Source of the DNA: an uncultured delta proteobacterium
GTDB taxonomy: Bacteria; Myxococcota_A; Polyangia; Polyangiales; Polyangiaceae
Length of the DNA: 64,000 nt
NCBI GenBank assembly: GCA_963696385.1
Contig: CAVOKF010000001.1
Coordinates: forward strand, 4,114-68,113
Reading direction: 5' to 3'
Within the stretch, counting starts at the first letter, position 1. Each line of letters opens with the position of its first letter. The notes beneath the pieces are model-generated. The model did not search any database. It was not told the origin of the DNA and saw only the letters and a program-made list of their open reading frames with translations. Position numbers and translations under genes: made by a program. Positions 1 through 64,000 of this stretch are shown in pieces.

Positions 1-541
1 CCTGCGGACCGCCGCCCGCGTCGGCGCCGACGATGATGTCGGCATAGCCGTTGCCAAGGAGATCGCCGGCCTCCACGTACACGCCGCCGGAGAAGCTCGG
101 CGCAAAGGCGTCGAAACTGCGAATGAGCGGGAAGGTCTGGCCGTCGTAGACTTCGACCTGCGGACCGCCGCCGGGCCCGGCCCCGACGATGATATCGGTG
201 AAGCCGTCGCCGTTCACGTCGCCCGTGGCCACTCGCACTCCGCCGGTGAAGTTCGGGGTGAAGGGATTGAGCACGGCCTCCAGGACTCCGGTCTGGGCGT
301 TGTAGACGTTGACCTGGGCGCACGTTCCCGGCCCCGTCCTGACCGCGAAGAGGGGGGAAGCCACGGGGGCCGGTGGGTCGATGGTGTTGCTATCCAGCGT
401 CACGGCCCCATTCCCGCCAGGGCCCTGCCGCACGAAATGGTTGCCGCGGTATCCAGGGTAATGCTCGTCGACGACGAGGATATTTCCAGCGAACGTGGTG
501 GTCGTGCCCAGAGTCGCGGAACTTCCGACCTGCCAGTACAC
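1..541 (-). CDS. FG-GAP/VCBS repeat protein fragment; the C-terminus runs off the window start and the N-terminus is unclear
   Basis: Not in the ORF track because it has no ATG. My reverse-strand translation reads ..GGVRVATGDVNGDGFTDIIVGAGPGGGPQVEVYDG..GGVYVEAGDLLGNGYADIIVGADAGGGPQ, which is two canonical FG-GAP repeats. The frame opens just after a TGA at 545-547, the only start is a GTG at 541, and there is no signal peptide. Confidence 0.6.
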   Translation of the reverse strand, partial: MYWQVGSSATLGTTTTFAGNILVVDEHYPGYRGNHFVRQGPGGNGAVTLDSNTIDPPAPVASPLFAVRTGPGTCAQVNVYNAQTGVLEAVLNPFTPNFTGGVRVATGDVNGDGFTDIIVGAGPGGGPQVEVYDGQTFPLIRSFDAFAPSFSGGVYVEAGDLLGNGYADIIVGADAGGGPQ

Positions 542-834
542 TGCTCATGCCACATGGCGGCGGAAATCAGGTGGAGTGCCGCAAGCCATTATTGTCTCAG
601 GTCTTACACATTTCCCGCCCCTGGTCCCTGCCCGGAGGCCAGCCTGCCCCCCACGAAGAGTGGCTAACGGTGCCGGGTGGAACCGCACACCGGATGTCTC
701 CTGTCGGATGGCTCACGGGGAAAAAGAGGTGTCTGGGCAGTCCGCGAGCTGGCCAATGGGTCGGCGGTCTGGCCCAGTACATGGCCAGCTTCAGCCGTAG
801 AATGACAGAAGGACAACCGGAAGGGAGCCACGTC

Positions 835-1978
835 ATGAAATGGTCCTGGAAGCTCGGTCGGCTGGCCGGCATCGACGTGTACGTTCATGCCACCTTCCTC
901 CTCCTGATCGGCTGGGTACTGTTCGCCGCGTTCGCCCATCACGGGAACCTCGGTGAAGCCCTGGGCGAGGTGGCGTTCGTCCTGTTGCTGTTCGGCATCA
1001 TCGTCTTGCATGAGTTGGGCCACGCCCTGGCCGCACGACGTTACGGCATCCAGACACGCGACATCACGCTCTTGCCAATCGGCGGCCTGGCTCGGCTCGA
1101 GCGCATGCCGACGGACCCACGGCAAGAACTCGTCGTCGCCCTGGCAGGGCCGGCCGTCAATGTTGTGCTCGCTGTCGGGCTCTTCCTTGTCCTGGCCGCC
1201 ATATCGGATGTGCAAGAGTTGCACGGCGATGAACTGCTCAGTGGCGATTTCCTGAATCGGCTGATGTGGGTGAACGTCGTTCTGGTCGCGTTCAACATGC
1301 TGCCAGCCTTCCCGATGGATGGGGGCCGGGTGTTGCGCGCCTTGCTGGCCATGCGCATGGACTACGTGCAGGCGACCCAGATCGCCGCCGGCATTGGTCA
1401 GGCGATGGCATTCCTTTTCGGCCTCCTGGGGCTCATCGGCCATAACCCGTTTCTGGTCTTCATTGCTCTGTTCGTGTGGCTCGGCGCGGCCCAGGAAGGG
1501 AGCATGGTCGAGCAGCGGTCGGCCCTCGCCGGGGTGAAGGTGAGCGCCGCCATGATTACCCATTTCGAGACGTTGGCGCCGGACGATTCGCTGGCGCGGG
1601 CCGTGGAGCACGTCCTTGCGGGTTTCCAGCACGATTTCCCTGTGGTAAGAGAGGGGCAGGTCATCGGCATGCTGCCGCGCCAGGTCTCTGATCGCCGCCC
1701 TGTCCGAAAAGGGGCCGACGACGCCTGTGAGCGCGGTCATGCAGCAGCAGTTCGTGACGACCACTCCCGATGAGCCGGTGGAGGAGTTGCTGAGGCGGTT
1801 GGCGGACGAACGCTCGCCGACGGTGCCAGTGGTGTCCGACGGCCGGCTCCATGGGCTGGTGACGCTCGAAAACATCGGGGAGTTGCTGTTGTTCCAGTCG
1901 GCGCTGCGAACGCGAAACGCGGCGGAGAATGCGTGGCGCGCTGATGCTGCGCGGAGCCAGGATTCGCCTCCGGTCTGA
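835..1978 (+). pseudogene. Peptidase M50 (site-2 protease family) with two CBS domains, split by one frameshift near 1676-1690
   Basis: Starting at the ATG at 835 (GGAAGGGA upstream) the protein reads MKWSWKLGRLAGIDVYVH..HELGHAL..LPAFPMDGGRVL, which are M50 motifs. CBS1 is in the 373..1773 frame. CBS2 (SAVMQQQFVTTTPDEP..PVVSDGRLHGLVTLENI) is in the 1727..1978 frame. The second frame read upstream gives RSLIAALSEKGPTTPV, which continues the first. Confidence 0.7.
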
Positions 1979-2003
1979 CGGTCTCGACAGGCCAGTGAAA
2001 TCA

Positions 2004-2126
2004 ACTAAGAGCTAGCGGACAAAACCTTGGGAACACACCAGAACACCAGCCCGAAGCGCAAGCGAGGGAAGCAGTTACCCATCGCTTGCGCTCCGGGCTG
2101 GTGAGTTTTGTCCGGTAGCTCTAAGG
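2004..2126. other. Long two-tier imperfect hairpin in a convergent intergenic region
   Basis: The outer stem pairs 2008-2025 with 2105-2122 (17/18). The inner stem pairs 2044-2065 with 2082-2103 (21/22). The loop is 2066-2081 (16 nt) and there is an 18-nt 5' bulge. Confidence 0.6.
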
Positions 2127-2330
2127 CCCGGACGTCAGGCGGAAAGGCCTCGCGGGTGGCCCTCATCGCCGTGGCCCGGAAAATCCCCGTGCTCGCCAAC
2201 GCCCTGGTTCGAGACGGGTGCCGTACAAGGAGGCGGCAAACTGCGTCTGCCAAAAACCCTTGAAAGAGAACAGAGTCACTCCCGGCTCGCCAACAACTGC
2301 CAGGAGCCGGAGCCGCCCATTTACGCCGCT

Positions 2331-3494
2331 CGCTTCCGTGCCGCGGCTTCGGTGAAGACGTGCAGCAACTGCCGATAGTGCTCCTCGAAAGTCCACTGCG
2401 CCGCCGTCCGCCGCGCTGCCTGAGCGCAGGCCGTGCGCGGCGGCCGGATCGGCAGTCTGGTCCATGCACCACGCCAGGTGCTGATGATCGTGCGGATCGA
2501 CGATCACCAGACCAGCCGGCGGTGTTCCCATGCAGTTCGCTGGCGCCGTTGCAGCGGCTGGTGATGACCGGCAGACCGCACGCCAGCGCCTCTAGCACCA
2601 CCAGCGAGCACGGATCGTAAAAGGTCGGATGCACCAGGAAGTCGGCCGCGAAGTAGCACGTGCTGCACGTCGCGCTGCGGGCCGAGGAAATGCACCGTCT
2701 CCGCGATGCCCAGCCGCCGGGCCAGCGTTCGTAGGGCGCCGTCCGCGGGTTGCCCGGCCACCAGCAGATGGAAACGCTCGCGGTCGGCCATGCGGCCGCC
2801 ACGGAATTCAGCAGGGGCGCCAGTCCCTTGAGGCGATAGTTCATGGCCACGAACAGGGCGACCGTTTCCTCCGGGCCGATGTCCCGCTGCTGGCGCCATT
2901 CCAGACGCTGACGCAGACGGTCCGGCTCGGCGAAGCGGGCCGGGTCGATCGAACTGGGAATGACGCGCAGATCCTCGCGGCTGAAGTCGTAATAGTGCTG
3001 GAAGTGGTGCCGCACCATCTGGCTGTTGACCACCACCAGCGGCCGCCGACTGCCCAGGTATTGCCGCCGTTCCAGCAGTGAAAACGACCAGTGGGCCAGG
3101 TCCAGTGCCTTGACCGTCCGCGCCAGCAGCGCATCCAGCGACGGCGATACTTCAGCAGGTTGTGCTCCGCCGACGCCGCATGCAGGCCACCCTGCGGATA
3201 GAGCACGTCCTGGCCCCAGGTCTTGTCGAAGCCCACCGAAACATCGTGGTCGGCCTCATGCAGGGCCGCGCAGACAGGCGGCACCGAAGCGCCACGGCCG
3301 CAGAAATCGCGGCCCGCGCGGCACCGTCAGCGCATGATAGTGCAGGCCGCGGGCAGGGCGTCGGCGTCCCAGCGGCAGGCGTACAGATGCACCTCGTGCT
3401 CGTCGGCGACGAGGCGGCGCGCCAGATCGGCGATATAGGTTTCACAGCCGCCGCGGGCCGGTAACACGCTCTCGTAACAGAACGCGATGTTCAT
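2331..3494 (-). pseudogene. GT4-family (WaaG/RfaG-like) glycosyltransferase broken by at least 5 frameshifts
   Basis: Consecutive GT-B segments sit in different frames. They are MNIAFCYESVLPARGGCETYIADLARRLVADEHEVHLY (from 3494), HEADHDVSVGFDKTWGQDVLYPQGG, VVNSQMVRHHFQ..FVAMNYRLKGL, RFHLLVAGQP..ETVHFLGPQRDV, FLVHPTFYDPCSLVVLEALACGLPVITSRCNGASEL, GTPPAGLVIVDPHD, and the C-terminal WTFEEHYRQLLHVFTEAAARKRAA with its stop at 2331. Confidence 0.7.
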
Positions 3495-3509
3495 GAGGGA
3501 TTCTCGTAC

Positions 3510-4324
3510 CTAGCGCGGGGAGAGGCGCCGCCGGTCGCACGGTGGACGCGACGGCATGCGCGGCCGCCCGGGTCGTCGTTTCGCGTTGTGCCGCTGGTAC
3601 AACCGCCATTTGAACGTGATGCACCAGCGAAGGAGTTGGCCCAGCCACGTTCGCCGCCGAGGTCCGAGGTAGGCACGCCAGAAGCGCAGCCGGTCACGGG
3701 CCTCGACGCCGACGACATGGGAGGAATACAGCAACTGGGCCACGTCCTTCGCCTGCCACAGCGGCCAGGTCCAGGGATGATGGCCCAGGCGATGCAGGTC
3801 GATCAGGTGGATTCGGCCGCGCCAGTCGGCGGAGCGTGCGCGGTGTCCTCGCCGGCAATGTAGAAGTGGCAGAGGTACAGATCCTTGTGGAACCAGTGCC
3901 GGCCGTGCAGGTCGCGGACCAGGCGGGCCATTTCAGCGATCAGCGTGCGTTTCCAGCAGCGAAAGTGGCAGGATCGAGGGCTTCGGCAGCGGCGGGGATG
4001 GCCTCGTGCAGCGGCAGCATGCCGGCCAGTTCCTCGACGGCCAGGAAGCTCTGCAAACGGCCCCACGGTCCGATGTACTCGGCGGCAGCCGCCGCCGTCC
4101 GGCACCGGCAGGCCCAGCGTCGCGCCCGTTCCAGATGGTGCCATTCCTGCAAGGCCGGCGACCAGCCGCGGCCCGGCCAGAGCGTCGCCAGCCAGCCGCT
4201 GCCACCACGGCAGGCGATAATGGCGCTTCAGATAGACCCCAGACGCCGGCCCTCCTTCCACGATCCAGCGGCCCGTGGAGCGGCCCTGCTTGGCGTGGAA
4301 GCGATCGGTGACGGCCACGTCCAT
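3510..4324 (-). pseudogene. Lipopolysaccharide kinase (Kdo/WaaP family), multiply frameshifted
   Basis: Segments lie in alternating frames: GVYLKRHYRLPWWQRL, SPALQEWHHLERARR, AAEYIGPWGRLQSFLAVEELAGMLPLHEAI, KRTLIAEMARLVRDLHGRHWFHKDLYLCHFYI and AQLLYSSHVVGVEARDRLRFWRAYLG. Confidence 0.65.
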
Positions 4325-4399
4325 GATGGTGTCCGGGCCAGTCGGTCCCGGCGAAGTTGCCCCAGTCCGGCCGTTCACGCAGCCGGCGGGTGCCGCGCG

Positions 4400-5250
4400 T
4401 CAGGCGCTGCCAGAACGATGCTCATCCGGCGTTCCTCCCGATGTGCCGGGGCGGGAAAAACCACTGGACGAGGCGAGCGAGGAACGGGGCCGGCGGCCGC
4501 AGGAACCACCGCCGGCCAGGACCGCGTGGCGGCGGGAGCCTGGCTCACCGAAATACGCGAGCAGAAAGCGCAGCACGTCGCGCGGCTGAAGACCGCCGCG
4601 GCAGCGACGCAGCAGGTGGGCCAGGTCCGCGAACGTCCGCCGCTGGCTCGGCCGCCGCCGCGGTTGAGGTCGTCCACGCTGCCCAGCACCACGCCGGGCG
4701 CCTGGTTCGCGGACGCTCCTGCACTTGCAGGGCCGCATCCGCGAGGTGGTAGCAGCGTGCCTCGTGCATGCGCCGGACCACGCGGGCCGCCTCACGGATC
4801 AGTCGGCCGCGCTGCTTGCGCTGGGCCGACCACAGCGGTTGTTCGGTGCCGGAACTCAGCCAGTCCGCGAAGCCGAACGTGTTCGGCGGCGTTTCGGTCA
4901 GCAGGAACGACTCCGTTCGCCGCGGCGGAAAATGCTTCTGGCCAAAGGCGAGCAGGCGCGGCGTCGCCGACGCCGTAGCGCTGGAGGCGGAACAGCAGAC
5001 CGGCCTGATGCAACTCGCGCGACATCAGATGTTTTCCGCGCAGCCAGTTCCAGAACCAGCGCAGCGGCCAGCGGCGCGGCGGCCGCACCAGGGTCGCCTG
5101 AAAGGGGCCGGACAGCGTCGCCAGCGCCGGTGCCGAGCGACTGCCGGTGTTCGGCAGTGTGGTGCTCGCCGTATTCCCGGCTTGCCGGCTGAGTGCGGCG
5201 TGCAACTCCGGCGTTACGCACAGCGCTTCGCCGTCGAGCCAGATGAGGCG
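4400..5250 (-). pseudogene. Second lipopolysaccharide kinase family gene, frameshifted
   Basis: Segments lie in three frames: RWPLRWFWNWLRGKHLMSRELHQAGLLFRLQRYGV, RVVRRMHEARCYHLAD, VVLGSVDDLNR and DLAHLLRR..RDVLRFLLAYFGEPG. The 5' boundary is approximate. Confidence 0.5.
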
Positions 5251-5254
5251 CTGA

Positions 5255-5496
5255 ACGCCGTCGGTCGGACGGAGCTGGCGTTGCTCACCGATGTGGCGAT
5301 GGCGGAGCAACTTTTCCGCCCGTCGCTCCACCTGGCTGACAACAGTGCGCCGGAAACAGCGGAGAACGCGGCCCGGCACGGTGGTGCAGGTACGCCCGCA
5401 GACAGGCGAGGCGCTCGGCGAGGCGCGGCGATCGAGGGCCCGCCGCTTGCGCCGTTCGAGCGCCACGAGCATTCCCGTATCGAACGTGAACGTCAC
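5255..5496 (-). pseudogene. PIN-domain (VapC-like) toxin remnant
   Basis: A GTG at 5496 overlaps the upstream stop as GTGA. The N-terminus VTFTFDTGMLVALERRKRRA is VapC-like. The rest is degenerate and runs without a stop into the kinase frame. Confidence 0.35.
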
Positions 5497-5774
5497 GCCG
5501 CGCGCCGTCGCTTCTTCTTCGCCGGTGCCTCGCCGCGCCATTCGGCTTCGATCCGCCCGATCGCCTTGTCGGTCAACGGCGGCGCACCGCATTGTTCGAA
5601 GAACGATTCCGCGGCAGCGAAATTCGTCTCGCGGGTGGCGATTTCCGCAAGCAGCGCCGACACATTGCCCTTGTGGCGTCGCGCGGCGAGCGCCTTCAGG
5701 TTCTTGAGCGTCGCCTCATCGAGAGAGAAGCTGGTCGTCTTGGTTCGGCCGGCGCGCATGATCGCACGTAGCAT
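5493..5774 (-). CDS. Ribbon-helix-helix (CopG/Arc-like) antitoxin candidate
   Basis: A 93-aa ORF reading ..TKTTSFSLDEATLKNLKALAARRHKGNVSALLAEIA.. . It sits immediately upstream of the PIN remnant and overlaps it. Confidence 0.55.
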   Translation of the reverse strand: MLRAIMRAGRTKTTSFSLDEATLKNLKALAARRHKGNVSALLAEIATRETNFAAAESFFEQCGAPPLTDKAIGRIEAEWRGEAPAKKKRRRAA

Positions 5775-6000
5775 ACCCCGGCCGCCGTCGCCGGTTCGTC
5801 ATGCGAGGCGAACGTTCGGGCGCGCAACCGCCCTCACACCGGTTCACGAAATCCTAAGCGTCGACGCGCTGCCCAAGTCCAGCGGACGGGTCGCAGTCGG
5901 TCCTGCGACGGACGGAGACGAGGGCGGGGGAGGCCGACTGCGGCGTCTCCCCGTGGGGATCACCCAACCTTGGACCTGGCGGTCTGTGCGCCCTGCACCG

Positions 6001-7094
6001 TCACTGAGCAGCCCATTGCAGATACGCCACGGCGACGTCGAACGCCGGAGTGGTACCCGCACTAATCGTATCCTGAAAGTGAATGTTGTAGATATGCGCA
6101 GGATCGAAGGTCAAGACGCCTTCGCCCGACCAGTCTTGGACGGCGAGATCGGAAAACTTGACGTAGATCTGCTTCCAGCAGGTGTCGAACTCGACTTCGT
6201 ACCGGAAGCTGTCCGAGCAGGGGCAGTCCTTGGTCCCCGCTTCCGTCGTCGATGCCGAGCAGGTGCCCGAGCTCTTGCAAACGTCACAACGTAGCGGCGA
6301 CGTGGGCGTGGCGCTAACCGGAACCGAATTGCCCCACGGGGCCGTGGATGCGTCGTCGACTTGGACATAAAGCTTGATGCTTTTGCCCGTGAGCGAGATC
6401 GCCCAGAAGGAGAACCCGGCGTATGCGCTCGCATCGAAAGGCTGGGGAATTCCCGTGTTCGTCAGAGTCGGGGTGGTGTTGAAGAGCATCGCGCCGTCCG
6501 GTAGCCCGGCGACGGGCGGGCACGAGTTGAAGGCCACCGCACTGCCGTCGGGCGGGTAGCTCGTGAAATCCATCCCGAAACCGGCCCCCCATTCGGGGAT
6601 GCCGTTGCCGCTGAACTCGCGGTAGCCCGGCGCGACCTCGTCGCCCATGCCCACGCTGGCCGGAAGCGCCGGGACCGCTGGGTTCGTGATTCCAAACGAG
6701 GCAAAGGGAAAGTTTTGTCCCTCCGGCGGAGTCAGCGTTCCGGCATCGTTCGTCAGAATCGGCGGCTCGGAGTTCGGCACGCTTCGCGACGAGTAGGTAT
6801 ACCAAGAGCCGCCCGTTTCGGACTCGTTGTTGGTCATGTCGTCGAGGATGGGGCCCGCCGTGAAACCGGTCGCGGTCGAGCTCACACACGCGACCGCACC
6901 CGCGTCCGAGCTCCCACTCGAGCTTCCGCCCGTGCTCGTGCTCGTGCCGCCCGTTCCCCCGTATTTTGCCCCGTACCCGTTCCAGTCCCTGTGCCGGTTG
7001 GGGTACTGTTGCCGCTGCCAAAACAGGCCCAGGCGGATGCGAGGCTCGTGACGGTGACGAGCGACATACCGAAGCGAAACGTCTTATTCTTCAC
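6001..7094 (-). pseudogene. Secreted lipoprotein with a CBM/CIA30-like beta-sandwich domain, split by a frameshift at a G5 run
   Basis: The signal/lipobox ORF 6882..7094 (MKNKTFRFGMSLVTVTSLASAWAC..GTGTGTGTGQNTG) shifts at CCCCC 6956-6960 into the 6001..6885 frame (GGNGGTSTSTGGSSSGSSDAGAVACVSSTATG..GGSWYTYS..). Confidence 0.6.
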
Positions 7095-7463
7095 GAGCGC
7101 ACCTCAATCCGTTCTCGAGTCAGTCGTAGGTTAGGTGTCGGCGGCTATCCGACGAAGATTGTGCTCGTCGTCGCCGAGCGGCCGCGCATACTATACCGCA
7201 AGCGATGTCGTGTCCTTCACGAACTTCGAGCGTTCTCAAGGCTCCATGCGGCGTCGCCCCCGTAGGGAGCCCCATCGCTCGTGCATCGCGTTGCCGGTCA
7301 AGGCCCGGCAGAGCCGCCGACGAGCGCTTTAGGCCGGAATGCTAAAGCGCAGGCGAGGCGGGACACGGTCAGGCTTCGATTCGAAGCCGCCGGGACCCGC
7401 GAGTTTGGTTCGCTTCCGGCGGCACAGGTGCCGATCACGCCACTGGATCTGGGAGAAAATAGA

Positions 7464-8759
7464 ATGAATTGTCGGAAACTTATCCTACGGACCGTGCTCT
7501 TGGCCTCGGGGTTGGGCAGTGTTGCCTCGGGCTGCAGCAGCGCGAGTCCCGACTCCCCCGGTCACCCTACAAGTACTTCCAGCAACTCCAGCACGAGCGG
7601 TGCCGGTACCGGGTCATCCAGCCGGGCTTCATCGAGTAGCTCGTCGACGGGCGGTTCCAGCCCCGGCTCGTCCGCCAGCTCGTCCACGGCGACCACGGGG
7701 TCGACGGCGGGTCTCGTGGGGCCGTACACGACGAGCGGGAACATGATCCTCGACAAGAACGGCCACGAGCACTTCTTGCGCGGCTTGGTTCGACCTTCGC
7801 TCGAGTTCTCCTGCGTCGGCAACATCCAGCAACTCGACTACACGGTGATGAATCAGTGGGGCGCGAACGTCGTGCGCCTTCCGCTCAACCAGGACTGCTG
7901 GCTCAACGACCCATCCAACCCGAGCTACGACCCGACGTACGAAGGCCGGGTCGACGATCAGGTGCAATGGGCGCAGGGCGCCGGCATGGACATCATCCTC
8001 GATTTGCATGGGTCGGACCAAGGCAGCTACTCGGTCGGCCAGCAGTGCCTGACCGCCAGCAGCAACTGCGCGCAAGACATGGCCGACTCCCACTCGGTCA
8101 CGTTCTGGCAACAGGTCGCGACCAAGTACGCGAACGTCCCGTATGTCCTCTTCGAGCTCTACAATGAGCCGAAAATCGGCAGCTACCAGCCTGTCGAGAG
8201 CGATTGGACCACATGGCTCTCGGGAGGGACTTCGAGCGGATACACGGTCGTTGGAATGCAGACGCTTTACAACACCGTTCGGAACACCGCGAAAGCAAAC
8301 AACCCCGTGATCATCGGCGGTCTCAATTGGGCCTACGACTTGACGGGGGTTCCGACCCACGCTGTCCAGGGGACGAACATCATTTACAATACCCACCCCT
8401 ATCAGGACAAAGGCGACGCCGCGCCCGACGGCTGGAACACTTCCTTCGGTTTCCTTACGGCCACCTACCCGGTCATGGCGACCGAGTTCGGCAACATGAG
8501 CGCGTCGCAAACCCAGTCGTCGCCTCCCGCCGCCACCGATTGCGACAAGACGTTCGATACGAACCTCATCGCGTACATGGGGCTGCAGTCCAATTCCCCC
8601 CCTTCGCACAGGATGTCGTGGACGGCGTGGGCGTTTTATGACGCGCCCAACGAGTGCACATTTCCGTCGCTCATCTACGACTCGAACGACGACCCGAATG
8701 CGCCTGGTCTGGTGGTGCAGACGGCACTGACCAGTTTCAGCACGACAGGAAGTCCGTGA
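7464..8759 (+). CDS. Glycoside hydrolase family 5 (endoglucanase-like) lipoprotein
   Basis: The ATG at 7464 has a GGGAGA RBS. The protein has a lipobox (SVASGC), a Ser-rich linker and a GH5-type LFELYNEP acid/base motif, followed later by VMATEFG. Confidence 0.85.
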   Translation: MNCRKLILRTVLLASGLGSVASGCSSASPDSPGHPTSTSSNSSTSGAGTGSSSRASSSSSSTGGSSPGSSASSSTATTGSTAGLVGPYTTSGNMILDKNGHEHFLRGLVRPSLEFSCVGNIQQLDYTVMNQWGANVVRLPLNQDCWLNDPSNPSYDPTYEGRVDDQVQWAQGAGMDIILDLHGSDQGSYSVGQQCLTASSNCAQDMADSHSVTFWQQVATKYANVPYVLFELYNEPKIGSYQPVESDWTTWLSGGTSSGYTVVGMQTLYNTVRNTAKANNPVIIGGLNWAYDLTGVPTHAVQGTNIIYNTHPYQDKGDAAPDGWNTSFGFLTATYPVMATEFGNMSASQTQSSPPAATDCDKTFDTNLIAYMGLQSNSPPSHRMSWTAWAFYDAPNECTFPSLIYDSNDDPNAPGLVVQTALTSFSTTGSP

Positions 8760-8885
8760 GGGCTCGGCGGGCGGGTGCGCGCGCCGGTGCCACCACGTCG
8801 CAGGCGATGTAGCCGCGATCGACATCGTGGCTCGACGGTTACCGGATCTGTGACTTTGGCGATCGTCTATATCTGAGCGTTCGCG

Positions 8886-10680
8886 ATGAGCCTTCTCTCC
8901 AAGCTCTTCGCCCCCGCCACGAAGACCACGAAGACGGAGACTGATTCATCGACGACGACGCCGTCGAGCGCCGGCGACGAGGGGCCAACGATGAGACGAC
9001 CACCGAACGACGGCCGTGCCCCCCCCGCGGAACGACCGAGCTCGGTCACGCAGGAAGCGAAGCCTCCCGCTCCCCCGCCCGGGCGTCCGGACGCGAGTTC
9101 GGGAAAGCCCGGTTCGACGCGAGGGGTGCCTCCGGCGCGGCCTCCAGCGTCGCCGCCCGGTCCGCCTCCGGGATCCACCTCCTCCAAACCGGCAGTGGCA
9201 CCCCCGCCGCCGGCGGCTTCGCCCGCTGTGGTCGTGACGCGCGTGATTGACGTAGGCGGCAATCCGGCGCAACGCTCGCGTCCGCCCATGCCTCCGATCG
9301 TCATCGGCCCCCCTCCGGTCCCGTCGCCGGCCGGATCGAAGCCTCAACCGGCACCGTCTTCGGCGGAACCGCCCAAAGGCTTCCCCGCGGATCCGCGGCC
9401 CCAAGAATCCGCGGCCCCAAGAAGCGGCCCGGCCGGCCGCTTTGGAGCCGCAGCGGGTCCCGACCGCCGGACTGCCGGGGGCGGCAGCGGGGGCGTTGGA
9501 GACTGCGCGGGCGGCGGTCGCCCCTGGGCCCGCGCGGGCGCCGGTGGCGGAGCCGGCTCGGAGTTCGACGGCGGACTCTCCGCGCGTCGCCCCTGCCGAT
9601 CCCGCGCCCAAGCCCTTGCCGGAACCGGCGGGCGGCGCCTCCACGGCGTCGGCCGTTACGCCCCCGTCGACCCGCGACGATCCACCCGAGTCGTCGTCCA
9701 AACCCAACGGCGCGCGCGAGTCCATCGCGGACACGTTCGAGCGTCTGCTCAGCACCGAGGACGTCGAGGCTCGCTTGGACTTGCTCGAGCAATCTTCGGC
9801 TTCCGCCCCGGTGCCCGGGATGGCCCCGACCGATCTGTCGGAGGTGCGATCGCTCTTCGCGGAGCTCGCCGCCAACCACGTCCGCCCTGTGCGAGATTTC
9901 ATGATGGACGTGCGGTGGGGCGATGCCACGGTCGACTGGGTCGCGATCTGCGAGCCGGCGTTGCGGTCGCTTGCCCGCGCGGCCGACACGCTCGACCTCG
10001 GCGAAGTTCGACTGGCCCTCGATCGCTTCAGCGACGCGCTCGGCTCGGTTCAGTCCGACCCGGCGCGGACCGTGTCCGGCGAGCGGCGCGAACGACTGCT
10101 CGCCCGCTACGAGAACCTCAGTCGCGTGATGCCGCAGGCGTTCGCGCTCGAACTCGACCGGACGCAGCGCGAATCGGTCATTTTGCAGTCGCTCTTGCTC
10201 CAGGTCCCCGGCGTCAAGAAGATCACCATCGACAAGATGGTCGCGGCGGGGCTGTCGACGCTCGAAGCGATGTTTCTGGCGACGCCGGCGGACATCGTCG
10301 CCACGACGGGCATGGATGCATCGCTCGCGCAGCGAATCGTCGATCGGTTTCGTGCGCACAGAGACCAAGTCCAGGCCACGGTTCCGGACGCGACACGCGG
10401 GCGCGAACGCGATCGGATCGCCGAGCTGACGGCGCGGCTGCGGCGCGAACACGACGAGTACGAGCGTCTGGCGCAGGCGTGGTCCTCCGACGCGTCCGAC
10501 CGAAAGCGCCAGATCCGCAAGGCGCGCGCCCAGACGCTGCTCGACATCCAGGTGGGGCTCGCGCGTCTGGGCGAAGTCGATCGGCTCGCGCGCATCGAGC
10601 GCCTGCCGTTCGAAGCCAAGCTCGACGATCTCGAGTCGTTTCTCGAAGAAGCGTCCGACAAATACGCCGTGCAGCCATGA
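8886..10680 (+). pseudogene. Pro-rich protein with a C-terminal helix-hairpin-helix and coiled-coil region, interrupted by a 16-bp tandem duplication
   Basis: The 5' part is in the 8886 frame and the 3' part in the 9442 frame. Removing one 16-bp copy joins them as ..FPADPRPQEAARPAALEPQRVPTAGLPG.. . The HhH-like stretch is QVPGVKKITIDKMVAAGLSTLEAMFLATPADIV. Confidence 0.65.
9392..9423. repeat. Perfect 16-bp tandem duplication (tccgcggccccaagaa x2)
   Basis: Read directly: 9392-9407 is identical to 9408-9423. Confidence 0.95.
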
Positions 10681-10717
10681 GGCGAACACGACAGCGCAAC
10701 GCAACGTGGAGTGAGCC

Positions 10718-11920
10718 ATGCCCGAACTGACCGCCGACGTCGTTCTCAAGAAACTCAAGATTGGCGAGAAGGTCGAGCGCGCCGATCTGCGTGGCCTCGT
10801 CTTGTCGCGGGCCTTGCTCGAAGGCGCCAGTTTCCGCCGTTGCGACCTCGATGGCGCGAACCTCGAAGGGGCCCGGCTCGCCCGGGCGCTCTTCAAGAAC
10901 GCGAGCTTGCGCGAGGCCTTCCTGGCCGGCGCCGATCTGCGCGAAGCGAATCTCGAGAGCGCCGATCTCGAAGGGGCCAACCTGCAAGGCGCGAAGCTCA
11001 ACGGAGCGAACTTGAGCCGCGCGAACCTCGAGGGAGCGAACCTTCAGGGAGCGGACCTGTCGGGCGCCCGACTGACGCACGCCCAGCTCGAGTCGGCGAT
11101 GCTCGGCGGTGCTCGCCTGGTGGGCGCGCAGCTGGCGCACGCCGGGTTGAGCGAGACCGACATGACGACGGCGAAGCTCGACGACGCCGACCTCACGAGC
11201 GCCGACCTGTCGGGCGCCACCCTCGAGGAGGCGAGTCTCGCCCGCGCGCAGCTTCGCGAGGCGCAGCTCGACGGGGCGATTCTCACCCGAGCCGACCTGA
11301 CGGGTGCGGACTTGCGGCGGGCAAAGCTCGAGGGTGCGCGCCTCGACGGGGCGATCCTGACCGGAGCGCACGTCCATGGCTTGGTGGGCACGGGCGAGCC
11401 GGTCTCCGGCGTTCGCGCCGACTACCTCGACGACAGCGTCGACGCATCCGGCACGGGCAAAGTCACGGGCGACGCCATCTTCGCTCTGCTCTCCGGCCGT
11501 GTGGTCGTGTCGTCGGTGGGCCCCGCCAACAAGCGTTTCTTCGGGCGAGGCGACATCTTGCGCAACGCGCACCTCGAGTTCGACGCAGGGGCTTCGGTCG
11601 AGATTGAGAGCTTGTTCGAGCACTGCACCATCGCGCTCGGCGAGGCGACCGAGCTCGTCGTCGGCAAAGGCGGCGTCCTTTCCGGCTGCCAGATCATGGG
11701 GCCGGGCCGCGTCACGATTCACGGCAAGTTCGTCGAGCAGGAGAGTCCGGGCATCGCGGGGGCGACGCAGCTGGTCGTCACCGCCGGGGGCTCGCTGGTG
11801 GGCGCGGTGGAACAACCGGCCGGCTTGACCCGGTTTGGCTTCGAGCCCGGCTGCGTGCTCCGCGTTAAAATTCAGCCATTCAAGACGGAAAGACACACGA
11901 ACAGCGGGAGGCCGCGATGA
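10718..11920 (+). CDS. Pentapeptide-repeat protein with a C-terminal beta-helix-like region
   Basis: About 230 aa of A(D/N)LxG-type pentapeptide repeats (ANLEGANLQGADLSGARL..), then a G/V-rich repetitive C-terminus. A GGAG RBS precedes the ATG. Confidence 0.85.
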   Translation: MPELTADVVLKKLKIGEKVERADLRGLVLSRALLEGASFRRCDLDGANLEGARLARALFKNASLREAFLAGADLREANLESADLEGANLQGAKLNGANLSRANLEGANLQGADLSGARLTHAQLESAMLGGARLVGAQLAHAGLSETDMTTAKLDDADLTSADLSGATLEEASLARAQLREAQLDGAILTRADLTGADLRRAKLEGARLDGAILTGAHVHGLVGTGEPVSGVRADYLDDSVDASGTGKVTGDAIFALLSGRVVVSSVGPANKRFFGRGDILRNAHLEFDAGASVEIESLFEHCTIALGEATELVVGKGGVLSGCQIMGPGRVTIHGKFVEQESPGIAGATQLVVTAGGSLVGAVEQPAGLTRFGFEPGCVLRVKIQPFKTERHTNSGRPR

Positions 11921-12363
11921 CGGATCCGACAAGCGATCGGAAGACCACGGTGGAAGAAGGGACTCAGTTCAAAGGGTCGCTGTCCTCGAAATGTCCGGTC
12001 GAAGTGAAAGGGCGTATCGAAGGCGATCTGACGGCACCCTCTCTCTTCGTGAGCTCCACGGGGGCGGTGCACGGGCGCGTGAAGGTGGGCGAAATTCGAT
12101 CGCAAGGCGAGATCGCGGGCGAGTTCGACGCCAACATCGTGCAGCTCTCCGGGACCGTGAAAGACAACACGATTGTCCGAGCCAAGTCGCTCGAAGTGAA
12201 GTTGTCGTCGCAGGACGGCAAGATGCAGCTCGTCTTCGGTGAATGCAGCCTCGAAATAGGCGCCAATCCGACGCAGCCCGAGGCTGCAGCGCGTCCGCCC
12301 GAGCCGCCGCCGCCGCCCAAAGCGACGAGCGTGCGACCGCCGGCCGGCCCGAACGGCGCGTAG
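11917..12363 (+). CDS. Bactofilin (polymer-forming cytoskeletal protein, DUF583) with a Pro-rich tail
   Basis: The sequence GTQFKGSLSSKCPVEVKGRIEGDLTAP.LFVSSTGAVHGRVKVGEIRSQGEIAGEF..VQLSGTVKDNTIVRAKSLEV is typical of a bactofilin core. Its ATG overlaps the upstream stop as ATGA. Confidence 0.8.
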   Translation: MTDPTSDRKTTVEEGTQFKGSLSSKCPVEVKGRIEGDLTAPSLFVSSTGAVHGRVKVGEIRSQGEIAGEFDANIVQLSGTVKDNTIVRAKSLEVKLSSQDGKMQLVFGECSLEIGANPTQPEAAARPPEPPPPPKATSVRPPAGPNGA

Positions 12364-12473
12364 TCGCGGTCGGGTGGTCGGGGGCGCAGCCAGTCTCGCA
12401 AGATATTTCCGTGGCGTCGGTGTGGCGGCGCCGCGAGTTTTGCGTTTCGTCGGCGCGATGAAACCGAAATGAC

Positions 12474-14975
12474 ATGCGCGGTCGTGCATTGTGCGATCCC
12501 ACTTGGGGCGGAGGTTGGGTGGAGACGATCGAGGGCAGAGGACTCGTGCCTGGGACGCTGGTCGCGGGCGCCTATCGCATCGTGCGGCCGCTCGCCGAGG
12601 GCGGGATGGGCGTGGTCTACGAGGTCGAGCAAGTCGCCACGGCCGCCCGCCGCGCGCTCAAGGTGATGCACGGACGATTCGCTGCGGACGCGACGCTCCG
12701 GGCGCGGTTCGTGCGCGAGGCGCGCCTGGCGGCGTCGATATCGAGCGACCATGTCGCCCAGGTATTGGACGCCGGTCAGGACGAGGCGAGCGGTGCACTT
12801 TTCATCGTGATGGAGCTGCTCGACGGCGTGACGCTGGGTCGCGAAATCCGTGAGAGCGGAGCGTTCGGGTGGACTTCGGCGCTCATGATTCTGGGCCAGA
12901 TCGCCCACGCGCTGGGGGCGGCGCATGCGCGCGGCATCGTCCATCGCGACCTCAAGCCCGGCAACGTGGTCCTCACCCGCTCGCGCCACGCGGCGCTGCC
13001 GCTGACCGTCAAGCTGCTCGACTTCGGGATCGCCAAGGCGCTGGCCGACGTTTCGGTCGAAGCTACCGGGGTCGTGGTCGGTACCCCCGCGTGGATGGCT
13101 CCGGAGCAGACGATGGCCGGGGCGCCGATCGGCCCCCAGGCGGACGTGTGGTCCTTCGGGCTTCTCACGTTCATGGTTTTGACCGGGCACCACTACTTTC
13201 GGAGCGGCAACGCCAAGCTCGCGGCGACCGTGGCGGTGCTTCGCGAGGTCGTTCTGGATCCGCTCGTGCCGCCCTCGGACCGCGCTCGAGAGCTTGGCCT
13301 GGCCGATCGCTTGCCTGCCGGCTTTGACGGATGGTTCGAGCGGTGCGTCGACCGGTTGCCGGAACGCCGGTATGCCGGCGCGCTCGCCGCGTACGATGCG
13401 CTCGCGCTGTTGCCGGCGCCCGTGCCGTCGGAGCCCATCGCCGCTTGGCAAGACCGTCCGGCACCGCGGGCCATGACGGTCGACGTGGCCACGGCCGTCG
13501 AGGTCCCGTCCCCGTCGCGTCCGCTGGCTCCGTCGGTGCCGACGCATGCGGCGTCGACGCTCAGCGCGCCCCGTCCGTCCGGCGCGCCCCGGCGTCGAGC
13601 GGCCGGTCTTCTGGGCACGATCGCGGTTGCGATGGGGGTCGTCGTCCTGTCGGTCGGGTGGCGCTTGCGGTCGGTCGAGCTGCCGACCGTATCGCTGTCG
13701 ATGCCGTGGACGTTCGACGGGGCCGGTTCTGTCTTGCGGATCCACGGATCGAACACGATCGGCAGCGAGCTCGCGCCAGCGTTGGCCGAGGCCTTTCTGC
13801 AGCGCAAGACGGGCGCCTCCGCGATCGTGCGAAGGCGAACCGCGCCCGACGAGATCGTCGTCGAGGCTCGAAACGGCGATCGCACGATCGATGCGGTCGA
13901 GATTTCCGCGCATGGAACGGCCACGGCGTTTGCGGACCTCGCCTCGGGCCGGTGCGACATCGGAATGGCGTCGCGCCGCATTCGGCCCGACGAAGTCGCG
14001 GCGCTCGCGCGATGGGGCGACATGACGGCGGCCGCCAGCGAGCACGTCATCGCGCTCGATGGAATCGCGGTGATCGTCAACCCCAAAAACGTCGTTTCGG
14101 CGCTGACCAAGCGGCAGATCGGCGACATTTTCACGGGCGAAATCCGGACTTGGTCCGACGTGGGCGGGAGCGCCGCGCCGATTGCCGTGCACGCGCGCGA
14201 CGGCAAGTCCGGCACGTTCGACACCTTCAAGCAGCTGGTCGTCGGCGCGGGCGCTTTGACCGAACGCGCGGTCCGGCACGAATCGAGCGAGGAGCTGTCG
14301 GATGCGGTCGCCGCCGACGAGTGGGCCATCGGTTTCATTGGGCTTCCGTACGTCCGGAGCGCGAAAGCGGTCATGGTGAAAGACGGACCTTTGCCGCCCC
14401 TCGTCCCGTCGCGCCTGACCGTGTCGACCGAGAGCTATCCGCTGGCCCGGCGGCTCTACCTCTACGTTCCGCTCGCCGCGTCCACGGTCGCACACGACTT
14501 CGTCGACTTTGCTCAATCGGCGGAAGGCCAGCGGATCGCGCAGGCGACCGGGTTCGTCGACCTGCGTCCGACGTGCGACCCGACTCCGCCCGAGTGCACG
14601 TCGTGCCCGCGCGAATATCGCGACTCGGTTCGCGGCGCGTGCCGCGTGTCGTTGGATTTCCGGTTCGATCACGACCACGACCGGCTCGACGCGCGAGCCC
14701 TCGCCGACGTGCAGCGTGTCGTGGCGATGATGGATCACCCCGACCTGGCTGGGCGGTCCGTTCTGCTCTTGGGTTTCGCCGACGCGCTCCCCGCTCGCAC
14801 CGACGCGTCCGCGGTGGCGCAAGAGCGTGCCGAGGCGGTCGCTTCTCAGCTGCGCGCGCGCGGGCTTCGCGTGGGCGTCGTGCGCGGCTTCGGCGCGACG
14901 CTCCGTTCTGCCGGCGATCGCAGTCCAAGGGCGGATTCCGATGCGACCGAGCGCGTCGAAGTGTGGATGCAGTGA
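12474..14975 (+). CDS. Ser/Thr protein kinase fused to a TM segment, a PstS-like periplasmic binding domain and an OmpA-like C-terminal domain
   Basis: Kinase motifs are GGMGVVYEV, HRDLKPGNV, DFGIAK and GTPAWMAPE. The TM segment is LLGTIAVAMGVVVLSV. The PBP_like_2 pattern is RIHGSNTIG..ALDGIAVIVNPKN..LTKRQIGDIFTGEIRTWSDVGG..ARDGKSGTFDTF. The OmpA-like tail is LLLGFAD....ERAEAV. Confidence 0.85.
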   Translation: MRGRALCDPTWGGGWVETIEGRGLVPGTLVAGAYRIVRPLAEGGMGVVYEVEQVATAARRALKVMHGRFAADATLRARFVREARLAASISSDHVAQVLDAGQDEASGALFIVMELLDGVTLGREIRESGAFGWTSALMILGQIAHALGAAHARGIVHRDLKPGNVVLTRSRHAALPLTVKLLDFGIAKALADVSVEATGVVVGTPAWMAPEQTMAGAPIGPQADVWSFGLLTFMVLTGHHYFRSGNAKLAATVAVLREVVLDPLVPPSDRARELGLADRLPAGFDGWFERCVDRLPERRYAGALAAYDALALLPAPVPSEPIAAWQDRPAPRAMTVDVATAVEVPSPSRPLAPSVPTHAASTLSAPRPSGAPRRRAAGLLGTIAVAMGVVVLSVGWRLRSVELPTVSLSMPWTFDGAGSVLRIHGSNTIGSELAPALAEAFLQRKTGASAIVRRRTAPDEIVVEARNGDRTIDAVEISAHGTATAFADLASGRCDIGMASRRIRPDEVAALARWGDMTAAASEHVIALDGIAVIVNPKNVVSALTKRQIGDIFTGEIRTWSDVGGSAAPIAVHARDGKSGTFDTFKQLVVGAGALTERAVRHESSEELSDAVAADEWAIGFIGLPYVRSAKAVMVKDGPLPPLVPSRLTVSTESYPLARRLYLYVPLAASTVAHDFVDFAQSAEGQRIAQATGFVDLRPTCDPTPPECTSCPREYRDSVRGACRVSLDFRFDHDHDRLDARALADVQRVVAMMDHPDLAGRSVLLLGFADALPARTDASAVAQERAEAVASQLRARGLRVGVVRGFGATLRSAGDRSPRADSDATERVEVWMQ

Positions 14976-14976
14976 C

Positions 14977-16389
14977 TTACGCGGGCTCACCCTCGAAGCC
15001 GGCGACCGCCACGGCGCGGGCTTGCGCGACGAGCGCGGGGACCGCGGGGGGTCGAACGCTCGCGAGCGGCGCGGACTCAATCCAGCGTTCGAGATCGCCG
15101 AGAGCGCGCGCCGCCAAAGCCTCGTAGCGGTCGCGCTTCTTCACGCGCCGGTCGGGCAAGGGGGGCACCCACGCCCACGTCACGTTCGAGGGCTGGTACG
15201 GGTCGGCCGCCCGCGCGAGATGCGACAGAAGGCCGCCGAGCGCGGTCGTGGGCGGCGGCGGCGTCACGACGTGGCCCCGGAGCGACTGAGCGAGCATCAC
15301 GGCGCACACGAAGCCCGACGCGCAACTCTCGACGTATCCCTCGACGCCGGTGATTTGCCCGGCCAAAAATACGCCGGGCCGGGTCCGGATCTGCATGCGT
15401 CGGTCGAGCATGCGCGGAGCGTGGACGAAGGTGTTGCGATGGACGCTGCCGTAGCGCAGAAATTCGGCCGATTCGAGGCCCGGGATCCCCCGTAGCACCC
15501 GAGCCTGCTCGGGCCAGGTCATCCGCGTCTGAAAGCCCACCAAGTTGTACGCGGTCGCCGCGACGTCTTCGGGGCGCAGCTGGACGACGGCGAACGGGCG
15601 GTGACCGGTGCGAGGGTCGGTCAATCCCACGGGCTTCATGGGCCCGAACGCCAGGGTCATTTCGCCGCGCGATGCCATGACTTCGATCGGCAGGCACCCC
15701 TCGAAGTACCGGACGTCCTCGAAGCTGCGCGGTTCGACTTTCTGGGCGGTCCCGAGTTCGCGTGCGAACGCGCGGTACTGCGCCTCGTCCATCGGACAGT
15801 TGACGTACGCCTCGTCGGCCCCAGGCTCGACTCCCTTGCCGTACCGCGACTGTTTGAAGACGCGCGTCCAGTCGATCGACTCGGCGCTCACGATGGGAGC
15901 AATCGCGTCGTAATACGCCAGATGCTCGCTGCCGATAGCGCGCGCGAGATCCGCGGCCAGATCGTCGCCGGTGAGCGGTCCGGTCGCGAGGACCACCGGC
16001 GATTCGGTCGGGTCGGGGATCGCATGCACCACCCGCCGATCGATCGCGATGCGTCGATGGGCTTGCAGCCGGCCGGTGATCGTGGCCGAAAACGCGTCGC
16101 GATCGACCGCCAGAGCGCCCCCGGCCGGGACCCGGGTGATGTCGGCGCACGCCAGAACGAGCGATCCGGCGCGCCTGAGCTCCTCTTTGAGCAGTCCGAC
16201 CGCGTTCGACAGCGAGGCGCCTCGCAACGAATTGGAGCACACGAGCTCGCAAAACGCGTCGGTCGACTGCGCGGCCGTCCGCGCGTGCGGCTTCTGCTCG
16301 ACGAGCCGCACATCGATCCCGCGCTCGGCGAGCTGCCAGGCCGCCTCGCAGCCGGCGAGGCCGGCGCCGACGAGGGTGACCGCGGGCAT
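14977..16389 (-). CDS. trmFO: Methylenetetrahydrofolate-tRNA-(uracil-5-)-methyltransferase TrmFO
   Basis: Full-length 470-aa match to the TrmFO/Gid pattern: [48 protein letters not shown]. Confidence 0.9.
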
Positions 16390-16502
16390 ACGAGCCGCCT
16401 AGCATGGGGCCGCGACAGGGGCATCGGCTCGGGCGGGCGCTCGATCGGCGCGTCGAGCGTTTCCTGGCCGCGCACACGCGCCGGCCATTCGCGCGATCGC
16501 CT

Positions 16503-17465
16503 TCAGACGTCGCCGAGGCCGGGGCCGGCGGGGCCGGGCGGTGCGCCGCCGGAGGCCGTCAGCGTCTGCTCCCGAAGCTGCTTGAGCGAAGCGTGCGGCG
16601 CGAATCCGTGCGGCATGGCCGCGATGGCCGCGTCCGCGTCCGCGACTCGCCCTTCGAGGAGAAAGCCGAACGCCAACAGTTGAAGCGCTTCGGCGCGAAG
16701 CGGCGTAGTCTTGGCCCCGAGAGCCACCGGCCGCGCGATCTCGACGATGCGCGTCGCGTTCTTGGCTTCCAGCGCGGCATAGGCCCGTTCGAGGCCGGCG
16801 CGCATCGGTGCGTCGTGCTCGTTGTCGGCGAGATCCTTGAGACCGCGCCAGTTGGTGGCGACAAACGACGTCGCGATCAGGGTCGTCCACCACGATTGCA
16901 TGACGAGGGCGAGGCCCACCGCCCCGAGGGCGCACGCGATCGACACGATCCGGGCAGGCCGTTCGCCGCGGCCTGCCGTCAGCGCATTGAGCACCTGGGT
17001 CAAGACGTTGCCTCCGTCGAGCGGAAGCATCGGAAGCAGATTCAGAATCCCCCATCCGATGTTGATCCAGGTCAAGGTCCCGAAGACGAACGCGCCGAAC
17101 GGTCCCGGAAAGACTCCGTCGACCGACCGGTGGAGCAGCACCACGAACCCGCCCAGCGCGAATCCGGCCGCCGGTCCCGCAAGGCTGATCGCGATGCGCT
17201 GCGCCGCGGTAAGCGCGCGCGATTTGGCCCACGATGTCGTGCCCCCCATGCCGTGAAGCTGGATGCGCGGTTCGAGTCCGAACGCGATACCCATCCCGGC
17301 GTGACCGAGCTCGTGCAGGAGCACGGAACCGAGCATGATGGCGATCCACGCGCCCATCCGGGCCGGGTTGAAGTGATCGAGGTCGGGGCCGAGCAAAACC
17401 GCGACGACGAAGAACCAGGGGAGAACGTCAACGGGAATCTTGCCGATCCGGAAATGGAGCACCAT
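16503..17465 (-). CDS. Peptidase M50 family membrane metalloprotease
   Basis: From the ATG at 17465 the protein reads MVLHFRIGKIPV. It has the HELGH motif, NLLPMLPLDGG and multiple TM segments. Confidence 0.8.
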   Translation of the reverse strand: MVLHFRIGKIPVDVLPWFFVVAVLLGPDLDHFNPARMGAWIAIMLGSVLLHELGHAGMGIAFGLEPRIQLHGMGGTTSWAKSRALTAAQRIAISLAGPAAGFALGGFVVLLHRSVDGVFPGPFGAFVFGTLTWINIGWGILNLLPMLPLDGGNVLTQVLNALTAGRGERPARIVSIACALGAVGLALVMQSWWTTLIATSFVATNWRGLKDLADNEHDAPMRAGLERAYAALEAKNATRIVEIARPVALGAKTTPLRAEALQLLAFGFLLEGRVADADAAIAAMPHGFAPHASLKQLREQTLTASGGAPPGPAGPGLGDV

Positions 17466-17572
17466 GAGGTCGGCACCGCTTGCGAGCGTCTTCGGAGCGT
17501 ATAGCGTGTCATGACCGGCTCCGGCGCGCGAGGCGTCCCGTGGCCAATCGTGGTAGCTTGCAGGGTCAACCC

Positions 17573-18340
17573 GTGACCCACGATCACGATCTCGAACGGT
17601 TCCTGGCATTCGTTCGCCGCGAGCTCGGGGCACGAGAAGCGGTCGTGCTCGACGAGGCACCGCGGGAGCCCGCCGCCCTGGTTCGCGATCTTTGTTGCGA
17701 GCTGCCCGACGGCCGCTTCGTCGTCGCGCGCTTCGACGTCAACGTGCCCGAGCCCGCCGCCAAGCAGCGGCGCCTCGAGATGCTCGCGAGCACGTTCGGC
17801 GACTTGGCCGAAGAAGGCAAGCCGGGTCGTACGTCTCGGCCGCCGGCTGCTCGTTCGCTGCAGGAGGAGCTGAAATCCGTGACCGTTCGCGCCGGCGCGG
17901 TCAACGCACTGGTCATCGACGCCAATTCGCCGGTCCTGTGGGGCGCGGCGCGCCCCGACGGGCTCGGGTCCGAATGGCCGGTGGCCGGCGGCGAGGGCGA
18001 GCTGCCCGATGCCGCGCCCGATGTGGCGCAGGTCGCGCTCGTGTCGCGCGCCGCGCTCAAGAGGGTGCTTGCCGTCGCCGATCTCGCCGGGTTGAGAAAG
18101 GGCAGACACGTTCGGCACGTCGAAAGAGACGGGCCGGAAGCCTTCGCGGCGCATTCGTTCGCGGGCATCTACCTGCTCATCCTGGCCTTCGAGGCGCCGT
18201 TCGACGAGCTGCGCGCCGAGCGAGCCATCGTCGAGTCGCTGCCGCGCATCGAGCAGCTCGTTCTCGCGCTGCCGCCGCTCGACCCTTCCCCGGTCGCCGG
18301 CGCGGCGGTCATCGCCATGCGGCACCGGCGTTCCCGTTAG
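17573..18340 (+). CDS. Hypothetical protein; the start is uncertain (GTG 17573 or upstream 17480)
   Basis: An open frame with protein-like composition, divergent from the M50 gene. I recognised no motif with confidence. Confidence 0.45.
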   Translation: MTHDHDLERFLAFVRRELGAREAVVLDEAPREPAALVRDLCCELPDGRFVVARFDVNVPEPAAKQRRLEMLASTFGDLAEEGKPGRTSRPPAARSLQEELKSVTVRAGAVNALVIDANSPVLWGAARPDGLGSEWPVAGGEGELPDAAPDVAQVALVSRAALKRVLAVADLAGLRKGRHVRHVERDGPEAFAAHSFAGIYLLILAFEAPFDELRAERAIVESLPRIEQLVLALPPLDPSPVAGAAVIAMRHRRSR

Positions 18341-18436
18341 CGTCGAGGTCGCGGTTAGGTCGCGTCGCGGTCGGGGTCGAGGTCGTCGAGGTCGCGGTAG
18401 TCGAGGTCGCGGTTAGGTCGCGTCGCGGTCGCGGTC
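18341..18436. repeat. GGTCG(A/C)G hexamer-based intergenic repeat containing a 32-bp perfect direct repeat
   Basis: gtcgaggtcgcggttaggtcgcgtcgcggtcg occurs at 18341-18372 and again at 18399-18430, between convergent genes. Confidence 0.9.
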
Positions 18437-18440
18437 GCCT

Positions 18441-19583
18441 TCAAGCCAGCAGGGTACGCGCGATCACCGAACGCTGAATCTCGCTCGTCCCCTCGTAGAT
18501 CGTGGTCACGCGCGCGTCGCGCAGGTGCCGCTCGGCCGCGAACTCGCGCATGTAGCCGTAGCCGCCGTGAATCTGAACCGCTTCGTTGCAGACACGGACC
18601 GCGGCCTCGCTCGCAAAGAGCTTCGCCATCGACGCCTCGCGCGTGTAGGGCTGCCCCGCGCGCTTCAGGCACGCGGCGCGCGCCGTCAGCAGACGGGCGG
18701 CGTCGATCTGGGTGCGCATGTCGGAAATCTTGCCCCCGATGGCCTGGTGTTGGCCGATGGGCACGCCAAAGGCGCTCCGTGTTTTTGCCCACGCGATGCT
18801 CTCGTCGAGGGCCGCACCGGCGATTCCGATCGCCTGGGCCGCGATGCCGATCCGGCCGCCGTCAAGGGCCGCCATCGCGATCTTGAATCCCCCGTTCAGG
18901 TCGCCGAGCAGTGCGTCGCCGGGCACGCGGCACGCGTCGAACTGCAGGGCGACCGTATTGGATGCGCGGATGCCCATCTTGTCCTCCGCCCGGGCCACCT
19001 CGAGACCGGGCGTCGATCCCTCTACGAGAAAGCACGACAGGCCTTTCGCGCCGGTCGCCGTCGGCGCAGTGCGTGCCCAGACGAGCAGGACGCCGGCATG
19101 ACCCCCACCGGTGATCCACTGTTTGGATCCGTCGAGGATCCAATCGCCGCCGTCCGGCGTCGCCAGGGTGCGCAGTCCGGCCGGGTCGCTGCCGGCGTCC
19201 GGCTCGCTCAGCGCGAAGCTGCCGAGCCCATGCTCGCCGCTCGCGAGCTTCGGCAGGTGCCGCCTCTTTTGCGCATCGGTTCCGAAGCGAGCGATCGTCT
19301 CGCCCACCATGTTGGTCACGCTCATCATCACCGCGCACGACGCGCACGCACGCGCGATTTGCTCGACCGCGAGCGCGAACGCCACCGCGCCCGCGTCGGC
19401 CCCGCCGTACTCGTGCGGGACGTTGATGCTCATCAGCCCGATCTCCGACAGTCCGCGCAAGACGTCGCTCGGGAAGCGCTCGGTGGCATCCAGATCGCTT
19501 GCCTTTGGGGCTATCACCCGGTTTGCGAATTCGCGCGCGGTCTGTTGCACGAGCGCTTCGATCTCGCTCGGATCCATGTCCAT
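18441..19583 (-). CDS. Acyl-CoA dehydrogenase
   Basis: A 380-aa protein with ACAD signatures: GSFALSEPDAGSD, QIHGGYGYMREF and YEGTSEIQR. Confidence 0.9.
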   Translation of the reverse strand: MDMDPSEIEALVQQTAREFANRVIAPKASDLDATERFPSDVLRGLSEIGLMSINVPHEYGGADAGAVAFALAVEQIARACASCAVMMSVTNMVGETIARFGTDAQKRRHLPKLASGEHGLGSFALSEPDAGSDPAGLRTLATPDGGDWILDGSKQWITGGGHAGVLLVWARTAPTATGAKGLSCFLVEGSTPGLEVARAEDKMGIRASNTVALQFDACRVPGDALLGDLNGGFKIAMAALDGGRIGIAAQAIGIAGAALDESIAWAKTRSAFGVPIGQHQAIGGKISDMRTQIDAARLLTARAACLKRAGQPYTREASMAKLFASEAAVRVCNEAVQIHGGYGYMREFAAERHLRDARVTTIYEGTSEIQRSVIARTLLA

Positions 19584-19647
19584 GAACGACCTCCGTCGAG
19601 TCTCCGAGACGCTCCCTTGGACGGCGCTAGACCCCGCGCAGCGTGAG

Positions 19648-20352
19648 TCAGAGGCCGAAGCTGACTTTGGCCGGCCAGCCGCCGGGTGAAGGGAGGCCTT
19701 TCATCTTCTCGAGCACCCGCACCACGCAGTCGGCTTCTTCGTCGCCATCTTTTCCGCTGCCTGCAACGCCCGCTGCGAGGACCTTGCCGCCCGGTCCGAC
19801 GTACAGCGTGGCGCGCAAGGCGCCCCCTTCCGTCGTCTTGCATCGACGGATCGCATCGGCATGCCGGGCGATCGCGGCATCCACTTTGTCGGCATTCCAG
19901 TCGGTCGGCGGACGCGTCGATTGGAGCGGCAGCTCCATGCCGTAGTGCACCTCGGCCTCGCCGCCGTCTGGTTTTGGAAACCGTCCCTCCATCACCGCGT
20001 CGATCAAGCACTTCTCGGTCGCCCGATCCCCGAGATCGCTTTCCTCGAGATACGCCCATTTGGGGCTGCCCGCCTCGCTGATGCGGACGAAAATTTTTAC
20101 GTTGCCCGAAATCATTTCGACCCGATCGAGCGCGGCCTTCTGGCATTCGGTGAACGGGTCGGCGAGAGCATGGAACGCGCGCTTGACGGCGGCCGGGTCG
20201 ATGCTTCCGAGTTCACTCTTCATTTGCAGCGCGGGTTTTGGCGCGGAGGCCGTTTCGTGCGTCGGCGCCGGTTCATTCGCCGGCGGTTTGCCGCCGCACG
20301 CAACGAGCACGGTGAGCGTTGCCGCGGGCCATGAGGGCATGGGCTTGTGCAT
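19648..20352 (-). CDS. Hypothetical lipoprotein
   Basis: A signal/lipobox sequence LTVLVACGG follows the Met at 20352. The protein is Cys-containing and looks secreted. It lies between two ACAD genes. Confidence 0.55.
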   Translation of the reverse strand: MHKPMPSWPAATLTVLVACGGKPPANEPAPTHETASAPKPALQMKSELGSIDPAAVKRAFHALADPFTECQKAALDRVEMISGNVKIFVRISEAGSPKWAYLEESDLGDRATEKCLIDAVMEGRFPKPDGGEAEVHYGMELPLQSTRPPTDWNADKVDAAIARHADAIRRCKTTEGGALRATLYVGPGGKVLAAGVAGSGKDGDEEADCVVRVLEKMKGLPSPGGWPAKVSFGL

Positions 20353-20384
20353 GAGCCCCACCCTAGTGGGCCACCGGCCGCTTT

Positions 20385-21539
20385 TCACGAAGCGCTTCGC
20401 GCGTCACGTAACAAACCCGAACTAATCACGATCCGTTGGATTTCGCTCGTGCCCTCGTAAATCTCGGTGATGCGCGCGTCGCGGTAGTGCCGCTCCAGGG
20501 GAAACTCGGTCGAGTAGCCGTAGCCTCCGTGAATCTGAATGGCCTTGTGGGTGACCCGGGTCGCCATCTCGCTCGCGTAGAGCTTCGCGATCGAGCTTTC
20601 CATCGTGTGGCGAACGCCGCGGTCCTTCATCCAAGCCGCCCGCCAAGCGAGCAGACGCGCGGCCTCGATCTGGGTCGCCATGTCGGAGATCATGAACTGG
20701 ATCGCTTGGTGCTGCGCGATCGGTACACCGAAGCTCTTGCGCTCCTTGGCGTACGCCACGCTGCGTTCGAATGCCGCGCGCGCGATCCCGATGGCTTGAC
20801 AGGCGATGCCGATCCGCCCTCCGTCGAGGGTGGCCATCGCGACTTTGAACCCCTCGTGCACAGGGCCGACCACGTTGATGTCGGGCACGACACAGTGGTC
20901 GAAGAACACCGTGCACGACTGCGCCGCGTGGATGCCGAGTTTGTGGTCCGGCGGATTCTGGGTGTAGCCGGGAGTGCCCCGCTCGACGAGAAACGCCGTG
21001 TGACGGGCCCGCGCTGCCCGCTCCGAAATGGCAAAAACGAGAATCCAGTCGGCGTGGGGCCCGTTGGTGATCCAGTTCTTCGCGCCGTTGAGGACCCAGC
21101 CGCCGCTCGTCTTCTCGGCCGTCGTGACCATGGTTTGCGCGTCCGACCCGCTCATCGGCTCGGTCAGACCGAAACAGCCGATCTGAGTGCCTCGGGCGAC
21201 GGGGGCGAGCACGCGCGCCTTTTGCTCGTCCGTGCCGAACTTGCCGATCGGGTCGCAGAAGAGCGAGTTGTTGACGCTCATGATGACGCCGCAGCTCGCA
21301 CACGCGGCGCTCACCTCCTCCATCGCCAGCGCGTAGCCGAGCGCGCTCATCCCTGCGCCGCCGTGCTCGACGGGGATGGCTACGCCCATCAGGCCGAGTT
21401 TGCCCATCTGTTCGATGATTTCGGCGGGCCACCGGCCCGTCTTGTCGAGCTCGGCCGCTTTGGGCGCGATCTCGCGTGAAGCGAAGTCGCGAGTGGCCTC
21501 GCGGATGAGAACCTGATCCTCGGTGAGCGAGAACTCCAT
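20385..21539 (-). CDS. Acyl-CoA dehydrogenase (paralogue)
   Basis: From the ATG at 21539 the protein reads MEFSLTEDQVLIREATRDFA. Signatures are GCFGLTEPMSGSD, QIHGGYGYSTEF and YEGTSEIQR. Confidence 0.9.
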   Translation of the reverse strand: MEFSLTEDQVLIREATRDFASREIAPKAAELDKTGRWPAEIIEQMGKLGLMGVAIPVEHGGAGMSALGYALAMEEVSAACASCGVIMSVNNSLFCDPIGKFGTDEQKARVLAPVARGTQIGCFGLTEPMSGSDAQTMVTTAEKTSGGWVLNGAKNWITNGPHADWILVFAISERAARARHTAFLVERGTPGYTQNPPDHKLGIHAAQSCTVFFDHCVVPDINVVGPVHEGFKVAMATLDGGRIGIACQAIGIARAAFERSVAYAKERKSFGVPIAQHQAIQFMISDMATQIEAARLLAWRAAWMKDRGVRHTMESSIAKLYASEMATRVTHKAIQIHGGYGYSTEFPLERHYRDARITEIYEGTSEIQRIVISSGLLRDARSAS

Positions 21540-21627
21540 GGCTGTACCGCCAGATGGTAGCCTTATCCGCGAATTCATGCGCAAATCGGCCTTTATGACG
21601 GCGTGGGCTGCCGTTGGCGAAAGGACG

Positions 21628-23412
21628 ATGATGAGCGTGACGGCGCGTCTTCTGATCTGGGGCGCTTGGGTGAGCACGCTCTTGGCGTCGCCCCCCGCGG
21701 GCGCCCAGGCGGGCGGCTTCGCGCTCGACCGCTTCAACCCCTCCGAGCGCGGCAGCGATTGGTTCGAGCTCGACTCGCTCGACCTGCGCGACAACGTCCG
21801 CGAAGCCGTAGGCGTCGTCGGCGATTTCGCGTACCTGCCGCTGGTCATCTACAATTCCGATGGGTCGATACGAGACAAACTCGTCCAGGAGCAGGTTTTC
21901 CTGCACGTGGGCGTGAGCATGGTGTTTCTCGACCGAATCCGTCTGGCTCTCAACTTTCCTGTTGCCCTGTACGCGACCGGGCAGTCGGGCACGCTGGACG
22001 GCGTCGCGTACACCGCGCCCGGCCCGTTCGGCGTCGGCGACCTGCGCATCGGTGCCGATCTGCGGCTCGTCGGGGCGTACGGCGACCCGTTTCGACTCGC
22101 GGCGGGGGTCCAGGTCTTTGCGCCCATCGGATCGCGGAGCGATTACGCGAGCGACAGCACCACCCGTGTGCAGCCACGGCTGATGGCGGCCGGCGACGTG
22201 GGCATTTTTGCCTACGCCCTTCAAGCTGGATTTCTCTACAGCTCGCTCACCGATTCGTTCGGAGGTTCGGCGCTCGGCAGCCAACTCAATTTCGGCGCTT
22301 CGATGGGCTTGTTTGCGTTCCATCACGCCTTGCTCATCGGTCCCGAGGTGTACGGGGGCACGACCGTTTCCCAGAGCGAGCTGATCTTCAAGACGGCCAC
22401 GACCCCTCTCGAGGGCATTCTTGGAGCGCACGTGCGCGTCGCTCCCGGCTTTCACTTCGGGCTTGGCGGGGGCGCAGGACTGACGCGGGGATTCGGCTCG
22501 CCCGCCGCACGCGCCCTCGCGCTGCTCGAGTGGGCTCCCGACGTGCAGAAACCTCCGCCGGATCGCGACGGCGACGGCATCCCGGACGCCCAAGACGCGT
22601 GCCCGGACGTCCCGGGGGTCCAGACCGACGACCCCAACACCAACGGCTGCCCGCCGGATCGCGACAAGGACGGCATCCCGGACGCCCAAGACGCGTGTCC
22701 GGACGTCCCGGGGGTCCAGACCGACGACCCCAAGACCAACGGGTGCCCGCCGGATCGCGACAAGGACGGCATCCCGGACGCCCAAGACGCGTGTCCGGAC
22801 GTCCCGGGGGTCAAGACCGACGACCCCAAGACCAACGGCTGCCCGTCGGACCGCGACAAGGACGGCATCCCGGACGCCCAAGACGCGTGTCCGGACGTCC
22901 CGGGGGTCAAGACCGACGACCCCAAGACCAACGGCTGTCCGCCCAATCCCGACCGCGACAAGGACGGCATCCCGAACGCCGACGACGCGTGTCCGGACGA
23001 GCCCGGGCCGAAGAACGCGGACCCGACGAAGAACGGCTGCCCGCAGGCCGTCGTCAAAAACGATCGGATCGTGATCCTCGACCAAGTGCAGTTCAGGACC
23101 GACAGCGCCGAGATCTTGCCCGAGAGCAACTCGGTTCTCGGGTCGGTGCTCAAGATCCTCAATGAGCACACGGACATCCTGAGGGTGAGCATCGAAGGGC
23201 ACACCGACAATCGGGGAACGGCCGCTTACAACATGGGACTGAGCGCCCGGCGTGCCGCGAGCGTCGTCGAGTGGCTCGTCCAACACGGGGTGGACGCCGG
23301 CCGGCTGACGAGTATCGGTTACGGCTTGACCCGCCCGCTCGACAGCAACGAAACGGACATCGGACGGCGAAACAACAGGCGGGTCGAGTTTCATATCGTG
23401 CACCCGAACTGA
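21628..23412 (+). CDS. Outer-membrane OmpA-family protein with thrombospondin type 3 repeats
   Basis: Signal peptide, beta-rich N-terminal domain, five DRDKDGIPDAQDACPDVPG repeats, and a C-terminal OmpA_C domain (GHTDNRGTAAYNMGLSARRAASV..NRRVEF). Confidence 0.85.
   Translation: MMSVTARLLIWGAWVSTLLASPPAGAQAGGFALDRFNPSERGSDWFELDSLDLRDNVREAVGVVGDFAYLPLVIYNSDGSIRDKLVQEQVFLHVGVSMVFLDRIRLALNFPVALYATGQSGTLDGVAYTAPGPFGVGDLRIGADLRLVGAYGDPFRLAAGVQVFAPIGSRSDYASDSTTRVQPRLMAAGDVGIFAYALQAGFLYSSLTDSFGGSALGSQLNFGASMGLFAFHHALLIGPEVYGGTTVSQSELIFKTATTPLEGILGAHVRVAPGFHFGLGGGAGLTRGFGSPAARALALLEWAPDVQKPPPDRDGDGIPDAQDACPDVPGVQTDDPNTNGCPPDRDKDGIPDAQDACPDVPGVQTDDPKTNGCPPDRDKDGIPDAQDACPDVPGVKTDDPKTNGCPSDRDKDGIPDAQDACPDVPGVKTDDPKTNGCPPNPDRDKDGIPNADDACPDEPGPKNADPTKNGCPQAVVKNDRIVILDQVQFRTDSAEILPESNSVLGSVLKILNEHTDILRVSIEGHTDNRGTAAYNMGLSARRAASVVEWLVQHGVDAGRLTSIGYGLTRPLDSNETDIGRRNNRRVEFHIVHPN
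22555..22940 (+). repeat. Four near-identical 96-bp tandem coding repeats (TSP3 units), followed by a diverged fifth unit
   Basis: gacggcatcccggacgcccaagacgcgtg recurs at 22573, 22669, 22765 and 22861, a period of 96. Confidence 0.9.
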
Positions 23413-23425
23413 TTGGGAGCCGAAC

Positions 23426-24610
23426 ATGCCGATTCCCGCCGACAACCCGCGCCTGTTCGACTTTCGAATGACCCGTCCGCCGCACGAATCGCCGCAGAGC
23501 GAAGTGCTCGACTGGATCGGCCGTCTTCACGCCACCGCCGAGCGAACGCGATCGCCCGATCCCTCCGCCTTCGACGTCGACGCCTTCCTCGTCCGGCTGC
23601 GTAAGCTGCTGTACCGGTATGGCTGCTCACCGGACAAGATCGCGACACGCGGCTACGAGATCACCGACGGCAGCCACACCCGTTGGGAGGACATGCCCGT
23701 TTACGACGTCGTGCGGGACCCCGAGGGTGCGGGCACGCGCGTCCGAACCGAGCTCTACGCAACCATGGCCGCGGCGGCCGTCGACCGCCTTTACTCCGAA
23801 GACGATTCGCCCCCAGGCGACCTGGTCCACGTCACGTGTACCGGATACGCGTCGCCGAGCGCCGCCCAGCGACTCGTGGCGAAGCGCGGATGGGGCGCGC
23901 AAACGCGCGTCACGCACGCGTACCACATGGGCTGCTACGCGTCGCTTCCGGCGATTCGAATCGCCTCGGGCTTTCTCGCGAGCGCATCGACGGCCCGCGG
24001 GCCGGCGCGCGTGGACATCGTCCACAACGAGATCTGCACCCTTCACCTGCGTCCAGCCGATCACTCGCCCGAACAGTTGGTCGTTCAAAGTCTGTTCGCC
24101 GATGGGCACATTCGCTACTCGGTCGCGGGCGACGACGGCCCGAGCCAGGGTGGCGGGTCGGCTTCGCTCGAAGTGCTTTCGCTGCACGAAGTGATTCTCC
24201 CCGATTCGGCCGGGGGGATCGTTTGGATGGCGTCGGACCACGGCATGTTCATGTCGCTGTCGCGCGACGTTCCGGCGCGCATCGCCGCGGGCGCGCAAGA
24301 CTTCGTGCGGGTCCTGTTTGCTGCCGCCGGTCTCGACTTCGATCGCGAACGGACTCGGGCGGTATTTGCCATTCATCCGGGGGGGCCCAAAGTCATCGAT
24401 GTCATGCAGGCCGCCCTCGAACTGACCGCGGCCCAGGTTTCGGTGAGCCGAGATGTTCTCTTGCATCACGGAAACATGTCGTCGGCCACCCTGCCGCACA
24501 TCTGGATGAGGATCGTCCAAGCGGCCGACGTCCCTGTCGGCACGCCCATCGTCAGCCTCGCGTTTGGCCCGGGACTCACCGTGTCGGGCGGTCTCATGGT
24601 GAAACGGTGA
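23426..24610 (+). CDS. Type III polyketide synthase (chalcone/stilbene synthase family)
   Basis: A 394-aa protein with a GGGAG RBS. The active-site context is GCYASLPAI. It also has HPGGPKVID and a C-terminal GFGPGLT-like motif (AFGPGLTVSG). Confidence 0.85.
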   Translation: MPIPADNPRLFDFRMTRPPHESPQSEVLDWIGRLHATAERTRSPDPSAFDVDAFLVRLRKLLYRYGCSPDKIATRGYEITDGSHTRWEDMPVYDVVRDPEGAGTRVRTELYATMAAAAVDRLYSEDDSPPGDLVHVTCTGYASPSAAQRLVAKRGWGAQTRVTHAYHMGCYASLPAIRIASGFLASASTARGPARVDIVHNEICTLHLRPADHSPEQLVVQSLFADGHIRYSVAGDDGPSQGGGSASLEVLSLHEVILPDSAGGIVWMASDHGMFMSLSRDVPARIAAGAQDFVRVLFAAAGLDFDRERTRAVFAIHPGGPKVIDVMQAALELTAAQVSVSRDVLLHHGNMSSATLPHIWMRIVQAADVPVGTPIVSLAFGPGLTVSGGLMVKR

Positions 24611-25110
24611 TGTGGCAATGGGCGCTGCTCGCGCCGCTCTTGGCTCAGGCGAGCGCCATGGCGTTCGACGAGTTCCATTTCCACCGCCAGAGGGGCCTTG
24701 GCTCCTGGGAGCGCATCGGGCATCCCGTCGATACGCTGATGGTGCTGGCGTGCATCGCATGGGCCCTGTTCACGCGCCCCGACGTTCGCGGCGTGGGGTG
24801 TTACGTCGCACTCGCCCTGGCCTCGAGTCTTTCCATCACCAAGGACGAGTGGGTGCACGCTCGCCATTGCGGCCCGGCCGAGCATTGGCTGCATTCCGTC
24901 CTGTTTCTGCTTCACCCGATCGCGCTGGCGAGTGTCGGCGTGCTCTGGGCCGCAGGTCGTGCGTCCGTGGGCGATTTGCCCGACTGGTGGGCGAGGGCGG
25001 CGCCGGTCGCACGGTGGCTGCCCGCGGCGTTCGCGCTGACCGGCGCGTTCTGGCTGTATCAAGTCACGTATTGGATGGTTCGATGGCCGCGGGACACCCC
25101 CAACTCGTAA
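24610..25110 (+). CDS. Small His-rich integral membrane protein, translationally coupled to the PKS
   Basis: Its ATG shares one nucleotide with the PKS stop TGA (position 24610). It has about 4 TM segments and the motifs DEFHFH, GHPVD, DEWVHARH and EHWLH. Confidence 0.6.
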   Translation: MWQWALLAPLLAQASAMAFDEFHFHRQRGLGSWERIGHPVDTLMVLACIAWALFTRPDVRGVGCYVALALASSLSITKDEWVHARHCGPAEHWLHSVLFLLHPIALASVGVLWAAGRASVGDLPDWWARAAPVARWLPAAFALTGAFWLYQVTYWMVRWPRDTPNS

Positions 25111-25856
25111 ATAATGCGATCTACGCCGCGCTCGGCGAGCGTTGGTACGATGCGTACGACGATCCGGTCGCGCTGCTTCGGGCCGAGTCCACCTTTCGGA
25201 CTCCCTGGATCGCGAAGTCGATCGCTCGCGCCTTCGCCGGGCGGGCGGTTCGAGTGCTCGACCTGGGCTGTGGCGGGGGATTTCTCGCGAACGCCCTCGT
25301 GAAGCATGGCCACGACGTGACGGGGATCGACGCGTCCGAAGAAAGTCTCGCGGTGGCCTGCCGCCACGACGAGACACGCTCGGTGCGTTACGCCATGGGC
25401 GACGCGGCCCGCCTGCCTTTTCCCGACGCGAGCTTCGATGTCGTGTGCGCCATGGACTTTCTCGAGCACGTCGAGGATCCGGCTGCGGTCGTTGCCCAGG
25501 CCGCCCGTGTGCTCGGGGCAGGCGGACTGTTTTTCTTTCATACGTTCAATCGAAATTGGCTCGCCTGGCTGGTGGTGATCAAAGGCGTCGAATGGTTCGT
25601 GAAAAATACCCCACCCGATCTCCACGTGTTGCGCCTGTTCCTCAAGCCGGAAGAAGTTCGCGCCATGTGCAGCGCGCATGACTTGATCGTGGGCGAGTTG
25701 CACGGGTTCGAGCCGGTCATCGCGTCCACCGCATTCGTGCGCCTCCTGGCGACCGGCACCGTACCCAAGGACTTCGCGTTTCGGTTCACCGGCTCCACGC
25801 GCATCGCCTACACGGGGTTGGCCGCAAAGCTCGACGCAGGGCGAAACGACGGGTGA
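25083..25856 (+). CDS. Class I SAM-dependent methyltransferase (UbiG-like)
   Basis: The SAM motif VLDLGCGGGFLA is followed by FDVVCAMDFLEHV. The gene overlaps the preceding gene. Confidence 0.8.
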   Translation: MAAGHPQLVNNAIYAALGERWYDAYDDPVALLRAESTFRTPWIAKSIARAFAGRAVRVLDLGCGGGFLANALVKHGHDVTGIDASEESLAVACRHDETRSVRYAMGDAARLPFPDASFDVVCAMDFLEHVEDPAAVVAQAARVLGAGGLFFFHTFNRNWLAWLVVIKGVEWFVKNTPPDLHVLRLFLKPEEVRAMCSAHDLIVGELHGFEPVIASTAFVRLLATGTVPKDFAFRFTGSTRIAYTGLAAKLDAGRNDG

Positions 25857-25874
25857 GAGCGTGAGGCCGTCTTG

Positions 25875-27740
25875 ATGCGCGCCGCGAGGCTTGCATGCGC
25901 CGTGGTCGTCACCCTCGCGTGGGTGGGCGGGGAGACCGGATGTTCGCGGCATCGGGAGCGCGCGCAAGCCATGGCTCGGTCGATCGCGGGCGGTTCCGGG
26001 CAGGACCCGGATCGATCGACCTCCGCCGCCGAGCCCGAGTCGGTGGCCAACGACGCGGGGCGGCAGCATGCGCCTCGATCCGGGCGTCGACCGCGTCTCG
26101 TCAACCGTGTCGCGTACATCCCGCCGCAGTGTTTTACGAATACGCATGCAGCGGGCGGCGGCCTCGCGAAAAACCCCTGCTACGCGTGCCACACCCGCTC
26201 CGAAGCCCCGAACTATGCCAACGACGACGCTCTCCAGCTGAAGCTGTCGATGCCGGCTGCGGCCAGGAAGAATCCCTGGAGCAACCTGTTCGATCCGCCG
26301 ATCGCGCATGCCCAGCACTTGAGCGACGGCGAGATCCTCGCGTACGTGCGCCACGGCAACTACTTCGACGACCGGGGCAACATCGCGCTCGCGCAGACGC
26401 TCGGCGCTCTTCCAGCCGCGTGGGACGACAACGGCAACGGCAAGTGGGACGGCTATACGCCCGACGTGTGGTTTCGGTTCGACGACCATGGCTTCGACCT
26501 CCGGCCCGATGGGTCGCTCTCCGGTTGGCGCGCGTTTGCGTACTATCCGTTTCTCGGAACGTTCTTTCCGACCAACGGTTCGGCCGATGACGTCGCCATC
26601 CGGCTCGATCCCGCCTTTTGGAAAGACAAGGGCGGACGCTTCGATCGCGCGATCTACGAGCTGAACCTTGCCATCGTCGAAGCGCTCGTGCGGCGGACCG
26701 ACATCGCCATCGATCCGGTCGACGAGACCCCCCTCGGCGTCGACATCGACTTGAACGGCCGTCTCGGCTGGGCGACGCGTGTCGCGTTCGACGCCGCGGC
26801 CGACGGAAGCGGCCGAACCCGCATGCACTACGTGGGCCTCGCCCACGAGGCCGAAGGGTCGTCGGCTTTTCCGATCGCTCCCGGCTTGTTTCCCATGGGG
26901 ACCGAGTTTTTTCACACCGTCCGGTACCTCGACGTCGGCTCCGACGGCGTCGTCACGATGGGGGCGCGGATGAAGGAAGTGCGGTACGCGAAAAAGGTCC
27001 GCTGGGCCAGCTACGAGATCGCGCACGCCCACGCAGCTCGCGAGGCGCAAGAGCAAGAAGAGTCGTCGGACGGAACTCACGACATCCAGTGGGCGAACGA
27101 GCTCGGCGTCTTCACGCGAACCTGGGTGCTTCAGGGGTTCATCGAGAACCGCGATGGCTCGCTGCGCCCCCAGACCTTCGAGGAGACGGCGTTCTGCGCG
27201 GGCTGCCATTCGGGCATCGGGGCGACCACCGACGGGATGTTCGCATTCGCGCGGAAGATCGACGACGCGAGCCGTGCCCGTGGCTGGTTTCACTGGTCGC
27301 AGCACGATCTGCGGGGCATCGTCGAACCGAGGCGCGCGGACGGCGAATACGAATACACCTTTTATTTGCGGCAGGCGGGCGGTGGCGACGAGCTACGCGA
27401 AAACGCCGAGGTCACACGGCGCTTCTTCGACGATCGCGGCGCGTTGCGTCCCGCCGAAATCTCAGGCTTGCACCGCGATATCGCCACGCTGCTCCTGCCG
27501 AGCCCCGCGCGTGCGCTCGACCTCGACCGCGCCTACCGGGCGATCGTCGAGGCGCAGAGTTTCGTGAAAGGACGCGATGCCGTCCTTGCGCCTGCGCGAA
27601 ATGTCGATGTGGACGTCCCCCTCGGTCAATCGACCGGAGTGAGGCAGGCGATCGTGATGGATCGCCTCGCTCCGCAAACGGGTCGTACCGAAAGTGTAAC
27701 GGAATCGTTACCGGAAGCGGGAGCTGAGCCGCCTAGATAG
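25875..27740 (+). CDS. Lipoprotein with two CxxCH haem-c binding motifs, function unknown
   Basis: Signal/lipobox sequence WVGGETGC. The motifs CYACH and CAGCH are separated by about 370 aa. The gene starts 19 bp downstream of the methyltransferase stop. Confidence 0.65.
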   Translation: MRAARLACAVVVTLAWVGGETGCSRHRERAQAMARSIAGGSGQDPDRSTSAAEPESVANDAGRQHAPRSGRRPRLVNRVAYIPPQCFTNTHAAGGGLAKNPCYACHTRSEAPNYANDDALQLKLSMPAAARKNPWSNLFDPPIAHAQHLSDGEILAYVRHGNYFDDRGNIALAQTLGALPAAWDDNGNGKWDGYTPDVWFRFDDHGFDLRPDGSLSGWRAFAYYPFLGTFFPTNGSADDVAIRLDPAFWKDKGGRFDRAIYELNLAIVEALVRRTDIAIDPVDETPLGVDIDLNGRLGWATRVAFDAAADGSGRTRMHYVGLAHEAEGSSAFPIAPGLFPMGTEFFHTVRYLDVGSDGVVTMGARMKEVRYAKKVRWASYEIAHAHAAREAQEQEESSDGTHDIQWANELGVFTRTWVLQGFIENRDGSLRPQTFEETAFCAGCHSGIGATTDGMFAFARKIDDASRARGWFHWSQHDLRGIVEPRRADGEYEYTFYLRQAGGGDELRENAEVTRRFFDDRGALRPAEISGLHRDIATLLLPSPARALDLDRAYRAIVEAQSFVKGRDAVLAPARNVDVDVPLGQSTGVRQAIVMDRLAPQTGRTESVTESLPEAGAEPPR

Positions 27741-27758
27741 CGAAGTCGGAGGAACGCG

Positions 27759-29558
27759 ATGCGATCCCTAGTTCGTGGCGCTCTTATTCTTCTTCTGCCG
27801 GCTGTCGGGTCCCTTGGGACGTTCACGGGATGCAGTTCGAGCACGCCGTCGCCCTCGAGCGATGCAGGAGAGCCGGATGGAACGACACCGGCTGACAGCG
27901 GCAGCGACGCCACAGGCATCGTGGACGCGCACGCCGACTCGTCACCGGACGCGAGCGACGCGGGCGAGAGCGACGCGGCGGATGCGGGCGATGCGGGCGA
28001 GGGCGGCCCGGCGGACGCCGGCGACGCGGGCGACGCGGGCGAGGGCGGCCCGGCGGACGCCGGCGATGCGGGCGAGGGCGGCTCGCCCGACGGTGGGGAC
28101 GGGGGAGCCGAGCTCGCGTCGCTCCAGCACGTCGTCATCATCTATTTGGAAAATCACAGTTTCGATAATCTGTTTGCCAGTTGGCCCGGTGCGGACGGCC
28201 TCGCCGACGCGGGCTTGGCCGTTGCCCAGGTGGGTCCCGACGGCGGTCCTTACGGGACTCTTCCCGAATACGGTCCCTCCGGCGCGGGCATCGAGTCGCT
28301 CGAGGGCGCCTCGATCGCGAACGCCGCGTTCGACCTGACCGCGTACTTCCAGGAGGGCGCGCTCACGAACGATTTGCTCCATCGGTTCTACCAAGAGCAG
28401 GCGCAAATCAACGGCGGCAAGATGGACTCCTACGTGCTCTGGAACGATGAGAGCGCGGGGCAGAGTTTGGGCTACTGGCCGACCAGCTCGCTGCCGATGC
28501 CCCAGTGGATGAGTGCTCATCCCACGTACGTGACCTTGCTCGATCATTTCTTCCATGCCGCATTCGGCGGATCGTTTCTGAACCACTTCTGGCTCATTGC
28601 CGCGCAGAGCCCGACATTCCCGGACGCGCCGGCCGCCATTGTCGCGACGCCCAACGACGCCGGTCAGCTCGTTTCGCCGCTCGACACGACGACGTCTCCC
28701 CCGAGCGAAGTCTACAACTCGTCCAACGCCGACGGCCAGGTGACGCCCGACGGTTACGCCGTCAACACGACCTATTCGGTCAACGAGCCGCATCCCCCGG
28801 CGTTCGACACCGGATCGAGCAACCCGACGCATCTCTTGCCGCAGCAGACCTTCACGACCATCGCCGATGAGCTCGACGGAGCCGACGTGAGCTGGGCTTG
28901 GTACGCCGGGGGTTGGAACGACGCCCTGGCGTATGCCGGCGTCGCTTCGGTCGGCACGGATGCGGGCAGCGAAACCATCCTGGGTGGAACGGCGGAGGTG
29001 CTCAATATTTTCGAGTACCACCACCAGCCGTTCGTCTACTTCAAGAACTGGGGCGGTACGGCGGCGGACGGTGGCGTGGCCGGTCCCGGCACAGTCCCCA
29101 ATGGCAAGTGGGCCGTGAACCATAACCTCCAAGACGAAGAAGACTTCATTGCCGCCGCGGCGGCTGGAAAGCTGCCCGCGGTCTCGTTCGTCAAGCCGCT
29201 CTTTGACGAGCACCCCAACTACACGACGGAGACGGATAGCGAATCGAACACCGTCAGTCTCATCAACGACGTTGTCAACGGGCCGCAATGGAGCAGTACG
29301 GCCATCATCATTACGTATGACGAAAACGGCGGCTTTTGCGACCACGTTCCGCCGCCGACGACCGACAAGTGGGGTCCGGGCACTCGTGTTCCGGCCATCG
29401 TCATCTCGCCGTTTGCCAAGGGGGGCGTCGACTCGACCCCGTACGACACGACCGCGATCCTCAAGCTCATCGAGAAGCGGTGGAGTTTGAACGCGCTCGC
29501 GACGCGGGATGCCGCCCAAAACGACCTGTCGGCCCACGCGCTGAACTTCGCGCCCTAA
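27759..29558 (+). CDS. Phosphoesterase family protein (non-haemolytic phospholipase C / AcpA acid phosphatase-like)
   Basis: GGAGG RBS. The VVIIYLENHSFDNLF motif is characteristic of the family. The N-terminus has a lipobox and D/A/G-rich repeats. Confidence 0.8.
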   Translation: MRSLVRGALILLLPAVGSLGTFTGCSSSTPSPSSDAGEPDGTTPADSGSDATGIVDAHADSSPDASDAGESDAADAGDAGEGGPADAGDAGDAGEGGPADAGDAGEGGSPDGGDGGAELASLQHVVIIYLENHSFDNLFASWPGADGLADAGLAVAQVGPDGGPYGTLPEYGPSGAGIESLEGASIANAAFDLTAYFQEGALTNDLLHRFYQEQAQINGGKMDSYVLWNDESAGQSLGYWPTSSLPMPQWMSAHPTYVTLLDHFFHAAFGGSFLNHFWLIAAQSPTFPDAPAAIVATPNDAGQLVSPLDTTTSPPSEVYNSSNADGQVTPDGYAVNTTYSVNEPHPPAFDTGSSNPTHLLPQQTFTTIADELDGADVSWAWYAGGWNDALAYAGVASVGTDAGSETILGGTAEVLNIFEYHHQPFVYFKNWGGTAADGGVAGPGTVPNGKWAVNHNLQDEEDFIAAAAAGKLPAVSFVKPLFDEHPNYTTETDSESNTVSLINDVVNGPQWSSTAIIITYDENGGFCDHVPPPTTDKWGPGTRVPAIVISPFAKGGVDSTPYDTTAILKLIEKRWSLNALATRDAAQNDLSAHALNFAP

Positions 29559-30192
29559 GTCCACCGCCCCCAGAGCCAGGGGTCAGCCGGGCGTCGCGAG
29601 CGATTCGAGGCAAGGAAGGCCGAGCGACGCAGCGAGGCTGACCGACGCGTCGAACCGCGCAGCAGCCTGTTGAGCACGGTCTCAGGCGCCCCCACCGCCG
29701 ACTCGCGGCCGGCCCGGATGGCTTCCGCCGTCCGGGTCCGGGGATCTCTCCCGTACGGCCGAGGCGCGCCGCTGCAACAGTGGGCGCACGATCGTCGGAT
29801 GCGCGTGCCAGGCGCGGTCGTCACCGCTGAGGCCGTTCGGGGTCGAATCACACCCGGGGCTCGCCTGCTGGCAACAGGACGCGCGGGTGAGCCCCGGCCG
29901 CGCCCCCGGGGCGCGGGCAAGGCGCGGGGCTAATAATGGCCCAAGAGCCCGCCCGAGGCCTGCCGCGGCCTATCGTAGGCGGCGCGTTTGGGGCGCCTGT
30001 GGAGGGCGGCGTCGCCTGCGCGGAAATGGTCCTCCACGGCTCGGCCGGCGGTCGAGCTATCGGACCGTTCCATTTCGGCTGCCCACCGAATGTACAGGAC
30101 AGGGCGGCCATCTTCCGATAGTAACGTCGCGACTCGTGCCGAAGTCGCTCCACGCGCAGCGCCTTCGTGCGTGTTCATAAGGAGTAGAGCAA

Positions 30193-30399
30193 ATGGCAAC
30201 CGGCACTGTTAAATGGTTCAACGATACGAAAGGCTTCGGATTCATCACGCAGGACGGCGGCGGAGAAGACGTCTTCTGCCATCAGTCGGCCGTTCAAGCG
30301 ACGGGCTTTCGCTCGCTGACCGAGGGACAGAAAGTGGAATTCGAGGTGAAGCAAGGCCCGAAGGGCCTTCAGGCGGCGAACGTTCGCGTCATTGCCTGA
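30193..30399 (+). CDS. cspA: Cold-shock protein, CspA family
   Basis: [30 protein letters not shown] carries the RNP1/RNP2 motifs. An AAGGAG RBS lies upstream. Confidence 0.95.
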
Positions 30400-30707
30400 A
30401 GCGGGGGAAGTTGGGCTTCGTACGCCCCGGCTGCCGACGGACTGGATGCACTCGTCCGTTGGCACCGGACTCTACCGACGATCGCGCGGTTGCGTGACTC
30501 GCACGATCCGCTGTTGACGGAGTTGTGCGTTGTCTCCTGACGCGAGTTCTGCCGGTCGGACTCCGTGATCTCTCCGATCACGATTTGGAAACGAACGGCG
30601 GCGTCGCGAGGCAAGGCCACGCGCGTCGCACAGACCGGCTCCTCGTCCTGCCGCGCGCATCGCAACGATCGATGCGCGCAGGCCATCGGGGCCGCAACGA
30701 TCCCGGA

Positions 30708-31433
30708 TCAGGTCGTGGGAAAAGGCTCTCTCTCGGCCCCCTTCGGGTTGGATGCGTCGGTGCCTTCGGCGAACTCGGTTCCGGCGGTCGACTCGACGAA
30801 CGGCCCTCCGCGCTCCTCGGGAACGACCTGGTTGAGGACATCTTCCTCCCGACTCTCGCCGCTCGTCACGGTCTCGACGAACTCCTCCCCGAACGTCTCG
30901 GCCAGGTCGTCGTTCGACCGCGATTTCGTGATGAAGGCGGTTCCCTCATCCTCGTGGCCGCCACTTTTGGCCATGAGCTCCGCGGCATACTTCGGATCGA
31001 TGTGCCCCGAACCATCGCGTCGGCGGACCGCCTGCCGGATCGAAGGGCCCGCGCCGCGCTTCGCCTTCGGAGTCACGGGCTTTGCGCGAGCCATCGCCTT
31101 CGGAGTCACGGGCTTTGATCGAGCCGTCGCCTTCGGACGAGCTCGCGTCTTGACGGGCGCGCGCGTCGTCTTTCGCGTGACGCTCGACGGGATCGCTTTG
31201 CGCGCGCCGCCAGCCTTTGCCGCCGGGGCCGCTTTCGCCCGAGCGGCCGGCCGTCGGGCCGGGGTCTTCTTCTTGGCGGCCTTCCGGGCGGCCGGCGGGT
31301 TGGGACGCGCCGCACCGCGCTTTTTCGCGGCGATTGCACTCTTCTTGCCCCTCGCCTTGGGCGCTCCCTGAGCGCGGCGGGTGGGGGTTTTCGACGAGCT
31401 CGCTGCACCCCTTCTTGTCTTCTTGGTGGCCAT
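30708..31433 (-). CDS. Protein with a histone H1-like Lys/Ala/Pro-rich N-terminus and an acidic C-terminus
   Basis: A 241-aa ORF. The first 130 or so residues are KKxAAxK-type basic repeats. The C-terminal 100 aa are ordinary and acidic. Confidence 0.6.
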   Translation of the reverse strand: MATKKTRRGAASSSKTPTRRAQGAPKARGKKSAIAAKKRGAARPNPPAARKAAKKKTPARRPAARAKAAPAAKAGGARKAIPSSVTRKTTRAPVKTRARPKATARSKPVTPKAMARAKPVTPKAKRGAGPSIRQAVRRRDGSGHIDPKYAAELMAKSGGHEDEGTAFITKSRSNDDLAETFGEEFVETVTSGESREEDVLNQVVPEERGGPFVESTAGTEFAEGTDASNPKGAEREPFPTT

Positions 31434-31669
31434 ACCCGCTATCCTAGCCCCTCTCGGGCGAGGGAGAAGCGCGCCGGTTCGGCGGGGTTAGGGCCCAAAG
31501 ACCGCCTTGCACCAATGCCCCATTGCCAAGGGGGCTCGTTTCGTTGGTGTTTCCAGATTGGCCATTCGTGCGGTTTCCCGAATCTTCGTTGTTCGCCGAA
31601 TCCCTCGAGCACGTTGGATTCGCGTATCGCTTGCTTCGTCTTGCTGGGTGGTACAAATTTCGGTTCGGC

Positions 31670-32593
31670 ATGGATAGCGCCATTCCGCAGGGCAAGCGTG
31701 AGGTCATCGACGGGCAGCTGCGCGTTCACTATTTCGGATATTGGATCAAGGCCTACGTCGTTCCTGCGGATACGCTTCTCGCCAAAAAACGCCTCATCGA
31801 AGCGCTGACGAGGCGACTCTTCGACCACTGCGAACACGGCATCAACGTCCCCGGCGCGTGCCTCGACCAGGCGCGCCGATCGTTCGACGCCGAAACCGAT
31901 CCGGAGCGACGGCGCGTCAAGGGAGCGATGCTCGCGGGAGCCCTCTTCAACCGGGCGACGGACGTTTTTACCAAGCTCGTCGAGATTCAGGCGCTCGGCG
32001 TGAAGATTGAATACGACAACGCGTTGATGCGCGAGTGCGGAGAGCACCTGCAGGAGGCGCTGTCGCTCGGGAAACTGGTCCTGCATCGCAGCGGCGAGGA
32101 GGGCCTCGACGAGCTGTGGGGAGAGCCGTTCAAAGCGTTCGCCTTTCCGATCGAGGATTTCTACAACAGTCGCTACATCAAGATCGCGCAGAGCATGCAA
32201 GCCATCGACGGCATTCGAGACGAGCTCATCGGGACTTTGTCCAATCTTTCGATGTTCGACGGTTCCGAGTCGCGCATCGACGACTTCGCCCGGGCCGCAA
32301 AGGTCAAGTGCGAAACGCTGCGCACCGACCCCGAAATTTTCGACGTATGGACCTCGTTCGTCGTCGCGGCCGAGCGGCTGGCCCGGTTCGAGCCGCGGCT
32401 TTGCTCCGAGGCGTCGATGCCGGATCAGCGCCAGGCCACGCAGGGCACGCAGCTCATCGCCAAGGGCCGAGACCTCATCTCGTACGTGACTCGCGCGCGC
32501 GTTCCGATGCCCAAGACGGCCGCGGAGTTCGTGGATCGCTGCCGCCAGTTTCGCACCCTGTACGTAGCCCCTCGCGCGCTCAGCGTAGCCTGA
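31670..32593 (+). CDS. Hypothetical protein; an alternative start at 31523 is possible
   Basis: A long open frame with ordinary protein composition. No motif recognised. Confidence 0.5.
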   Translation: MDSAIPQGKREVIDGQLRVHYFGYWIKAYVVPADTLLAKKRLIEALTRRLFDHCEHGINVPGACLDQARRSFDAETDPERRRVKGAMLAGALFNRATDVFTKLVEIQALGVKIEYDNALMRECGEHLQEALSLGKLVLHRSGEEGLDELWGEPFKAFAFPIEDFYNSRYIKIAQSMQAIDGIRDELIGTLSNLSMFDGSESRIDDFARAAKVKCETLRTDPEIFDVWTSFVVAAERLARFEPRLCSEASMPDQRQATQGTQLIAKGRDLISYVTRARVPMPKTAAEFVDRCRQFRTLYVAPRALSVA

Positions 32594-32722
32594 TCGGTCT
32601 TTGCCCGGTGCGGGCGGGCGAACGGCGCCTTCCTGACGGCCATGGTACGCGGTGGCGATCGGACGCGATGGCGGCTACGCCGCCCAGCGCGCTCGCGTTG
32701 GCGCTCGCGTCCCCGATGCCCC

Positions 32723-34654
32723 ATGATCGACGTCGTTCATCTCGCAAAGTCGTACGGTGCCCGAACCCTCTTCGAGGGCGTATCGCTCAAGCTCGTGGCC
32801 GGATCGCGCTACGGGTTGGTGGGAGCGAACGGTTCGGGAAAAACGACGCTCCTCGAAATCATCGCCGGCGACGAGTCGCCCACCGACGGCTCCGTTACCA
32901 TCGCCAAGTCGGCGCGTACCGGGGTTCTTCGGCAGGATCGCTTCCTGCGTGACGAGGACGCGATCCTCGACATCACGATGGCCGGCGACGACATCGTCTG
33001 GGGAGCCATGGCCGAGCAGCGACGCATCGTCGCCGAGGACCAGCCGGATGCGGCCCGGCTCGCCGAGCTCGAGGATCGAATCGCGGCGCACGACGGCTAC
33101 ACGCTCGAAGCGCGCGCGAGCGCCATTTTGGAGGGGCTCGGCATCCCGATCGCATCCCATCGGCGGCCGCTCGCCACACTCTCCGGGGGCTTCAAGTTGC
33201 GCGTGCTTCTGGCTCAGGTGCTTCTCGGCGGGCCCGACGTGCTGCTGCTCGACGAGCCCACCAATCACCTCGACATCCTGTCGATTCGCTGGCTCGAGCA
33301 GTTCTTGGCCGGCTACTCCGGATGCGCCCTGGTCATCTCGCACGACCAGCGGTTTCTGGATACCGTGGCGACCCACATCCTCGACGTCGATTATGGAACG
33401 GTGACGTGTTACCCCGGCAACTACACGGCCTTCTTGGCCGAAAAAGCGGCCGTCCACGAGCGGAAGTCCGCGCAGATCGCGCGTGCCGAAGCGATCGTCG
33501 CGGACAAGCGTGCGTGGGTCGAGCGATTCGGTGCGAAAGCGACCAAAGCGCGGCAAGCCCAGAGCCGGCTCAAGCAAATCGAGAAAATCGAAATCGTCAA
33601 GCTCGAGCCGACATCGCGGCAGTTTCCTAAGTTCCAGTTCACGCCGTTGCGCCCGAGCGGGCGCGACGTGCTCGCGATCGACGGTCTCTCGAAATCGTAC
33701 GGCGACAAGCGCGTCCTCGAGAGCGTGTCGCTCGTGGTCCGCCGCGCCGAACGAGTCGCCATCTTGGGACCCAACGGCTTGGGCAAATCGACCCTGCTCA
33801 AGATCGCCACCGGCAACCTCAACGCCGACGCGGGATCGGTGACCTGGGGGCACGAGGCTCGTGTCGGCTACTTCCCCCAGGATCATCGCGAGGTGCTGGC
33901 GGACGCCGCGGCCACGCCCATCGACGTCGTCTGGAGCGCGGTACCCACCGAGTCGACGAGCTACGTGCGCGGTCAACTGGGGCGCGTCCTGTTTTCGGGC
34001 GACGACGTCGCAAAGAAGGTGGGGGCGCTTTCGGGAGGCGAGGCGGCGCGGCTCGTGTTCTGCCTCCTCATGGTCGACCGCCCCAACGTGCTCGTCCTCG
34101 ACGAGCCGACCAATCATCTCGATCTCGAGGCCATTCAGGCGCTCGTGCAAGCGCTGCGCAACTTCGAAGGGACGCTCGTGTTCGTGTCGCACGATCGGGC
34201 ATTCGTCTCGGCGCTGGCGACGCGAATCCTCGAGGTGACCGAAGACGGATTCCGCGATTTCCCAGGCACCTACGACGAGTACCTGGACAAGCTCGGCGAC
34301 GATCACCTCGATGCCGACGCGGTCGTGTTGCGGGCGAACAAGCGACGAGCGATGGCAGGTCCGTCGAAGCTGGCGCCGCTTTCGCCCCGCTCGTGGGAAG
34401 AGCAAAAGAAACGAAAGAACCGGCAAAAGCAGCTGCCCTCGCTTCGAGACGCAACCGTGAAGTCGATCGAGGTCGCAGAGGCGCGCAAGGCGTCGATTCA
34501 TGCGCTCTGGTGCGAGCCGGGCTTCTTCGAGCGGAGCCCGCCCGATGCGGTCGCCGCGCTGCAGGCCGAGGAAGCGAGCCTCGTGCAGCGCATCGAGGCC
34601 CTAGTCGGCCAATGGGAAGCGTTCGAGAAGGAGATCGAAGACACGGCGGACTGA
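32723..34654 (+). CDS. ABC-F family ATPase (two ABC domains, no TM domain)
   Basis: Two Walker A motifs (GANGSGKTT, GPNGLGKST), two signature motifs (LSGGFK, LSGGEA) and a C-terminal coiled-coil tail. Confidence 0.9.
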   Translation: MIDVVHLAKSYGARTLFEGVSLKLVAGSRYGLVGANGSGKTTLLEIIAGDESPTDGSVTIAKSARTGVLRQDRFLRDEDAILDITMAGDDIVWGAMAEQRRIVAEDQPDAARLAELEDRIAAHDGYTLEARASAILEGLGIPIASHRRPLATLSGGFKLRVLLAQVLLGGPDVLLLDEPTNHLDILSIRWLEQFLAGYSGCALVISHDQRFLDTVATHILDVDYGTVTCYPGNYTAFLAEKAAVHERKSAQIARAEAIVADKRAWVERFGAKATKARQAQSRLKQIEKIEIVKLEPTSRQFPKFQFTPLRPSGRDVLAIDGLSKSYGDKRVLESVSLVVRRAERVAILGPNGLGKSTLLKIATGNLNADAGSVTWGHEARVGYFPQDHREVLADAAATPIDVVWSAVPTESTSYVRGQLGRVLFSGDDVAKKVGALSGGEAARLVFCLLMVDRPNVLVLDEPTNHLDLEAIQALVQALRNFEGTLVFVSHDRAFVSALATRILEVTEDGFRDFPGTYDEYLDKLGDDHLDADAVVLRANKRRAMAGPSKLAPLSPRSWEEQKKRKNRQKQLPSLRDATVKSIEVAEARKASIHALWCEPGFFERSPPDAVAALQAEEASLVQRIEALVGQWEAFEKEIEDTAD

Positions 34655-34705
34655 CGCCCGGGGTCGAGGTCGAGGTCGAGGTCGGGCTCGGGGTCGGGCT
34701 CGGCA
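34655..34705. repeat. GGTCGA / GGTCGGGCTCG microsatellite-like intergenic repeat
   Basis: ggtcgaggtcgaggtcgaggtcgggctcggggtcgggctcgg, read directly. Confidence 0.85.
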
Positions 34706-34709
34706 GTTC

Positions 34710-36062
34710 GTGGTACCGTCGGTGCTCGTGCCCGCGTTTCGCTCTTGTGTCCGACTGGCGGTGACTCTCTTCAGCGTCGCCGGCGGCGCGTGCTCTCAAG
34801 CGTCTTCGACTGGGCCCGTGAGCGGCGTTGGCGCCTCCTCGTCGTCCAGTTCGGACCACGCGGGCACATCGTCGTCCGCGGGGGGCGGCGGTTCATCGAG
34901 TACCGCGACCGGCTCGTCCGCGACCGGCTCGTCCGCGACCGGCTCGAGCGCGACCGGGTCGACCGGATCGTCCGCGACGAGCTCCTCCGCGTCGTCGGCC
35001 TCCAGCGGGTCGACCTCGAGCGGGTCGACATCGGGAAATGACGCAGGCACGCTTGGAGCATCCGACGGCGGAACGGGCCGCTTTACGTGCCCCGCCGGGC
35101 CCTTTGCCGCCAATCCGATTCCAGCCGGGGCGACGCCGACGAGGATCGCGGGAGTGCCTCCGCCCGACGAGACCGGTGGCACCATTGACCAGAACGGGAC
35201 GGGCTTTTCGACGATCGAGGGCCCGGTATGGATCAACGCCCTGTTCGTCTCGGAGTTTCCCGGAAGCCCGAATCCGCCGCCCTCGCGGATCATCGAAATC
35301 ACTGGGGCAGGAACGGTCAGCGTTCCCGGCCCGGCGGGGTGGAACCCCGGATCGAACGGCCTCGCCGTGGATCCGTCGGGAAACCTCATCGCCTGCGTAC
35401 ACAAGGACGGGTCCATCTCCCGCATGGACGTGGTCGCGGGCACGGCAACGCCCATCGCCTCGTCCTATATGGGGGCGCGGTTCAATGCCCCCAACGACTT
35501 GGCGATTCGAAGCGATGGCACCATCTACTTCTCGGACCCCGCCGGCTTCCAGTCTCCCACTCCGGCGCCCCAGGCCCAAGAACGCGTCTACCGGATCGCC
35601 CCCGGCACGAATGCGGTCTCGGTGGTGGAGCCTCAGTCGGGCGCGACGCCGCTGACGAACCCCAACGGCGTCTCGCTCTCGATCGACGAAAAGACGCTCT
35701 ACGTCTCGTCGAAAGACGGCGTCTACGCGTATCCCGTGATGGCTGACGGCAGCGTTGGCGCAGCGCCCTCGACGCCATTTTCGGCGCTGGACATCGACGG
35801 CATGACCCTCGATTGTTCCGGCAACATCTACGGAGCGGTCATTGGTACCAAGACCGTGGCCGTCCTGAGCCCCGCGGGAGCGACGATTGCCACCATCACC
35901 GTCTCCGGCGGATCGTCGACGACCAACACGGCCTTCGGGGGCGCCGATCACCAGACGCTCTACATCACCACGCAGGGGTCCGGCGGTGGGCAGACCCCGT
36001 CGGCCGCAGGCGCCCAGGGCATATTTCAGGTGGCTCTCGCCATTCCGGGATGGCCGTACTGA
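34710..36062 (+). CDS. SMP-30/gluconolactonase/LRE-family lipoprotein with a Ser/Thr-rich linker
   Basis: GTG start, lipobox VAGGAC, GSSAT repeats, and beta-propeller motifs (EGPVW, NGLAVDPSGNL, PNDLAIRSDGTIYFSDP, PNGVSLS). Confidence 0.8.
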   Translation: MVPSVLVPAFRSCVRLAVTLFSVAGGACSQASSTGPVSGVGASSSSSSDHAGTSSSAGGGGSSSTATGSSATGSSATGSSATGSTGSSATSSSASSASSGSTSSGSTSGNDAGTLGASDGGTGRFTCPAGPFAANPIPAGATPTRIAGVPPPDETGGTIDQNGTGFSTIEGPVWINALFVSEFPGSPNPPPSRIIEITGAGTVSVPGPAGWNPGSNGLAVDPSGNLIACVHKDGSISRMDVVAGTATPIASSYMGARFNAPNDLAIRSDGTIYFSDPAGFQSPTPAPQAQERVYRIAPGTNAVSVVEPQSGATPLTNPNGVSLSIDEKTLYVSSKDGVYAYPVMADGSVGAAPSTPFSALDIDGMTLDCSGNIYGAVIGTKTVAVLSPAGATIATITVSGGSSTTNTAFGGADHQTLYITTQGSGGGQTPSAAGAQGIFQVALAIPGWPY

Positions 36063-36127
36063 GGATCGCCATCGCGAACGGCCGCCGGCGCCTTGCGCGC
36101 GTGGGCTGACCCGATTAGGCCCATCGC

Positions 36128-36450
36128 GTGATGCGAAGACCCACCTCTCGCGCTGGCCCGCGGCCGGAGGCCGCGGAAATCGTCGTCACCCGAAATGGGC
36201 GCCCGGTGGCCAAGCTCGTGGCCGCCACGGCCATCCGCGGGCCGCGTACGCTCGGCGTCCTCAAGGGGCGCATCCGGATTCACAAGGATCTCGACGTGCC
36301 TCTTTCGGACGACGTTCTCGATGCGTTCGAACGCAAGGCGTGAGGCTTCTCCTCGACACGCACGCGCTTCTCTGGGCACTGGCCGCTCCGGCGAACCTTC
36401 CGGCGCTTTCGGCGGGGGCCATTTTGCCTTACATCTCGGGTCTCGGTTCC
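36128..36450 (+). pseudogene. Remnant of a Phd/YefM-VapC toxin-antitoxin pair
   Basis: EIVVTRNGRPVAKLV is the Phd/YefM core, but the expected N-terminus (AKTHLSR..) is in another frame. A GTG at 36340 (GTGA overlap) starts VRLLLDTHALLWALAAP, a PIN N-terminus. PIN similarity is lost after about 35 aa. Confidence 0.45.
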
Positions 36451-36496
36451 GGGCGAGAAAACTTCCGTCTAGAAGGGGGAAAGAGGAGAGAGACGC

Positions 36497-37420
36497 ATGA
36501 ACGAGGTGATTCGCGTGGGAATCGTCGGTGCCGCACTGGCGCTGGCCGGGTGCGTTTCCGAGGGCCAATACGATGCCGCGGTAAAGGACCAGCAGCAGGC
36601 GCGAGCCGACGCGCAGCGTGCGCATGACGAAGACCAGCAGCGTGCCGCCGATCTGGCCAAAGCCCGTGCTCAGATCGATCAGTTGAACGCCTCCATCGAG
36701 GACTTGCAGGCGCGCGCCGCCGAGCGCGACAAGGCCTTGGCGAGCGAGCAAGGCAGCGCACGCGAGTTGCGAGCGAAGCTCGACGGCGCGATCGCCGAGA
36801 ACGAGCAGCTTCGCAAGGAGCTCGCGCGACTCGGCACGAACGCCGACACGCTGCTCGCCGAGAAAGGCTCGCTGGCGAGCGCGCTCTCCAATGCGAAGGC
36901 GCGTCTCGAGGAGTTGCGCAGGGCCCAAGCGGCGGCGGACGCGCGCGCAGCGCTCTTCAAGCAGCTTGCGCTCAAGTTCCAGAAGATGATCGACGCGGGC
37001 GAACTGAAGGTTGCGCTTCGCAACGGTCGCATGGTCCTCGAGCTGCCCAACGACGTGTTGTTCGACACCGGACAGACGGCGATCAAGCCGGCGGGCAAGC
37101 AGGCGCTCACGAAAATCGCCGCCGTGCTTCGCACGATCTCGGATCGGCATTTTCAGGTCGCCGGCGACACCGACAACGTCCCCATCGACACCCCCCAGTT
37201 TCCCTCGAACTGGGAGCTGTCGACCGGGCGCGCGGTGCAGGTCGTGCACTTCCTGCTCGGGCAGGGGATGCGGCCCGATCTGCTCTCCGCCGCTGGCTAC
37301 GGTGAGTTCGACCCGGTCGCTTCCAACGAAGCGGCCGATGGACGAGCCCGCAACCGCCGGATCGAAATCACCCTGCAGCCGAACATCGACGAACTCGTGT
37401 CCGTCCCCAAAGGCTCCTGA
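36497..37420 (+). CDS. OmpA/MotB-domain lipoprotein with a coiled-coil N-terminal region
   Basis: Lipobox LALAGC, a long Q/A/R-rich coiled coil, and a C-terminal OmpA_C domain (GDTDNVPI..NWELSTGRA..NRRIEI). Confidence 0.85.
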   Translation: MNEVIRVGIVGAALALAGCVSEGQYDAAVKDQQQARADAQRAHDEDQQRAADLAKARAQIDQLNASIEDLQARAAERDKALASEQGSARELRAKLDGAIAENEQLRKELARLGTNADTLLAEKGSLASALSNAKARLEELRRAQAAADARAALFKQLALKFQKMIDAGELKVALRNGRMVLELPNDVLFDTGQTAIKPAGKQALTKIAAVLRTISDRHFQVAGDTDNVPIDTPQFPSNWELSTGRAVQVVHFLLGQGMRPDLLSAAGYGEFDPVASNEAADGRARNRRIEITLQPNIDELVSVPKGS

Positions 37421-37444
37421 GGGCGGGTTGTTTTCTTAGACTTC

Positions 37445-37641
37445 GATCACCCGGACCACCCTGAGCGTTCGCGCTGCTTTACGATCACCCGCGATACCCT
37501 GAGCGTTCGCTCCGCCTCGACTCGCTTCGCTCGCTCGGCTTCGCTCTCGCGGACCCGGCCCGCACGACACGTCGAGGGGAGCGAATGCCGCTCCCCTCGA
37601 GCTCCCCAGCAGGCCCAGCAGGAGACGAGACGGGTACCCGT
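37445..37641 (+). repeat. REP/MITE-like hairpin-rich repeat, copy A
   Basis: Shares a long near-identical core with 39831-39996 (same orientation) and 44734-44985 (inverted). It contains a 12-bp perfect stem (37572-37583 with 37589-37600) and the palindrome gacgggtacccgtc. Confidence 0.85.
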
Positions 37642-37783
37642 CGAGCGCGAACGAGAGTCCAAAGAGGGAAACCTCGAGAGCCGTTTCACCCGCTGCGAGA
37701 TCCAGGGTGAGCCCCAATCGGTTCGCAGTTCCAGTTACATCGGGGCCAATCGTCCCCAGTCTCAAGCATGCTAACCTCAAGTC

Positions 37784-38044
37784 ATGGAGAGCGTTGAGAT
37801 CATCGTCTCCGTGGCGCTTCCGAGTGCCGCTCTCGACCGCGAGCCTCCCGATGCGATCCAACGTCGGTTACGGTTGCTGTGGGCGCTGGATGAAATTCGG
37901 GCGGGGCGTCTCACCCGAGTGCCGGGCGCCCGGTGGCTCGGTCTTTCGCTTGATGACTTGCTGGCGGCGGCGGGTGAGCACGGCCTTGCCGCGTTCGACT
38001 ACGAAGCAGACGACTTTCGCTCCGAGCTCGCTTCGCTGACGTGA
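37784..38044 (+). CDS. UPF0175-family antitoxin-like protein
   Basis: An 86-aa protein with LWALDEIRAGRLTRVPGARWLGLSLDDLLAAAGEHGL, which is UPF0175-like. Its stop overlaps the GTG of the next ORF. Confidence 0.65.
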   Translation: MESVEIIVSVALPSAALDREPPDAIQRRLRLLWALDEIRAGRLTRVPGARWLGLSLDDLLAAAGEHGLAAFDYEADDFRSELASLT

Positions 38045-38125
38045 TCGTGGTCGCGGACACGACGCCTCTGCTCTATTTGTCGCGCATCGGCCGACTGAAT
38101 ATTGCGCAGGCGCTCGACGCGGTTC
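38041..38125 (+). pseudogene. DUF3368 (PIN-like) toxin gene truncated after about 28 codons
   Basis: VIVVADTTPLLYLSRIGRLNIAQAL matches a DUF3368 N-terminus. The frame then runs into the inverted-repeat arm at 38125 and loses similarity. Confidence 0.5.
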
Positions 38126-38131
38126 TGCTGG

Positions 38132-38198
38132 GGGGCTTTGCCCATAAAGGCCGCCTCGGCCCGTCTTTTACGGGCAGCGGGCGATCTTGCCCAGAAAG
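38132..38198 (+). repeat. Left 67-bp inverted-repeat arm of the island
   Basis: Matches the reverse complement of 44667-44733 at 65/67 positions. Confidence 0.9.
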
Positions 38199-38290
38199 TC
38201 GAGCGATGAACCGAAGCCGCCGATCTGATACGACCATTCTCTATGGCCGAGCCGCTATCGCCGGACAAGGACTGAGCGAGCGGAGTGCTA

Positions 38291-38686
38291 TCACTTCGAC
38301 TTACCGGAAGAACTTGGCTGATTTTTCGGCGAAGGAGGCCGGTCGCCGATGATCTCCTCAACTCGGTACAACTCTGACGGAAGGCACCGACCGCAGTTGC
38401 TCGTTACTGCCGCCTCGCGAGGGAAGCTAACGCCACCTCTATAGAAGTAGGTCGGCTTCGAAAGTCCGAGCACTCGGCCGGTATGGCTATTGGGGCCAAT
38501 GGCAAGACACGCTTCTTGCCGTTGCGTACCCGTACCAACGACGACGAGCCACCTATCCGATTGATCCGGATCGCCATCGCGCGCCGGCATCTTGCGTACA
38601 ACTATTGCCGGCCGATATTTGTCGGCTTGAACCCAAACGCAATCACCCGGCGCCAATGTCCGGGTCACCGAGCGGGGAGTACACAT
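38291..38686 (-). CDS. Possible PemK/MazF-fold toxin
   Basis: LAPGDCVWVQADKYRPAIVV..RWLVVVGTGTQ resembles the MazF/PemK pattern GDxxxVxF..RPxxVv..vvPxTs. The start is uncertain (ATG 38686, or a downstream GTG/TTG). Confidence 0.4.
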   Translation of the reverse strand: MCTPRSVTRTLAPGDCVWVQADKYRPAIVVRKMPARDGDPDQSDRWLVVVGTGTQRQEACLAIGPNSHTGRVLGLSKPTYFYRGGVSFPREAAVTSNCGRCLPSELYRVEEIIGDRPPSPKNQPSSSGKSK

Positions 38687-39401
38687 CCTTGCCGCTGGCG
38701 AAGGCTTCGCGGCGCCAGGTCTCGATCTCACCCTGATCGAAAGCGGGCTTCGTTGGTCCCTGCGCAGCCGCAATCAGGTTGGCAAGAAACTCGTTCACTC
38801 CGTCAGCGAGGTGGCGGGCGAGGGCTAGGGCGAGCCACGGTTCGAGCCTCTTCCCCAAGTTGACTGCTCTAAAGACCCCGATGGCTGCGACGATCGCCTT
38901 CGACAGCGCCAACATCGCGCGGCGCATCTCGAGCGGCGCATCGGTGTCGTAAAACATATCAACGGGCGTGTGCGTCGCACGCGCCATCTCGCTTGGTGAC
39001 GCTCGCTGAATCACCGGGACCATGGCCCTCGCAAACGAAGCCATGTGCTCCCACCCTCCGCAAAAAATCTTCATCGGCTCTTCGCCGAGCGTTCGGCGAA
39101 GAGGTGGGCTGAAGCGATCTAAAATCCAGTGACGACGACGCCGCGCCCGCTTGAGGGTCGCTTGGTTGGGCAACGACCTGACCCAGAACGACGGGTCGCA
39201 CGCGACCAGCTCCAATCGCTCCGACAAGTCGTCAACGCTTGACGCCTCCAGAACATTGTCCGCGAACGCATCGAAGTGGCACTGCAAGGCTCTCGCGGTC
39301 GCATTCGCCAAAGCACGGTCGTCCGGTCGCGGCTCGAAGAACCCCAAGAGCAGCGACAGCCCCAAGTTGTCTGCGGCAGCTACAGCGTTCATCGTCTGCA
39401 T
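38643..39401 (-). CDS. Hypothetical 252-aa protein whose 3' end overlaps the MazF-like ORF
   Basis: An open frame with helical-looking composition. No motif recognised. Confidence 0.5.
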   Translation of the reverse strand: MQTMNAVAAADNLGLSLLLGFFEPRPDDRALANATARALQCHFDAFADNVLEASSVDDLSERLELVACDPSFWVRSLPNQATLKRARRRRHWILDRFSPPLRRTLGEEPMKIFCGGWEHMASFARAMVPVIQRASPSEMARATHTPVDMFYDTDAPLEMRRAMLALSKAIVAAIGVFRAVNLGKRLEPWLALALARHLADGVNEFLANLIAAAQGPTKPAFDQGEIETWRREAFASGKDVYSPLGDPDIGAG

Positions 39402-39776
39402 CCGAAGTTCACGTCGTCGTGACCCACCTCAATCATGCGTCCCGCCCGTCGATCGAAGCCGGTGCATGGCGAGCGGAACGACCAGCGACGCACTCGTAAA
39501 TTTTGCCATCGCCATCGCGATTGTCGAGGGCACCGGAACGTACACGCGGTTGGCCGTTGCTATCAAGCGTTACAGAATAGAGCCACTTTCGCTCAGTGCT
39601 ACGCCGCGTGCCGCTATATGACCTACGCTTGACGTTACGAATCGGCGCGACGAAAAATGTAAGCCGCAGCGTCCTACACCGCACCGTGGCGGGAACTCAG
39701 CCGGATTTTGTCTACATTGTGGGCGTCCACTAATCATTAGGCTGGACGTCCACTGGTCATACGCCGGTCATACGCG

Positions 39777-40050
39777 ATTTATGGGCATCGCATCGATTTT
39801 ACGGGCAGGTCGCGTTTTATAGGCAAAGCCCCCCAGCAGGAGACGAGACGGGTACCCGTGTTGATGCGATCACCCGCGACACCCTGAGCGTTCGCTCCGC
39901 CTCGACTCGCTTCGCTCGCTCCGCTCCGCTCCCGCCGTACCACCGGGGCTCACGTCGAGGGGAGCGAAGGCCGCTCCCCTCGAGCTCCCCAGCAGGGCTT
40001 TGCCTATAAAACGCGGCCTGCCCAGAAAAGCGGCAAGCTGCCCAGAAAAA
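39777..40050. repeat. Internal tip-to-tip pair of island-end-like repeats separated by REP-like copy B (39831-39996)
   Basis: The reverse complement of 39777-39834 aligns with 39995-40050. Both have the tip GGCTTTGCCTATAAAACGCG, then TGCCC(GT/AG)AAAA and TGCCCA(T/G)AAA at equal spacing. Confidence 0.8.
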
Positions 40051-40361
40051 GGCGTCGGCCGCGCCGTGTCGATAATCGACAGCAGTAGCGTGTATTGTCG
40101 GACGATGACGCTAAGTGCAACATCGCATCTAGATGTCGGAATAGTTCAATATTTCTGCGGTAAGATGTCGTAGCCATCAATTGCTGCACAATTGATCGCC
40201 AACTTTCCGCCTACGCGAAATGGCTCAGCTCGGGGTGGTTCGCGAAACCAGGATCACGCGTGGTCATTGGCGATGTTTGAAGCTCCTGTCGTTCCTGATA
40301 GTTGCAGCTCGTCCGATCAAATCTGTGGCGCATGCGTCGATGATAGCTTATTCCATGGACC

Positions 40362-40955
40362 ATGCGATACGAGGTCCTGACAAGAGACGGTGTCCGTATA
40401 GTGGCGTCGTCTCCAGCCGATGCCGTTGCGTTGGCGAAGGCCGTAGCAGAGGACGAGGCGGCTTCGCAGAAGAAGGCGCGCCGAGCCGTTAGTGGCTCGG
40501 CCAATGGCCACGCGCCGACCGCACCACCGGCTAACCTTTTCGAGAACGAGGACACTGAGGAGTTGAACAGCCTTGGTGCCTCCTCCGAGGTCAAGCAATA
40601 CTGGACGAAGCTAAACTTGGCCCAGCGTATGGCGCTGCGTTCGATCATAAGATCTCCGAACGGCGTCGCACTGGAGGAGATTCGTTCCGCAGCCGACCTT
40701 GCGTCTACCCGCGAGACTTCTGTCTTGTTGAGCCAGTGCGCCAGAGTAGCCGGCAAATGTGGGATTAAGCTGGTCCGATCTGGCCACGTTCGAGATCCGC
40801 GGTGCGCGCGAGCAGCGCACATCCGTCTACTTTCCAGGACCCCTACTTCGCCGGCCGGAGGAAGCACCGACATAGGCCACCAATCCGCCAGTGGCGGAAT
40901 TCAGACAAAGAAAAGCCGCGACAACATTAGAGTTTGCGGGCCGGTGGCGAAGTAG
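40362..40955 (+). CDS. Hypothetical protein (197 aa)
   Basis: An ORF in the low-G+C region. No motif recognised. Confidence 0.4.
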   Translation: MRYEVLTRDGVRIVASSPADAVALAKAVAEDEAASQKKARRAVSGSANGHAPTAPPANLFENEDTEELNSLGASSEVKQYWTKLNLAQRMALRSIIRSPNGVALEEIRSAADLASTRETSVLLSQCARVAGKCGIKLVRSGHVRDPRCARAAHIRLLSRTPTSPAGGSTDIGHQSASGGIQTKKSRDNIRVCGPVAK

Positions 40956-41236
40956 GAACGCGTCGGAGCTGCCACTCCGATACGAATCGGTGCGATCCCG
41001 ATCCGGCCCTTTTCACTCAGTTATCGCGGCTTTACGGCCCGGACGGGGTACGGCCGAGACGTTTCGCAGCAGAACGCCTTGTTTCGTAGCACGCCCTCCG
41101 CACGGGCGCTCGAAAACCGCGTGCGTGCGGAGAGGAAAGGTGTGTTGTGCGGTCACATGACCGAACGTTATTACGGATAAGTTGAGATCCAAGATGTAAT
41201 CCGGCCCGGTTCGGCGAAAGCCTTGAGCCGGGCGGT

Positions 41237-41431
41237 TCACTTGTCTGCCTTTCGCTCTGCTTTGGCGGCGCGGATCAGGCGCTCGACAGCCCACGCGCTG
41301 ACAGTGATGCCCGCCGACGAGGCAGCTTCCTTGACGAGCGCGTCTTGGTCCGGCGTCAGCCGAACGCGAAGGAAGACGGTACGCCTTGCCTCGTCTGGCT
41401 TTCGCCGTTCGATCGCCTTGGACTTCGCCAG
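41237..41431 (-). CDS. Ribbon-helix-helix protein (DUF1778/CopG-like) lacking a canonical start codon
   Basis: My translation is (CTG)AKSKAIERRKPDEARRTVFLRVRLTPDQDALVKEAASSAGITVSAWAVERLIRAAKAERKADK*. There is no ATG, GTG or TTG in frame back to the upstream stop at 41480-41482. Confidence 0.45.
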   Translation of the reverse strand: MAKSKAIERRKPDEARRTVFLRVRLTPDQDALVKEAASSAGITVSAWAVERLIRAAKAERKADK

Positions 41432-42578
41432 AGCGGCGCGGCTGACGGTTACGTCGTGGACGTCGCGGTCGGCAAGTGCTCATGCCCCGACCACGAGACG
41501 CGGGCGGTCAAGTGCAAGCACCAATGGGCCGTGGAGTTCGTTCAGAAGCAGACGACGATCGAGACGATGACGAACGCGGATGGTACGTCGACGGTCCGCG
41601 AGACGACGCGCGAGGTGCGGGTGAAGTACACCCAGAATTGGCCAGCGTATAACGCAGCCCAGACGACCGAGAAGGAACACGTCGGCCGGCTTCTGCGCGC
41701 GCTTTGTGATGGCATCCAAGAGCCACCGCAGGCGCGTGGTCGCCCTCGTCTGCCGCTCGCCGACGTCGTCCACGCCGCCGCGATGAAAGTCTACGTTGGC
41801 ATGTCCGGTCGGCGCGCCTCGACAGACGTCCGGGAATGCGCGGAGAAGGGCTTGATCGCGCACGCCCCGCATTACAACGCCGTGTTTTCGTATCTCGAAC
41901 GCGCCGAACTTTTCCCGCTTCTCAAGACGCTAGTGGAAGAGAGCGCGTCGCCGCTCAAAGTGGCAGAGCGGAGCTTCGCCGTCGATTCGACGGGCTTCGC
42001 GACGAGCACGTATGCGCGATGGTTCGATCACAAGTGCGGGCGCGAGATCAAGGAGCAACGCTGGATCAAGTGCCACGCGATGGTCGGCGTCGCCACGAAC
42101 GTCGTAACGAGCATTGAAGTGACTGACGGCGCTTCCGCCGATTGCCCGCAGCTGCCGAGGCTCGTCGCCGCGACGGCGCGGAACTTCACAATCGCGGAAT
42201 GTGAGCGCCGACAAAGCGTATCTCGCGCGAGCCAACATCGACGCGATCGAAGCTGTCGGCGCCGTGCCTTACATCCCGTTCAAATCGAACTCGAAGGGCG
42301 ACGGTCCCGCAGCGTGGCGCCGAATGTTCGCGCTCTTCACGCTCGAGCGTGAGCGCTTCCTATCGCGCTATCACGCTCGGTCGAACGTCGAGACGTCGTT
42401 CTCAGCGATCAAGCGGCTCTTCGGCGGCGCGGTGCGCGCGAAACTCCCGACGTCGCAGAAGAACGAGGTGCTTCTGAAGTGCCTCGTGTTCAACCTGACG
42501 TGCCTCGTCCACGCGATGCACGAGCTTGGGATCGAACCGACGTTCGGGCCAATCGAGAACGCGAGGTTAGCGTCGTGA
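41345..42578 (+). mobile_element. IS4/IS5-superfamily DDE transposase gene with an N-terminal SWIM zinc finger, frameshifted near 42200
   Basis: The SWIM motif is CSCPDHETRAVKCKH. The DDE context is AVDSTGF .. SADKAYL .. YHARSNVETSFSAIK (Y-2-R-3-E-6-K signature). ORF 41345..42352 and ORF 42201..42578 join as ..NFTIAE/VSADKAY.. only after a 1-nt shift. Confidence 0.7.
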
Positions 42579-42886
42579 GCGACCTGACGGAGGATCAGCA
42601 GGAGAACGTCCGCGCCGCGCTCCGATTCTTTCGGACGCGATCGGGAAGCTGGGAGCCCATCGGCCGCGCGCTCGGGTTCGGAAAGATGACGCTTTCGCTC
42701 GTCGCGAGCGGAAACAAGCCCGTCAGCCCGAAGATGGCGTTCCGCGTGGCGAAGCTGGCAGGCGTCGGCGTGGATGACGTGCTCGCCGGGGAGTTCCCAG
42801 CGCCAGGGACGTGCCCGATGTGCGGGTATCACAGAATCAAGGGCGCCGAAGATTTTGGCGGAGCGTTGATCCACGTCGAGACGTAG
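42576..42886 (+). CDS. XRE/Cro-like helix-turn-helix protein with a C-terminal CxxC
   Basis: A GTG at 42576 overlaps the transposase stop. The HTH-like stretch is IGRALGFGKMTLSLVASGNKPVSPKMAFRVAKLAGVGVDDVLAG. Confidence 0.5.
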
Positions 42887-42888
42887 CG

Positions 42889-43431
42889 TTAGTTCGACAC
42901 CGCACCGCTACCCGGATCAGTGGGCGTGATGGACACGTTTTTAGTGAATTCGCTGATGATTTTGTATTTGCTCTGCAGGCGCCACAATGCGATTCGCGCA
43001 ACCGCATAGTAGCTCGACATGAGAAGGACGCAGAGAACGATGGGCCCAGTAGCCATCGCAAGCACGATCAAGGTCCACGTCCATGGGGCCAACCGCGAGC
43101 ACTCCCTCTCGCCGTTGACGGCCGCGCATACCAAGAGCAGGATCAGACCGATCACGCATATGACAGCCAATACGAGACATGTCCGCTGGCACCACGACGT
43201 GCGCCGCTCCAGTTTCGCTGGCACCACTGCAATCTTCGCGGTCTCATTCTGAATGGCCGCCGAGTCGCTCGTGAATCGGTCAAGCACGATGGCCCTCAGA
43301 CCATCGGCCGTGGCGACGAGGGAGGCCCTCACGCGAGCCGTAATAAAGCCTCTATAATGCTCCAAAATTCCGAACGCAAAATTGACCGCGATACCCGCAT
43401 CCGCGAGGTGGGTCAGAGATTCGATTCGCAC
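42889..43431 (-). CDS. Two-TM membrane protein, function unknown
   Basis: GTG start with a GAAGG RBS. An N-terminal soluble region of about 85 aa is followed by the TM segments CLVLAVICVIGLILLLVCAAV and WTLIVLAMATGPIVLCVLLM. Confidence 0.55.
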   Translation of the reverse strand: MRIESLTHLADAGIAVNFAFGILEHYRGFITARVRASLVATADGLRAIVLDRFTSDSAAIQNETAKIAVVPAKLERRTSWCQRTCLVLAVICVIGLILLLVCAAVNGERECSRLAPWTWTLIVLAMATGPIVLCVLLMSSYYAVARIALWRLQSKYKIISEFTKNVSITPTDPGSGAVSN

Positions 43432-43478
43432 CCTTCGTCTGCCCCCTCTCGTATGCCAGGGCGTAGCCCGTGCGTGAA

Positions 43479-44084
43479 CTAGATGGCTCCGGCAACCGGC
43501 AGCATAGCTGGATGTGCCATTACAAACGCGCGGTCGAATGTAGAAGCAAGTTCGGACGCCACGCGGGGCTCGTTGAAGTTTGCGATTGCGGACGTGCTCG
43601 AATGATCGGTCTCGAATCTGTACCCGACGCTGTCCATGACAGCGATGTGCTTCGCCGCGTTCGTAGCATATGCGCCACGCGCGAATCGAACGAGCAAGCC
43701 TGTGGATCCGCCATGCAAACTGGTCGCCGCCTTGATTAGCGGGCGCTCCAAGAGATCGGCTAGCGTGTTCTGGATGAGAATCTTCAGCGTTGCGCCAGGC
43801 TTCCTTAGAAATCGCGTGGCCGCCTCAATGAGAAACGGCGCGTTGTACGTGCTTGGCGACAGCGAGCCCGTGAAGATGCGCATGTCAGATGTTGCGCGTT
43901 CGAACATTGCTTCCAGCAGGATGGCCGCATGGATTGGCTTCCCGTTCGGGATGCGTTGGTCGATCTGACCCGTTGCGAGTTTGAAGATCAGCTTTCGGTA
44001 CTCGATGACCTCTGGCGCTTGTAGAGCCTGCGCCATCTCAGCCAGTTCGCGCCGAACCTCCGATGGATCTCGTTCGTGCGCCAT
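43479..44084 (-). CDS. Hypothetical cytoplasmic protein (201 aa from the ATG at 44084)
   Basis: A GGGAG RBS lies 5 nt upstream of the ATG at 44084. The gene is 47 nt upstream of the 2-TM gene. No motif recognised. Confidence 0.55.
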   Translation of the reverse strand: MAHERDPSEVRRELAEMAQALQAPEVIEYRKLIFKLATGQIDQRIPNGKPIHAAILLEAMFERATSDMRIFTGSLSPSTYNAPFLIEAATRFLRKPGATLKILIQNTLADLLERPLIKAATSLHGGSTGLLVRFARGAYATNAAKHIAVMDSVGYRFETDHSSTSAIANFNEPRVASELASTFDRAFVMAHPAMLPVAGAI

Positions 44085-44388
44085 TGCTCCCAATCCTCTC
44101 TGCGTCCGCCGATCGCGAACGGTTTGCTTATACCATGCCATACGGCCGTCAAGATGCCCCCAAGAAGGGGGCCCATCGCGCGTAGCAATGTTCGAGCGCA
44201 CTTAGCTGAAAAGGCCAAGTAATTGAACATTTTACGCGCATAGATCGCAATCGCATCCTTCTGGATGCTGAGGCGCCCGGCGCGCCCGGCCGCGCGAGGT
44301 CATCCGGACCAACGGCGCGCCAAAGAAGGCTGGGTAGCGACCCGATCCGCGACGAGGTTCGTGATCGGCCACTTCTGAAATTGCTCAG

Positions 44389-44586
44389 TCACGGACCTGG
44401 AAGGCGACGGTCGATCTCGTCGGCAAACTCCTTCAGCTTGCCCTGGACGATCGGGTTCGTATGGTCATCCTTCATCTTGTCTAGCTGACAATGCATCCGC
44501 AGCGACATGAAGCCGGCCAGCAGATCGCTCGTCTTGAACGTCCGAGGGTCCCACGCGGATATCGTCTTCTTGTATTCTTCGCTCAT
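44389..44586 (-). CDS. Small hypothetical protein (65 aa)
   Basis: An ORF with ordinary composition and a weak RBS. Confidence 0.3.
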   Translation of the reverse strand: MSEEYKKTISAWDPRTFKTSDLLAGFMSLRMHCQLDKMKDDHTNPIVQGKLKEFADEIDRRLPGP

Positions 44587-44666
44587 CGTGCGAGCGTACC
44601 CGTGGGAATGATTTCGGCCTCCTCCACCGGCAGCATCTGCCGCGAATCGCTCCTCGGTCGATCAGC

Positions 44667-44733
44667 CTTTCTGGGCAAAATCGCCCGCTGCCCGTAAAAG
44701 ACGGGCGGAGGCGGCCTTTATGGGCAAAGCCCC
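44667..44733 (-). repeat. Right 67-bp inverted-repeat arm of the island
   Basis: Its reverse complement matches 38132-38198 at 65/67 positions. Confidence 0.9.
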
Positions 44734-44985
44734 TGCTGGGCCTGCTGGGGAGCTCGAGGGGAGCGGCATTCGCTCCCCTCGACGTGTAGCGGGCCCCGGT
44801 ACGGCGGGAGCGGAGCCGAGCGAGCGAAGCGAGTCGAGGCGGAGCGAACGCTCAGGGTGTCGCGGGTGATCGCAAGGCCGTGCGAACGCTCAGGGTGTCG
44901 CGGGTGATCGCAAGGCCGTGCGAACGCTCAGGGTGTCGCGGGTGATCGCAAGGCCGTGCGAACGCTCAGGGTGAGCCGGGTGACC
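44734..44985 (-). repeat. REP/MITE-like repeat, copy C (inverted relative to copy A), with a 38-bp sub-repeat array
   Basis: gggtgatcgcaaggccgtgcgaacgctcagggtgtcgc starts at 44864, 44902 and 44940, a period of 38. The core is homologous to copy A, including the cgaggggagcg/cgctcccctcg hairpin. Confidence 0.85.
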
Positions 44986-46996
44986 TGGGACTTAGCGCCA
45001 CCCCGCGGAAGTATTCCGTGCCGCCCGCGCTGGCGACGGCGACGACGCTCGATGTCCCGTTCCAGGGATTGGACACGCCGTCGTCCGTGAATACGGCAAT
45101 TCGGTTGGGAATCTCGGCGGCCGTGGTCGCGATGAGCGTGACCTGCGAGCTGCCGGTCTTCAACCCTGCAAGACCTCGAAAGCCGACCGCCGCCGCTCCG
45201 CCGTCGGCCGACGGCAGCGTCAGCGTCGCAGTTTGCGTCCACGTCCCTGCGACGAGGGAGAATCGTGCGATCCCCAGGGCCTGACCGCTGACGAGTGTGT
45301 CGTCGGCGACGTACAGGGTGTCCGGCCCTGAGCCGCTTGCCCTCAGGTTGACGAAGACGAATTGCCAGGGGCTCGCCGACGTCGACGACACGGTCGGTAG
45401 GCCCGGCAGTGTGGCGAGCGCCGGCGAGCCGCCGTCGGGCAAACCCGCACCGACCGAGAACACTTCGCCGGCCGTCGTGTCGCCGCTGCCGTAGAGCTGA
45501 CTGTCGTAAATGGTCAGCAGGCGGACCGCGGTCGGGTTGAGCATCATGCCGTCGACGACGCCGAACGGGATGTACCAGATGCCACCGGTCGTTCCTCCGT
45601 CGACCGTGCCACCGAGACCGCCCACCCAGAAAGAAGTCCCGTCGGCCGTGACGGAGCTGCGGATGCTGTTCGCACCGTGGAATGCGGCACTCGAGAATTG
45701 CGTCGAGGTGTCCACGTTTCCGGCCGAGTCGATGCGTGCGACGACGATCGTATCCGCCGAATTGGCGGGATTGGCCGTGCCGAGCGCGGCGTTGTAGCCG
45801 GCCATGGAGAGGTACCGGCCGTCCTGCGATCGGGACAGGCCTGCAATCGCAGCGATTCCAGGCATCGTGAGCAGGTCCTGTCCGGCATCGGGGACTCCCG
45901 TTGGCAGTGCGACGGGGGCCCCCACGAGTCCGCCATCGGACACGAGGCGCTGCTCGATGAAGACGGGGGCCGCGACGGCCGTCAGGACTCCGCCGTCGGT
46001 CGCACCGATTCGCACGACGTCGAACGTGAACGGAACGCAGGCTCCGGCGCCGTTGCAGATGTCGCCCGCCCCGCACGACGTTCCCTCGGCCGTCTCGGCA
46101 ACGCCGCACAGACCCCCGGTACAGGTCGGGACCGAGCAGATCGTGTCTTGCCCGGGACAGTCCGACGCCACAGCGCACTGGGGCTCGCAGGCGATCGTGG
46201 CGGACAGTGAAGTGAATGCCACACCCGTACACGCACCACTATCGACCAGGCCGATGCTCACGGTCACGGTCACCGTGGTGCCCGGAGTCGAGCATAGGAA
46301 CTCCGGCGCCAGGGACGTAGCGCCCGGCCCGCCGTCGACGGGGTTCACGAAGCTGCCGCCGGTCGGCGGAGTCACGCTCCATTCGACGGTCGAGGGGGCG
46401 CTGGCCAGGACGCCGAGCTGCGCGCCCTGGCCGACCGCGAGTGCGGCCGGATTGATTGAAAAGGAGGCGATGGCGGGGCAGAGGATGGGGGGCTGGTTCA
46501 CCAGGATGACGCCGGCGTCGACCGCGAACGAGCCGGTCTGGATGTCGGCGTTGAGGCTGGCGTCGGTCGGAACGGTACAGGTGACGAGGAGGGCGACGTT
46601 CGTGATCTGACCCGCCACGACCCCGAATGGGTTCGAGGATCCCGCGCAAGGATCACCCTCGCTGTCGACGCCGAAAACGGAAATCGTGTAGCCGGATCCC
46701 GCAGCGATGCCTCCGGCGACGAATTCGACCGATTGTGCGTCGCCGATCGGTTCGACTCCGCTGTACGAGTTCGGTCCCGAGATCGTCCAACCCAGCGACG
46801 CCAAGGTGACCTGGGTGCCGATCGTCAAAGTCGCACCGACCGCCCCGGTATCGCCTCCGAGGCCCGGGTGGCCGCTGCCGGTCGTGCCCGTCGGATTGCC
46901 TCGATCCGGGGTCCCTTCGCGTGGGCTCGAACAGGCGAGAAACAACGCCCCTGCCATCATCAGCGAAGCGAAGAAGACCTTGGCGAGTCGTGTCAT
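44966..46996 (-). CDS. Large secreted lipoprotein, function unknown
   Basis: From the ATG at 46996 the protein reads MTRLAKVFFASLMMAGALFLAC (lipobox). It has Ig-like and Cys-rich regions. The last codons and the stop lie inside repeat copy C. Confidence 0.7.
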   Translation of the reverse strand: MTRLAKVFFASLMMAGALFLACSSPREGTPDRGNPTGTTGSGHPGLGGDTGAVGATLTIGTQVTLASLGWTISGPNSYSGVEPIGDAQSVEFVAGGIAAGSGYTISVFGVDSEGDPCAGSSNPFGVVAGQITNVALLVTCTVPTDASLNADIQTGSFAVDAGVILVNQPPILCPAIASFSINPAALAVGQGAQLGVLASAPSTVEWSVTPPTGGSFVNPVDGGPGATSLAPEFLCSTPGTTVTVTVSIGLVDSGACTGVAFTSLSATIACEPQCAVASDCPGQDTICSVPTCTGGLCGVAETAEGTSCGAGDICNGAGACVPFTFDVVRIGATDGGVLTAVAAPVFIEQRLVSDGGLVGAPVALPTGVPDAGQDLLTMPGIAAIAGLSRSQDGRYLSMAGYNAALGTANPANSADTIVVARIDSAGNVDTSTQFSSAAFHGANSIRSSVTADGTSFWVGGLGGTVDGGTTGGIWYIPFGVVDGMMLNPTAVRLLTIYDSQLYGSGDTTAGEVFSVGAGLPDGGSPALATLPGLPTVSSTSASPWQFVFVNLRASGSGPDTLYVADDTLVSGQALGIARFSLVAGTWTQTATLTLPSADGGAAAVGFRGLAGLKTGSSQVTLIATTAAEIPNRIAVFTDDGVSNPWNGTSSVVAVASAGGTEYFRGVALSPRSPGSP

Positions 46997-47420
46997 CGCG
47001 GCTCCAACGATCTGCGCCGCGCCCCCAGGAACGTGGCCGCCCCGCACCAACGCGCAGCTGGTTCGAATTAGCACGAACACCCGTGGCGTTTTGACGAACT
47101 CATCGCGACGATTTGTGTCACCCATCCAAACACGCGGCTCGCGCGCCCGGACGCCCTTCGGGGACACGTCTGCCATCGGTGAACATTTGCTTCGGAACCG
47201 GGTATTTGCCGAATATTTGCCGAGGGAGGCTTCGCGACTCAGACCCTCTCACCGCCAGCCCAATGCCCAAATGCCGGCCGGCCGTGTGGCGACGCGCAAC
47301 GGGTGCGCCTGCGTGCATCCTTGTGCGGTCCGGCCGTCCTCGCCTCAGGACGGCGGAGGGGATTCTGCCTGGCGGCGCCGTGTGGGATGTTCAGGCACGG
47401 CGCGTGCCTGGCGGCCGGTC

Positions 47421-48920
47421 ATGGTCAGCGTTGCGCTTCCGACGGACCCGCAACTCCGGGGCGCTTTCGACGCCCTCGTGGCGCTTCGGGCCGAGATGAT
47501 CGCCCGCGAAGACGGCCTTGCCCCCGTTGTCGACCGCATCAAGAGCCGCTGCAACCTGGTCCACTACTTGGTGTTGCGTGGGCGGGACATGCGCCCCTTG
47601 CAGGAGACCCTGGCGAGGCACGGCCTGTCGTCGCTGGGTCGGTGCGAAGCGCATACCCTTGCGAGTGTCGATGCGGTGCTCCGCATTCTGGCGCGCCTGC
47701 TCGCCGCCGATCTCGTGTTGCCCGAGCACCCTCGGGCGCCCGGCTTCGACGAAGGTCCTCTGCTGCTCGAAGCCAACGCATGCGCTTTGTTTGGCCCGAC
47801 TCCGCCGAAGAGAGCCGTCCGGATCATGGTGACGTTGCCCTCCGACGCGGCCTACGACGCGGCGCTCGTCACCGACCTCATCGCGCAAGGCACCAACGCC
47901 GTTCGAATCAACTGCGCTCACGACGACCCGCAAACGTGGGCACGCATGGTCGAGCACGTCCGAACCGCCCGGCGAAGGGCCGACCGGCCGTGCGCGATCC
48001 ACTTCGATTTGTGCGGCCCGAAACTGCGTACGGGAGCCGCCGCCCGTCCCATCCCCCTCAAGGCTGGCGATCTCATCGTACTCACCAAGAGCCCTCAATC
48101 CGCGCCGGCAACCGTCACGCCGCCCCGAATCCCATGCACGCTGCCCGCGGCCCTCGAACAAGTCCGATCGGGGGAACGCGTTTGGTTCGACGACGGCAAG
48201 CTCGGCGGCGTGGTGGAGGACGTGTTGCCGGAAGGGGTGTCGGTCCGCATCACCTACGCGCGCAAGGGCCAGCGCAAACTACTGCCCGATCGAGGGATCA
48301 ATTTCCCCGAGAGTGCGATCGACATCGACGGCTTCACCGACAAAGATCGCGAGGATCTGGCGTTGGTCGTGCGCTACGCCGACTCGGTCGGGCTCTCGTT
48401 CGCGCAACGCGTCGTCGACGTGGGGGCCCTTCAACGAAGGCTCGCTGAGCTCGGCGCTCCCCGTCTCGGGCTCGTGCTGAAGATCGAGACCCGTCGCGGC
48501 TTCGAGGCCCTGCCCCAGTTGCTGCTCGAGCCGGTGGGCGAGCACCCGCTCGGGGTCATGATCGCGCGCGGCGATCTCGCGCTCGAAGTGGGCTATGAGC
48601 GTCTGGCCGAGGTGCAGGAGGAGGTCCTGTGGCTTTGCGAAGCCGCCCACGTTCCCGTGATCTGGGCGACTCAGGTCCTCGAGAGTGTGTCCAAGAACGG
48701 AATGCCGACCCGCGCCGAGATCACCGACGCGGCCATGTCGCAGCGCGCCGAGTGCGTCATGCTCAACAAAGGCGCTCATGTCGTGAAGACCGTGCACGTT
48801 CTCGACGACATTCTGCAACGTATGGAGGCGCATCAGAGAAAGAAGAGCGCGACACTCCGGCCGCTCCGGGTCTCCTCCGGGTCAAACGACGTTTCGTCGG
48901 CCGAGGGATTGGCCGAATGA
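47421..48920 (+). CDS. Pyruvate kinase-like barrel protein with an N-terminal helical extension
   Basis: RIMVTLPS, GTNAVRINCAHD, LKIETRRG, GVMIARGDLALEVG and MLNKG are PK barrel motifs. I saw no canonical C-terminal allosteric domain. Confidence 0.7.
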   Translation: MVSVALPTDPQLRGAFDALVALRAEMIAREDGLAPVVDRIKSRCNLVHYLVLRGRDMRPLQETLARHGLSSLGRCEAHTLASVDAVLRILARLLAADLVLPEHPRAPGFDEGPLLLEANACALFGPTPPKRAVRIMVTLPSDAAYDAALVTDLIAQGTNAVRINCAHDDPQTWARMVEHVRTARRRADRPCAIHFDLCGPKLRTGAAARPIPLKAGDLIVLTKSPQSAPATVTPPRIPCTLPAALEQVRSGERVWFDDGKLGGVVEDVLPEGVSVRITYARKGQRKLLPDRGINFPESAIDIDGFTDKDREDLALVVRYADSVGLSFAQRVVDVGALQRRLAELGAPRLGLVLKIETRRGFEALPQLLLEPVGEHPLGVMIARGDLALEVGYERLAEVQEEVLWLCEAAHVPVIWATQVLESVSKNGMPTRAEITDAAMSQRAECVMLNKGAHVVKTVHVLDDILQRMEAHQRKKSATLRPLRVSSGSNDVSSAEGLAE

Positions 48921-48949
48921 CGTCCTGACCGGGTAGCCTAATCGGAGAC

Positions 48950-49672
48950 ATGCCCGCGCCTCCTTCCGTCCCGTCGTGGCAGCTCGCGTTCCACGACCGC
49001 GTGGACCCACACCGGCGCGGTTCCTCCCTTTCCGACATCATTCTCGGCGGCCAAGACGCCATCGTGAATATCCTGGGCGTATTGCTCGGCGTCGCTGCGG
49101 CGAGCGACAGCAAGCGCCTTGTGTTCGCCGCCGGACTCGCGACCGCTTTCGCGGAGTCGCTCTCGATGGCCGCCGTCGCCTACACCACCAACATCGCGCA
49201 GGGCGACGTGTATCGCAGTGAGCGCGAGCGCGAATACCGCCACGTGCGCACGGTACCGGCGGTCGAGCGCGAAGAAGTGCGGCAGCTCTACGCGCGAAAA
49301 GGGTTCGACGGAGAACTGCTCGATCGCATCGTCGATCGCATCACGGCCGATCCGGACGTTTGGGTCGCGGTGATGATGACCGAGGAGCATCGCCTCACGC
49401 CGATCGACCGGCCGCGCGCCTTGCGTTCTGCCGTGGTCGTCGGACTGGCGTCGATCGTCGGGTCTCTCTTGCCCCTGTCGCCGTTCGTGTTTCTCGGCAC
49501 GCACGCCGCGGCTTGGGCAACGGTCGTCGTGGCAGCCGGCATGCTCTTCGGCGTGGGCGCGTACAAGGCGCGTGCGACCCTGGGGCGGCCCTGGAAGTCG
49601 GGATTGGAGATGACCGCAATCGGAATGGCCAGTGCCCTCGCGGGCTGGGCTGTGGGGGCGTTGTTCCGGTAA
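48950..49672 (+). CDS. VIT1/CCC1-family iron/manganese transporter
   Basis: ILGGQDAIVNILGVLLGVA, a central cytoplasmic EREE-rich region, and C-terminal TM segments. Confidence 0.8.
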   Translation: MPAPPSVPSWQLAFHDRVDPHRRGSSLSDIILGGQDAIVNILGVLLGVAAASDSKRLVFAAGLATAFAESLSMAAVAYTTNIAQGDVYRSEREREYRHVRTVPAVEREEVRQLYARKGFDGELLDRIVDRITADPDVWVAVMMTEEHRLTPIDRPRALRSAVVVGLASIVGSLLPLSPFVFLGTHAAAWATVVVAAGMLFGVGAYKARATLGRPWKSGLEMTAIGMASALAGWAVGALFR

Positions 49673-49689
49673 GCCTCGGATCGCCCCCG

Positions 49690-50514
49690 ATGCGTTCGAT
49701 CCCCTGCGCCATCGCCTTTGTCGTCGGCCTGAGCCTGGCCGCCGATTCGGCGCAGGCCCAAGACCCCTTCGAGATCGAGGTCTACGATGCCACGGCCAAC
49801 CCCGTGGGCATCGCCGGACTCGAGCTGCACTTGAACGATTGGGTCACCGGTCATCGCTTTCCGACCGGGTCGGAAGCTCCGCTGCACGGACAGTTTCACG
49901 CGACGTTCGAACCATCGTGGGGAGTCCTGCCGTTCTGGGAAGTGGGGGCGTACGTGCAGTTCGCCGTGAGATCCGACGACGGCGTCGCGGACTGGGCGGG
50001 TGCGAAGCTCCGCTCGAAATTCGTGACGCCGCCGACCTGGGACGCCCACTGGCGCCTCGGGATCAATCTCGAGGTCTCGTACCTTCCGGCCACCTACGAC
50101 GCGAACCGCTGGGGCAGCGAAGTGCGGCCCATCGTGGCCTACGAAGACGAGCACTGGCTTTTCGCATTCAATCCCATTTTCGATCAGGCGCTCGCCCGGC
50201 CGGGTGCGTCGGACGGCCCCGTGTTCGATCCCGCGCTCAAAGCCGCGCGCAAGGTCGGGCCGGTCGCGCTGGGCTTCGAGTACTACGGCGGCATCGGTCC
50301 GGTCGCATCGCCGCTGCCTCTGGCCGACCAGACGCACCTGTTGTTCGAAGTGATCGATCTGCTCTCGATCGAGCACGTTGAGCTGAATCTCGGCCTGGGC
50401 GAAGGCCTGACGCCGTCGAGCGCCGGGACGATCGTCAAGGCCATCCTCGGCTACACGTTCGAAAAGTCGGCGACGCCGCCACCCCCGCCGGTTCCGCAGA
50501 GGATCGCGCGGTAG
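49690..50514 (+). CDS. Secreted protein, possibly an outer-membrane beta-barrel
   Basis: Signal peptide MRSIPCAIAFVVGLSLAADSAQA. The rest shows an alternating beta-strand-like pattern ending in an aromatic-rich C-terminus. Confidence 0.5.
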   Translation: MRSIPCAIAFVVGLSLAADSAQAQDPFEIEVYDATANPVGIAGLELHLNDWVTGHRFPTGSEAPLHGQFHATFEPSWGVLPFWEVGAYVQFAVRSDDGVADWAGAKLRSKFVTPPTWDAHWRLGINLEVSYLPATYDANRWGSEVRPIVAYEDEHWLFAFNPIFDQALARPGASDGPVFDPALKAARKVGPVALGFEYYGGIGPVASPLPLADQTHLLFEVIDLLSIEHVELNLGLGEGLTPSSAGTIVKAILGYTFEKSATPPPPPVPQRIAR

Positions 50515-50540
50515 GGCTCGGCCCGACCAATCCCGGCCGG

Positions 50541-51797
50541 TCACTTCGGAATCTTCAAGAGCACGCCGTTCGACGACCCCGGGGTGGTCGGGACGACGAG
50601 GTAGGCGCTCGTGTCGTCGATCGCGAGGGCAACCGTCGGTTCGGTCCCCCCGCTATTTCCGCAACCAACGGCGCCGTTCGTGGCGGTGGTGGCTCCGAGG
50701 TTGCCCGCCAGGCGCATCGGTGCGCCGCCGTCGCCGGTGGGGAACTGCCAGAGGCTCTCGTCGGTCGCGACGTACACGGACGACGAGTCGGCCGCGATTT
50801 GAACCGGCTGCTCGGAGGTGACGAGGGTCGCGAGCGTCGTCACGCCGCCGCCGGTCTCGGGAACGCGACTCACCTGAAGCACGCAGGTACTCGCGTTGTC
50901 GTTGCCCATCGTGACGCTGCCGCTCGTGGCCCAGTACACATCCAATCCGTCCGTCGCGATCGCGTTGGGGCAGCCGTTGGCGTTCGGGGCGATCGTCGTT
51001 ACCGTCCCGCCCGCGATCGGTGCTCGATCGATCTCGCATGGGCCGTTCGGTAGGGTGACCACCGCGTAGATCCCGTTGGCGTCGACCGCGAAGCTTGCGT
51101 TGGCATTGCCGAAGCTCGCGACGACGGACACGGCGCCGCCGCTCGTCGGTACGCTGCCCACTTGAAAGGTCCCGTTGACGTTCCAGGACAGGAAGATCGT
51201 GGCTTGAAAAATGACCATGGACGACAACGAGCCGACGTTGCTCGTCGCCGGGAACGTCCCGACGGCGGACGGCGGCGAGGCGCTCGCGTCGGGCGCATTC
51301 GTCGGACTCGCGGCGACGTACCAGCCGCCCGTGCCCGTGAGGTTCTGCGCCAGGTAATAGATGGCGGAGTCGTCGACCGCGAAGGGCATGTCGGTCGATC
51401 CACCCTGCTGCGACGGCGTGACGGCGGTAACCGGACTGCCCCCGGCTTTCGGGACGTCCTCGATCAGGGGGTTGGCCGACGACCAAAAGAAGACGTCGTC
51501 CGAATTGATCGCGATGGGTCCGGGAACCACGCCGGTCGACAGCGTGAGGGGACTGGTCGTGCACGAGCCGTTTTCGCAGCGTGCGCCCTGGTCGCATGCC
51601 GCTCCGCACATCGAGCAGTTCTGCGGATCGCTCGTGATGTCGGTTTCGCACTGATCCGGGGTCGAGCAGCTCGCAAACCCGACGGTGCAGGGATAGGGAC
51701 CGTCGAACGACGGGGTGCACCCCTGCGCGAGGGCGGTCGAGGCCGCAGCCAGAACCGCGCATCCGATCGCCGCGCGCGCCGTCCCTGTGAGCGGCAT
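50541..51797 (-). CDS. Secreted Cys-rich protein with beta-propeller-like repeats
   Basis: The ATG at 51797 lies 2 nt after the upstream stop. It has a signal peptide, a Cys-rich stretch (CETDITSDPQNCSMCGAACDQGARCENGSC) and repeated I(Y/F).(A/V).. blades. Confidence 0.65.
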   Translation of the reverse strand: MPLTGTARAAIGCAVLAAASTALAQGCTPSFDGPYPCTVGFASCSTPDQCETDITSDPQNCSMCGAACDQGARCENGSCTTSPLTLSTGVVPGPIAINSDDVFFWSSANPLIEDVPKAGGSPVTAVTPSQQGGSTDMPFAVDDSAIYYLAQNLTGTGGWYVAASPTNAPDASASPPSAVGTFPATSNVGSLSSMVIFQATIFLSWNVNGTFQVGSVPTSGGAVSVVASFGNANASFAVDANGIYAVVTLPNGPCEIDRAPIAGGTVTTIAPNANGCPNAIATDGLDVYWATSGSVTMGNDNASTCVLQVSRVPETGGGVTTLATLVTSEQPVQIAADSSSVYVATDESLWQFPTGDGGAPMRLAGNLGATTATNGAVGCGNSGGTEPTVALAIDDTSAYLVVPTTPGSSNGVLLKIPK

Positions 51798-51799
51798 CC

Positions 51800-53524
51800 T
51801 CACAGCCCTCCGGTGCGCAGTCCGAAGGGCGTTGCACGTTCCCGCCGGCATCGCGCGTTCGGCTCGTAGAACGCGCCGATCTGGAGTGTGCCGGCCGGCC
51901 CTCCCCCGTTCGCGTCGCTTTGGCCCCACAGGTCGGCGACGACCCGTGCCCCCCAGTCGCAGAGAGGCTGGATGTCGATGGCCGCCCACGTGCCGTATGT
52001 GGCCTGAACGCGGCCGGTTTGAACGTCTTTGATGTCGAGTTCGATCGTTCCGACCTCGGGGCCCACGTTCAAAGCCACCGCATCGATAGGGATTCTCAGC
52101 GCGATCCGCACGGTCGACGCATAGGCGGTGACCTGCGCTTGGGCAGGAAGGGCGTAGTTCGTATGGAACGTCGCCCGCTGCATCGTGCCGGACCCCCAGG
52201 CGGTCTGCAGGAACGTTCCGAACCAGCGCGTGATGATCCCACCCGCCAGCGACACGCCGGTCGCTGCGCCCACTCCGCCTCGGTAGGTTTCGGGCATCTC
52301 GTTGGTTCGAAAGCTCGAAGGGTCGAGCATCCAGACGTCGAGGCCGATCCGAAAGCGCCCCGGAGTCCCTTGTGGACCGGCGAAGGCGAACGGAGCGTCC
52401 GACCGAAGCGCACCCGTCAGGTCGACTCCCTTGTCCGGATCCACGACGACGTCGGTTTCGAGCCACGTGCACTCCGGGATGCGGGCGCGGATCGTATGCC
52501 GACCGGCAGCCACGGCGTAGTCCACGTGCTCGACGACGTTATGCCCGAGCGAGTCGCTCCACTTGCGCTTCACGTCCGCTGGCGCGAGCACGTCGGGGCC
52601 GTCGAGATAGAGCACCAACCCGTCTTCGGGGCCTCGCGGCTCCGGCCCGTCACACCCGATCGCCGCGCGGATCTTCGGTTTTTCCGGCAGGGCGATCCGG
52701 TCCAGGACGACGTCGACGGACCGCACCTCGCGGTCCTTGATGACGACCTCGGTCTGAAACGGGCGCATCCCGGGCGCCGTGACTCGGATCGCGTGACCGC
52801 CGGACGCGACGGCGAGATCGATCATTCCGGTGGCGATCGGCTTGGCGTCGAGCTCGATCGTCGCCCCGGCGGGCGCGCTGACGACGAGGCGCCCTTCGTG
52901 CAACTCCTTGTCGAGCTTCACGTCGAGTTTCACCGTCGCGCTTCCGCCGACCGGCAGCGTCTGCTCGAACGGCCGGAACCCGTCCTTGACCACACGCAGG
53001 TGCCTCTCGCCGATATCGAGGGCCACCGGCCCCGGCAGCGGGGAGACCCCCACGACCGAATCGTCGACGGTGATCTGCGCGCCGTCCTCGCTCACCTTGA
53101 ACGTCGCGTCCGTGGTGAACGGCGCCAGGGCCTGGACGAGGTCGCGCGCGTCCTTCTTGTCCTTTTCGGTCAAAGTGCCGGCCCCTTCGGCCAGGTAGCG
53201 ATGCAGTGTCGCGATGACCTTCGCGTAGTGCCGCAAATTCTTTTCGCAGAACGCCACGTTCCACAGCAGCCGCACGTCGTGCGATTGCTCGTAGGCGCTC
53301 GAGAACTTGATGAGCGCCCCGGCGAAGTCGCCATCGGACGCCAGCGTTCGGCCGGCCTCGTAGTCGGCCTTGGCCTGACCTGCGAGCGCTTGCGCCAGGG
53401 GCCGCGAGGGCGTCGTGGAGCCGGCGGCCGCCGTCTGCGCGCTCGCGTCCCCCGCGCACGGCAGCCACTGAATCGCGGACACGACGACGACGGCCACGCA
53501 CGGGATGACCGCGCGTTGGGTCAT
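51800..53524 (-). CDS. Secreted TPR-like / PEGA-like domain protein with a beta-rich C-terminal half
   Basis: The ATG at 53524 overlaps the kinase stop as ATGA. It has a signal peptide and PEGA-like modules (ITVDDSVVGVSPLPGPVALDIGERHLRVVKDGFRPF). Confidence 0.7.
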   Translation of the reverse strand: MTQRAVIPCVAVVVVSAIQWLPCAGDASAQTAAAGSTTPSRPLAQALAGQAKADYEAGRTLASDGDFAGALIKFSSAYEQSHDVRLLWNVAFCEKNLRHYAKVIATLHRYLAEGAGTLTEKDKKDARDLVQALAPFTTDATFKVSEDGAQITVDDSVVGVSPLPGPVALDIGERHLRVVKDGFRPFEQTLPVGGSATVKLDVKLDKELHEGRLVVSAPAGATIELDAKPIATGMIDLAVASGGHAIRVTAPGMRPFQTEVVIKDREVRSVDVVLDRIALPEKPKIRAAIGCDGPEPRGPEDGLVLYLDGPDVLAPADVKRKWSDSLGHNVVEHVDYAVAAGRHTIRARIPECTWLETDVVVDPDKGVDLTGALRSDAPFAFAGPQGTPGRFRIGLDVWMLDPSSFRTNEMPETYRGGVGAATGVSLAGGIITRWFGTFLQTAWGSGTMQRATFHTNYALPAQAQVTAYASTVRIALRIPIDAVALNVGPEVGTIELDIKDVQTGRVQATYGTWAAIDIQPLCDWGARVVADLWGQSDANGGGPAGTLQIGAFYEPNARCRRERATPFGLRTGGL

Positions 53525-55134
53525 TTCAACTCCATGTGCAGTCCGCCGGTGCTCGTGCTCGCCGGCGGCGGAGCGGCCGGTGCTGTCGTGGCACGAGCGG
53601 CCGTCGCGGGCGCCGGCGCACTGGCGACGGTGTCCTTGGGCGGTGGCGAGTCGATTTCGACCTTCGGCGGCAGGGGTCCGTCCTCGCCGATCGTGACGTC
53701 CGCAGACGCTTGGCGCCGTCCGGCCGACAGGCGGACGCGGTGAACGCTCCCGAGTGGCCCGGTTACCGCCACGACCCCGCCGCGTACGGGTGCGTCCGCC
53801 CCATCGACCTGGGCTTGCGCGTTCGCCGGAAGCACCACGACGCGCACGGTTCGATCCGGCACCGGCCGTTCCGAGGGCAATGGCGCGAGCGTTTCGGCGG
53901 CCAGGGGCTCCACCCTCGGCACAGGCGCAAGGACCGCTGTCGCCTGGATGGGCTCGCCATGCAATCCGGCCACTCGCCACGCGCCCCAGGCGAAGACGGC
54001 CGCCAGGACCGCTATAACGGGGACGATCCAGGCCGCTCGGGCGGTGCGCGAACGGGCCTTCGGTCGAGTGTGGGTCACTCCCATCATCGTGGCGTCGGCC
54101 GGCGCCGCCGTTGCGACGACCCGGGGGGCCGGCAGCCCTTCGAACGACGGCGCGGGACTGCGCATTCCGGAAGTCAGCTCGAGCCTCGGCGCCGCCGAAG
54201 CGCAATCCCGGTCCGCCAGGGGCACGAACATCGCCGCCGTGAGCGCGTGTCCGGCCGGCAGCTGCGCGCCGATGGCATCCGCCATCTCGACCGCGGACGC
54301 AAAGCGCTGCGCCGGGTCGAGCGCCAACGCACGATGCACGATGGCGGCCACCTCGGGGGGCACCCAGGGCGCGAGCTCCTGAACATGGCGAGGAACCGCA
54401 GAGCAAATCTGGAGGATGAGTTCCCCGAATGTCTCGACGTGCCCGTGCGGCGTCGAGCCGGTCAACGCCTCGTAAAGCACGACGCCGAGCGACCAGATGT
54501 CGGTGCGATGATCGAGGTCTTTTTTGCCGCGCGCTTGTTCGGGCGACATGTAAATGGGCAATCCGAGCATGGCGCCGGTCTGCGTCAGCCCGGCCCCTTC
54601 GGCCCCCGCGAGCGGGTCTTGGTGGACCTTGGCGATGCCGAAGTCCAAGAGCTTGACGACGATGTCGCCGTCCTCGCGCTTCGCGAGGAATAGGTTGGCC
54701 GGCTTGATGTCCCGATGCACGACGCCCGCCTCGTGCGCCTTGCGCAGCCCGAGGCAGGCTTGCGCGGCGATGCGCAATGCCAGCTCGGGCGCGACCGCCC
54801 CGAGCCTCTCCATCGCCTGCTGCAAGTCCTCGCCGACCAGCAACTCCATCACCGTGTACGGGCCGCCCGTCGCCGGGTCGACGCCCGTGTCGAGCACCTG
54901 CGCGATGTACTGCGACTCGATCGCGCCGCTCGCCATCGCCTCGCGCTGGAATCGGCCGATGACCTCCGGGTTTTGGGTGAGCGACCCGGTTGCGATGACC
55001 TTGACGGCTACGCGCCTGCCGGTCCCGCGGTGGCGGGCTTCGTAGACGGCGCCCATCCCGCCCGCGCCGAGCTGTCGAACGATTTGGTACTTGCCGTCGA
55101 GGATAGCGAGCGGCGGCAGCGCAGCGGATTGCAC
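53521..55134 (-). CDS. Ser/Thr protein kinase with a TM segment and a PEGA-like extracytoplasmic domain
   Basis: Kinase motifs are GAGGMGAVYEA, HRDIKPANL, DFGIAK and YMSPEQ. The TM segment is AAWIVPVIAVLAAVFAWGAW. Confidence 0.9.
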   Translation of the reverse strand: MQSAALPPLAILDGKYQIVRQLGAGGMGAVYEARHRGTGRRVAVKVIATGSLTQNPEVIGRFQREAMASGAIESQYIAQVLDTGVDPATGGPYTVMELLVGEDLQQAMERLGAVAPELALRIAAQACLGLRKAHEAGVVHRDIKPANLFLAKREDGDIVVKLLDFGIAKVHQDPLAGAEGAGLTQTGAMLGLPIYMSPEQARGKKDLDHRTDIWSLGVVLYEALTGSTPHGHVETFGELILQICSAVPRHVQELAPWVPPEVAAIVHRALALDPAQRFASAVEMADAIGAQLPAGHALTAAMFVPLADRDCASAAPRLELTSGMRSPAPSFEGLPAPRVVATAAPADATMMGVTHTRPKARSRTARAAWIVPVIAVLAAVFAWGAWRVAGLHGEPIQATAVLAPVPRVEPLAAETLAPLPSERPVPDRTVRVVVLPANAQAQVDGADAPVRGGVVAVTGPLGSVHRVRLSAGRRQASADVTIGEDGPLPPKVEIDSPPPKDTVASAPAPATAARATTAPAAPPPASTSTGGLHMELK

Positions 55135-55339
55135 GAAATGGCCCCTTACTTGCCACGTTACCCGCTCGCACGGGACTGTGAAACCCGGTTAACCGCTCGA
55201 ACGACCGCGCCACCTCCCGGAGGGCCGCGGAGGGGGAGGGCGCCTGTCTGCGCCGGCTCACCGCCCGGGTGCGACCCGCACACCCTTCAGCCCCATGGCG
55301 CGGAGCATGCAAGCTTCGAGATCCCAATCGAGGCCACCC

Positions 55340-55492
55340 ATGCTGATGATCATTCTCGTCGTGTGCTTGTTGTTCGCTCTGGGCGCTGGAGGATGGGGGC
55401 ATTCTCGTTGGGGCTATACGGGTTGGTCACCGGCGGGGGTGATCGTGGTCGTGCTGGTGGTTCTGTGGGCCACCGGAAACCTGCACACGTAG
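55340..55492 (+). CDS. DUF3309-like small membrane protein
   Basis: MLMIILVVCLLFALGAGGWGHSRWGYTGWSPAGVIVVVLVVLWATGNL is two TM helices flanking a GWGY motif. Confidence 0.55.
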   Translation: MLMIILVVCLLFALGAGGWGHSRWGYTGWSPAGVIVVVLVVLWATGNLHT

Positions 55493-55601
55493 AGCGCCCG
55501 CACGACTGGAGCGCCCGTACGAAGGCGACCGGGCGACGGGAGCGCCCGTACGACCGCGGCCGGGCGACTGGAGCGTCCGTACGACCGCGGCCGGTCGATG
55601 G
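55492..55601. repeat. 31-bp tandem repeat, about 3.5 units
   Basis: Units start at 55509, 55540 and 55571 (gagcgcccgtacgaccgcggccgggcgactg-like), with a partial unit at 55492-55508. The array begins at the DUF3309 stop codon. Confidence 0.9.
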
Positions 55602-55605
55602 GGGA

Positions 55606-56103
55606 TTAACGGCCGGGGGGCAAGCCGGCTCCTGCGGCTGGCGGACCGGCTATCGTCTTGACGTTGCGTCCGGTTGGCTCGGTTTCTCCCTCGGCGTCGA
55701 AGACGGCGTGCCCACTGGCCGTGGCGTAGGCCAATGCGGGCGGAGCCGGCAATGGTGCGCCTTTTGCATTTTGCCAAAAGCTGGGCGCATAGAAGGGTCT
55801 GCCGTCCGCGGCTCGAACCAGGACCCAGGGCGCATAGCGGGCGCCGGCGGGCGTTCGAACCCAACGCCCGAGAAGCCAGTACCAGCGCCCGCGACGCAGC
55901 ACCCATTCGCCGTTGACCCACGCGTCCGCGCCCGCCGGCCGCGTCGGGATGACTTCGACTCGTCCGGGCGGGGGCCCGAAGGCGACCGCCGTAAGCGCGG
56001 TCGTGGCTTGGGCTGCGTACGGTGGGTGGGGCAGCGACTCGCCGCACGCGCCGCCCGCCACGAGGGGCCAGACGACGAGAAGTCGGGTCACGCTCCGCCA
56101 CAT
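55606..56103 (-). CDS. Hypothetical lipoprotein
   Basis: From the ATG at 56103 the protein reads MWRSVTRLLVVWPLVAGGAC (lipobox). It has a Trp-rich core, WVNGEWVLRRGRWYWLLGRWV. Confidence 0.6.
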   Translation of the reverse strand: MWRSVTRLLVVWPLVAGGACGESLPHPPYAAQATTALTAVAFGPPPGRVEVIPTRPAGADAWVNGEWVLRRGRWYWLLGRWVRTPAGARYAPWVLVRAADGRPFYAPSFWQNAKGAPLPAPPALAYATASGHAVFDAEGETEPTGRNVKTIAGPPAAGAGLPPGR

Positions 56104-56113
56104 GCCGATGGCT

Positions 56114-56140
56114 GAAGTACAAGAAGTACAAGAAGTACAA
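56114..56140. repeat. 3 x 9-bp perfect tandem repeat (gaagtacaa) in a divergent promoter region
   Basis: Read directly at 56114-56122, 56123-56131 and 56132-56140. Confidence 0.9.
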
Positions 56141-56182
56141 GAGGAACTCGGTCGATTGAAACGGTTCTCGTCAGCTCGGAGG

Positions 56183-58423
56183 ATGCCGGCGGTGTGGCTT
56201 CGTGTCGGAGGCCTCTCGGCTCTGCTCGTTTCGGCCGGAGCGTGCAGTCGCATTCCCCAGGGCCGCTCCGCGGTGGACTCCGTCCGCATCTTGAACACCC
56301 ATGAGCTCGACTCGGCAGCGATCGAAGACAAGATCGCCACGCAGGCTTCGACCCGGTTCCTTTTCCTCTTCCAGGGCATCGCTTACGACTATTCGGTCTA
56401 CGACGAGGCGACGCTCCAGCGCGACATGGCTCGTGTGGAGCGGTTCTATCGATCGAAAGGCTTCTTCGACGCGCACGCGCGCGTGGCTCACGTGCGGCAA
56501 GTGAGCCCCAGTCACGTTCGCATCGAAATCCTCGTCGACGAAGGTCCCCCGACGCGGAATCGAAAAATCACCCTCGCCGGAATCGACGCGTTGCCCTCGG
56601 ATGTCGTCGCCGCGGTGCACAAGGCGGCGCATACCGCGCTGGTCGATGGCGCCCGGTTCGACGAGACCCGTTTCAAGGATTCCGAGGACGCCTTGAAGAA
56701 GGCGCTCACCGACCTCGGCTACGCGTACGCGACGGTCGAGGCTCAGGCCGAAGTCGACATCGGGACCCATTGCGCCGACTACGGGTTCAAGATCGTGCCC
56801 GGGCCGATGGCCACATTTGGGCCGATCACGTTCGAGGGTCTGGATCGGCCCGGGGCGCCCAAGGATTCGATTCCGAAGGCGCCTCTGCTGCGAGCCATCG
56901 ACATTGCGCCCGGAGCGACGTACTCGACGGCGCAAATCGGCGAAGCGACCCAGGCGCTTTTGGACTTGGGCGTGTTCGCCTCCGTTCAGATCGTTCCGAC
57001 GCTCGACCGACCGCCGCCGGATCCTCCGAGCGTGCCGCTCACCGTCAAAGTCGAGCCCGCCCGGCTACGGCAAATTACGCTGGGGGGCGGGTTCGAAATC
57101 GACGAGATCAAGACCGAGATCCACGGGATTGCGCGATGGGAAGATCGAAATTTCCTGGGCGGCTTGCGCGACTTCAGTGCGACGTTCCAGCCGGGTGTGG
57201 TCCTGTATCCCTATCGCATCAATTACTTGAAAGGGACGCTGCAGTCGCTGCCCGAAGAGCGGCTGAGAATGGAACTGCGCCAGCCCGGCTTCATCGAGGC
57301 GAGGACGACCGGTTTTGTCCGGCCCGAGTTCAACATCTTCCCGATGCTCGTTGAAGTCGTGTCGACGCCCACGCCCCCGAGCGGTCCCGTGCCCGGCTTC
57401 TTCGAAGTGAAACTGCCGATCGGAGTCGAGCGGACGTTCTGGAAAAGGCTCTACGTCGCCCTCGGCTACACGTTCCAGATCGAGGCTCCCTTTTCGTACG
57501 TCGACAGCCTCGATCCGGGTCTCCGGACGGTCACGTTCTCATTCCCGGAGCTCGATACGCATGTGGATCTTCGCGACAGCGCAACGCACCCCCACGCCGG
57601 GATCTACCTCGGCAATGCGCTTCAGGTTGCCGGCGGCATCTTCGGTGGGACGGCGACCGACGTACGCGTGCAGCCGGAGGTTCGAACGTACCTTCCGATC
57701 GCGCGTGGCGTGACGTTTGCGACGCGGGCTTCGGTGGGCTTTCTCTGGTCGTCGAACTACGGCAAAGGGTGGAATAGCGAGCTCGAGAACTCGGCGACAA
57801 CCGTGGCGAACAGTATCTCCGTGCCGCCGCCGACCGCGACGCAGGAAGCGGCGCGGGCGACGCTCGAGCACGACGTGGAGACGATGTACTTTCGCGGTTT
57901 CTTTTCGGGCGGCCCGACGACCAACCGCGGCTTTCCCCTGCTCGGCGTCAGCCCCCACGGCGTCATCCCGTTTCTCAATCCGGGGACGGCCTCGCAACAA
58001 GTCAGTTCCAACTGCAACACCAACGCGCACATGACGCAAACGCCCCAGCAATACGCTGCGACGTTGGAAGAGAATTGCTTTTTGCCCGTCGGCGGCTTCA
58101 CGCTGTGGGAATTTCAAAACGAATTGCGCGCCGAGATCGCGGGGCCGCTTTCGGGTGCCGTGTTCTGCGACATGGGCGATGTGTCGCCTCAGGAAGGCGA
58201 TATCCGTCTCGGTCACCTCCACCTTTCGTGCGGCATCGGCGCCGCCTACGACACGCCGGTCGGTCCCATTCGGCTCGACCTCGGTTACCGCGTGCAGCCG
58301 TTGCAAGTGCTGGGGTTCAGAAGCGAAACGGCCGCATCGACCGCCGATCCGGTCAACGGCGCCCCGCCCACGATTTTCAAGATCCCGGTCGCGCTGGCTG
58401 TCGGCATCGGGCAAGCCTTCTAG
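56183..58423 (+). CDS. tamA: Omp85-family outer-membrane protein (TamA/BamA-like; POTRA domains plus beta-barrel)
   Basis: Signal/lipobox-like N-terminus, POTRA-like repeats (RFYRSKGFFDAHARV), and a C-terminal barrel ending in IGQAF. The gene is directly coupled to a TamB-like gene. Confidence 0.8.
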   Translation: MPAVWLRVGGLSALLVSAGACSRIPQGRSAVDSVRILNTHELDSAAIEDKIATQASTRFLFLFQGIAYDYSVYDEATLQRDMARVERFYRSKGFFDAHARVAHVRQVSPSHVRIEILVDEGPPTRNRKITLAGIDALPSDVVAAVHKAAHTALVDGARFDETRFKDSEDALKKALTDLGYAYATVEAQAEVDIGTHCADYGFKIVPGPMATFGPITFEGLDRPGAPKDSIPKAPLLRAIDIAPGATYSTAQIGEATQALLDLGVFASVQIVPTLDRPPPDPPSVPLTVKVEPARLRQITLGGGFEIDEIKTEIHGIARWEDRNFLGGLRDFSATFQPGVVLYPYRINYLKGTLQSLPEERLRMELRQPGFIEARTTGFVRPEFNIFPMLVEVVSTPTPPSGPVPGFFEVKLPIGVERTFWKRLYVALGYTFQIEAPFSYVDSLDPGLRTVTFSFPELDTHVDLRDSATHPHAGIYLGNALQVAGGIFGGTATDVRVQPEVRTYLPIARGVTFATRASVGFLWSSNYGKGWNSELENSATTVANSISVPPPTATQEAARATLEHDVETMYFRGFFSGGPTTNRGFPLLGVSPHGVIPFLNPGTASQQVSSNCNTNAHMTQTPQQYAATLEENCFLPVGGFTLWEFQNELRAEIAGPLSGAVFCDMGDVSPQEGDIRLGHLHLSCGIGAAYDTPVGPIRLDLGYRVQPLQVLGFRSETAASTADPVNGAPPTIFKIPVALAVGIGQAF

Positions 58424-61400
58424 TGGCCGAGCATCCGACGCCGGGGCCCTTGGCAGGGGCTGAGCTCCACGATCGATCCGATCGGCGCGCCGCCGAACCG
58501 CGCAGGCCGACCCGCATCCTGCCGCTCGTCGCTCGGGCGACGGGGGTCGTGCTGACCTTCGTCGTCAGCGCCGTCCTCGGCGCGATCGTTCATCTGGACA
58601 CCCCGCGCGTTCGCGTGTGGTCCGCGGAGTTGGTCAACGGGATCTTGGCGCCTCTGTTTCAGGGACAGATTCACATCGACCGCATCGGCGCGCTCGGGCC
58701 GTTCGGCGTATCGGACGCGGACGTCACGATCGACGACGCGACCGGACGCCCCGTCATCGTCGCTCGGGGCGTTCGATCGAGCATCCGAACGCTCGCGCTC
58801 GTCCGTTCGGCGCTGCTCGCGCGGGGGGCGCCGCTCACGATCGATCTGTTCGACGTGTCGATCGACCAGGGCGACGTGCGGCTGGACACCGACGCCCAAG
58901 GTCGGCTCGACCTCGTCGGCACCTTCGATCCGAGGACGCCGAGCGCGTCCTCGAGTGCGAAGGATCGCGGGGTGCGGTTGGCCATTCGCGGCATCGCGGT
59001 GGGACACGTCCGCGTGCACGGTCGGATCGCCGGCGCCCCGGCGATCGATGTCGATCTGAACGACATCGCGGGCGCGTTCGCGTACTCGCCCGACGCGATC
59101 GAGGGCGACGTCGTCCGGGCGTCGATCTTCGCTCATCGGATCGCGAACGGCGCGGATGTCGTCGGGTCGCTCCGAGGGCACGTCCGAGGGCCCTTCGATC
59201 CGAAGGCGAAGATCGCCGGGCACATCGACTGGCAAGGGATCGTCGGAGGGATCGCCCATTCGGTCCAACTCACGATCGACCGCGACCGGGTCGATGGGAC
59301 GGCCGACGCCCCTCGCATCGATCCGGTCGCCCTGCGGTCGCTCGGGATCGACTTGCCGATCCATCGACCGGCCGCGCTTCGCGTCGAAGCGCGCGGCACG
59401 CTGCCCGATCTGCACTTCGATGCGAATGCCGCGTTGGGCGATGCCGGCTTGCATGCGGCCGGTTTGCTGTCCCTGGGCGCCGACCGGCACGCCCGCGTCT
59501 CGTTCGAATCGCACGGCGTCGACATCCGCGAGCTCCTCGGGTCCGGCCCCGCTTCGCGCCTCGGCGTCAACGGCGACGTGGCGGCCGCGATCCAGGCGGA
59601 CGGCGCCGTCACCGCGGATGCGACCCTGCGCCTCGGCGGCACCGTCGGATCCTACGAAATCCCGGCGGCATCGATCCGCGCCACGGTCGGGCGTTCGCAC
59701 ACGAGTCCGCTGACCGGGCGCGCCGACGTCGTGATCGACGAGCCTTCCGCACCGACGCGCCTTTACGTGACCGTCGGGCCCAAGAGCCTGTCCACCCTCG
59801 ACTTTGCCCTGACGTCGGATGCCGTCGATCTCGATCGGATTCCCCAAATCCACCGCGCGGCGCAAGGCCGAGCGCACCTTCAGGTCGACGGCAGTCTGGA
59901 TCTCGGCCGCATGACCGTCGACGCGCGGGTGCAGGCTCGCGCCGCCCAACTCGCCCGGGGATCCACCCGCGCCGACCGCATCTCGCTCGAAGCTCGAGTG
60001 CACGGCTTCGTGGCCGATCCCGACTTCGAAGTCACGTTGCACGGTGAAGGCCTCGTCGTCGGGGGGGAGCGCCTCACCGTGGGCGACGTCCGCGCCGTCG
60101 GTCGACCGACGGCTTGCCACGTCGTCGCCTCCGCGCACGGGCCGAACGTTGGGGAGGCGGATGCCCGCTTCGATGCGGAGGTCGACGGCGGGCTCTCGCT
60201 CACGGCGATGCACGCGGCACTCGCTCGATCGGGCGAACGGGCCGTCGTCACCGCGAACCGCGTTCGGGTGGACGCCGAGGGCATCCGCGTCGAGCAGGCG
60301 CGGATTCAAGGACTCGGCGCCCCGGTGACCGCCACGTTTGCGCTGTCGCGAGCCACTCTGCGCCTGCACGCGTCGACGGTCGGAATCGATCTCGCGCGCG
60401 CCGGTCGGCTGGCGCATGTCGATAGCGTGCTCGAGGCCGGAACTCTCGCCTTCGATGCGGACATGGACGTGCGCCGAAGCGGCGGGGCCCGCGGCCGCGC
60501 CACCGTCACGCTGAGCGGGGCCTCGCTCGGAGGCGTTCGGAATGTCGGCGCCGCGCTGGAGGTCCAGATCGCAGGGCGCACGATCGCCGGCAAGGCCCAC
60601 GCCGAAGTTCCCGGCGTCGGGTCCCTCGGGATCGATGTGCCCAAGCTCGACATCGCCGGCACGGCGCCGCTTTCGATCGCTTCGTGGAGGCAGGCGTACG
60701 GATCCGTCGGCATCGACGCGCACGTCGATCTGGCCAAGGCGGCCTCGATCCTTCCCGCGGAGACCGCGTGGCTCGGCCAAGCTCGTGGAGACGTCGTGCT
60801 CCGGGCGCACGGGCGGCGCGATCCGGCGTCGACGCCCGAGATCGGCATCTCGGTCGCGACGCACGACCTGGCTTACGCGCCCAGGACGCCGACATCTCGT
60901 CAGATCGACGGGGTCCTGGTGATCGAACCGCCGCCTTGGCACCTCGATGGCGTCGACTTCGACGTCGACGGCACCGTCGACGCCCAGACCGGCAGGGTCG
61001 ACTTCGTGACCCGCATCCACGATCACGATGGGAATCTCGCCGAGGTGCATGCCTCTTCGCCGAACTTTCCGGTCGAGGATCTCATCGAGCAACCGGATCG
61101 CCTCGCATCCGATCTCCGACAAACGGCGTTCGACGTGCATGTCGACGTGCCGGAGCGAGAGCTGGGCGACCTACCGGACCTCTTGAAGCAGGACTTCGTC
61201 GACGGCACGCTCAAGGCCGATCTCCGTCTCAAGGGCACAGTGCTCGACCCCGAAGTCGTCCTCGCCGCGACGCTAAGGAACTCTCACTTCTCGAGCGAAC
61301 AAGCATCCGCGACTCCGATCGATTTCGACATCGCGGCGCACTACGACGGCCGTCACGGCACCGCGTCGGTGAAGGCCCGCGCCGACGGGCGGCCGATGCT

Positions 61401-63189
61401 CGACTTCGAGGGGCAGGGCGATTCCGCCGTGGGGTCGTGGCTCGATAGGACGGGCTCGCCGGCATGGAAGGCCTCGGCTCGAGCCCACTTCTCCGACTTC
61501 CCGCTCGAGACGATCCCCGCCCTCGACGACAAGCTCGTCTCCGGTCGAGTGAGCGGCGACTGCTCTGTCGTCAACCTCCACGACGACGCCCGTTTGGAGG
61601 GAACCCTCGATGTCGAAGCACTGCGGATCGGCAGTTACCGGTATCGCTCCGCCCAGATCAAGCTGGGTGCCGACGGTCACGATGTCGACGCGGACGCTCG
61701 CATCGACCAAACCGACGGCTTTGCTCAGGTCAAGGCCCGTGCGGCGATGGCTTGGGGGTCCAGACCGATCCCGACGCTGGATCCCGGCCGGCCACTCGAC
61801 GTCGACCTGACGACCAAGAATTTCCGCATTGGCGTGCTGCAGGTCTTTCTGGGCGGCACGTTCGACGAACTCGACGGACGGCTGGACGGGGAAACGCACA
61901 TCGAGCTCGACCCGAAAACGAGAGGCGCGAAGCTCTCGGGCAACCTGGCGTTGAGCCGTGGCGCGATCGAAGCCTCCGCGGGCGGTGGCGAGTTCCACGA
62001 CATCGCCGCCCAAATTCGCTTCTCGCCGGACGGGACGGTGGCTCTTCAGTCGCTCACGGCCTCGGGCGTGACGGGACGGCTGCAAGCGACCGGGTCGGCG
62101 CAGCTGGACGGCACGCGCCTCCGGTCGGCCAAGGCGGTCATCGAGATCCCCCACGGTTCGGGGGTCCCGATCAGCGCGGCCGGCGCCGAAGTGGGGACGA
62201 TCGACGGGCGGATCGAGGTCTCGGCGGTGACGTCGGATGAGGGACGCACGACGGGCGTCCGCGTGACGGTGCCCCATTTGCGGGTCGTATTGCCGGACGC
62301 AGCGACGAACGACGCGATCGCACTCGAACCGATGCCTCGTGTTCGCATCGGCGTGCATCGAGGGCAGCCCGACACGTTCGTTCTCGTTCCGATCGATCCC
62401 GTGCAGCCCGCCGCGGGATCGTCGCGGGCCCGGGCGCGTCTGAACATCGCCGCGAAGCTCGTCGACGTTCAGGTGGTCCGCGGCACCGACATCCGAGTCG
62501 ACCTCGACGGCAGCCTGACGATCGAAGCCGGAGCGACCACCGACGTCACCGGACAGATCCATTTGAAGAGCGGCGGTCAGATCGCATTTCAGGGCAAGAA
62601 TTTCACGGTCGAAAGCGGGACGGTGACGATGGTCGGGCCGGATCCATCGAACCCGCAAGTCCTCCTCAAGGCCGGTTGGACGGCCCCGGACGGCACGATC
62701 GTGTACGCGAACTTCATCGGTCCGCTCAAGACCGGAAAGGTCACGCTCACCTCCGAGCCGCAGCTGCCGCAAGAGCAAATCGTCGAGCTCTTGGTCTTTG
62801 GGTCGGCGATCGGGCAGCAGGAGCAAGCGTCCTCGTCCTCGTCCTCGACCTCGACCTCGACCTCGGCCGCGACGACCGCGGTCGGGCCGGTCGGGGGTCA
62901 AGCCGCACAACCCTTGAACCACATACTGAATCAGTTCGGTCTCGGCGCCGTGACGACGACGGTCGACACGACCCAATCGGCGAACCCGAAACCCGAGGTG
63001 GCCGTCCGCATCGCACGCGACATCACGGTGCAGATCGCCTACGTGCTCGGAGTGCTTCCGTACGGCGTGAACCCGGATACGACGCTCGTGACCGTCGACT
63101 GGCGCTTCGTGACCCACTGGTCTCTCGCATCGACGGTCGGCAATGCGGGGTCGGCGATCTTCGACCTCTTGTGGAAGGCGAGCTACTGA
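58423..63189 (+). CDS. tamB: Translocation and assembly module protein TamB-like (DUF490 C-terminus)
   Basis: A GTG at 58423 overlaps the tamA stop by 1 nt. The protein has an N-terminal TM anchor (VVLTFVVSAVLGAIV) and about 1,588 aa of beta-rich repeats. The C-terminus is PQVLLKAGWTAPDGTIVYANFIGPLKTGKVTLTSEPQLPQEQIVELLVFG. Confidence 0.8.
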   Translation: MAEHPTPGPLAGAELHDRSDRRAAEPRRPTRILPLVARATGVVLTFVVSAVLGAIVHLDTPRVRVWSAELVNGILAPLFQGQIHIDRIGALGPFGVSDADVTIDDATGRPVIVARGVRSSIRTLALVRSALLARGAPLTIDLFDVSIDQGDVRLDTDAQGRLDLVGTFDPRTPSASSSAKDRGVRLAIRGIAVGHVRVHGRIAGAPAIDVDLNDIAGAFAYSPDAIEGDVVRASIFAHRIANGADVVGSLRGHVRGPFDPKAKIAGHIDWQGIVGGIAHSVQLTIDRDRVDGTADAPRIDPVALRSLGIDLPIHRPAALRVEARGTLPDLHFDANAALGDAGLHAAGLLSLGADRHARVSFESHGVDIRELLGSGPASRLGVNGDVAAAIQADGAVTADATLRLGGTVGSYEIPAASIRATVGRSHTSPLTGRADVVIDEPSAPTRLYVTVGPKSLSTLDFALTSDAVDLDRIPQIHRAAQGRAHLQVDGSLDLGRMTVDARVQARAAQLARGSTRADRISLEARVHGFVADPDFEVTLHGEGLVVGGERLTVGDVRAVGRPTACHVVASAHGPNVGEADARFDAEVDGGLSLTAMHAALARSGERAVVTANRVRVDAEGIRVEQARIQGLGAPVTATFALSRATLRLHASTVGIDLARAGRLAHVDSVLEAGTLAFDADMDVRRSGGARGRATVTLSGASLGGVRNVGAALEVQIAGRTIAGKAHAEVPGVGSLGIDVPKLDIAGTAPLSIASWRQAYGSVGIDAHVDLAKAASILPAETAWLGQARGDVVLRAHGRRDPASTPEIGISVATHDLAYAPRTPTSRQIDGVLVIEPPPWHLDGVDFDVDGTVDAQTGRVDFVTRIHDHDGNLAEVHASSPNFPVEDLIEQPDRLASDLRQTAFDVHVDVPERELGDLPDLLKQDFVDGTLKADLRLKGTVLDPEVVLAATLRNSHFSSEQASATPIDFDIAAHYDGRHGTASVKARADGRPMLDFEGQGDSAVGSWLDRTGSPAWKASARAHFSDFPLETIPALDDKLVSGRVSGDCSVVNLHDDARLEGTLDVEALRIGSYRYRSAQIKLGADGHDVDADARIDQTDGFAQVKARAAMAWGSRPIPTLDPGRPLDVDLTTKNFRIGVLQVFLGGTFDELDGRLDGETHIELDPKTRGAKLSGNLALSRGAIEASAGGGEFHDIAAQIRFSPDGTVALQSLTASGVTGRLQATGSAQLDGTRLRSAKAVIEIPHGSGVPISAAGAEVGTIDGRIEVSAVTSDEGRTTGVRVTVPHLRVVLPDAATNDAIALEPMPRVRIGVHRGQPDTFVLVPIDPVQPAAGSSRARARLNIAAKLVDVQVVRGTDIRVDLDGSLTIEAGATTDVTGQIHLKSGGQIAFQGKNFTVESGTVTMVGPDPSNPQVLLKAGWTAPDGTIVYANFIGPLKTGKVTLTSEPQLPQEQIVELLVFGSAIGQQEQASSSSSSTSTSTSAATTAVGPVGGQAAQPLNHILNQFGLGAVTTTVDTTQSANPKPEVAVRIARDITVQIAYVLGVLPYGVNPDTTLVTVDWRFVTHWSLASTVGNAGSAIFDLLWKASY

Positions 63190-63214
63190 CCCCGCGGTCC
63201 ACGCGAGAGTGGGA

Positions 63215-64000
63215 TCACGCTCGGGAGCCGGTGAGCGCCTCGAAGCCGGAGATCACGTCGAACAGTTCCTCGTCGATGCCGCTCTGGCGCAGCCGGTGAA
63301 ACGCGCCTTGCAAATGCTCGATCAACTCGTCGATGTTCTTGTCGGCTCGCTGCATCGCCGCCAGGCGGCTCGCGTTCTCGCTCGCAAGCGACTCGGCGCA
63401 GGCCCGGAAGAGCGAGATGAAAATATGCTCGCGAACCAGCGCGAGCAGCGTTGCGCCGCCGTGACCCAAGACCTCCGGCAGGGGGCCCTTCGGCCAGCGC
63501 ATGCCGACGAGCTTGTTGCGCCACTCTTCGTCGAGCGGGAGCAGTCGTTGACCGACCGGCTCGTAGGCCGATCCGGCCGCGGGGCGGTTGTGGAACAGGT
63601 GCAGTTCGGTGACCTCACCCTTGCTGTGGCGAGTCTCGGTCTGAACGAGAATTTGCTGTACCAGAGGAGTGATGGCGGCGACACCGGTCGGCACGGTCAA
63701 AGGATCCATCAGCGGCAGGCCCGCGTCCGAAAAGCGCGCGCGAACGCGCGAACCGACGGCCCAAACCAGCGCCATTCCCGGAAGCGCTCGGATGGCCTGG
63801 ATCGCATAATCCGCCACCACGTCATTGAACTGGCCGACGAGCCCCTGGTCCGAACCGAATACGACGGCACCGGTCACACCCCGATCGGTCCGTCCTTTCC
63901 CCTGCCGGGCCCGAGCCGCCGGTTCGGTGTTGCGAAAGCACGCGCCGAGACCAAGCTCCACGGTCCAGTAGTAGTCGGCAAGTGCCCGCACCGACTCCCT
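63215..64000 (-). CDS. atpG: F-type ATP synthase gamma subunit; the N-terminus lies beyond the window end
   Basis: The C-terminus SLASENASRLAAMQRADKNIDELIEHLQGAFHRLRQSGIDEELFDVISGFEAL is the canonical gamma-subunit motif. Confidence 0.85.
   Translation of the reverse strand, partial: RESVRALADYYWTVELGLGACFRNTEPAARARQGKGRTDRGVTGAVVFGSDQGLVGQFNDVVADYAIQAIRALPGMALVWAVGSRVRARFSDAGLPLMDPLTVPTGVAAITPLVQQILVQTETRHSKGEVTELHLFHNRPAAGSAYEPVGQRLLPLDEEWRNKLVGMRWPKGPLPEVLGHGGATLLALVREHIFISLFRACAESLASENASRLAAMQRADKNIDELIEHLQGAFHRLRQSGIDEELFDVISGFEALTGSRA

Follow-up and report, generated by a model that had tools for sequence, protein, structure and literature searches.

Organization of the locus

The window (the whole 64-kb stretch of DNA analyzed) contains a segment of lowered G+C content that begins just downstream of an intact UPF0175 antitoxin-type gene (37784 to 38044, + strand; 86 aa), which scores 26.4 bits against Pfam PF03683, just below the 27.9-bit cutoff. 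The neighboring PIN-like DUF3368 toxin gene is present only as a 5′ fragment (38041 to 38133, + strand) that is secure for 25 codons, to position 38115. With the DUF3368 protein of L139 as the tblastn query, the fragment is 88% identical over residues 1 to 25, and no remainder of the gene was found elsewhere in the window. UPF0175 homologues, 58 to 87% identical, adjoin an intact DUF3368 gene; relatives have both genes, whereas here the antitoxin is intact and the toxin is cut to 25 to 30 codons. The next 18 nt (38116 to 38133; GACGCGGTTCTGCTGGGG) resemble the boundary of a repeat unit, X; in L151, CCGCG(C/G)GTTCCTGCTGGGG precedes the X units.

X occurs three times in the window. Its left copy (37444 to 37641, + strand) comprises two 38-nt subrepeats, a hairpin (TCGAGGGGAGCGAATGCCGCTCCCCTCGA), a CCCCAGCAGG-CCCAGCAGG doublet, and a 19-nt tail, and its right copy (44732 to 44983, − strand) is inverted and holds 3.6 copies of the 38-nt subrepeat. 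The third copy, the spacer X′ (39831 to 39995, + strand), is a circularly permuted X, in which the motif and 19-nt tail are followed by GTTGATG and then by the next unit's body, which ends in CCCCAGCAG; X′ repeats the left copy directly and the right copy in inverted orientation. Members of the repeat family were found in seven metagenome contigs as 137-nt tandem units, and X is polymorphic between close relatives, being present or absent at window position 20390 to 20406. X is a REP/BIME-type repeat: hairpin bearing, intergenic, multicopy, often tandem, and strain variable.

The G+C drop begins at approximately 38000, and the two parts of the segment described below (A and B) have G+C contents of 0.599 and 0.604, versus 0.661 and 0.679 in the flanks. 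The compositional break described previously is real but small (0.60 versus 0.66 to 0.68), and the 45% then quoted is a local extreme.

Four transposon ends delimit two elements

The 67-bp inverted repeat that led the preliminary description to propose one bounded 6.6-kb island is genuine, as 38132 to 38198 and 44667 to 44733 match at 65 of 67 positions (97% complementary). However, four end sequences are present rather than two (38133 on the + strand, 39831 on the − strand, 39995 on the + strand, and 44732 on the − strand), and the segment therefore consists of two elements separated by the 165 bp of REP-like X′. Element A (38134 to 39830) has two ends and a two-gene cargo, without a transposase, and element B (39996 to 44731) is a complete element in which the transposase, containing SWIM and DDE domains, has been inactivated twice. 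The arms of the supposed island are both T1 ends, one from A and one from B, and each element has a T2 end as well. The T1 end of A, i.e., the left arm (38134 to 38198, + strand), contains sites at 38139 to 38148 (direct), 38167 to 38176 (inverted), and 38188 to 38197 (direct), and the T1 end of B, the right arm (44667 to 44731, − strand), directly adjoins the right copy of X. Three direct sites lie +6, +24, and +44 from the terminus in the T2 ends of both A (39778 to 39830, − strand) and B (39996 to 40049, + strand). The submotifs noticed earlier in the arms are confined to the ends: TGCCCRNAAA occurs 10 times, versus 0.58 expected, with every copy inside an end. For the 16-mer GGGCTTTGCCYATAAA, the chance expectation is 0 occurrences.

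The T2...T1 asymmetry recurs in complete relatives (L002, L082, L042, L127, L155, and L156), where each site occupies exactly the same nucleotide position. The T2 end, upstream of the transposase gene, contains direct TGCCYANAAA sites at three positions (+6, +24, and +44); in T1, which is always downstream, on the 3′ side of the gene, the sites are at +6, +55, and, in inverted orientation, +34. All four ends in the window, and those of all relatives, begin with GGCTTTG. Direct target duplications of 10 bp flank the elements of L002, L082, L042, and L156, and one of 9 bp flanks that of L127. The arms are genuine multisite transposon ends, as had been suspected, and the DNA of the segment is foreign and derived from transposons. 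A and B are assigned to the family by the similarity of their ends and genes, because no intact copy in the window is accompanied by a target duplication of its own. As a whole, the low-G+C segment is best explained, with good probability, as a tail-to-tail arrangement of two distinct small “unit” transposons from a single family.

Transposase and accessory genes of element B

The transposase pseudogene (41432 to 42578, + strand) lacks its promoter/operator and approximately 33 N-terminal codons, through a deletion of ∼180 bp at a GCCA microhomology, and carries a +1 frameshift near 42198 that is also found in an independent short-read contig. The gene is frameshifted as first reported, no working transposase remains, and no match to an integrase was found among the cargo open reading frames scanned. 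Both halves of the pseudogene match DDE_Tnp_1 (PF01609) above the cutoff. Against NCBIfam transpos_IS5_2, with a curated cutoff of 140 bits, the two pieces score 50.8 and 68.5 bits, and intact relatives score 121 to 135 bits over model positions 3 to 287, also under the cutoff. More than 6,000 homologues of ∼410 aa were found, many of which contain SWIM (PF04434); identity to named IS5-family transposases is ∼30%, and there are ∼100 extra N-terminal residues, including the SWIM zinc finger. Judged by sequence comparison, the transposase is an IS5-family DDE enzyme closest to the IS903 group.

Upstream lies a ribbon-helix-helix (RHH; NikA-like) regulator gene of 64 codons (41240 to 41431, − strand), which has CTG as its start codon as a result of the deletion and is 78% identical to the RHH gene of L003 (Pfam NikA-like, 1.6e−7). 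Downstream, the start of an accessory gene encoding a helix-turn-helix (HTH) and a C-terminal CxxC (42575 to 42886, + strand) overlaps the transposase stop codon (GTGA). This gene is 50 to 52% identical to the genes located after that for the transposase in L002 and L003 to L005, and the 4-nt overlap is shared with L002, L004, and L127. The closest relatives likewise possess a divergently transcribed RHH gene, encoding a putative repressor, and a translationally coupled HTH/CxxC gene, but neither is universal, since both are absent from some relatives, e.g., L156. In the proposed mechanism, the transposase would perform DDE cut-and-paste transposition, its N-terminal region would read the repeated sites, and the RHH protein would provide autoregulation through a palindromic operator.

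Cargo of the two elements

All open reading frames listed in the preliminary description exist, and the cargo is, as it stated, largely uncharacterized. In element A, gene A1 (38643 to 39401, − strand; 252 aa) overlaps A2 (38291 to 38686, − strand; ∼131 aa) by 44 nt. The pair is conserved, and in L142 and L144 an A1 homologue of 249 to 250 aa lies upstream of a homologue of A2. A2, previously termed MazF-like, is conserved (three homologues) and has no Pfam match even at an E value of 10 and no sequence match in the PDB. Its AF2 model, with a pLDDT of 40, is unusable for fold, and its GD..W/YV...RPA..VV-like N-terminal pattern is apparent by eye only.

Element B begins with B1 (40362 to 40955, + strand), whose product is 197 aa long in the window; in short-read contig L006, which is without the T at 40771, the product is 170 aa long. 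No family match was obtained in profile searches for B1 or for B7. A tRNA-like gene (40938 to 41010, + strand) scores 44 bits against Rfam RF00005 (gathering score, 29) and forms a full cloverleaf, with an atypical T loop, no CCA, and an aberrant, GCC-like anticodon loop of 6 or 8 nt rather than 7; ARAGORN reported it as “tRNA-???” and assigned no anticodon. A different tRNA-like gene occupies the same slot in L002.

The remaining cargo is a B7-B6-B5 cassette, of which B7 (44389 to 44586, − strand; 65 aa) is the first gene. B6 (43479 to 44084, − strand; 201 aa) encodes a DUF7931 protein (Pfam, 3.6e−9), a family with 1,044 representative clusters, and is predicted to adopt a phospholipase D superfamily fold (AF2 pLDDT of 93.8; Foldseek probability of 1.0 to Nuc 1byr, NucT, Zucchini, and phospholipases D, with TM scores of ∼0.5 to 0.58). 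Foldseek matches also include TrmBL2, and the catalytic HxK(x)4D is absent from B6, the family consensus being HFxVMD...YRFE, with no lysine at +2. B5 (42889 to 43431, − strand; 180 aa) has two transmembrane helices and only weak similarity to SLATT/effector families (NCBIfam SLATT_1, E value of 0.053 and 13.5 bits versus a cutoff of 41; PADLOC “2TM effector,” E value of 0.04). Passenger genes are variable in the family, and relatives carry restriction-modification systems; the cargo of A and B probably serves addiction or defense.

Comparison with known mobile elements

Among known systems, the IS903 group (IS5 family) is the most similar. The DDE_Tnp_1 catalytic domain aligns over its whole length, and the ends open with GGCTTTG and continue with a TGYYNANAAA box rich in A/T, as checked in ISRusp1 and a Klebsiella plasmid insertion sequence (IS). 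This terminus, common to named IS5-family elements, supersedes the earlier statement that the end matched no nameable family. The IS903 terminal repeat, GGCTTTGTTGAATAAATC, also begins with GGCTTTG. Target duplications are ∼9 bp in the IS903 group; those of the relatives here are mostly 10 bp, with 9 bp in one. Unlike in IS903-type elements, each end in the present family has two additional subterminal sites, whose arrangement differs between T1 and T2; the transposases are only ∼30% identical, score just under the curated cutoff, and bear the SWIM-containing addition of ∼100 residues. Elements of the IS903 group are compact, single-gene ISs of ∼1 kb, whereas these elements are 3.4 to 4.7 kb, with two to six further genes as passengers and RHH/HTH genes in the closest relatives.

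Like transporter IS and small unit transposons, the elements have a single transposase and, between short terminal repeats, a few passenger genes. Three spaced 10-nt sites per end, whose arrangement differs between ends and therefore gives the element polarity, recall Tn7-, Mu-, and Tn5053-type ends, but the transposase here is an unrelated IS5-type DDE enzyme, with neither a TnsC/MuB-like ATPase nor TGT...ACA termini. Some ISs, e.g., IS1397, target REP/BIME repeats. Similarly, one motif at the margin of a tandem, hairpin-bearing intergenic repeat contains all four junctions here, but relatives insert in unrelated sequences, so that any preference is local rather than a rule of the family.

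No description of the SWIM-bearing group or its end architecture was found in the literature searched, and to our knowledge no SWIM-bearing IS5-like group with such ends has been described. A and B are dead copies of a widespread, apparently undescribed type of small transposon related to IS903/IS5. A broader reading is conceivable but tentative: the elements with SWIM and DDE domains may together make up a very large, undescribed group of IS5-related unit transposons (>6,000 transposases in many bacterial phyla, with end-like sequences in an archaeal metagenome-assembled genome and copies on contigs classified as viral). Such a group would combine polar, Tn7/Mu-like three-site ends and its own RHH/HTH partners, recalling the two-protein PIF/Harbinger elements of eukaryotes, with a cargo bay shuttling conflict genes (restriction-modification, toxin-like, and others) and, in one subclade, tRNA-like genes.

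Probable rearrangement and alternative explanations

Neither A nor B, as each now stands, has a direct target duplication; instead, the flanking 9-mers of each element are reverse complements of each other. Pairing the T2(A) flank with the T1(B) flank gives CCTGCTGGG[G/C], matching at 9 of 10 positions, and rebuilds a whole X unit organized like the left copy, with the tail identical at 28 of 28 nt. This pairing and the rebuilt unit imply one inversion. Both elements would have landed in the CCTGCTGGG motif of adjacent X units, and a later inversion with breakpoints inside both elements, most likely caused by recombination between the 97% identical T1 arms, would have exchanged their partner ends. 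Both elements would now be immobile fossils. The inversion is inferred from the orientation of the ends, and no uninverted relative was seen. The proposal that the island had inserted into the toxin gene appears too simple. Similarity to DUF3368 does stop near the left arm, but only 25 codons are demonstrable and the 18 nt before the arm resemble the X boundary; with no direct duplication, no 3′ DUF3368 remainder in the window, and an X motif beside the arm, the junction is best regarded as secondary. The toxin gene would thus have been truncated at the X/element boundary by a secondary event and not by direct insertion.

The preliminary description had implied a single composite transposon, in which the whole 6.6 kb (A, spacer, and B) was moved by two outward-facing T1 ends to the DUF3368/X boundary, as Tn903 is on two inverted copies of IS903. 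The T1 arms are indeed 97% identical and face outwards, two IS903-like elements are inverted as in Tn903, and the permuted X′ is what would be expected from capture between elements inserted in adjacent tandem X units. The outer T1 flanks also share CTGCTGGG in direct orientation (TCTGCTGGGG versus CCTGCTGGGC; 8 of 10 nt), but this duplication is imperfect and lies within a motif repeated at every junction; since CTGCTGGG occurs at all four, every duplication-based argument, including that for the inversion, is blurred. Unlike in Tn903-type composites, the center consists of only 165 bp of repeat, both elements hold their cargo internally, and there is no clean outer duplication. The normal end pair of the family is T2 and T1, a second copy of the block was not found, and the X unit rebuilt from the T1(B) and T2(A) flanks would have to be treated as coincidence, all of which make a composite origin unlikely.

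Two further explanations invoke repeats. The inverted X copies at 37444 to 37622 and 44732 to 44910 form a 179-nt, 90% complementary inverted repeat that brackets everything, and X arrays are gained and lost between close relatives, so that these copies could be the true borders of a 7.5-kb invertible or mobile segment including the UPF0175 gene. This is very improbable, as the G+C drop starts at ∼38000, inside the X copies, X is associated with no recombinase or transposase, and in relatives it forms simple tandem intergenic arrays. Least credible is the suggestion that the arms are themselves a ubiquitous intergenic (REP-type) repeat unlinked to mobility. A genuine REP-like repeat, widespread in relatives, does adjoin every arm, but the arms differ from X, there are only four of them in 64 kb, and equivalent ends flank homologous transposases with target duplications in six unrelated genomes, which already contradicts it.

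Implications

Two dead transposons in a repeat, rearranged later, provide an ordinary explanation for what had been a puzzling island with unknown ends. The family suggests that the IS5 superfamily has a large, unnamed branch acting as a small cargo transposon, often with restriction-modification systems, which, if so, would be one more vehicle for the spread of defense and addiction genes. As the branch scores just below the curated NCBI threshold for IS5, such elements are probably left unannotated, and the fixed, asymmetric three-site ends offer a simple DNA signature for locating them and delimiting their cargo.

Two transposons and their ends

Two IS5/IS903-like cargo transposons, both decayed, make up the segment and lie within an array of REP-like repeats: element A (38134-39830) and element B (39996-44731). 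The preliminary description had proposed a single 6.6-kb island bounded by 67-bp inverted repeats; the finding is real and the DNA is mobile, but the segment does not represent a new type of island. The inverted repeat itself is confirmed, far beyond chance: its 67-nt arms, at 38132-38198 and 44667-44733, show 97% complementarity. However, the terminal 16-mer GGGCTTTGCCYATAAA occurs four times in the window, at 38133 (+), 39831 (-), 39995 (+) and 44732 (-), where shuffled sequences give an expectation of 0, and the sub-motif TGCCCRNAAA is found 10 times in the window (0.58 expected), with all copies within the ends. Alignment separates the ends into two types: the two outer ends (T1) match each other at 97% and the two inner ends (T2), with three direct TGCCYANAAAA boxes apiece, at 81%. 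Judged by the T2/T1 template of complete relatives, the 67-bp inverted repeat pairs the T1 ends of A and B, rather than bounding one island. The drop in G+C is genuine but only modest (0.599 and 0.604 inside versus 0.661 and 0.679 outside). The GGGG start of the arms suggested the Tn3 family, which was rejected because the element terminates in GGCTTTG, the additional G's are part of the flanking sequence, and a Tn3-type transposase or resolvase is absent.

Affinity of the transposase

When its two halves are joined, the frameshifted ORF of element B encodes a 410-amino-acid (aa) transposase with >6,000 homologues of about 405 to 412 aa, many of which carry a SWIM zinc finger (PF04434) before DDE_Tnp_1. 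The catalytic part aligns end to end with NCBIfam transpos_IS5_2, and even intact relatives score only 121 to 135 bits against a cutoff of 140 bits; the SWIM-bearing family sits just outside curated IS5 annotation. Identity to named plasmid-borne IS5-family elements is ~30%. Two of these were checked for their terminal repeats, ISRusp1 (GGCTTTGTTGCGCAAAGG) and a Klebsiella plasmid IS (GGCTTTGTTGCACAAA), and together with the IS903 repeat, GGCTTTGTTGAATAAATC, they show that the window arms carry the IS903-group terminus; the initial impression that no recognised family has such ends is wrong. The N-terminal SWIM region is the putative reader of the TGCCCANAAA sites in the ends.

Architecture of complete relatives

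Six relatives from unrelated genomes (L002, L082, L042, L127, L155, and L156) retain both ends. In all six, T2 lies upstream of the transposase gene, with direct sites at +6, +24 and +44, and T1 lies downstream, with sites at +6, +34 (inverted) and +55; these positions are identical to the nucleotide. Flanking direct repeats are 10 bp in L002 (GTCTCGCACC), L082 (CTCGCTCCGG), L042 (TACTCGTATG) and L156 (CCGCACTGTC) and 9 bp in L127 (CCGAGACCG). An 8-bp target duplication plus one extra terminal base pair was rejected as an alternative, as L042 and L156 would then need mismatched termini. The closest relatives encode a divergent 64-aa RHH (NikA-like) protein, with a palindrome between the RHH and transposase genes, and an HTH/CxxC protein whose gene start overlaps the transposase stop. 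When the end 16-mer was used for a genome scan, chance matches predominated: only 4 of the 119 loci among the matches listed were true relatives, and the host genome did not appear among those matches.

The relatives' elements are 3.4 to 4.7 kb, and all have passenger genes. Where these could be identified, they encode restriction-modification systems: L156 has a 918-aa type IIG enzyme, L155 a BsaWI-like nuclease with a methylase, and L082 an N6 methylase; on a further contig, element copies have a methylase-nuclease fusion and a SocA/Panacea protein nearby. Transposase relatives also occur on three IMG/VR contigs classed as viral (L154, L155, and L156), and in L155 and L156 both element ends accompany the restriction-modification cargo. 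Proteins of 283 to 290 aa with the same faint DDE_Tnp_IS1 matches are encoded beside the family transposase as cargo in L003 (4331-5203) and beside a module of the element A genes A1 and A2 in L144 (1083-1934), a hint of one more passenger gene held in common. On an archaeal MAG contig of 36% G+C (L081), positions 2380-2468 resemble an element end, with four direct TGCCYAYAAAG boxes spaced ~20 nt apart; no transposase homologue was found within its 6.6-kb locus.

Decay of elements A and B

Element B has a complete layout, in the order T2, B1, tRNA-like gene, RHH gene (-), transposase gene (+), HTH gene (+), three minus-strand cargo genes, and T1. Its transposase gene is inactivated twice, by a deletion and a frameshift. 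The deletion, at 41425-41440 with a 4-nt GCCA microhomology, fuses the start codon of the RHH gene, which now reads CTG, to approximately codon 34 of the transposase and takes out the RHH-transposase intergenic region (operator and promoter) and the N terminus (about 33 codons). The +1 frameshift, near 42198, was seen again in a short-read contig that is independent of the window. Element A, in the opposite orientation, contains only two overlapping genes between T1 and T2. It is not simply a deleted L002-type element, as BLASTP found no significant similarity between window and L002 cargo. The best non-self homologue of the window transposase among 5.8 billion proteins is only 78% identical; with no intact close copy known, A and B have probably both been left stranded.

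Assembly indel errors or population variants may account for two further length differences: relative to L006, a short-read contig from the same sample, the window has an additional T at 40771, which alters the B1 C terminus (197 versus 170 aa), and a protein encoded on another Logan contig (P0147) implies a difference in the A/T run near 38323-38327 (window positions about 38322-38327).

Repeat X and probable rearrangement of the elements

All four element junctions sit in X, a genuine REP-like family composed of 38-nt sub-repeats and a hairpin with a 12-bp stem, with the motif CCCCAGCAGG at its end. Copies lie to the left (37444-37641, +), in the spacer (39831-39995, +, permuted) and to the right (44732-44983, -). 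The 38-nt units number 3.6 head to tail in the right copy (44837-44983, 97% matches), two in the left copy and one in the spacer; the right array is the distal part of its copy and overlaps the stop of a 736-aa ORF (44966-47176, minus strand). X was found on seven metagenome contigs, often as tandem 137-nt units. On L151 (2033-2473) and L152 (5864-6304), which are 91 to 95% identical to window 14615-29559, three tandem intergenic units have a 137-nt period, whereas the matching window site (20390-20406) has no X unit and only ~15 nt; X arrays have thus been gained or lost between close relatives. A relative at 92 to 95% identity is represented by contigs in the JGI metagenomes Ga0187863, Ga0187859 and Ga0187847. 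An integron, a CRISPR array and a known RNA were rejected as identities for X: Rfam finds just the tRNA-like gene, and X consists of spacer-less 137-nt tandem units. Separately, staggered BLAST matches (~96-nt offset) between window 22555-23047 and L151 point to an internal tandem repeat in a 1,007-aa ORF (20422-23445, minus strand).

Read from flank into element, the junction 9-mers are CTGCTGGGG at both T1 and T2 of A, CCCCAGCAG at T2 of B, and CCCAGCAGG at T1 of B. The flanks of A are mutual reverse complements on one strand, without a direct repeat, and those of B are inverted motif copies with a one-base offset; neither element is therefore a simple insertion as now arranged. X is minus oriented in the outer flanks and plus oriented in the inner spacer. 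Flipping the interior produces a tandem array in which all X units are minus oriented with one element in each. T2 of A and T1 of B then share a 9/10 duplication, CCTGCTGGG[G/C], and their flanks rebuild a whole X unit resembling the left copy (tail identical at 28/28 nt), while T1 of A and T2 of B share a perfect 9-mer. The present arrangement probably arose by one inversion with breakpoints inside A and B, most simply through recombination of the T1 arms, which are 97% identical. Searches for exact matches to the proteins of the flanking genes retrieved nothing beyond short contigs from the same sample, and no empty site.

The truncated DUF3368 gene

A UPF0175 antitoxin gene and a truncated DUF3368 toxin gene adjoin T1 of element A, and intact pairs are present in relatives. 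Secure similarity to DUF3368 extends over 25 codons and stops at 38115; the remainder was not found elsewhere in the window. Bases 38116-38133 resemble sequence ahead of X units in L151, and the three G's before GGCTTTG are foreign both to the element (the L002 terminus has two) and to the expected DUF3368 continuation. Together these features suggest that the gene was cut at the X/element boundary by a secondary event; a clean insertion into the toxin gene is not supported, as X-like sequence intervenes between the DUF3368 similarity and the arm.

Cargo genes

A1 and A2 recur as a pair on two other contigs without arms (72 to 79% identical) and thus form a portable module. A2 is at most a putative MazF-like protein; modelled with AF2 on an alignment of 4 sequences, it reached a pLDDT of 40. 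B6 belongs to DUF7931, a family of ~1,000 representative clusters lacking the HxK motif, and its model (pLDDT 93.8) predicts a phospholipase-D-superfamily fold matching Nuc, NucT, Zucchini and TrmBL2. PDB sequence searches with A1, A2 and B6 and a PDB search with the DUF7931 profile gave no match, and nothing on DUF7931 was found in the literature searched. B5 is a two-transmembrane protein weakly resembling SLATT/effector families, and family searches with B1 and B7 gave no matches. PADLOC reported nothing significant over all cargo proteins and recognized no known defense system.

The tRNA-like gene of element B (40938-41010, +), between B1 and the RHH gene, scores 44 bits in Rfam and has an anticodon loop of 6 or 8 nt, an atypical T loop, and no CCA. 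The closest relative, L002, has a different tRNA-like gene in the equivalent slot (1886-2003, +; 43 bits, anticodon GCU, 47-nt variable arm); none is present in the other relatives.

Standing of the family

Nothing on this SWIM-bearing transposon family was found in the literature searched, and it may be undescribed. The family merits description for its SWIM-bearing transposase, polar three-site ends and accessory regulators, and is also marked by mostly 10-bp duplications and by restriction-modification or other cargo.
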